Origin: the human T2T-CHM13v2.0 reference genome, Homo sapiens
Assembly (NCBI RefSeq): GCF_009914755.1
Contig: NC_060936.1
DNA length: 64,000 nt
Reading direction: 5' to 3' (one strand)
Position numbers and translations under genes: made by a program. This document shows, one piece after another, positions 1 to 64,000 of this stretch; positions within the stretch are counted from its first letter, which is position 1, and the number at the start of each line of letters is the position of its first letter. The notes beneath the pieces are model-generated. The model saw nothing but the letters and a program-made list of their open reading frames with translations. It made no database searches and had not been told where the DNA came from.

Positions 1-2
1 AT

Positions 3-453
3 TAAGGGAGGAGACCACCCCTCATATTGTCTTACACCCAATTTCTGCCTCCAAATAAAGAAGTAAAAACTAAAAGGCAGAAATGAAATCCACAGGCAGA
101 CAGCCCAGCGCTGAGCCCTGGGCCTGGTAGTTAAAGATCGACCCCTAACCTAAGCGGTTATGTCATCTATAGATTCCAGACATTATATGGAAAAGCATTG
201 TGAAAATCCCTGTCCTGTTCCGTTCTGATTACCAGTGCATGCAGCCCCCAGTCACGTACTCCCAGCTTGCTCAATCGATCACGATCCTCTCACGCGGACC
301 CCCTTAGAGTTGTAAGCCCTTAAAAGGGACAGGAATTGCTCACTCGGGGAGCTCAGTTGTTGGAGACGTGAGTCTTGCCGACGCTCCCAGCCGAATAAAG
401 CCCTTCCTTAACTCGGTGTCTGAGGGGTTTTGTCTGCAGCTCGTCCTGCTACA
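3..453 (+). mobile_element. Solo LTR2 (HERV-E family LTR)
   Basis: Starts TAAGGGAGGAGACCACCCCTCATATTGTC and ends CTCGTCCTGCTACA like the LTR2 consensus; AATAAA at 394-399; no PBS follows. Confidence 0.9.
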
Positions 454-489
454 ATATTACTGTATATATGTAAAATATGCTATATTACT

Positions 490-625
490 ATATTTTCTCA
501 TTTATAAAGTGGGAGTAAAAATAACAGCTACCTCATTGCATTTTTGTGAGGATTAAATTAGTTAACACATGTATAATAGTTATGGGACATAGTGACCACT
601 TAAGAAATGTTAGCTAGTATTATTG
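490..625 (+). mobile_element. MIR fragment
   Basis: ctcatttataaagtggga...cctcattg...gtgaggattaaat resembles the MIR core/3' end. Confidence 0.65.
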
Positions 626-1309
626 TTGTTGTTACCAGGCACTGTTCTGGCTAACATTCTATTAGACCAAGTTAAATATTAGTTCATTTAGTTAATCTGC
701 CCAGAAAAGTATTAATAGAAGCAAGTTGCCCATATAACCTGTCCCCTTGACAACAAAATTTGCCTTCTGAAAGCCATTAATGGATTCTCAAGGTACAAGA
801 ATTGCCTATGAATTGTTTACTTTTTAGAATATGATTTCCCCTTGAGGCAGAATATATATTTAACAGGTCCTAAATGTATACCAGAAAGAACTGAATCGCC
901 AGCTTCACTAACAGGTTTCTCTAAAAAGAAAATCAGACAGCAATTTTACCTTCTGTTCAGGCCAGATGATGTTCCTAATCCTGCAAGGTCTGGGGTACTT
1001 TCATCTGATAAGAGCCCATGAGCTTCTGAGAGCTTCAAATGACTACTACTTAGGTTAAAAATAAGCACCGAGAAACAAAAACTGAGAAACAAAAGCAGAA
1101 GTATTTCTAAAATTGCTCTCTTCGCACTGTCTCGCTGCGGGTACTTTCCTGTCTCTCAGATCACTGACCTTCAGTCCAGCAATTTCCAGTGTCCTGCAGG
1201 CTGCTGATCCCAAGATGCTCAGCCACACAAAGGTGTTGCGGCCAAGTAAGGTTGGGGAACCCATACTATACTCCCTTTTGCCACAATACCTTTTTAACCA
1301 GACTCCTTT

Positions 1310-2291
<982 letters not shown>

Positions 2292-3029
2292 CCTTTTTCA
2301 AGGAATATCTACTAGAATCTAGGTGTTGGAAATGCTGAAATAGTCTAAACTAACCAATTATTTCCACCTTAAAATGACTGTAGGCTCATTCACCTGGCCT
2401 GGCAAAGTCAGCACTTACTTAAAAGCAGATGGGAGAGAATGTTGACCCTATACATACCCACAGTCCCTGATCAACATACATTTTCATGAAGAGGTATATC
2501 TTGGATCAAGTCAAAAAGAAACTATCCCCGGATCCATCTGAGGTGTGTCCCATACTCAGGGAACACACCAAAAAATTCAGGAATGGCTCACAGGGAAGCA
2601 TGATTTCAGAAGATCGGGAGCATAAGAAAAAGGAAGATGATGACACTATAAGAGAAATCCTATCAACAAAAGGAATATAATTCTCCTCCTGTTTTTTTTA
2701 AGTCAAGGAGAAGAATGCTGGTGCATTACAATCTAATTGGAACATGTCCAAAGTGATGGGAGAAATCCACTGACACCAGATTAAAGGAGTCCTGAGCAGA
2801 GAGGAAGCTGGACGGTGGCAGGGTCCTCGAAAAACTATCTCCAAAGACTCCAATCTCTAGAGCATTATCTTAGTTCTATGACTGGAAATTTTTTCCAGAA
2901 TCCTCAATATCTATCTGTAATGTAAGGCTCCTTTTTGCTAGCACCAGAAGCTTACATAAAATTAGGCACTTGGGGAAGCATCTTGACCCCCTCATCAGGC
3001 CACCCAACCATAACTGCCCCAATGGCCAA

Positions 3030-3096
3030 CAGGTGGGGATTATGGGAACTATAATTCAAGATAAGATTTGGGTGGGGACACAGTCGAACCATATCA
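3030..3096 (-). mobile_element. THE1/MST (MaLR) LTR terminal fragment
   Basis: gggattatggg...gatttgggtggggacacag...aaccatatca. Confidence 0.7.
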
Positions 3097-3509
3097 ATGG
3101 AGGAATACATGGATATACATGCAGAAATCTGGATGGCTTTAATTCCTTCCATGAGGTCTTACAATCCTACCATCACTATAAACTAGCCAAAATTAAAATA
3201 TATCTGGGCAGACAGGAGACCCAGATGGGTAGGAACTAAATATACAAACATTTCTCTCAGTAGAGAGAAAAACCAAGAAAAGGGAAGAAATAAGATTCAA
3301 AATGATCCCAAGAGGCACATCCTGGGGAAAACCCAACAAGATAAATATAGTAAGTCCTCAAAAGATGCTAGTTACTAGTATTATCATTAATGTTAAATAG
3401 TAATATTAACTGTAAATCCCTGCATTTATATTGAAGATAGCAATTACATAAGAAAAGATATTAGAGAACTGGCTTAGCCAAAATCCACAGGAGAAAATAA
3501 AATTTGCGT

Positions 3510-4100
3510 TTTGGCTAATCACAAGCCCAACACGTGTCAGCACTGCAATGTAGCTGCTAAGTAACTAACACCACTGGGCAGGCCTCACCCAGAGCAAAGG
3601 AGCTAACAGGCTCACAAAACTCTCCCAGCCAGGCCATATCTGATGTGTAGGTTTGATTTAGGCACAAAAGATATAGACAATCGGAATTGCATCTAGCAAG
3701 AAGTGACTATCACAGCTGTAAGTCTGGAATCCAAATTAAACACAAAATAGTTGATAGAACAGGTGGTAACCATGGAAGTGATGGTTTAAGGTACTCTTCG
3801 ATATTTGAAGAGCTGCCAATAAAGAATGGCACTAGTTGTTTTGTGTCACCAACGGGTGAAATTTACAGGGGAGGCTAAGTTAGGCTCCATACATAAAATG
3901 ATTTTCCAATACTTAAAATTATCCAAGAATTGATCCCACGGGCTTGAAAAGTTTTAAGCTTTCTTTTTGAAAGTGCCTGGGAGCCAGAAGATTATCAACC
4001 AACAAGAGCAATCTAAGGATTCCTCTGGTGGGTGAAGAGATGCACTCTGAAGTTTCAAGGCCCCTTTCAGCATCAAGAATCTGCAATTCTATGGTTCTGA
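3510..4100 (+). mobile_element. Ancient L3/CR1 3' fragment
   Basis: Degenerate similarity to L3 3' end (ttaggctccata...; ggcccctttcagc...attctatggttct). Confidence 0.45.
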
Positions 4101-4202
4101 CTATTGCTGAGCTTCATCAGATTAGTAGACAGAGCCCAGTGCTACCCTCTCCTCCCACTCATTTTTGCATGGTGAATGGTAAACACTTAAAAATATTCTT
4201 GG

Positions 4203-4559
<357 letters not shown>

Positions 4560-5049
4560 CTAATTTGTGTTAAATACCCTTTTATTCTACTTAAACTCTT
4601 GTATTTCTTATCTGCAAAAGGACCTAAATGAGAAGATAAAGGTAAATTAACTCTGAAAACCTTTAAAGCAATGTAAGGGATATTTTTATAATTATTGATG
4701 TTTATCAATAAGTAGAGAAGCACTCAACTAATTTTTTAAAAAAGAAAAATTTGCATATAAAGCAGTCATTTTTCTTATCTGACTTCAATTGTAAATTGCT
4801 GAGGAAGGTCTAATTTCACCTTCTATCTCAAGATTTGGTAGCCAAAGTTACCAAAGGCCTGCATAGTTACCAAAGGCCTGAACACACAATTCCAGGAAGG
4901 TGCCCAACACAGAGTATTAGCAAGAGAACTTGGAGGCTGGGCTTTGCCTTCTGTCCTCAAACAGGAATAAATGTAGATCCAGGGAGAATGAAAGAGTAAA
5001 AATTGGGACACCTAAACTAAGAATAAACCAAAGAGACAGGAATATTTGG

Positions 5050-5685
<636 letters not shown>

Positions 5686-6687
5686 GAGTGGGTTCCAAGA
5701 TGGCCGAATAGGAACAGCTCCAGTCTACAGCTCTCAGCGTAAGTGACCCAGAAGACAGATGATTTCTGCACTTCCATCTGAGGTACCGGGTTCATTTCAC
5801 TGGGGCTTGTCAGACAGTGGCTGCAGCCCAGGGAGTGTTAGGTGAAGCAGGGCGGGGCATCGCCTCACCCGGGAAACACAAAGGGTCGGGGAATTCCCTT
5901 TCCTAGCCAAGGGAAGCCGTGACAGATAGCACCTGGAAAATCGGGACACTCCCACCCTAATACTGCGCTTTTCCAATGGTCTTAGCAAACAGCACACCAG
6001 GAGATTTTATCCCACGCCTGGCTCGGAGGGTCCCAAGCCCACGGAGCCTTGCTCACTGCCAGCACAGCAGTCTAAGATCGAACTGCAAGGTAGCAGCAAG
6101 GCTGGGGGAGGGGCATCTGCCATTGCTTAAGCCTGAGTAGGTAAACAAAGCAGCCCAGAAACTCGAACTGGGTGGAGGCCACTGCAGCTCAAGGAGGCCT
6201 GCCTGCCACTGTAGACACCACCTCTGGGGGCAGGGCATAGCTGAACAAAAAGCAGCAGAAACTTCTGCAGACTTACACGTCCCTGTCTGACAGCATTGAA
6301 GAGAGTAGTGGTTCTCCCAGCCCAGAGTTTGAGATGTGAGAACGGACAGACTTCCTCCTCAAGTGGGTCCCTGACCTCCGAGTAGCCTAACTGGGAGACA
6401 CCTTCCAGTAGGGGCCGACTGACACCTCATACAGCCAGGTGCCCCTCTGAGACGAAGCTTCCAGAGGAAGGAATATTTGCTGTTCTGTAATATTTGCTGT
6501 TCTGCAGCCTCCGCTGGTGATACCCAGGCAAACAGGGTTGGAGTGGACCTCCAGCAAACTCCAACAGACCTGCAGCTGAGGGTCCTCCCTGTTAGAAAGA
6601 AAACTAACAAACAGAAAGGACATCCACACCAAAACCCCATCTGTACGTCACCATCATCAAAGACCAAAGGTAGATAAAACCACAAAG

Positions 6688-7714
6688 ATGGGGAGAAACC
6701 AGAGCAGAAAAGCTGAAAATTCTAAAAATCAGAGCGCCTCTTCTCCACCAAAGGAACGCAGCTCCTCGCCAGCAATGGAACAAAGCTGGACGGAGAATGA
6801 CTTTGACAAGCTGACAGAAGTAGGCTTCAGACGATTGGTAATAACAAACTTCTCTGAGCTAAAGGAGGATGTTCAAACCCATCACAAAGAAACTAAAAAC
6901 TTTGAAAAAAGATTAGACAAATGGCTAACTAGAATAAATGCGTAGATAAGAGCTTAAATGACCTGATGGAGCTGAAAACCATGGCACAAGAACTATGTGA
7001 TGCATGCACAAGCTTCAGTAGCCGATTCAATCAACTGGAAGAAAGGGTATTAGTGACTGAAGATCAAATGAATGAAATGAAGTGAGAAGAGAAGTTTAGA
7101 GAAAAAAGAGTAAAAAGAAACGAACAAAGCCTCCAAGAAATATGGGACTATGTGAAAAGACCAAATCTACGTCTGATTGGTGTACCTGAAAGTGACAGGG
7201 AGAATGGAACCCAAGTTGGAAAACACTCCTCAGGACATTATCCAGGAGAACTTCCCCAACCTAGCAAGGCAGGCCAACATTCAAATTCAGGAAATACAGA
7301 GAACACCACAGAGATACTCCTCGAGAAGAGCAGCTCCAAGACACATAATTGTCAGATTCACCAAAGTTGAAAATGAAGGAAAAAATGTTAAGGGCAGCCA
7401 GAGAGAAATGTCAGGTTACCCACAGAGGGAAGCCCATCAGACTAACAGCAGATCTCTCAGCAGAAACTCTACAAGCCAGAAGAGAGTGGGGGTCAATATT
7501 CAACATTCTTAAAGAAAAGAATTTTCAACCCAAAATTTCATATCCAGCCAAACTAAGCTTCATAAGTGAAGGAGAAATAAAATACTTTACAGACAAGCAA
7601 ATGCTGAGAGATTTTGTCACCACCAGGCCTGCCCTACAAGAGCTCCTGAAGAAAGCACTAAACATGGAAAGGAACAACCAGTACCAGACACTCCAAAAAC
7701 ATGCCAAATTGTAA
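6688..7714 (+). pseudogene. L1 ORF1p, disrupted
   Basis: MGRNQSRKAENSKNQSASSPPKE...LQKHAKL split over several frames. Confidence 0.93.
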
Positions 7715-7777
7715 AGACCATCGAGGCTAGGAAGAAACTGCATCAAGTAACGAGCAAAATAACCAGCTAACATCATA

Positions 7778-11674
<3,897 letters not shown>

Positions 11675-11901
11675 ACAATGAGAACACTTGGACACAGGGT
11701 GGGGAACATCACACACCAGGGCCTGTCGTGGGGTGGCGGGAGGAGGGAGGGATAGCATTAAGAGATAGACCTAATGTAAATGATGAGTTAATGGGTGCAG
11801 CACACCAACATGGCACATGTATACGTATGTAACAAACCTGCACATTGTCCACATGTACCCTAGAACTTAAAGTATAATAAAATATATATATATAAACAGC
11901 T

Positions 11902-12681
11902 AATAAGCACATGCAAAAATGCTCAATATCATTAGTCATTACAGAAATGCAAATTAAAACCACAATGAGATACTACTACACACCCACCAGAATGGCTATA
12001 GTCAAAACGACAGACAATATCAAGTGTAGAATGGGATGTGGAGCAACTGGAACCCCCTCATACCCCAGAGATGGGAAGGTTAAATGGTACAGTCACCGTG
12101 GAAGGCACTGTAATAGCTTTTCAAAAGGTTAAATATACATCTACCATATGTCCCAGGAATTGCAATTCTAGGTGTCTACCCAAGAGAAATAAAAACATTT
12201 GTCTACACAAAAACTTGCATACAAATGATTATAGCAGCATTATTCATAATAGCCAAAATGTAGAAACAACTCAAACGAACATCAACTGGTGAATGAGTTA
12301 ACAAGATGTTGTATATCCATATAATGAGATACTCAGCAACAAAAAGGAACTACCAATGTACATTACAACGGTGAAAAGGGTCAAAAACATGCTAAGGGAG
12401 AAAAAGCCAGTCACAAAACCCTATATTAAATCATTCCACTTATATGAAACTTCTAGCAAAAGCAAATGTATGAAGATAGAAAGTGGATTAGTGGTTGCCC
12501 AGGACTGGGGGTGGGAGAAGAGACTAACTGCAAGTGGGCACAAGGCCACTTTGTGCTGTAATGGGCATGTTCTATAAACATGGATTACGGAGATGATTGC
12601 ACAACTCTACAAATTCACTAAAAATCAATGTATTTACAATGGATGGACTTTAGATATGTAAATTATACCTCAGTAAAGTTA
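11902..12681 (+). mobile_element. Old L1M 3' end, continuation of the host element at 5050-5685
   Basis: aataagcacatgcaaaaatgctcaa...gtaaattatacctcagtaaagtt. Confidence 0.75.
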
Positions 12682-12840
12682 TGGGCTCAGTTCAGAGGGC
12701 AGATCTTCCAGTCATATTCATGATGAGTCACAGGCAATCCAAAGATAGAAACAAAATGGAGAGAAAGAATACATTTCCTTCTTCTTCAATTTTATTTATC
12801 AAAAGCACTTTCTTCAGGTATCTCAAAATTTAAAGCTATA

Positions 12841-12957
12841 AGCCAGGCACGATGGTGCACACCTGTAGTCCCAGCTACTCTGGAGGCCAAGGCAGGAAAA
12901 ACGCTTGAGCCCAGGAGTTTGAGATCAGCCTGGGAAACATAGCAAGACTCTATCTCT
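12841..12957 (+). mobile_element. Alu monomer (FLAM-like)
   Basis: Single 7SL-derived arm. Confidence 0.75.
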
Positions 12958-12997
12958 CTTTATTATTTTTTTAATTAAAGCTAAAATACCCAGATCT

Positions 12998-13346
<349 letters not shown>

Positions 13347-15601
13347 TAAGGGTTGGAACTGTGGACTCAATCTGTGTGTAAAACCCAGCACTCCTACTTA
13401 CTAGCTGACTTTAGCATGTTACTTAGACTGAGTTTCAGTTTCTTGTTCTGATACAAAAAATTAATACATACTACAGAGTTGTTTTAAACTAGCACACTAT
13501 CTATTAACAGCACATGGTAAATACTCAACAAATGCCGATGTTATTTTTTTATTATCAACACATCATCATTACCATCACTATGACTGTAGTTTCCTTGGGA
13601 GACTTGAAAACTTGACTGATATGTGTATGTTCCTAATGTACATTTAGTGCTTCATCACTGCTATATTCAATTTAATTGACTGCCCAAACATAACCATGTT
13701 CCCTTATAACCCTCATTCCTTATCTTAGGGACCTTATACTTTGAAATAAAATCCCTGGATCATTTCACTAACAGAACAAAAGCTGTGCTATTCCCTGGCT
13801 AAAGCAAGATATTTTCCAATTCAACCATAGGAAAAAAACATTTTTAAAAGGTGCAGTTTTTGTTTGTTTCTAGGATAGGAGAACTGGACAAAGAAAAAAT
13901 GTCAGCATCTCCTCAGAGAAGCCTGGCAAACAGGGAAAATAACACTAAACAAAGAAAGCCATGTGCAGAGGACCTGGCACAGAAACACAATTGCCAGGCC
14001 TTGCACCCGAGAATCACCAACACCTGCAGAGTAAAGCAACGGGCCACGTACAGTGCTGACTGCTTCCTGGGTGACAGCTGAAACCCAGCCAAGTTCAAAA
14101 ACCCCTCATTGTGGGTGTGTGTTTTTGCTTTGTAACATCTATATGAAAAGGGAAGGGAAACTGCATGGGGTAAACTTTCTATTTTGTAAGACAAGCGTCT
14201 TCTTGTTCTCTTTTTCTTTTTCTGGTCAGTGAGTGGAGGGACAGAACCCTGGAAAAATACCTGTGCACCAAGCAAGACAACCCCATCACTGATGTCAGGA
14301 AAAGCAGAGCAGTCACCTCTGGCTTGCCCAGCCCACCTCACTCGCCCACCAGCACACACTGCGACTAAAGAACCCCACTTTAGCTGACTGGAGCATTCTT
14401 CCAGCCACACACCTCAAAGATCATCTGGGAAGAGATACCACAACACGGCAGGGGGCCGGGTGCCTGTGCCAGGGAGGGACACATGCTCTTCACTCCCCAC
14501 ACTTGCTGGTGAGCCACAGAAGCCCTGTGACCTCAGCACACTCAAGGGAAATATGTCATGGGGCTTACCCTTCATGAGGACCGCTCTAACTTAGCATCCA
14601 AGAAAACCTCACAGCCCCTGTGGGGACTTCTCCTGGGCACCACCTAGCTCCTGCCTTAGTAAAGTGTGGAGAAAACCAACTTCCTCACAGAAATGTCTTT
14701 TAGAGCCAAATGTAAGTGTCCCTGAAATCAAGTAGACAATGATATTCCTATCATTCTGGGCCTGTCCTTGAAAGTTGTCTCTGTTGTTTTCTTTCCACTA
14801 GAAAGTCATAGACCCTGAGACCCAAAAAGGCCCACAGGGATCTAGAGAGGTGAAATAACTTACTAAAGGCCACAGAGGATGGAAGTGGCCAGGCCAAGAC
14901 TAACACCCAGCTTTATCCACAAAATCTGGAAAATGCTATCAGGCTATCTTCGACCCAGAAAAGAAGCGCTCACAAGAAGAATATCAAGGGAGGCTAGTCC
15001 AGACTCTGCAGCTAGTGTCAAAGTTCAAATCCAGTTCTGTCCCTTACTAGGGCACGTAACCTGGGCAATTTCCTTAACTTCTGTTTTCTCTTCCATTAAT
15101 AAGAGGATAATAACAGCATCAACATTACAGAGCACTCCAAGCATGAATGTATCAATACCGAGAGTTTCTATATGACTGATCATCCTCCTCCTCCTCATCA
15201 TCATCCTAAAACAGACAGGGGAATGAGAGTAAAGAAGGGATGATAGGAAAAAAAGGTAGAAAGTGAGTGTATGGTCACTAAATAAGTAGAGCATAATTTA
15301 ACTTCAAAAAATTCAAAGACATGTCTAGGGTCATATCCACAGGGGTTAGTGAGAACATAAAAGCAAAACGTATTATAAACCATTAGGTACAGTATGGCTC
15401 CAACTATGTTAAATATTCATACCCACATGTATATACATACTTCCAGAAGAAAGTGAAATAAAATGCATGAAACATTAATTCTCTGGGCACTGGGATTAAG
15501 GTTGATCTTTATTGTCTTCTTTATTACTTTTATTTCCCAAATTTTCCACAACAGACATATATTGCTTTAGAAATCAAAATAAATGTGGGTTTTAAAGGCT
15601 G

Positions 15602-15917
15602 TTTTTATTTTTTTATTTTTATTTTTATTTTTTTGAGACAGGGTTTCACTGTTACCCAGGCTGGAATGCAGTTGTGCGATCACAGCTCACCGCAATCTCC
15701 ACCTCCCAGGCTCAGAAGCAATCCTCCTGCTCCAGAGCCCCCACCACCCATAGCTGGAACCACAAGTGCATGCCACCACACCCAGCTAATTTTTGTATTT
15801 TTGAAGAGATGAGGTTTCATCATGTTGCCCAGGCGGGCCTTAAACCCCTGGACCCAGAGCCATCTGCCTGCCTCCGTCTCCCGAAGTGCTCACAGGCAGA
15901 GCCGCAGCGCCCAGCCC
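15602..15917 (-). mobile_element. AluJ
   Basis: Diverged reverse Alu; AAGGCTGTTTTT flanks both ends. Confidence 0.85.
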
Positions 15918-17028
15918 AAGGCTGTTTTTTAAAAGAAGAAACTTGATACCAGGCCAGGCCTCAAATGGCAAAAGGGCTATTAGGTAGAATCCCAAGAGGC
16001 AGGGCCTGTGTTTACTCAGACAGCCAAGGGGAAAGTGCCTGTGTCTGGGAAGAGAACAAGACTTAGGGGGAAGGGGGAAGCTTAACCACGAAGCTTATGC
16101 CTGAGAGCATCAGGCCAGGGAAGGACTCTGTAAAATAGGAATAAATTCCAAAAGAAAATAAAACAGAAGTGACGACATCAGCAGTCCCTAGTTAAAAGAA
16201 GAAGAAGAAGAAAGAGAATCCTGGAGCAAGCCTCTGCGCAGATAATTTTTTTTCCCTGGCTGGAACAGAAGATCAGTCACCAAAACTAAAAAGCAAAAGA
16301 TCCAAGTGGCTGAAAAAAGGAATTATGGGCTCCCACTGGGGACAAGACTTGCCTGGAAGCCCATCTGAGGGCTTGCTGCCCTATCCTTCACATCTGAGAT
16401 TATCCCCTGATCCCAGCCAAGACCAGGGATTTCCTGCTTTTTGGCATCCAGATGCGAGAAATAGATCTGCTGACTCTGAGATCACTGACTGACACTAGCC
16501 AGGGCCCAGAGAGAACGCCGCCGTGGGGTCTAAGATCGAGTTCACCTGGCATCTTTCTCGGCACGTATCTTCCTGGCTTGTCCTCAGTCTCCACTCCTCT
16601 CAGTTTGAGTTCCCACCTCACCTCTTTTGCAGAGATTCCTTGTAGCTCATATGAAGGAGTGGACAGAAGACACAGAACAGATAGCAGAGAGAAGTACTGG
16701 GGGCCTCCCAGCTCTTGTTCAGGGCCCCACTTTCCTCTGACAAGCATGTTAAGGTTTATCCAGATTATCCCTCCAGTTCCCCTATTTCACAGATGAGGGA
16801 AATGAGACAGAAAAAGGGGGACTGTATGTCTGTGCCCATCAAAGTCAGATGAAATGATACACTGTCTTAAGACCATCTGATTCGGGACCTTGCCTGAGGT
16901 CACAAATCTTTGTAGTGACAGAGCCAGGACAAGCACATAACTATCCTAATGGCTGCTCCTTCCTTCAGCACTGTGGCTGCCTACGAGCTGGACTGCAGTC
17001 TCTACTGCTCACTAGAAAAGTTCCAGTC

Positions 17029-18790
<1,762 letters not shown>

Positions 18791-19190
18791 CTACAGACTC
18801 TGGAACCACACTCCTTGGCTTCCAACCCTGGCTCCAGCACATACTCTGTGACTTTTGGCCAGTACATTAACCTTTCTGTGTCTCCATTTCTCCTTCTGGA
18901 AGGTAAGCATTAAGTATCTCCTATCTTTAAAAGTTCCTAAGAAGTCTACATCCTAGGCCACCCTATATGTGCACACCCAGCAGCCCTTTCTGTCCCCTTT
19001 GAGCCCAATCTGAGGGAGGACAGGTCCCTCTCTCAGCCTCAGAAAGTGAATGATGATGGGATTCAACCTTTTCTTTGGTTTTCTCCTTCTCTTTGGCCAG
19101 TGACAAGTCAAAGGCAAGAATAACTCGGTTCTCACTAAACAGGGAGGTCAGCAGGGAAACCTTCCTTTCCCAATAAAAAGACATAGGTTT

Positions 19191-19494
<304 letters not shown>

Positions 19495-19514
19495 GACATA
19501 GGTTTATGCAAAGC

Positions 19515-19935
19515 GTATTAGGCCATTCGTGCACTGCTATAAAGGAATACCTGACACTGGGTAATTTATAAAGAGAAGAGTTTTAACTGGCTCACTGTTC
19601 TGCAGGCTGTACATGCATGGCACCAGCATCCTGAGCACAGCTTCCAGGGAGGCCTCAGGGAGCTTTTACTCATGGCAGAAGGCAAAATGGGAACAGGCAT
19701 GTCACATGGCATGGCGAATGAAGGAGCAAGAGTGAGTTGGGGCAGAGGTGCCACAAACTTAAACAACCAGATCTCCTGAGAACTCACTCACTATCACTCA
19801 CTATATCAAGGACAGCACCAAGACATGAGGGATCTGCCCCATGACCCAAACACCTCCCACCAGGCCCCACCTCCAACACTGGGGATTAGATTTCAACATG
19901 AGATTTGGGCGGGGACAAATATCCAAACCATATCA
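19515..19935 (-). mobile_element. MSTB-like MaLR solo LTR
   Basis: gtattaggcc...gggtaatttataaag...atccaaaccatatca, reverse of MST consensus. Confidence 0.8.
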
Positions 19936-20294
19936 CACAAAAGAAGCCTTTTGACCCTTCCACTGCCTTTAGTGCTGCTATAGCAGCCATCTGCCGCCAT
20001 GGGGAAAGAGCCAGGAAGGCCAAGAGGATCTCAGCCCTGAGCACTAACACTGTCCTGGTCTCTGTGCCCAGGCCAGCCTCCACTTATTCCAAGGATGACT
20101 GTGAGGAATGTGGACCCCTGCTTGTTTACAGTACTGTTGGATAACTCTTCTTTTGCTTGTGGCCAAATGCCATCCTAATAGGTCAACTGTATAAGTTTAT
20201 TCTCATTAAAAAAAAATAAAATTTAAAATCATGTTCTCCAAAAAGTTACTGAGTAAAAGTGATGTCGCAATATCAGTATGACTCATGGCATTGA

Positions 20295-20605
<311 letters not shown>

Positions 20606-20662
20606 GGCATTGTTTTATACACACACACAGATACAGAAATATAGGGATGTGTGTGTATATAC

Positions 20663-20664
<2 letters not shown>

Positions 20665-20722
<58 letters not shown>
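20665..20722. repeat. (TA)n then (CA)n microsatellite
   Basis: Directly visible. Confidence 0.95.
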
Positions 20723-20723
<1 letters not shown>

Positions 20724-20739
20724 TATATATGGGTGTACA

Positions 20740-23341
<2,602 letters not shown>

Positions 23342-23718
23342 CTATTTTCACTGGAGGCTGTACCCCAAGGGTCTTTCCTAATTACCACTGCTGCGAGGAC
23401 CTGGATGAAAAGTAATAAGCCCCCAAGCATGGCAAGGCTCTAGCCTGTTGCTTCTGGCTATGGTCCCATCACTCAGCACTTTGAAGACCCGCATAGAATG
23501 AGTTATTAACACACCCAAAGAACAAATTCTGAAAGTGCATCAATATTAATTCATTTACAGAGAGGTTTTGCTTTCTCCTCTCTCTTTCTTGATTAAATGC
23601 TTAGTGCTTCCTCAAGAGATATGCTGTCACGAAACTCTCAACAAGTCATGAATGAGAAGAAAAGATAAAATCTTCCCCATCACCTTAAAGGAAAGCATTT
23701 ATTTAAAAGTTCTCATCA

Positions 23719-23990
23719 ACCAGACGCAGTGGTTCATGCTTATAATCCCAGTGCTTTGGGAGGCCAGGAGTTCTAGACCAGCCTGGGCAACATAGCAAGA
23801 GCCCGTCTTTAAAAATAAATAAATAAAAAATTAGCTAGGTATGGTGGCATATGCCTGTGCTCCCAGCTATTCAGGAGGCTGAGGCAGGAGGGGAGCCTGG
23901 GGTGGGAGAATCCACTTGAGCCCAGGAGTTTTGGGCTGCAATGAACTATATGATTTTGAGACAAAGTGACATTCCGTCTCAAAAAATAAA
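23719..23990 (+). mobile_element. AluJ, internally rearranged
   Basis: Diverged Alu dimer. Confidence 0.8.
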
Positions 23991-24087
23991 GTTCTCATCA
24001 CCTAAACGTATGCCTTTTAGTTCATATTTTATTTGTTTAATCTTTGGGTAAGACTCTTGTTGCTGTTTTCTTTCTTTTTAAGATGAA

Positions 24088-24534
24088 GTGATAGATTGCT
24101 TGCAAAAATGGCCCCAAATCCTCCATCCCACTCCCTTGTATCCACACCCTTTACTCAGTGTGATTATGTGGCTTCTTTCATCAAGGGAGACAGTTTGTTT
24201 ACCAAACCTTGAAGCTGGGATGGCCATGTGGATTACTTTAGCCAACACAATGTGGCAGACAGAGTTGGTAATGTGCCAGTTCCTGAACGCAGGCCCACGA
24301 GGCTCTGCTCTCTTATGCTCCCTCTCAGAACCCTGCTTCACAGCCATGAGAACAAGTCAAGGCTAGCTGCTGGAGAACGAGAACACATGTGGTATAAAGA
24401 TGAGCCAGCCCAGCCAAGAAGACAACTGCCCACATGGGCCCAGCCTACATTGCTTGCCTGCAGAACCATGGGCTAAATAGTTATGTCACCACATTTTAGG
24501 ATAGTTTGTTATCCAGCAAAATCTAACTGATACA
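24088..24534 (+). mobile_element. MLT1 (H/G-like) MaLR LTR
   Basis: tgcaaaaatggccccaaa...ctaactgataca. Confidence 0.65.
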
Positions 24535-25041
24535 ATTGAAGTGTGTGATTTTAGTGCTGTTAATTATTCTGATCTTAAAAGTATTACTAATTGGAGAAAG
24601 TCAGAAAATACAGAAAAGGAGAAAACCGCCCATAATTTATCACTAGAATAAAACCAACATTCTGGTGGTGTTTTTCCCCAGTCTTCAGTATATTAGTGTG
24701 ACTGAATGAAAATGAAATCCACTTAGTTTTAATTCCGTATCTTTCTCCTCCCACTGAAAACATTCAATAGAGCTTTTCTTATGCCATTAGTGTCTGAAAA
24801 CGTAATTTTTAATGGTTTAAATATTCTATTTATCATGGATGTACAATAATTTAAACGTGTGCATATGTTTCTGTAGTTTCTATAATTAAATAATAAAATT
24901 ATTTATTCATTATTGTAAGTATTATTGTTCATTTGAGTACAGAAAGCTATGTTCAACTCTGTGCTTATTTCTTTAAAATAAGCTTCTAGAACTGAAATTC
25001 TTGATTCAACGAGTATAGACTGCTAGTCAAAGCCAGTCCCC

Positions 25042-25043
<2 letters not shown>

Positions 25044-25072
<29 letters not shown>
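25044..25072. repeat. (CA)n microsatellite
   Basis: Directly visible. Confidence 0.9.
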
Positions 25073-25077
<5 letters not shown>

Positions 25078-26737
25078 TTCTTTGCTGGCAGAGACACATT
25101 TTGTTCCATTGTTTACCCTGCGTTCTACCATGTGCTCAGAGTGAGGAGCCTCTCCCCAACAAGGAAGAGAAAGGAGAATCCTGATAGTCTAAGCTACTAG
25201 CTAAATCTAGCCCACCACCTGTTTTAGTATAGGCCATTTAATGCAATTCTGGCCAGTGAGACATGAGAGAGGTCTTTTGGGAGCTTTTGGAAAAAGCTTT
25301 TCTTTACAAATACCCATGCAAGAAGGAATGGTTCCTTTTCTCAACTCTAGAGATGAGTGTATAAAGATGCAATGCCCGGAACTGATGCAGCCATCCTGAC
25401 CATGAGGACTTAAGTCTATGGGAACAAACTGATATACTCAGGATGGCGGAGAAGGAAAAGGAAACACTCATGTCCTTTGTGATGTTTTTGAGCTGCTGAA
25501 TTTCCTGGAAACACTCCACCTCTGGACAGTGAGATGATAAACCTAAACTTCTTTCTGTGTAAACCATTTTTACCAGGTTTTCTGTTCCTTACAGCCTAAA
25601 GGACAGGGACTCTTTCAAGGCTTTCTCCACACATTACCAAACTGAGCGCATAGAGAGATTGTAGCAATGAACATTTTCTGCAGAACTACATGGGCTTAAC
25701 ATAAAATTTACAAAATAACTTGGAGAAAAATAATACGTGTAAAATATTCAATGTTCTAATATCCACAAACCTGATATCTCCTTTGTTCAAAATTTTAAAA
25801 AATATCTCCTAGTAAATTCCATTATTTACTTAGTCCAGCAATGTGCTGTGAGTTTTTCTAAAGGTTTTACGCTTTTTTGCTGTTATTGTAACTAGAAGCA
25901 TTTTCTCTATTATATCTAACAGAATGTTGCTGGTATATAATAAAGCTATTATTCTTCATGTATAAATCCACAACTTTACTGAGTTGTCAATAAGTTTAGG
26001 AGTGTTACCATACATTTGTTTCTTTTTTATTGTTATGTAATTATGTTGTTTATTTTTTAAAAACTTTTTACTTCCTGCTATCAGCTATATTTCATATGTT
26101 TCATGCTTTATTGTACTGACAAGAAATTCCAAAATAATAAATATCATCTTAGTTTTTTTATTTTAAAGGGAATCTCTAATGTTTCACTATTGAGTATGAC
26201 ATTAAATACTGGTTTAAGAGATATGTATGTGTGGGTGCACAGACATACAAAATTTATTTTTTGGTTTATAATATACATAAATCATGTAAAAAATCTTATT
26301 TTTATAAGAATTATATTTTTTAAATTAACGACAGGTACTGAATTGTCAAATGTAATTTAGGAATCTATTGTGATCATCATATAGTTTATCTTAACTGAAA
26401 CTGACCAAAGAGTCTAGTTACAGACTTCCTTTAAAAAATTCATATTCCTAGGATAAAATGTTACATATACATCCTGAATTACTCTTTTATGAGCATTTCT
26501 TTTTGAACTTTTTCATGTGCTTTATCCGGTGTTTTATTCATATGATTTGGATAGTTCTTCTACTAGAGTGTGATAGCACTCATAGAACAGGGGAATTATC
26601 TCATATCTGGAACTCGAATAAGCTCATTAGTAAAATTGGAAGAGCAACCCACGACCCCATGGTAAAAGGACAAAATTCCCAATAGATGAAGTTAAACGAT
26701 TTATGGAGGAAGGGAAGGCAGTCCTTTGAAATGCTAG

Positions 26738-27053
<316 letters not shown>

Positions 27054-27689
27054 ACAGCTGACATTTCTGACGGCTTTGCTAGATACAGTCCTTGCCTGGA
27101 GGTTCACTTTCCCTTTGTAGCACTTCACCAACTATGCTGTACTTTCCTGATGCTGAGAGTTGGCCATGGCTGGTTTGTTTTATTTTGTTTTTCTACTGTA
27201 CCAGAAATACTGCTCCATGTTTTCAGACAGTGTTATATAGGAGGAGAGGAGGAGAGAGTTTCTCCATTTCTGAACACAGGACCACTGCCTGTCCATTTCC
27301 CACCATCCCCATGTGTATCAGTTATCCAGTTCACAATAATGCTGTGCAAAAGCAATCAGAGGACCTCACTAGCATACAGCAGTAAGGGCTCATAACTCAA
27401 GTGTCTGGAGTGGTCAGTTAGGTGGCTCTGCTGATCCTGGCTGAGATTACTGGCCCTGGAGTAATTACCACCCTGTAATCAGCTGGTTCTTTGCTGATTT
27501 AGGAAGTCTTTGGCTGGGAAGTTTAGGGTAATTCAGCTCTGCTCTGAGAACATCTGCAAGACAATGGTGTATGTGCAAGAGAGCAAGCAGGATCATGCAG
27601 TCTCTTAAGACCTGGGCTTGGAGCTGGCATACCCTCCATCACTACTACTGCATCCTGTTGGCCAAAGCCAATGTCAAGAGGCCAGCCCA

Positions 27690-28136
<447 letters not shown>

Positions 28137-29234
28137 CTACATCTACACATCAGTGATCCTGCATCTTTTCCTCTCACATCTTCTCTCCACCATACTGTTT
28201 GGCCACAAGTTACCCCTCCCCTGCAGAAAAGACAGTGGCTTTCGTTAGCCCAGCACTTTAGCTGTCTCAGAGACCCAAAGGAGTAGCTGGGCCTTCCGGT
28301 CAGGGTAAGGAACAAGAACTGCTAAGTGAGCTGTTCAAGGCTCTCTCAGGTGGGAAGGGCTGGGGGAAAGAACACAGTCTCCATGGCTGGGTATGACTCA
28401 GGGAAGAATGGCCGTTGGGGAGCCATGTTCCACATCTCCACCTTACAGTGAATCAGGAATACAGAAAATCAAGGTTGAGGCTATACACAGTAACACTCAC
28501 TAGTGGCACAGCTTTGTCCACATCAGCAAGTCTAAGTGCAGGCTCTGCTGTTGCTAACTGCCTGACCTCGGGCAAGCCTTCTATCTCTTAGGATATTTAA
28601 AAAACCAATGGGTTGGACGAGTCTCAGTGAGCCTTCCAGCACCAACCTTCCACACCTATAGATTTTATTTTGTTACCAAACTAAACTCTCTTCACACATA
28701 TTCATTCTTCATGTCAACTTGTAGTACGACTATCTGCTCACAATTTTAAAAATCAGAAGAAACACCAACAACAGCATAACCTTCAACCCAACTTCTCCAG
28801 ATGAGTATCATACCACCTCAGGTGAACAAAGGCGGGCTAAGATTATTATTCTATCAAAGCAGCTTCATGTAAAGAAAGAGAATGGAATGTGTACATTTTT
28901 CAGGGCAGTGCACATTCATCTGTGATTGAAGAATGATTCAGATCTGTTTCAAGCAATAATTTAATTTTTCACAGTGAAAATTATCATTTCCCCAATTTTC
29001 AGTTTTTTTAATTCAACTTATTTTTTGAATAGGTGATACATGTACATGGCTTTAAATTCACAAGCTACAAAATAATATAAAGTTTAAAAGTAAGTTTTCC
29101 TGTCACTCCTGCCCCTATGCAATTCAGTTGCTCTCCTCAGTGACAACCACAGTTACCACATGCTCGGTACATACAATAAGTGCAAGTGCATGTGTATGCA
29201 GGTGAGCAAGCATGTGTGCACACACACACTATTC

Positions 29235-29544
<310 letters not shown>

Positions 29545-29887
29545 TAAATGGTATTATCCTAAAAACATTATTTTCCATCTTGCTTTTTTCCCTCCTAATA
29601 TTATATCGCAGACATTACTTCATAAAGAGTAGCCTCAGACTTTTCAAAGACTGTATCATATTCTGTTGTATAGCTATTCTATTTAACCAGTGCCTGAAAA
29701 CTAATGAATATTTACGATGTTTTTGGTATTTTGCTCTTTTAAACAATGTTACCATGAGTACCTTTGTACACAGGGCATTTTGCACAGGTGCAAGAATATC
29801 TGTAGGATAAATTCCTACATAGTCACTCTCTGCACAACCATGTATTCATAACTTAGATACAGCCAAACCACTTCCAGAGACACTAGA

Positions 29888-30080
29888 CTGGGGTTGCAAA
29901 CTATATCCCACAGGTCAAATCTAGTCCACGAGCTAAGGATATTTTTGTTTTTAAAGAGTTGTTTTAAAAAAAAGAAAAGAAGAAAAAGGAGAGGGAGAAG
30001 GAAGAACATGTGACAGAGACCTTATGAGGCCTTCAAATATTTACTATCTGGCCCTTTCAGAAAAACTTTCCTGAGCCCTA
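29888..30080. mobile_element. MER58A-like hAT MITE
   Basis: ggggttgcaaact...atatttactatctggccctttcagaaaaaactttcc. Confidence 0.65.
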
Positions 30081-30480
30081 CACCAATTTACAGCCCCATC
30101 AGCAATGTATAACAGTGAATGTTTTTCCACTATTTCCATTCTAATCTTTGTTCAAATTAAGATTTAAGGTAATGCTTCAAGTTTTGTTTCAGTTGAAGAA
30201 AATAAGGCACTCATAAAACACTTACATCATGGCACTATGATCTTTCCAGGCAAAAATATGGCTTGTTCTAGGACACAAACATAAAGCGACACTTGAACTT
30301 CTCGCCTCACATTCACAGGTGGTGAGAAAAGGTTAGAACCTCCAACTGTTAGAACCGGAAGGAACTTTAAAGGTTATCTGATGTAAGAGTTACAGATTCT
30401 GTGTACCATTAAAATTTCAAAACAAATTTAAAGGATTAAAACAATGTTGTCAATTTTTTATGTTGCCAATAAAGTCATTA

Positions 30481-30840
<360 letters not shown>

Positions 30841-31072
30841 TCATAAAGGAATTTAACATTAAAAGTAGGGCATTCCCAATATTAGAATAAAGGAGAGTCC
30901 ATTACATTAAATATACTTACCTTCACGAAAAGCCAAACACATCACCATTTTCCTTCTGCCTTTGCTTCACATTGAGGAAAACTCCATGTCAAACCCATGT
31001 GGAAACCAACTTCACTGTTTCCTAAACAATCAAAAGACCCTATACCCAAATGAATGCTCAAGATTCAATTCT

Positions 31073-31383
31073 GGGCTGGGCACAGTGGCTCATACCTGTA
31101 ATCCCAGCACTCTGAGAGGCCGAGGCGTGTGGATCGCACGAGGCCAGGAGTTCAAGACCAGCCTTGCCAACATGATGAAACTTTGTCTGTACTAAAAATA
31201 CAAAAATTAGCTGGGCTTGGTGGTGCATGCCTGTAATCCCAGCCACTCAGGAGGCTGAGGCAGGAGATTCACTTGACCTGGGAGGCAGAGGTTGCAGTGA
31301 ACCAAGATCACGCCACTGCACTCCAGCCTGGGCGACAGAGTAAGACCCAGCCTCAAAAAAAAAAAAAAAAAAAAAAAGAAAAA
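31073..31383 (+). mobile_element. AluS
   Basis: Dimer; TSD AAGATTCAATTCTG. Confidence 0.9.
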
Positions 31384-31874
31384 GATTCAATTCTGATGAC
31401 AATGAATTTATGGCAGACCTAGAACTAGAACCCAGGACCTATGTCTGCCAATCCCCCTAAATTTTCCCCTACACCACATTCTCCACATGTCCCAAAATCA
31501 CAAAACAAATGACCAGGATAACTGGTCCCACAGCACCCCAGCCAGTCTCTTCCTTCCTACATCACTGCTCTTCCCTCTCAAGTGTGATCGCTTATCTCTC
31601 AGCCAAAATGTGTTTTCAGTCCTCTTCGCTGGGAGGCAGGGGAGCAAAACAACAACAAAACTGGACATTTTCTCTCTTCTTAGTAGCTGGAGAATCCTAA
31701 ATTCATGCAGACTCAAATGGCAATCACCCATTCATTCTAAATGTGTTTTTCCCCCATCAATCCTTATAAATAGCCTCCACCTCACTCTCCTTTGCTGTGT
31801 AAGGTGGAGAGGGACTGGGGTCCCTGGAAACACATGCATGAGCTTCTATGGGCACTTAAGCATCAACCCAAGGG

Positions 31875-32742
31875 TCTTCCAGATGGTTGACAAGAGGCAT
31901 CTCCTACAGCTTCTTCCACAAGAAGAACCAAAATAGCGAGTAGATAGTCACACTTCAAATAGATCATCTAAGACAGACCACTGGAATTCAACAGAGAAAT
32001 GACAGGAAACATCTAAAGCAGGGAAGGAGACAGAAGCAAGGCAGCCTACTCTGCCAGGGTGGGCCGGCATCCAGGACAGGCTTCCCAATGGAGAGAAAGG
32101 GTAAGTGCCACATTCCCACCACGGACTCCTGCAATCTTAGCCACAAGAGAGCCCCTCCACTCTGGGGGGCCCAGAGACTAACCTAAGGCACTGCCTGGAG
32201 ACTGTGCAACCAGAGACATTGCTCCAGACGGGGAACTCATGCTGGGTCCCACAAACCCCAAGTCTTAAGCACCTACAGCACAGTGCCACTTTGAAAGCCC
32301 AGCTCCCACCAGACTGCAACCAGTCCCGGGCCCAACAGCCCCTGCATCTCCACATCCCCGGAGTCCCACTGACATTTCTCCCCCTCAGCCACCATTGCAG
32401 GGGCCAAGAAGGCAGCCACTGGAAACAACTCGACCCAGTTTTCACCCCCTGCAGAGAGGCAGCTGTGCATTTTCACATGCCCCAGGACAATTCCACTGAC
32501 CACAGCTAGTCATGCAGGTAGTTATGGGCCAAAGCTAGTGAAGTACACATCCCTCAGACCCCTGCCTATGGCTGCTCCCACTGAAAGCAACCCTGCCCTC
32601 CCCAGTAGCAGGGCCACAGCACACAGGCTGCTGCCTGCACCTGGCCATTTCCCCAGTGGCCTATAGGGATCACCCTACCCCTGCCTGGCTGTGGAGCCAG
32701 TGCCTACACACGCCACCAGGGGTGGGACAGAGGACAGCTTGA
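31875..32742 (+). mobile_element. Probable 5'UTR of an L1MA-type element
   Basis: Starts ccagatggttgacaagaggc...aagaagaaccaaaatagcgagtagat, resembling old L1 5' ends; GC-rich; abuts ORF2 sequence. Confidence 0.5.
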
Positions 32743-35490
<2,748 letters not shown>

Positions 35491-36984
35491 GAATTAGCTT
35501 CCCCTGAAATTAAGAGCCAAGGATACTTCAACGGGCTTGGATACAGAGCTACAGAAACACAGCATCTTTATCAGATCCAAGACCTGGCCTTCCTCTGCCC
35601 TCCCTGGTGCTCTTTCATCCAACATTTGGCTTTCTTCTGTGTGCATGGCACCATTCATTTGCTCCTGTGGCTGCTCATGTATCTGTCCTGACATAGGAGT
35701 CAGCCTCATTTTGTGCCATCTACCACGAGGGTGCAACCCTCCTTCTAGTACAGCTATGTCAGCCCCTGCCACTCAGACACCCAGCCCCTGCTCTGTGCTG
35801 CTAGGCACTATGGTTTCCAGCTAGCCCTGCAGCTAAAGCTAAATGATGCTCTGGACTGCAAAGCTTCCCATAGTCCTTCCAGCATCATAAGAAAAATCCA
35901 TTTGAGAGCAGTGAGCATTGACAATAGCTTTAATAAATAACAGTGTTGGCTCAATCTGCTCTATTTTCAATTAAGATTTTAGCTCTCACACAGCAGGGTT
36001 TTAATAGGACTCCTAAGCCTAGGAGTAGGTCATTGAGAATTTATAACACCTTTTTTAATGAACCAAATAGCAAGACTTTTGCCGCCATCCCAGGTTGCTT
36101 TTGTATTTGTTTTTAAGTCTTCTTCTGTCTCCCATTGCTCCAAAACATAGTTGAGGACATTTTCCTCTCATGAAACTATGTTACTCCTTCCCCACTAGTA
36201 ATTACTACCTCAGTTTCTTATTCCCTTACAAAGCTTTTTAATAGGACTAGTAATCCAAGGGAGAAACTAATTAGTAGATGGAATTTTTCCTTGTAATATG
36301 CTGTGGTCAAAAACATGCAAATTCTCACCAGGATCCCAAGAAATGAAACACATATCCCAAGAAGACTCAATATAGGAAAGGGGAGATGTGATCTCTCTGC
36401 CAATACTTCATGTTTCCCTCAAGATGACTTCTGCAGGTTTTGGCAGCAGGCTCCAGATAACATCACAACCCTATAAATCAGCTCCGCCGTGCAGATGTGA
36501 TTTAGTTAGTTATTCCCAGGAACAACAGGAGGTTGATTTGGACTTCATATTGGAGGTAAATGAAGGGGCCAGCCTTAGAGACTCTGACCTCTTTGTTGTG
36601 GGACAGAGGGACTATCTTGCTTACTACACCAAGGTATTAGCTTCCTGGCTTGAAGTTTGTATTCCAAGATGTGTCCCACTGAAGAGATGGGCAGGAGATG
36701 ACAGGACTCAAATACGCCTTCAGAGTCATGAAATGGTGGACATAGAAGAGGCCACAGGGGTTATCAAGGAAAACAGCGAGTTAAACGGACACATGAATAG
36801 AAGAATGGTGAATGAAATAGGACAGATATGTATGCATAAATTTTCCCAATGTCAAGGTTTGTGATATGCCACATGCTTGGGCCTTTTTTCAACCTTTCCA
36901 CTCATTCAACAAATAGTTATTGTGTGCCTAATGGGTACCAGGTTCCCAACAGTACTAAGCACTAGGGAAATGGTGGTGAACTAG

Positions 36985-37598
<614 letters not shown>

Positions 37599-37937
37599 AC
37601 ATTTCTTCACATCGCTTACAGTCTAGAGTTTACAGTTTAGTTAATAAACAAAATTACAACTGCTGCCCATTAAAAAAAACAAAACAACAACAACAACAAA
37701 AAAACGCATGTCAAATGGTTGGAGAAGGAAGAGTTTAATACATTTACTGATATTCTGAACAACTGAGAATTATCATAGATAGAATAAAAGGGTTCTCAAT
37801 TTATCAATAAGTAGACTTACCTTAACTACTTTACATATATATATGTAAACCAAAATAACAATTCTATTCATTCAGAAAATGTTTATTGAGGACCAGCTAT
37901 ATGCTAGTCACAAAGTAACTGACAAAAGTCCTGTCCT

Positions 37938-38241
37938 GGGCAGGGCACAGTGGCTCACGCCTGTAATCCCAGGACATTGGGAGGCTGAGGCAGGTGGATC
38001 ACTTGAGGTCAGGAGTTCGAGACCAGCCTGGCCAATATGGTGAAACCCCATCTCCATTAAAAATACAAAAATTACCCAGGCATGGTGGCACATGCCTGTA
38101 ATCCCAGCTATTTAGGAGGCTGGGGCAGGAGAATGGCATGAACCCAGGAGGCAGAGGTTGCAGTGAGCTGAGATCGCACCATGGCACTCTAGCCCAGGCA
38201 ACAGAGTGAGACTCTGTCTCAAGAAAAAAGAAAAAAAAAAA
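37938..38241 (+). mobile_element. AluS
   Basis: Dimer. Confidence 0.9.
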
Positions 38242-38967
38242 ATCCTGTCCTTAATGAGCTCATAATCTAAATAAAAAGATGAAAAAAACTAACAAAGAGC
38301 TTCAATATGGGTGACAAAGTCTTTAACGAAGGATGGAAAAATTCTGAGAGAATGGGGTGGGGCAGGTTATTACCTTATTAGGGCTGGGAGGAGGGCAGTA
38401 CTTGGGACTTGAAGCTGAGCCTTGAAGGGTGAGTGAGGTGATACCAGAAGGAAGGAGTTGAGGAGTCCCTTTCAGATGGAGGGAACAGCATGTACATTCC
38501 TAACTGAAAATAGTGCCTGCTGGGTGGGCAGGGAGTGCATCTGGGCAGCAGCCAAAGAGAAGCCTAGAAAGGGAGACAGAGGCCACACCCTGAAGGACTC
38601 TGTCGGCCCTGACAGTGTGGCTGGACTTGATCTTGTGGGCAATGGAAGGCCACCGCTGTGTCTTGACCGACAACATGATTAGATCTGCATGTCGGAAACG
38701 TGGTTCTGGCTGATGTAACATGTACTTCCTCCATCACTGAAGTTGTGGCTGCAGATGGAAAAACCAGAGGAAGGGAAATGGCCCAGGTGAGCAACGTTGG
38801 TGAGGTGGCAGAAGGAGAAGCATCTTCATTTTTTCTTTCAACTTTGATTCCAATGAAAGAAACATATCTAAAAAGAGTTTATCCATTATGACTCAGTCTG
38901 ATCTCTTCATAAACACTAAATCCTACAATCATATTACAAGAGGAATAAAACTGCTTGACCTAGTAAT

Positions 38968-39249
38968 TTCTTGTTTTGAGACAGGGTCTTGCTCTGTTGC
39001 CCAGGCTGGAGTGCAGTGACTCACTGCAGCCTCAACCTCGTGGGTTCAAGCCATTCTCCTACCTCAGCCTCCTGTGTAGCTGGGACTACAGGCACACAAG
39101 CCACCATACCTAGCTAACTTTTAAATTTTTTTGTAGAGACAAGGTCTCACTATTTTGCCGAGGCTGGTTTTGAACTCCTGTGCTCAAGTAATCTGCCCAC
39201 CTTGGCCTCCCAAAGTGCAGGATTACAAGCGTGAGCCACAGCCCCTGGC
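38968..39249 (-). mobile_element. AluJ
   Basis: Diverged reverse Alu. Confidence 0.85.
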
Positions 39250-39798
39250 TGATCTAGTGATTTCATTAAGGAATTCCCAAGAAAACAATCTAGATGAGAG
39301 AAAATAATTTTTCTCAAAGATGTTTTTAACTATGCTACTTAAAATAGCCAACAAATGAAAATAATCCAAACATCTAAAAATAAAGGATGGTTAAGCCAAA
39401 TGTCATCTATCAACATGACTAAATACTACATAAACATTAAATTAACTACAGCCATGCATGGGAATGTGTATGGGAGCAAAAGCAGACTCCAAAACATGAT
39501 ATGCACAACAGCTACAAGCTTAAGTACCTACTATGTGCCAGGCCCAATGCTAGGTTCTGGGGACACAGAAATACACCAGACAAGGTCCCTGTCTTCTGAA
39601 CTCACAGTTCACTAGGAAAGTTGGACTCACACAATTGTAACAAGAACAAAGCATGGCACAAAGAGAGCCCAGAGGAGGAGTTGCCCAACTTAGAGCCAAC
39701 ACACAAACACAACACAAATGTGAATGTTCAAGTCTGCAGCAGAATCACTCATCAATTATAAATTTTGATGACCCCAAACACATACTTGTTAATTTTGT

Positions 39799-40087
<289 letters not shown>

Positions 40088-40219
40088 ATTGTTAGATTAT
40101 CCCGGACATGTAAAACCTAAGATGAGGAACACTCAAATCCCCAAGAATATTGCATGGAGCCTTTTAAGAGTCCTTGGATGCTAGTTTGAGAAACAAAGAT
40201 CTAATAGCAGGAAGGTGCC

Positions 40220-40529
40220 TGTATTCGTCCATTTTCACACTGCTATAAAGATACTACCTGAGACTGGGTAATTTATAAACAAAAGAGGTTTAATTGACTC
40301 AGTTCTGCACGGCTGGGAAGGCCTCAGGAAACTTAGAATCATGGTGGAAGGCAAAGAGGAAACAAGGCACGTCTTACATGGCAGCAGGAGAGAGGTGGGG
40401 AACTGCCAAACACTTTTAAACCATCTGTTCTTGTGAGAACTCACTATCACAAGAACATCATGGGGAAAACCACTGGGGATTACAATTCGAGATGAGATTT
40501 GTGTGGGAACACAGCGCCAAACCAAATTA
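40220..40529 (-). mobile_element. MSTA/THE1-type MaLR LTR
   Basis: tgtattcgtccatttt...gagactgggtaatttata...acacagcgccaaacc. Confidence 0.8.
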
Positions 40530-40844
40530 GCTCCAGTGGACAGGAAGGAAGACAAAGGCCCAATAGCATCCGGCTCCTGATTAGGGTCAAGAGGGAGGAA
40601 GAGTCAGAGATGATGTCAAAGTTTGAAGCCTCTGCATCTGGAAAAATGGCAACAGGGCTCCCTGATATAAGAAACCTAAAAGAAAAGATCAGGTTTGAGA
40701 GTAAGAATAAGTTCTATTTTTCATATATTGAGTTTAAGAAACATTAGAGAGTAGGAAAGTGGTGGTATTCAGGAATTTGCTGAAAGTTATCTCTGGAGAC
40801 TTGGAGACACAGAGTAGAGACCCAGTATCCAAAGACATCTTCCA

Positions 40845-41247
<403 letters not shown>

Positions 41248-42322
41248 TCACATATTTGTTAGGCATCTACTTACTTTCAAAGGATTAGCTCCTTAAAATT
41301 AATAAAAACAGGGATATAGTATAAAGGATCAGAGTGAATACATTGATCTCGTATTTTTTCCATGGGAAAAATTCTCTACTTTTATAACGAATACAGCTTG
41401 AAAGATGATTTGATTTTAAAAAGGATTAATATTAAAGCTTATTTTTTCTACAGTGATTTATTTCATGATCATCTTCCTTCTAGCCTGTGAACTTCCAAGA
41501 TAAGGACTGTGGAACTATGCCTTATTTAAATTGCTAACAAGGTACCTGGAAAATAGTAAATACTTAATATTTGTGGTAGGAGTTTTGTAAACAGAAGAAT
41601 ACTTTGTTGTGGCTCTCAAACATCAGGAAGTTGCAGAGTACTATATGAGAGCATTTGTGTGTATGTACATACTACTGAATTCTACTGCGGTAAACAATCT
41701 GGGCTTCCAGTGTGGAGGTGGATGCTTTCATTCATTTGAAATCTACAATTACTCACATGTAAATTAGCAGCAATGCAGAAAATGTGAGAAATTCAGAATT
41801 AGTTTATCTTTTTAGAACTACCGAGATTCTTTTTGTGTTTGTGATCTATATGTGCCAACACTACAATTGTGTTATTTCCAGAAATAACTCAAAAAGACAT
41901 TTTCAATGATGAGTTTTGAGTAGCAAAACTGGAAAGGATATTGTCAATCTGTTGTACATTTATGATGTGCACAATCTAGACTTTCCTTCACAAATATGCT
42001 TCAATGCACAGAAGAAGGTGAAAACAACACCATAAATCTCAGGGCTGCAGAGGGAGAGCTGAAGGGGTAAAAAACGCAATTGGAGTTCATTCACCAGGTT
42101 GGACAATGAAACACCAGCTCTTGCTCTGCTTCTACTTGCTGAAACAGACGTCCCCAAGAAGATAAAGGGAAGATACTTTGTACCCTTCCTGACCCTCTTT
42201 CTTCCTATACCTTTATTGTTCATGAAGACAAATGGTATGAAATTTTAGTGAAAAAGTCCAAGCTTGGGTTGAGGGAAGTATTTGGTTTACTTAAATCCAT
42301 TGCTGAGGTTTATGGAACATAT

Positions 42323-42478
42323 CAGAGCTTCCCAAAGTCTAAAAAATTTAGACTTCTAGGTCCTATCATAGAAATGCTGATTCTGTAAGTCTGGGGTGAG
42401 CCTGGGAATTTGTATTTCCTGAAAGCCCCACTCACTTCCACAACTGATTCTAATAACCAGCCCAGTTTGTGAACCATG
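42323..42478. mobile_element. MER5A-like hAT MITE
   Basis: gctgattctgtaagtctggggtgagcctgggaatttgtattt...agtttgtgaacca. Confidence 0.55.
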
Positions 42479-43359
42479 AACGAGAGACTACACTCAGACT
42501 TGGCAAACATAAACTGTCTCACTTGATTCTGACAAATCAAGTGCATGTCAATCATCTCTATTTCACAGATGTGAAAAATAAGTCACAAGCCTGTATGCGT
42601 CAGTTTAGAGGTCATAGTGCAATGCTGCCTCCATTACACCATTATTTGAGCACCAAATTTCTGAGCATAGGTGAACTCTAACCTGATCTTGGGTCTCATC
42701 TCACAGACTATTCATGCAACCAACCAATAACTGTGGTGTGCCTGAACAGTTCTTGCACCTGTCCATAGTTCAGAGAGACCTCTGCATCCCAAATAACCAC
42801 TATTCACTACATAAGCACTAAAAAAATCCATTCAAATAGAACTTCAATAAATTTGTATTAGAGCACACAGCTTGTAATACTCAACTAATTTCATTTTATA
42901 ACCAGTAATGAGAAATTATCTGAAAATGAATAAAGAAAACAAATAGATCTTTCCAAACCCACTTCTGTAAAGGAAACAATATCCTTGCCCTTACTACTTC
43001 TGTAACATTCTGCTGAATGCTAATTGCTTTATTTTAATTTTAATGCAAAATTCTACATTTCTGATTAATGCAACTTACCAGGATCCCAAAGAATAGAAAT
43101 GAGATCCCATGTCATCAAGAAAGGGTGCCATGAGCATCAAGTAGAGGTGTGTGAGGGAGAGAGAGAGGAGGCAGCAAGTGATGAAGGCGGAAGACTGAAA
43201 TGTCCTGGTTTCAGTTGGGTTTCTGGTTTTCTATCCATGTCACTCTGCATTACCTCCTGAATAGGTAGACGGACTTTGGCAGAAAAGGATGGCTCACATA
43301 CTGGAAAACAATTGCACGCATACCTGGAATACATTAGAGGAATCTCTAATGCTTTAGGG

Positions 43360-43694
43360 CAAAGGGTGGCAAATTACAATCCACCGGCCAAATCCAGCCC
43401 ATGACCTGTTTTCGTATTATCCACAAGCTAAGGATGGTTTTTACATGTTTAAATGATTGAAAAAAAATCAGAATAATAGTATTTTATGACATGTGAAAAT
43501 GATATGAAATCCAGATTTCAGCATCCATAAGTAAAGTTTTATTGGAACACAACCACATTCATTCATTTCATGTGTTGTCTATGGTTGCTTTCACATTTTA
43601 AGGCAGAGTTAAGTCATTGCAATAAGAGACCCTATGGCCCACAAAGCCTATATTTCCTATCTGCCTCTTCACAGAAAAAGTTTGTGAACTCCCA
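43360..43694. mobile_element. MER58B hAT-Charlie element
   Basis: Degenerate TIRs; 8-bp TSD CTTTAGGG (43352-43359) / TTTTAGGG (43695-43702); aaagttttattggaacac core. Confidence 0.8.
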
Positions 43695-44125
43695 TTTTAG
43701 GGCAAAGGAGGGGTGTTAGGTTACTTCCTGAAAACTGACTCTGACCTAGCCTTAGTTTGCTGAATATGAAATAAAATACTGAACTTAGAATCATCTGAAA
43801 TACATTTCCTTTGATATTGACCTGTAAAGTATAACACAATCTAGTTATCCCTGCCTGAGTGTCCCAGTATTGAATTGAGACTATTCCTGTGGCTTCTTAG
43901 CCCAAAAACAGGGGCGGGGAAGGCCTTCTGCACATTCAACTCCATTACTGGAATGATGAACGCATAAAGAGAGGAGCCCAGCATACTAACCCAGCAGAGC
44001 CCTCTGCACAGGCTGCGTTTGAGCCTTCCTTTTAGCAAAGGGAATAGGTAGCTTTACCCTGTCAGCAACTATCTCGAGCACTGCTGTCATTTTCCCAGCA
44101 TTGATATTCAAAAATCAGAACTGCG

Positions 44126-44420
<295 letters not shown>

Positions 44421-46487
44421 TCAGAACTGTGGCATGTAAAACATAATTCAGAGTTGAATAGCAGGAGCCGCTGTCCTCCCTTCCGCTGAAGGCAGGAGGG
44501 AAGCTTGTCAGAGTCCAGACAGTTCTGGTCTATTAGCAGCAGCCTAATTTTTGCCATCTCTGAAGGCAACACAAATTACAAAGCATTCGCTACTGTTGTA
44601 CCAGTCAACTAATTCAATTGTCAGAACATTTCAAACCCCATAATTTGGATGGGAAAGAGAGGGAGAGCCTTGCTCTTATGAATTGACTGTTGGACTATTC
44701 CATGTCACAGCTTGCTTGGGGGTGAGAATAAGAAAATATTCTCTATCAGGAAATTAACATTTGTAAGTACCCTGGAAAGCTAAATAATAAGCATAATGGT
44801 TTAGAATGAAAGTAACCAAAGCGGTTCATTATTAACATTGCAAGTAAACACTTTAATTTGTGGCTTTGCTACACACATGGATTGTTGGGTCAACTGTTAG
44901 AGTATTTTCACTCATCTTTCAAACTACACATAATTCAGTCCTCTTTGCCAGTGTTTTTACCTAAACCCTCTGTGAATGACACTTTCTAGTTTCATGATAT
45001 AACTAGTCCTTAGATTCCAAGGTAATAAAGGCGCCCTTCTACTCAAAAACTTCATGGGCTTATTTCCCTCTTGCAAACTTAAGTATGCTTTAATGAGCCA
45101 TTACACTCATTTGAATTCCAGCTCTGCGAGGGACTAGCTGGATGTGTACGGATCCAAAACCTCATTTCCCTGAGCCCCACTCTCCACCTGAGAAAATGAG
45201 ATTAATGCCACTACTTCAAGTGGTGGTTTTTGACTCAGTAAATTTACTTTAAAAACCATTGAATTATACATTTAAAACAGGTTAGTCTTACAATATATGA
45301 ATCATTCCTCAAGAAAGTTATTAAAATTTTAATTTGAAGAACTGCTCAAGACCAGCCTGAGTAACATAGCAAGACCCCATCTCTAAAGAAAAAAAAAATT
45401 TTAATTGTACTTAAAAGAAGGCCGGGCATGGTGGCTCACACCTGTAATCTCAGCCCTTTAAGAAGCTGAGGCAGGAAGATCACTAGAGGCCAGGAGTTCC
45501 AGACCAGCCTGGGCAACAAAAGAAGACTCCCAACTCTACAAAAAATAAAAATTAATAATGTGATTAAAAGTAAAAATAAAAAGAGGCAGCCATGAACAAT
45601 AAACTATCAGTGAATAAAGCAAGAGAGGACTGTCTGCAGAATAAAGAGTGCAATTGTAAGATAAAGGAAAACGTGCTGTTTGAGCAGAAGAGACCAGGAG
45701 AAGGTCAGAGTAGCTAGATCATGCTTGAGGAGAAAAGATGGGACTTACAAAGAATGTGTTCAGATGCCATGTCCTGTTTAAAATTAAATTCCCCTGACAC
45801 CGCAACACCTCTCTCCTGTCTGGAAAAGTTAATTACCTTTTTTTCTAGGCTGTATTTTAGATATGTTTTTGCTAATGCAGTCATCACACTGCATGGTAAC
45901 TATTTGTTTAAAAGTCTGATCCTCAGTAAACTAAGTTCTTACGGCTCAGGGGCCATGTGTTTTGGCAGCCCTAGTCCATAACTCAGCCCAAGAATGTGAG
46001 ATAAATGAATGAATAATTTTGTTGCTTACTGCAAAAAGGAAAAAGACGGTTTTGAAGAGTCAGTGAAATATACATATGTATATGCAAAACGTGTGTATGT
46101 ATTAGCACAATGCCTTGCACATAGCGATCATTAAGTGATTTTTTTATTATTACTAGTAAAACATGCCAAGAACTGCACTACAGTTCAAGTCAATTTTGAA
46201 GCAAGTCTGGTCTAACAACAACAACAACAAAATGTTCGAACGCATGGAAAATAAGTAGACCTAAATTTAGATGATCCCCTGCCCTATTACTAAGGTTTAA
46301 AGGCCTAGATATGGGCCAGACTTCAAAAAGCCTCACAGAACCATCTACAATTTGAGATCAGAATCCTCCACATTCACTGTTAGCAGCAATTCTACTCTCA
46401 CTAAACCTTGTGCTTGCAGGCTTGTCGCCATTTGAGTAGCAGTTGATGGGCTTTCTGAGGATTCGTTCTTCAAGATTTTGGTCTGAA

Positions 46488-47458
<971 letters not shown>

Positions 47459-48187
47459 AAGGCTTTTATGAATCCCTCAGACTAGGTTAGGAACACCCAC
47501 TACAGTCCCCCAGTAACTGATCCTTCCTTTGCAACCATATACGCCACAATTCATGGTACTGCTTAACTGTCTTCTCAGAGCCTGCAAAGTCTGCAAGATC
47601 AGAGCCATGCAGAGCTTGCTCACCCACAGTGGATTCCTAGCACACAGAAGGAAGTCAATGTTAAAATATGTGTTTGAGGAGTGTCACCACATTACATTTA
47701 GTCTACATGCCAACACCTATGAAACAGCTTCAGTTCTTTCCTTCAGCTTGAAGATATGCACAATTCTAAACTCAGAAAGTTACATATTATCTGCAGTATT
47801 CATATTTTATTCTCCTGATGCTTTGGTGAATGCTGTCTCTCCCACCAGAGCAGTTGATCAAAAGAAGCAAGAGGTGGCAAGCCTCGAAACTAACCAGCTT
47901 GATTTTTGAATCTTTTTTTTAAGCCCCATGTATTTTTCCACAGTGTCTCACCTCAGTTACAAGGGAGGCACGATGCCCGAAATCTTGTCAGAATTAAAAT
48001 TATTAAAGTAGAAAGGCTTTTGGCAAAAGAATTTAAAGTTCCTATTTTGTGTGTATGCTGGGATTTTCAGCCGAAATCACAGCTGGGTGTACTCAGCCAC
48101 TGCCAGGGACAGAGGCTGTGTGTAAGTTTACCAGCAGTTTATCTAGAGCAGAAGCTCTCAATTTTAAACTCCCAACCTTCCATCCCA

Positions 48188-48221
<34 letters not shown>

Positions 48222-48231
48222 ATAAATATAA

Positions 48232-48460
48232 GAGCACAGACTCTGGCGCCAGAATGCCTCATTTAAAATCCCTGCTACATCATTTATTGGCCATGGTATG
48301 TTGGGAAAATTACTTAGCATTCAGCATCTAGCTTCCTCACTTGAAAATGGGAATAAAACAGCACCTATTGCATAGGTTTGTCGCGAGGATTAGATGAGTT
48401 AATTACATGAAAGGCGCTTAGAGTAAGGGCTGAGTAAATATTAGCTATCCTTATTATTAA
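48232..48460 (+). mobile_element. MIR
   Basis: ttcctcacttgaaaatggg...gaggattagatgagttaat...aaatattagcta. Confidence 0.7.
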
Positions 48461-49449
48461 ACACAGCTGGGGCATAGGAATACATGTGGAGGAGAAGGGA
48501 TGTGAAACAGAACAGAGAAGACAGCAAAAGTAATCTGCTGTGTAATGATGAGAATGGAGCACTTTCCACAAATTATCACAGACCTCAGGAAAACCTTTCA
48601 GTGCAGGTTAACCCGTCCAAGCCACATAGCCAGTAAATAGCCGTGCTGGACTTGAACCCAAACAGTTTGTCTCCAGAGATCCCATCCTGAACCACCAAGA
48701 AACACTGTCTCCCATGATCACACTTTCCCCTTTAGGGAAAGGAATTCCTGGGTTATGAAGTGAAGCAAAAGGACGTGAGGAATGAAAAGAAAGAATGGAT
48801 AAACAAGAGAAGGCCAGATTCATCTGTTTTTTCCATTTATAAGAGGTAAAATGACAGGTTTCCCTTTATCATCCCTTCACAGTCATGAAAGAGCCCGCTG
48901 TCTCTGCAGACACTTGGCTTTGATTTCAGTAGGCCAAGTTGAAATCGAAACCACTGTTAAAGAATTCAAAAGATTGACAGATCCTTTTCAACCCAGCAAG
49001 ATCCAAATGTGAAATAGAAATGATGGACATGAAGTACAAAGGGTAAGCAGGAGAACAGTGGATGGGGTCATTAGGGACACCGGAATCTCACCTGTGTTTA
49101 GAGTGGCAAGACTAGCAGAGGTGCTCTAGAGTCAGAAAGACAAAGGATTCAAATCCTAGTTTGGTTCTGTATTACCAGAAAAATGACTTAACCTCTCCAA
49201 GGATCATTTCTTTCATCTGTAAAATGGGGATAAGAACATCTGCCTCTCCATGGATAAACCACTTTGATACAGTTTCCAAGAAACTGGGAGACAGGCACTC
49301 ACGCTGGTAGATGTGTAAACTGGTTCAATCTCTATGGATGCAGTCTGGTAATACTGCTCTTTTTTCAAACTTGACAAACTTATACAGCGCTTAAAATGTG
49401 CCAGGCACTACACCAGGCACTTTACAAATAGTATTTGATTCTTGAGGCA

Positions 49450-49908
49450 CGTTGTAAAAATGGTGGCAATGATTCCCTTCACCGTATCCCTGCATCCCTG
49501 ACCTTGGGGAGTCTCCTCTTACACAGATTCTGAGCTTGACTCTTGCTTTGGTCAATGGAACAGCAGCAAATGTGACACATGCAGAGGCTTGACAAGTGCT
49601 TGAGCTCCGCCCTCCTGGGCTACTCTATGGAACCCTGAGACCACCATGTGAAGTAGCTAGGCTACTGGAGCAGGAGAGATTGCATGCTGTCCCAAATGAG
49701 TCCCCGATGACCAACACAGCTGTCAAGCACCAGATATGTGAGTGAGGTCATCCTAGACTGCCCAGCCTCCAGCAGACCCACAAGCTGACCACAGAAGCAG
49801 AACCAGAAGAGCCACTCAACCAACCCACAGATTTGTGAGCCAAGTAAAACGGTTATTTTTTTAAGCCATGATGATTGGGGGTGATTTGTTGTACAACATA
49901 AACTGAGA
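49450..49908 (+). mobile_element. MLT1H-like MaLR LTR
   Basis: tgtaaaaatggtggcaat...ttgctttggtcaatggaac...ttaagccatgatgattggggg. Confidence 0.6.
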
Positions 49909-50244
49909 GAATCCTCATAACAATCCTATTAGGTAGCTACCATTATTATCCCTATTTTGCAAATAAAGCAACTGAGGCAAAGAGGGGTTAAGTGACTTGC
50001 ACGACATATAAATGGCAGAGCCAAGACTCAACTCCAAGCAATCTGTCTACAGGTCTGTGCTCCTAACTCCTACACTATGTTGCTTTACCTACTAAAAATA
50101 CAAGTATTCACATCACTTGACCCAGAAATTCCACTGCTATTTATCATACAAATACGCTTGCACATATGCAAAATCATGAATATATAAGATTATTCACTGC
50201 ATCATTGTTGATAATAGCAAAATACCAGAAAAAAAATTCTAGTG

Positions 50245-52527
<2,283 letters not shown>

Positions 52528-52561
52528 CATATTCACATTTACAGCTATAAAGAGAACTTGG

Positions 52562-52852
52562 GGCTGGGCGCAGTGGCACCACACCTGTAATCCTAGCACT
52601 TGGAGAGGCCGATATGGGAGGATTCCTTGAGCTAAGGAGAGTTCAAGACCAATCTGGGCAACAGAGTGAGACCCCTATCTCTACAAATAAAAAAAATTAG
52701 CCGGGTGTGATGGCACGTGCCTGTAGTACCAGCTACTCCACAGGCAGAGGTGGAAGGATCACTTGAGCACAGAAAGTTGGGGCTGCAGTGAGGTAGGATT
52801 GCGCCACTGCACTTCAGCCTGGGAAACAGAGCAAGACTCTGTCTCAAAAAAA

Positions 52853-52892
<40 letters not shown>

Positions 52893-52893
52893 T
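52562..52893 (+). mobile_element. AluJ with A and (TA)n tail
   Basis: Dimer. Confidence 0.85.
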
Positions 52894-53675
52894 AAAGAGA
52901 ACTTCATAAATCTATAAATACCAATCTTGTATGAGAGAAAAATGCGTGGTGAAGAAGAGTATACTTATATGCTACCATTTGTGCTTTTAAAAATGAAAAG
53001 CATGAATATATAACTGCTTATATATGCATAGATTATTTCTAGAGGGACAGAAGAGATGAGTTAACAGCAATTGCTTCTAGGAAAGGGAACTAGCTGTCTG
53101 GGCAACAGAATAGGAAGGCTTATTTTCATTGTAAGCTTTTGATAGCTTTTAAATTTTATACTATGTAAATGTATCACCTATTAATTTTTAACTTAAAAGG
53201 TTGTTATGAAAATGAAGGAAGCCAGTAGATGCGTGGCACAAAGAAAATAATCAATAAATAGTAGCTACCAGCCTGGACAACATAGTGAGATCTCATCTCT
53301 ACAGGAAATTAAAAAATGAGGCAGGAGGATCGCTTAAGCCCAGGAAGTAGAGGCTGCAGTGAGCCGTGATGGTGCCACCGTCCTGCCACCTGGGTGACAG
53401 AGCAAAAGTCTGCCTCAAAAAAAAAAAAAAAAAAAAAAAAGTAGCTACCATTATAATTATTCTCCCACAACTGCTTTCTAACTTTTTCTAACACAAATAA
53501 TTTTTTAAAGCAACCAATCCTCTGTAACTCCTGGCTTGCATGGAAAGAGTTCATTTTGGATTCAAAAATAATGAAGGAAATAGGAAGGAGCCATGTGAAG
53601 ACGTGAAAGAAGACCCAACCATGGGGTTCTCTGGTGTTCACAGCCCTGGACAGCATGGTATGCACAACATTAGCC

Positions 53676-54008
53676 GTTTGTCAGAGTCCATTTGGGCTGC
53701 TACAATCAAATCCCATAGACTGGGTGACTTATAAACAACAAAAATGCATTTCTCACAGTTCAGGAGGCTGGAAAGTCCAAGATCACAGCCCCAGCAGATT
53801 CAGCGTCTGGTGAGGGCCCAAGTTCTGGTTCAGAGATAGTGTCTTCTCACATCATGGAAGGGACAAGGAAGCTCTCTGAGGCCTCCTTTATAAGGTTCTG
53901 CCCTTGTAACCTGATCACCTCCCAAAGACCCACCTCTTAATACCATCACCTTGAGGGTTAGGATTTCAACATATGAACTGCGGGGACAACAAACATTCAG
54001 ACCACAGC
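53676..54008 (-). mobile_element. MLT1A/MST-type MaLR LTR
   Basis: agtccatttgggctgcta...ggaaagtccaagatca...aaacattcagaccacagc. Confidence 0.7.
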
Positions 54009-55254
54009 TTCTCTCTTCAGAGCAACCCAAATACTGGGCATCTTCTGTGCTCCTACTCTGTACATTCCCTACACACCTTCTCTTTCATTCAAGGACACCA
54101 AAGGAAAGTAATTACTTTTGATTCTAATAGTGTGTCTGCACACTCTCTCTCTGCAGTTACTGATCTGCCACAGTTGAAGGGCTGCCACATGCATCTGCCA
54201 AACTGCCAAATTATATGCTTCTCCAGAACCAGACAGGGTCTGGGGCAGAAACAAAAAGTTTGTAGGCAACAGAGTGTAATGTCAAGAGCCAGGGCTTTGG
54301 AGTCCAGCAAACCTGGGCACAAATCCTGCTCTATTTTCCTCATAGCACTCATCACTATCTGAAACTACATTATTTGTACCTTTGTTTACTACTTTATTAT
54401 CTGATTTCTCAGTTTGAATGCGGCCTCCAAGAGAACAAGGCTTTTGTATGTCATGTTCCTCACAGTATTCCTAGAGCTCAGAACAGCGCCTGCACATAGT
54501 AGGTGCTTAATACACGTCTTATGGAGGTGGGGGCTGAGTATTTAAAATGCAGATTGCCAAGCTCCAGTTTCAGAGATTCTAACTCATTAGGTTTGAAACA
54601 AAGCCTAGGAATCTGCATTTGCAGCAAGCATCCACCTCTTTCATCCTAAGGCAGGTAGTAGGCAGATCACATGTTAAGATACTCTGGTCAATGCCCTCCA
54701 TCTCCAAATCGTGATTCTCCCTCTAACACGCATTTCTACGGATCCCATCCAGGCTCTTTTCTTTAATTACCCTGAGGCACTGAGGGTAAAAGGAGGTTGC
54801 TGACCCCTGAATTTGGAGTTCAAACAAGTAACCTCACCACGGCCAGTTTCCATTTCTGCTGCATGCCAAACTAGCTGGCCAGCCTGGCTGGAATCCTGTT
54901 CTCCCCAGAAACACCTGAGCAGGTCTGGACTAGCTCCAAAAGTATAAGCCAGGTAAATTTCCGTGTCAGCTCATTGAGAGACTTTCCAGGGGCAGCTGGG
55001 GCCAATTCACATTTGCTCTATACTCCCTCCAAAGACACCCCCTTCAACACACACACACAGAACACTTAATTCTGGTACCACCAGCAAAAAGAGGCCCGAG
55101 TTCCCTTGGGAGCAGCCCAGCCGCTGAGAGGCGGAAATCTCTGAAAGGGCCACTCAGATGACCAAAGCAATAGGCGCCTACGTACCTTACAACAAGCCAA
55201 CCTCAAGTTCCAACCTAGAGAAATGCATGGACTCTGGTGGGAGAGTCTTATTCC

Positions 55255-55305
55255 GTTTTTGTTTTCTTCTTTTGTTTTGTTTTGTTTTGGTTTGGTTTGG
55301 TTTTC
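55255..55305. repeat. (TTTTG)n/(TTTGG)n simple repeat
   Basis: Directly visible. Confidence 0.85.
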
Positions 55306-55719
55306 TTCCATTTCTTCTCAGCCTTGTCTCTTCAGAAAATACCCCTCCACCCCTTCCTTGGCGCGTAAACTGTCTTCAGGGTGGCCTTAGGAGTTCTGGG
55401 ACAATGTGGAGGGTACCCAATAGGATTTCCTTAAGTTTCCTCTACTGCTTTTCCACACATATTAATGCTGAGATCCTGTATTTGATTAAAGCACCTTCCA
55501 TTTCCAAAGTTAAAATACAAACGGGTCTGGTAACTTACAAAGTCGCCAGCATCTTCGTGTCAATTAACTTCCCCAGACAAGTAAGAACGAGCTGCACTAG
55601 GGCCTGCGCTCTCTCCGGGGCTAACAACAAGCAGCACCAGTCCCCCAAGCTGTCCCTGGAGGTGGAAGAGCCACTGCAGCTGAGCCTGTTTATTTTTCGT
55701 TTTTCCACAGGCAGCCTTG

Positions 55720-56800
55720 GCTGGAGGGTGGGGGTGAGCGCGGGCTCCCTGGCACCTGCCGGTAAAGCAGCAGCCGCAGCCCCCGAGGGCGCCCCAGGCC
55801 AGGAGCTGCGCGCCGTCGGCGGGCCGTGCCTGGAGGAGGCTCGCGCCTTCCAAATGCCGGAGTGCAGGCATCCTTCCTCTCCCCAACCCCAGCCCCGGCC
55901 TCGACCTGTCGCCCACCTGGCCCGGACCTGGGGCTGGCTCCGTCTCTGGGGTGTGCGCCAAGGGAGCCCCACCGACGCCCAGCAGAGCTGCCCGGGCTCC
56001 CAAAGAAGGACCGGGGCTTTGGGCAGAATTCTGGCAGCCAGGCGGGCGTCAGGGGAGCCGGAGAAGGGGCTCGCCAGCAGGCGTGGGGCGGAGTGCCGGG
56101 CGCAGCCCACCTCGCAAGCGCGGGCCCAGGGCTCCGACGTGCCAGCGCAGCCCCGAAGAGTGCGGGCCCGGGGTCCCCGCGGCGCCCCTTCCCCTCCTCA
56201 GTCCCCCGGGGGCGACCGCGCTCCCCGCCGAGGTCCGTCCCCGCCGCACCCTCACTATTCCCGCTGGGAGGACCCCGGCGCACGCCCCCGCCCCCGCACC
56301 CCGGGGCGACGGCGCACTCACCCTCCGCATGGTGTCTGGGCCGTCCGGGCGGGGCTCGGCGACTTGGGCGCGAGAAGGGCTGGGCCGGCGGCGACGCTCG
56401 GCCGGCCGGGAGCTCCGCGCTGCCCCCTCCTGCACACGCCTGCGCCGCGGCCGCCAAGCCGGCGGGGGCGGGGCGGGGTAGCGCTGGCCGCGGGGTCCCC
56501 GGGGCTCTCCCGGGCTGCGGCGGAGGCGCGGAGCCGGCCAAGGGCGCACTGAGCTCGCGGAGCTCCGGGGCCCCGGGGCCTTTCTGCCGCCGTCGCAGCG
56601 TCCCCGCCTCCTCGGGCCGCTTCGCCCCTCTCCTCTTCCTCGAGTTCTGGCCCCACCAGGAGCGGAGCGAGTCTCCGATGCCTGCCCCGCGGCCCCCAGA
56701 ACTGAGCTGGAGAAGCTTTGGGGTGAAAGCTGGGCCCACCCTACAGGGACCCCAAGTTTGCGGAGCAAGAGTGGATTGGCGGAGAGCGCAGATGGCAATT
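55720..56800. promoter_or_regulatory. CpG island, probable promoter oriented on the minus strand
   Basis: Very GC- and CpG-dense non-repeat DNA; tandem GC boxes GGGGCGGGGCGGGG at ~56463-56478; CCAAT on minus at 56775-56779. Confidence 0.88.
56322..56330 (-). CDS. Candidate coding part of a first exon (Met-Arg-Arg, phase-0 donor); possible distal first exon of TMCC3
   Basis: Minus strand CCAGACACC ATG CGG AGG|GTGAGT; -3 A Kozak; donor at 56321-56316; no upstream minus-strand ATG until 56840. Confidence 0.5.
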
Positions 56801-56884
56801 CTCACCCGCCTTAAAAGTACCACCTTAAAATTCTCCCCATGGGATGGGAAGGTGGCCCGCTAATGTCCGTTCCTACTCTTCGTT

Positions 56885-57524
<640 letters not shown>

Positions 57525-58862
57525 TGAGAAGGGGGAAAAATGTATTCCCCAGATCATGAAAACGCTGCACACCCTTGAGCTCAGAATGCAGGATCTAAAT
57601 CCGCAAGAACAGGATGGAATGATGTGGGAAGGTCTTCCAGGAAGAAATCTGATTTTATTCTGCTTCGACTGCTGAACAAAGTAAATCAAATAGCACGGAA
57701 CTCAAGGCAGCCTGAATTTTGTGTAGAAAAAAATATCTCTTGTTTGTCAGAGGATCCTTTGAAAAGCATCCAAGGACGCTTGTGTTTCCAAAGCGGCTGT
57801 GACAGGTATGCAGGCAGACAGCAGTGGGAATGCAAAGGCTTGTGCCGGGTAAACACTTCTCATGAGTGTTTCAGCTTTGGCATTGCCTTTATGCCAGTTA
57901 TTCTGGCAGATCACCACTGCCAAAGAAATACCTTTATAATTTTCTAACATTGATTGTCAGCAGCACTATAGAGACCGTAATATTACACGAAGTACCTTAA
58001 TGATCTAATGAATAAAAACATTTTGTCTGGATTTCTCTTTGGTGCCTATCAGCACAGATAGGGGGAGGAGTGACTGATGTGTGAGGGGGAAATGTAAGAA
58101 ACGACAATTAATGACACTTGCTATGTCCCTTTTTTACTTTATCTTATGATCTGTATGCAGTGGGTTTTTTCCTCCCTGGATATATAATCTCTTCTGATTG
58201 AGCTTTTATGTTTTTGCCTTTCTTTGGGAAAATAACAATGTTAGTAAGTGTACTTCTGAGCCATACCTGTCTTATCATTTCAATCCACACAACTCTATGA
58301 AGTACGTACTGGGATATTATGGTTTTTTTAGAGGGAGATACTCGAGCTCAGAGAGGGCAGGTCATTTGCCCGAGATCATACAGCTTGTTAGTGGCACAGC
58401 CTGGATTTCAACTCAGGCAGTCTGACACGAGGACCCTCTCACTTAATGCCCATGCAATACTGCCCTCCTCTGCTTCATAGAAAAGGTGCAACTGTGTAAA
58501 GGTGTTCCTGGAAGTAAAAACGTGAGCTTTTGTCATAGATTAGTCACTTGACATCTCAGAGCCTTAGCTTCCTCATCAGTAAAATGACAACTTGGACTAA
58601 ATAGATGCATTAAAGGCCTAGCCAGAAGTAAAGTTCAAGATTTAGAGTATTACTATGTGAGTATTAGAGTATCAGTATTCTTGCTCAGCATTGTAAGAAA
58701 TCTTAACCTGGAGATACAGTGTTAGCCACTTCATTGGTTTGTGTGATCTCACCACAGCGCCTTGTTTTAACACTACTTGTGCTGCTTTCTACAACATTAC
58801 CTCTTCCTGCTCCTTCTAATTAATACTCTTTGCTTTGCAAATGTGATATCTAATCAATTTAA

Positions 58863-59173
<311 letters not shown>

Positions 59174-59715
59174 CTAATGTTCATTTCTTACTAAACTTGA
59201 ATAAGACTCCTGGTGTGGGGGAGGGGAGTCAGTTTCAGTTAAGTAGTTGTTAGGATGATCTTGAAGTATTAGTTAGCCTGAATCATTTTTAAATTCCCTT
59301 CAGAAACCAAGAATGTTATTCAACTGTACCAAATAAATAACAACACGTCAGTTGCTAATGGAACACGGTCACACTGGCCATCTATGGAAATCCTCATGTT
59401 TCCAATGCTCTCATTAACTACCCTGAAGAATCAATTTAAAAGTAAAACTAGATTGAATCAGATTTCCCCCTTTTTTATTCCAGGGGGAGGGGGAAAGGTC
59501 TTTGTTTCTTTCATATGTTTAAAGAATCTTCAAAATATTTTAATGATAGAGTTGTCTATCTGTTTCATATTATCATATCTCCATTAGCCTTCTAAACTCA
59601 GCCATATTATTTGATTCCTTGAAAACCATCTAATGTTTAAGAACACTATATTTTCCCCTTTTTTCTTAATTGTTTAACTTCTCCACCAGTCACAAACACT
59701 GTTATTCAGCCTTAA

Positions 59716-60026
<311 letters not shown>

Positions 60027-60889
60027 TATTCAGCCCTCTTGATCTGCAGGCTGGATTCATAGGTCTTCATCTTAGTACAGTAGGAAGTATACTGGCATCA
60101 GGAGGTCAAGCTTACTTCTTTCATTACCTATTAAGGTAGATAGGCATTTGTTATAAAATTGAACAAAAAGGAACTAGTTTACAATTTTACATAAATAGTA
60201 AAAGAGAATAATTTCTTCTTTTCGTAGATAAGAAATGTTATCAACTGGCATAATTTCTTACCAGTCTGTCATCCTCCATTTAGAAAACCATTAGTAATTA
60301 AATGTTGTTTTCCTTTACCATGTTCCTAAATATGAATCCTTCATAAGGCATCTATTAAATACCTACTATGGGGCGGTATACATTATTGATTAAATCAATC
60401 CATATTTCCCTGAGAAAGACCAAGAAAAATTTCAAGGAAATATGTATCACAGCTACATGCATTGAGTACTTTATATGTTCCAGGCACTGTGAAAAGCCAT
60501 GTATCAATCTGTTTCATCCTCACAAAACTCTGCAGGATTGTTGTTAGTATCTTCTCCATATGATAGACTATGAAACTAAGATTTATCGAGATGAAACACC
60601 TTGCCAAAGGCTGCATGTTTAATTAGTGACACACTTCTGGCCCAAATCTGACTCCAGAACCCAAGAGATTGACCAGTGATAGGTGGATGTTAATGTATCA
60701 CACAGACTTCTCTCTCCGGAATTTCTTCAAAGTGGTGAAAACGTGAGCCAAGAATTTTATATCCGCTAAAACTGACTTTCAAGTATTTATACTAGAATAA
60801 AGTGACATTAGTTAAGAAAGAATTCTTAAAGGAGATGAGTTCTTAGCTTGAAAAAATATAAGATTTGAATGGGAAGAGTGAAGAATATT

Positions 60890-61085
60890 CTTTTTTCAGC
60901 CTCTCAAGTAGCTGGGACTACAGGTGCATGCTGCCACACCCATCTCTACAATTCTTTTTGTTCGTTTTGTAGAGATGGGGTCTTGCTATGTTGCACAGGT
61001 TGGTCTCAAACTCCTAGCCTCAAGTGATCCCCCAACCTAGCCCTCCCAAAGTGCTGAGATTACGGCATGAGCCACCATGCCCAGC
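60890..61085 (-). mobile_element. Partial Alu
   Basis: Reverse Alu fragment. Confidence 0.8.
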
Positions 61086-61894
61086 AAGAATATTCTTCAA
61101 AGGGTACAGTGGAATGAGCCACAAAGTAGAGGTGGTGAGTCAATAAACCATTCTTAGGGAACCCTGGGATGTGTGACTTTTTAATTTTTATTTTTTATTC
61201 CAATATCACAGTCACTTAAGGATATTCTGGGTCCTTTATTTTGCTGTAGGAGGTCTGCGTGGTTGCTATGCTATTTCTTTTCTTGCCCTTGACAAGGCCT
61301 GTTCAACTTCTCTGAACCACAATTTAGGGGCTTGACATTCTATTGATCTTTTTTTTCTTCTTCTTCTTTTTGTGGCCTGAAGATGCAGGGTAGAGTGGGA
61401 AAGAACTTACCTAGAGCTGTGTGTCGCCTTTATCATAGGAATTTAGTTTCTTCTTTCTTCTAAAGCTCTGTGCCAGAGTTCAGCCCTTAGTGGATATTTA
61501 AAAAGACAAAATTCACCCGGACTTGCACCCCTAGTGCTACTTATATATTTAATTCCATGCTCCTTTTTAGTCTTCGTCCAAATGCATGTCCATCTGCAAT
61601 CTATTTACACAGCTATCTCTCCTACTAGACTCTGAACTCCTTTAAAGAAGGGACTGTCTTAATTCTTACATCTCCATGGCCTACCCCAAAATAGGTGTGC
61701 TTGGTACGTGTTTAATAAACGAATTAGTGATGTTTAAACCATATTATAGTCTGCTGTTTTCCCTTGGTTAATGTTTCCTATATTTTACATAGCCTTAATA
61801 ATTACCTTTATTGGCTGCTCAATATGCACATCTCAGTGATATATTATCATTTAACCTTACCTCATGTTGCCATTTGCATTGTTTCTACTCCTTT

Positions 61895-62130
61895 GATTGA
61901 GCCCGAGAGTTCAAGACCGGCCTGGGAAACATAGTGAACTCCATCTCTATAAAAAATACAAAAATAAGCCAGGTGTGGTGACACGCACCTGTAGTTCCAG
62001 CTACTCAGGAGGCTGAAACAGGAGGGTCACCCGAGCTCGGGGAGGTTGAGACTGCAGTGAGCCGAGATCACGCCACTGCACTCAAGCCTGAGTGATAGAG
62101 CGAGTCCCCATCTCAAAAATAAAATAAAAT
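61895..62130 (+). mobile_element. 5'-truncated AluJ
   Basis: ttgagcccgagagttcaagacc...ccatctcaaaaataaaataaaat. Confidence 0.8.
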
Positions 62131-62259
62131 ACTCCTTTGAAATTCCCTTGAGTTAGTAAGTAGGGATATGACTTCATATTAAGAAGGATTTGGAGGATGA
62201 GAATGTGATTAAATGGTCTAGACGTAGGAAGATAAGTTAGGAGGCTAACCTCAGTCACA

Positions 62260-63167
62260 CAAAATGGAACTGGTGAAGGAACCAAGGTCAAGATTAGGAT
62301 GGTGATTGTGGAAATGGAAAGAGAAAATCAATTTCTACATCCACTGCCAAAGCTGGGAAGATGTAACAAGGGATTTACCCTATATAGGGCTAAAAATATG
62401 ACAAACAGTGGGGACATTCTCCTATGATGGGGAGCGCTATTTTAGCACCATGGACAGCTCCCAGGTTATCAGGTATTCGTTCTGGGTGGTATGGAACCAT
62501 TATTGCTGTCCGTGATGGTGCCTTTTAATAAAAAACATTAAGTAACATTTTTGAACATATAACTAGTGAAAGCTTTACATACATTTATTAATTCTCATAA
62601 CGAAACAGGCACGTAAAGATTACATAATGTCGCCCCCAAAATCATACAGATAACAAGTGGCAGAGCTAAGTCCTGAGTCCAGGTAGTCTGGGTTTAAAAC
62701 CCACTACGCCGGCCAGGCACAGTGGCATAATACCAGCAATTTGGGAGGCTGAGGCGGGTGGATCACCCGAGGTCAGGGGTTTGAGGCCAGCCTGACCAAC
62801 TTGGTTAAAATCCATCTCTACTAAAAATACAAAAATTAGCTGGGCGTGGTGGCGGGTGCCTGTAATCCCAGCTGCTCAGGAGGCTGAGGCATGAATATCG
62901 CTTGAACCCAGGAGGTGGAGGTTGCATTGAGCCAAGATCATGCCACTGCACTCCAGTCTGGGCAAGAGAATGAGACTCTGTCAAAAAAAAAAAAAAAAAA
63001 AAATTTACACCATACTGGAAAAGACACTGATGACAAACTATGATTATATAGTTATAAAGGCTATATCTTTCCAGCTTTGGCAGTAGATATAGACACTGTG
63101 TCTCCCTTTCCATTTCCAAAATCGCCATCCCAGTCTTGACCTTGGTTCTCTCATCAGTTCCATTTTG
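62260..63167. repeat. 108-bp inverted repeat (arms 62260-62367 and 63060-63167)
   Basis: Manual ungapped alignment of arm 1 with the reverse complement of arm 2: 90/108 identical. Confidence 0.9.
62711..63003 (+). mobile_element. AluS
   Basis: Dimer with A tail. Confidence 0.88.
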
Positions 63168-64000
63168 GTTACATTGGAACTAAGTTTTGAATGACAAATG
63201 GAATTTAACTACAGTCCAGATGGCCAATAGGCTACCTGAAGCCCTGTGTTGAGAAGGGTTCTGAGTTCTAATCTAGGCCCAACAAAAAGCCTCCTGTGAG
63301 CAGTTAGCAAATGTGATAGAGAGTGATAGGAGACCTCAGGCTAGGAAGGTAGGTAAGCCAAATAATAAAGGGTCTTGGATGTGAGGAAGGAAGTTTAGAC
63401 ATTTTTCCTAAAAGTTTTAAAAACCCACTGAAGAGTTTTAAGCAAGATATGGCATTAGGATGAGATTTGCATTTTTTAAAAAATAATCCTAATAATTTCA
63501 CGGTAAAGATAACAGAGTAAACCATGATCACAGATTCTCCTTTTCCTAATACCTGATATAACGAAGAAAAACTGTAGCTCAGAAAGAGGACAACAAACTC
63601 ATCTGAGATAAGGTGAGATGGGGGCCAAGGAGACTTCATCCACACTATATAACAGTTACAAAAAGATCTGGTTGGAGCTGCCCATATGAAACAAGATTAA
63701 GATGAAAAGATGACCACGTACATGTGGTACAGTCAAAAAAGGGTGGAGTGGGGAGGAAGGAAGATAATGTATGCACTGTGAAGAAACCAGTATGGAAGAA
63801 AACATAAACCCATGAAACACATCCTCCAGGTAGTGCTTTGAACTATAAATGCCTCAGAATATGAACCTGGGTAAATAAGACCTCAAAATTGAGATGAAAA
63901 AATGACCGAGAGAGCAAAAAGTTGTCAGAGCTAAAGAAATGAATCAAAAACTGAAACAACACCATTATAGACCTAATATACAAATTAGAAATGCCAAATA

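What the first reader, a model, noticed from the sequence alone, without database searches (positions are those of the whole stretch)
56316..56800. CpG island with a 3-codon first exon (MRR): candidate distal promoter and N-terminus for TMCC3
Seen: on the minus strand the island has a CCAAT box (56779-56775), tandem GC boxes (~56478-56463), an ATG-free leader, then CACC-ATG-CGG-AGG directly followed by a consensus donor GTGAGT (56321-56316). This is the first ATG for any start inside the island and it exits in phase 0. Recalled, not verified: the next minus-strand gene downstream of MIR492 is TMCC3; its annotated first exon ends on a codon boundary (...HHRCKSR|VERHDMNTLS...); and mouse Tmcc3 annotation extends much further 5' toward Ndufa12 than the human one. 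Inference: this is a distal first exon giving an MRR-VERHD... isoform. That would make 1-56321 part of one very large intron with KRT19P2/MIR492 lying antisense inside it.
Basis: partly seen in the sequence, partly recalled or inferred. Interest (0 to 1): 0.8.

Follow-up and report, generated by a model that had tools for sequence, protein, structure and literature searches.

The report
Unannotated distal first exon of TMCC3
A CpG island 291 kb upstream of the main coding exon of the human gene TMCC3 carries a three-codon first exon (Met-Arg-Arg) that other mammals are annotated as using, and the protein it would give lacks the site through which 14-3-3 proteins restrain TMCC3.

Summary
The stretch 55941-56780 is the only CpG island in the window. 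On its minus strand lie a CCAAT box, GC boxes, an ATG-free leader, and ACC-ATG-CGG-AGG followed by GTGAGT.

I found TMCC3 in the same assembly. Its large exon 2 starts in phase 0 at VERHD, 291,005 nt downstream on the same strand. The canonical exon 1 ends ...HHRCKSR in phase 0.

Annotated TMCC3 isoforms of alpaca and two bats begin exactly MRR-VER(H/N)D. Birds and squamates have ...MLRK-VERHD.

In the 299 kb from exon 2 to the window end there are two CpG islands and one minus-strand ATG-Arg-Arg-GT site, which is this one. Only 4 of 5000 composition-matched shuffles of the island produce such a site, and none adds GTRAG.

The best reading is that this is the human copy of a conserved distal TMCC3 promoter and first exon, which the RefSeq table supplied with the finding does not list. 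Its product would lack residues 1-26, including phospho-Ser15, the published 14-3-3γ site.

Not shown here are a human transcription start site, a human splice junction, or DNA-level orthology. It is an annotation gap of a familiar kind, with moderate interest.

The parts
55941..56780 (.). CpG island, the only one in the window. With looser edges the GC-rich block runs about 55600-56800.
   Evidence: 840 nt, GC 0.77, observed/expected 0.82, 101 CpGs. GC 0.66-0.84 over 55600-56800.
56775..56779 (-). CCAAT box (a candidate NF-Y site) at the upstream edge of the island
   Evidence: It is the only CCAAT on the minus strand of 55500-57000. Binding was not tested.
56461..56478 (-). Tandem GC boxes (Sp1/KLF-type, C-rich on this strand). 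Further GC-box cores start at 56353 (leader) and 56293 (intron).
   Evidence: No TATA box in 55500-57000.
56331..56460 (-). Putative 5' untranslated leader of the distal first exon. Its 5' end (the transcription start) is not known and is placed here only as downstream of the GC boxes.
   Evidence: No ATG on the minus strand between 56840 and 56330. The position of the start site is inference.
56322..56330 (-). Coding part of the first exon: ATG CGG AGG = Met-Arg-Arg, with A at -3 (ACC ATG C), leaving the exon in phase 0
   Evidence: It is the only minus-strand ATG-Arg-Arg-GT site in 299,000 nt. The same N-terminus is annotated in P0006, P0010 and P0015.
56316..56321 (-). 5' splice site GTGAGT (AGG|GTGAGT, 8 of 9 matches to the consensus)
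   Evidence: the only donor with 8 or more of 9 matches on either strand in 55500-57000.
1..56315 (-). Window part of the proposed 291,005-nt intron (C12:94563317-94854321). It would contain MIR492 and KRT19P2 on the opposite strand and, beyond the window, the canonical TMCC3 exon 1 and its island.
   Evidence: Exon 2's first base is C12:94563316. The canonical exon 1 and its island are at C12:94630401-94631600. The gene table comes with the finding. That this stretch is an intron is inferred.

Best explanation
The island is the human copy of a conserved distal alternative promoter of TMCC3. It is TATA-less and of the CpG-island type, with a CCAAT box and GC boxes.

Transcription on the minus strand would start inside the island, most likely downstream of the GC boxes near 56400-56460. 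It would run through an ATG-free leader and reach ACC-ATG-CGG-AGG, and the exon would end at the strong donor GTGAGT. That donor would be spliced across about 291 kb, skipping the canonical first exon (which has no acceptor), to the phase-0 acceptor of exon 2.

The mRNA would encode a 454-residue TMCC3 in which Met-Arg-Arg replaces the 26 canonical N-terminal residues. Those 26 residues hold the R-T-Y-S15-D-P motif. Its phospho-Ser15 is needed for strong 14-3-3γ binding, and 14-3-3γ keeps TMCC3 away from ER three-way junctions. The distal-promoter isoform should therefore largely escape that brake.

Shown here: the sequence anatomy, the phases, the uniqueness of the site, and the existence of the same N-terminus in other mammals. 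Inferred: that the island fires in human cells, that the junction is made, and the 14-3-3 consequence.
For: 1. Anatomy. All elements were confirmed.

2. Target exon. TMCC3 exon 2 has a long pyrimidine tract and cag|G, and opens in phase 0 at VERHD. The canonical exon 1 also ends in phase 0, so the two first exons are interchangeable.

3. Orthologue annotation. Among 126 TMCC3-family cluster representatives retrieved (120 listed of 1153 hits, plus 6 new), 3 begin MRR directly before VER(H/N)D: P0006 (7 member sequences), P0010 (5) and P0015 (15). They are 91-95% identical to human exon 2 at full coverage. Six more end ...MLRK before the same junction: birds P0066 (587 members) and P0079, and squamates P0042, P0056, P0060 and P0065. 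A tiny Met-(Leu)-Arg-Arg/Lys first-exon ending therefore looks amniote-wide.

4. Uniqueness. In the 299,000 nt from exon 2 to the window end there are 2 CpG islands (the canonical exon-1 island and this one) and 1 minus-strand ATG-Arg-Arg-GT site, which is this one.

5. Chance. Such a site arises in 4 of 5000 island shuffles, and in 0 of 5000 with GTRAG. Shuffles of the 299 kb give means of 0.86 and 0.02.

6. Direction. The only donor with 8 or more of 9 consensus matches in the island region is on the minus strand, and no plus-strand donor with 7 or more matches lies between 55600 and 57000. Minus-strand GC skew is +0.32 and +0.19 in the 200 nt after the donor.

7. Function of the lost residues. 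This comes from passages of PMC9860497, a study that used mouse TMCC3. The motif is at residues 12-17, S15A reduces 14-3-3γ binding, and the other two predicted motifs are not involved. The human canonical exon 1 read from the genome carries the same motif.
Against: - No human transcript evidence could be consulted. The RefSeq table supplied with the finding has no gene over the island.
- That table labels 55817-56716 as silencer elements, so in the cells screened the fragment lowered reporter output.
- Only 3 of 126 representatives carry MRR. Clustering at 90% identity hides isoforms inside larger clusters, so this count says little either way.
- Orthology of those species' MRR exons to this island rests on the protein match and position, not on aligned DNA.
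- Counts of U1-like sites and poly(A) signals in the 1-4 kb on either side showed no clear asymmetry, and GC skew along the island is mixed.
- A minus-strand AATAAA lies at 55694, about 630 nt past the donor. It could end unspliced transcripts.
- A search with the 250-residue open frame across the island found only the window's own sequence, so it gave no conservation signal.
- I could not examine the roughly 90 kb between the window end and NDUFA12.
Confidence: 0.62

Rival explanations
1. This is an ancestral exon that human cells barely use. The island is orthologous to the distal TMCC3 first exon used in other mammals. In human it is held silent (for instance as a Polycomb-type repressed CpG island that behaves as a silencer) or fires only in a narrow developmental window. 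TMCC3 output would then come essentially from the canonical promoter.
For: The RefSeq table with the finding shows silencer elements across 55817-56716 and no transcript model. None of the six literature searches that bore on a second TMCC3 promoter or on this interval found one.
Against: The start codon, both Arg codons, the donor and a high CpG content (observed/expected 0.82) are all intact. A CpG island methylated in the germ line would be expected to decay; that is established knowledge and was not tested here. Reporter-screen silencing in a few cell lines does not exclude promoter use elsewhere.
Confidence: 0.22
2. This is the promoter of an unrelated transcript. The island would drive a non-coding or otherwise unannotated minus-strand RNA whose donor splices to local exons, and the Met-Arg-Arg reading would be coincidence.
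For: Most orphan CpG islands start some non-coding transcript (established knowledge). All six reading frames are open across the island, so open frames there mean little. One ATG-Arg-Arg-GT site per 299 kb is about what chance gives if the extended donor is ignored (mean 0.86).
Against: The site sits inside one of only two islands in 299 kb and carries a near-consensus donor. Chance for that is 0.02 per 299 kb and 0 of 5000 for the island. It reproduces exactly an N-terminus annotated for TMCC3 in three other mammals. No Rfam family matches 54500-58000.
Confidence: 0.1
3. This is a plus-strand or bidirectional promoter whose productive direction points towards LOC105369915 and NDUFA12.
For: CpG-island promoters are commonly divergent (established knowledge). 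Poly(A)-signal and loose U1-site counts are similar on both sides.
Against: No plus-strand donor with 7 or more of 9 consensus matches lies between 55600 and 57000. An Alu lies directly beyond the island on that side. The neighbouring annotated genes on that side are on the minus strand (table with the finding).
Confidence: 0.04

Closest known systems
TMCC3 isoforms beginning MRR-VER(H/N)D annotated in Vicugna pacos (isoform X2, P0015, 454 aa), Molossus nigricans (P0006, 461 aa) and Glossophaga mutica (P0010, 460 aa)
   Same: The three-residue N-terminus is identical and joins at the same exon-2 boundary. The human product would also be 454 residues (3 + 451). Identity to human exon 2 is 91-95%.
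   Different: Those are annotated models in other species. The human locus has no such model in the RefSeq table supplied. I could not see where their first exons lie in their genomes.
Bird and squamate TMCC3 isoforms ending ...MLRK before VERHD (P0066, P0079; P0042, P0056, P0060, P0065)
   Same: They use an alternative first exon whose coding part ends Met-x-Arg-basic in phase 0 at the same junction. Residues 34-57 of the Anolis protein give a weak collinear match to window 56416-56345 on the minus strand, ending 15 nt before the human ATG.
   Different: They have one more residue and Lys in place of Arg. In squamates the reading frame extends 46-65 residues upstream from another Met. The match to human is not significant on its own (50% over 24 residues, E 0.23), lies in a different frame, and is helped by shared GC-rich composition.
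Canonical human TMCC3 promoter and exon 1 (C12:94630401-94631600)
   Same: It is also a CpG island (1200 nt, GC 0.73, observed/expected 0.91). Its first exon ends in phase 0 before GTGAG and splices to the same exon 2.
   Different: It lies 223 kb nearer the gene body, and it encodes 26 residues including the 14-3-3 motif rather than 3.
Mouse Tmcc3 distal first exon and human TMCC3 isoform 2 (446 aa, starting at the internal Met of MNTLS). Both are recalled and come from no call.
   Same: Both are alternative 5' exons that remove the canonical N-terminus. By recollection, the mouse gene span of about 280 kb matches the human distance from this island to the gene's 3' end (about 303 kb).
   Different: Neither was verified here. 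Isoform 2 starts translation in exon 2, whereas this exon supplies its own ATG.

Membership tests
CpG-island promoter (TATA-less, Sp1/NF-Y type) | CpG island by composition (length over 500 nt, GC over 0.55, observed/expected over 0.65) | tested here: met
   840 nt, GC 0.77, observed/expected 0.82.
CpG-island promoter (TATA-less, Sp1/NF-Y type) | GC boxes and/or a CCAAT box, with no TATA box | tested here: met
   one CCAAT, three GC-box cores, no TATA in 55500-57000. These are motif matches only.
CpG-island promoter (TATA-less, Sp1/NF-Y type) | Mapped transcription start sites (capped 5' ends) and an unmethylated, H3K4me3-marked state | not testable with these tools
   No expression or chromatin data are held. 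The RefSeq table lists only silencer elements here.
Alternative first exon of TMCC3 (MRR isoform) | Same strand as the shared exon 2, and upstream of it | tested here: met
   exon 2 is at C12:94563316 on the minus strand, and the island donor is at C12:94854322 on the minus strand. Whether another minus-strand gene lies between 94631600 and 94698000 is not covered by the supplied table.
Alternative first exon of TMCC3 (MRR isoform) | A start codon in usable context, no upstream ATG, and an exon ending in the phase that exon 2 accepts | tested here: met
   A at -3, an ATG-free leader back to 56840, and phase 0 on both sides.
Alternative first exon of TMCC3 (MRR isoform) | A functional 5' splice site | tested here: inconclusive
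   It matches the consensus at 8 of 9 positions and is the only such site in the island. Use of the site was not observed.
Alternative first exon of TMCC3 (MRR isoform) | The same isoform present in other species | tested here: met
   3 of 126 representatives begin MRR, and 6 of 126 end ...MLRK at the junction.
Alternative first exon of TMCC3 (MRR isoform) | DNA-level orthology of this island to those species' first exons | not testable with these tools
   No other vertebrate genome is held. The island-frame protein search found only the window itself.
Alternative first exon of TMCC3 (MRR isoform) | A human spliced transcript joining 56322 to exon 2 | not testable with these tools
   No RNA data are held. 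The genome holds no retrocopy of the exon (1 match, itself). The TMCC retrocopy on C8 derives from TMCC1.

The most novel reading that the evidence does not exclude
Human TMCC3 is really a gene of about 300 kb with an ancient (amniote-wide) distal promoter that RefSeq misses. That promoter makes a 454-residue isoform without the phospho-Ser15 14-3-3γ switch. This form could not be pulled off ER three-way junctions, so promoter choice would set how strongly ER network shape is regulated in a tissue. MIR492, KRT19P2 and the disease-associated 'intergenic' markers between TMCC3 and MIR492 would then lie inside a TMCC3 intron.
Probability: 0.4. Interest if true: 0.55.

Novelty: new member of a known kind. 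Interest (0 to 1): 0.42.

Why it matters
If the exon is used, the human TMCC3 gene model is too short by about 223 kb at its 5' end. One of its protein forms is then missing from the reference used here.

That form would lack the only well-supported 14-3-3 binding site, which a published study showed to restrain TMCC3 at ER three-way junctions. Promoter choice would thereby become a plausible way to tune ER network shape between tissues.

It would also change how signals in this stretch are read. One example is the CpG cg12149513, listed as intergenic between TMCC3 and MIR492 and linked to colorectal-cancer risk (PMC11258330, table passage). Another is the reported effect of miR-492 on TMCC3 (PMC12533385, passage). 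Both would fall within a TMCC3 intron rather than in a gene desert.

The mechanism itself, an alternative CpG-island promoter with a tiny coding first exon, is ordinary.

Tried and rejected
- **Retrocopy test.** A processed pseudogene of TMCC3 could have preserved the 5' exon. The 199-nt putative exon matches only itself in the assembly. The intronless TMCC copy on C8 is 84% identical to the TMCC1 locus and 70% to TMCC3, so it is uninformative.
- **Conservation through stray genomic open frames.** The 250-residue frame across the island found only the window's own protein among 8000 scored candidates.
- **More MRR representatives.** A second search scored on residues 1-40 of P0006 returned 122 hits from 123 candidates and no further MRR N-terminus.
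- **Direction from U1-site and poly(A)-signal counts.** There was no clear asymmetry. GC skew was mixed and gave only weak support.
- **Squamate N-termini against the 299 kb.** The best hit outside simple repeats falls just upstream of the human ATG on the right strand. It has E 0.23 and other hits also land in the GC-rich islands, so it is kept as suggestive only.
- **Rfam on 54500-58000.** No family matched.
- **Literature.** Eight searches were run, six on a second TMCC3 promoter or this interval, one on 14-3-3 and one on mouse coordinates. None turned up a paper on a distal TMCC3 promoter or an MRR isoform. In the listed papers I saw only search listings and passages. The mouse-coordinate search led to a paper whose relevant part lies beyond the text held. 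A G-quadruplex paper on 'the TMCC3 promoter' (PMC8501965, passages) was not mapped to either island.
- **Interval from the window end to NDUFA12.** It could not be fetched, so other candidate sites there are not excluded.

Full report
**What is in the sequence**

- CCAAT at 56779-56775.
- A run of GC boxes around 56478-56461.
- No ATG from 56839 down to 56331.
- ACC-ATG-CGG-AGG, with the ATG at 56330-56328, followed at once by GTGAGT at 56321-56316.

The surrounding stretch 55941-56780 is a CpG island. It has GC 0.77, observed/expected 0.82 and 101 CpGs, and it is the only island in the 64-kb window. The GC-rich block extends to about 55600. There is no TATA box, and further GC-box cores start at 56353 and 56293.

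The donor matches MAG|GTRAGT at 8 of 9 positions. It is the only site that good on either strand between 55500 and 57000. The whole window has 19 such sites on the minus strand and 18 on the plus strand. All six frames are open across the island, so open frames there carry no weight. No Rfam family matches 54500-58000.

**Where TMCC3 is, and whether the phases fit**

The window's own assembly could be searched. Pfam PF10267 (the TMCC family domain) gave 20 matches at E ≤ 0.001. Three lie on the minus strand of the same contig at C12:94552256-94563196, and the window is C12:94798001-94862000.

The large exon there is preceded by a long pyrimidine tract and cag. It opens with the codons for V-E-R-H-D-M-N-T-L-S, and its first base is C12:94563316. 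The island's last exon base is C12:94854322, so the proposed intron is 291,005 nt.

I then fetched the intervening DNA and read it together with the window as 299,000 contiguous bases. The canonical first coding exon is at about C12:94631180-94631256. It reads M-P-G-S-D...R-T-Y-S-D-P...H-H-R-C-K-S-R, is followed by GTGAGC, and lies in its own CpG island (94630401-94631600). Both first exons end in phase 0 and exon 2 accepts phase 0.

**Does the predicted protein exist anywhere?**

I searched the large protein collection with the translation of human exon 2. This gave 1153 hits at E ≤ 1e-20 among 2757 candidates, of which 120 were listed. I searched again scoring only the first 40 residues of one hit, which gave 122 hits among 123 candidates and added six new proteins.

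I sorted all 126 retrieved representatives by what precedes the exon-2 junction:

| N-terminus before the junction | Representatives |
|---|---|
| Canonical N-terminus | 50 |
| Start at the internal Met of exon 2 | 25 |
| Other upstream sequence (includes read-through of the intron on short genomic contigs, and other alternative exons) | 32 |
| Start at the junction (partial) | 4 |
| Could not be classed | 6 |
| End ...MLRK | 6 |
| Begin exactly MRR | 3 |

The three MRR proteins are all annotated as TMCC3 isoforms:
- P0006, Molossus nigricans, 461 aa, 7 member sequences.
- P0010, Glossophaga mutica, 460 aa, 5 member sequences.
- P0015, Vicugna pacos isoform X2, 454 aa, 15 member sequences.

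The MLRK group comprises birds (P0066, which stands for 587 member sequences, and P0079) and squamates (P0042, P0056, P0060, P0065). In squamates the frame runs further upstream.

Because the collection is clustered at 90% identity, isoforms that differ only at the N-terminus are mostly hidden inside larger clusters. The count of 3 is a floor, and nothing can be said about primates or mouse from it.

**Is the human site the counterpart of that exon?**

DNA of other vertebrates is not available here, so this rests on position and probability.
- In the 299,000 bases from exon 2 to the window end, the minus strand has exactly one ATG-Arg-Arg-GT site. It is this one, and there are only two CpG islands.
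- Dinucleotide-preserving shuffles of the 299 kb give on average 0.86 such sites, but only 0.02 when the donor is extended to GTRAG.
- Shuffles of the island itself give the site in 4 of 5000 trials, and with GTRAG in 0 of 5000.

One bare site somewhere in the interval would be unremarkable. One with a near-consensus donor, inside one of two islands, at the first ATG of the island, is not.

A weak extra hint comes from tblastn of the squamate N-termini against the 299 kb. The best hit outside simple repeats aligns Anolis residues 34-57 to window 56416-56345 on the minus strand. It is 50% identical over 24 residues and ends 15 nt before the human ATG, in another frame. With E 0.23, and with other hits also drawn to the GC-rich islands, I treat this as suggestive only.

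**Direction of transcription**

The minus strand carries the only strong donor, and no plus-strand donor with 7 or more of 9 matches lies between 55600 and 57000. Minus-strand GC skew is +0.32 and +0.19 in the 200 nt after the donor, but it is mixed elsewhere in the island. Counts of loose U1-type sites and poly(A) signals over 1-4 kb on each side do not separate the strands. A minus-strand AATAAA at 55694 could end transcripts that fail to splice.

**What the isoform would do**

Passages of PMC9860497 (abstract and the sections on N-terminal binding, serine 15, discussion and plasmids) report work with mouse TMCC3.
- 14-3-3γ binds the N-terminal 89 residues.
- The best motif is at residues 12-17.
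- S15A strongly reduces binding, and Ser15 is phosphorylated.
- The two weaker predicted motifs (22-27 and 43-48) do not contribute.
- 14-3-3γ reduces TMCC3 at ER three-way junctions.

The human canonical exon 1 read from the genome carries the same R-T-Y-S-D-P at 12-17. Replacing residues 1-26 by Met-Arg-Arg removes it. The inference, which was not tested, is a TMCC3 form that escapes this negative control. The same would hold if translation began at the next in-frame Met, in exon 2.

**What argues against, and what could not be done**

The RefSeq table supplied with the finding shows no gene over the island and labels 55817-56716 as silencer elements. No expression data, chromatin data or other annotation set could be consulted.

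The literature searches were these.
- Six bore on a second TMCC3 promoter or on this interval.
- One was on 14-3-3.
- One was on mouse coordinates.

None found a paper on a distal TMCC3 promoter. I saw only listings and passages, and supplements were not opened.

Several other routes gave nothing.
- The assembly holds no retrocopy that could have preserved the exon.
- The island-frame protein search returned only the window itself.
- The interval between the window end and NDUFA12 was not examined.

**Verdict**

This is most likely the human copy of a conserved distal TMCC3 promoter and three-codon first exon, absent from the RefSeq set used.

Whether human cells use it, and how much, is open. 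I give the full reading 0.62, and a further 0.22 to the version in which the exon is orthologous but essentially silent in human.

It is a new member of a familiar kind (an alternative CpG-island promoter with a tiny coding first exon). It has a concrete, testable functional consequence and moderate interest.

Noticed in passing
window 56890-57190, minus-strand orientation: An Alu-like element lies directly upstream of the island and bounds it on that side. I recognised it by eye from the sequence, and the family name is recalled. The 80-residue frame at 56999-57241 has the typical Alu translation.
   Followed up: no
L004 (G000:C8:106321397-106325227): This is an intronless TMCC-family copy with 8 stop codons inside the main match. 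It is 84% identical over 932 nt to the TMCC1 locus on C3, so it is a TMCC1 processed pseudogene and not TMCC3.
   Followed up: partly
G000:C23:152433103-152524797, minus strand: Three near-identical copies about 37 kb apart match both ends of the TMCC domain: positions 4-82 at E 3e-17 and positions 304-397 at E 4.5e-7. This looks like a triplicated TMCC-related gene on that contig.
   Followed up: no
window 56345-56416, minus strand: The leader just upstream of the ATG, read in another frame, resembles residues 34-57 of the Anolis alternative N-terminus (50% over 24 residues, E 0.23). It may be a trace of an older, longer coding first exon.
   Followed up: partly
window 55694, minus strand: An AATAAA lies about 630 nt downstream of the donor. 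It is a possible end point for unspliced promoter-proximal transcripts.
   Followed up: no
interval between TMCC3 and MIR492 (outside and inside the window): Published 'intergenic' signals fall in what would be the long intron. One is cg12149513 with rs11108175, for colorectal-cancer risk (PMC11258330, table passage). A review states that miR-492 raises TMCC3, NDUFA12 and NR2C1 expression (PMC12533385, passage).
   Followed up: no
C12:94574194-94574334 (L011): A long GAA/GAG-type simple repeat, read as poly-Glu/Lys-Arg, lies in the TMCC3 intron between the canonical exon 1 and exon 2. It appeared only as a low-complexity tblastn hit.
   Followed up: no
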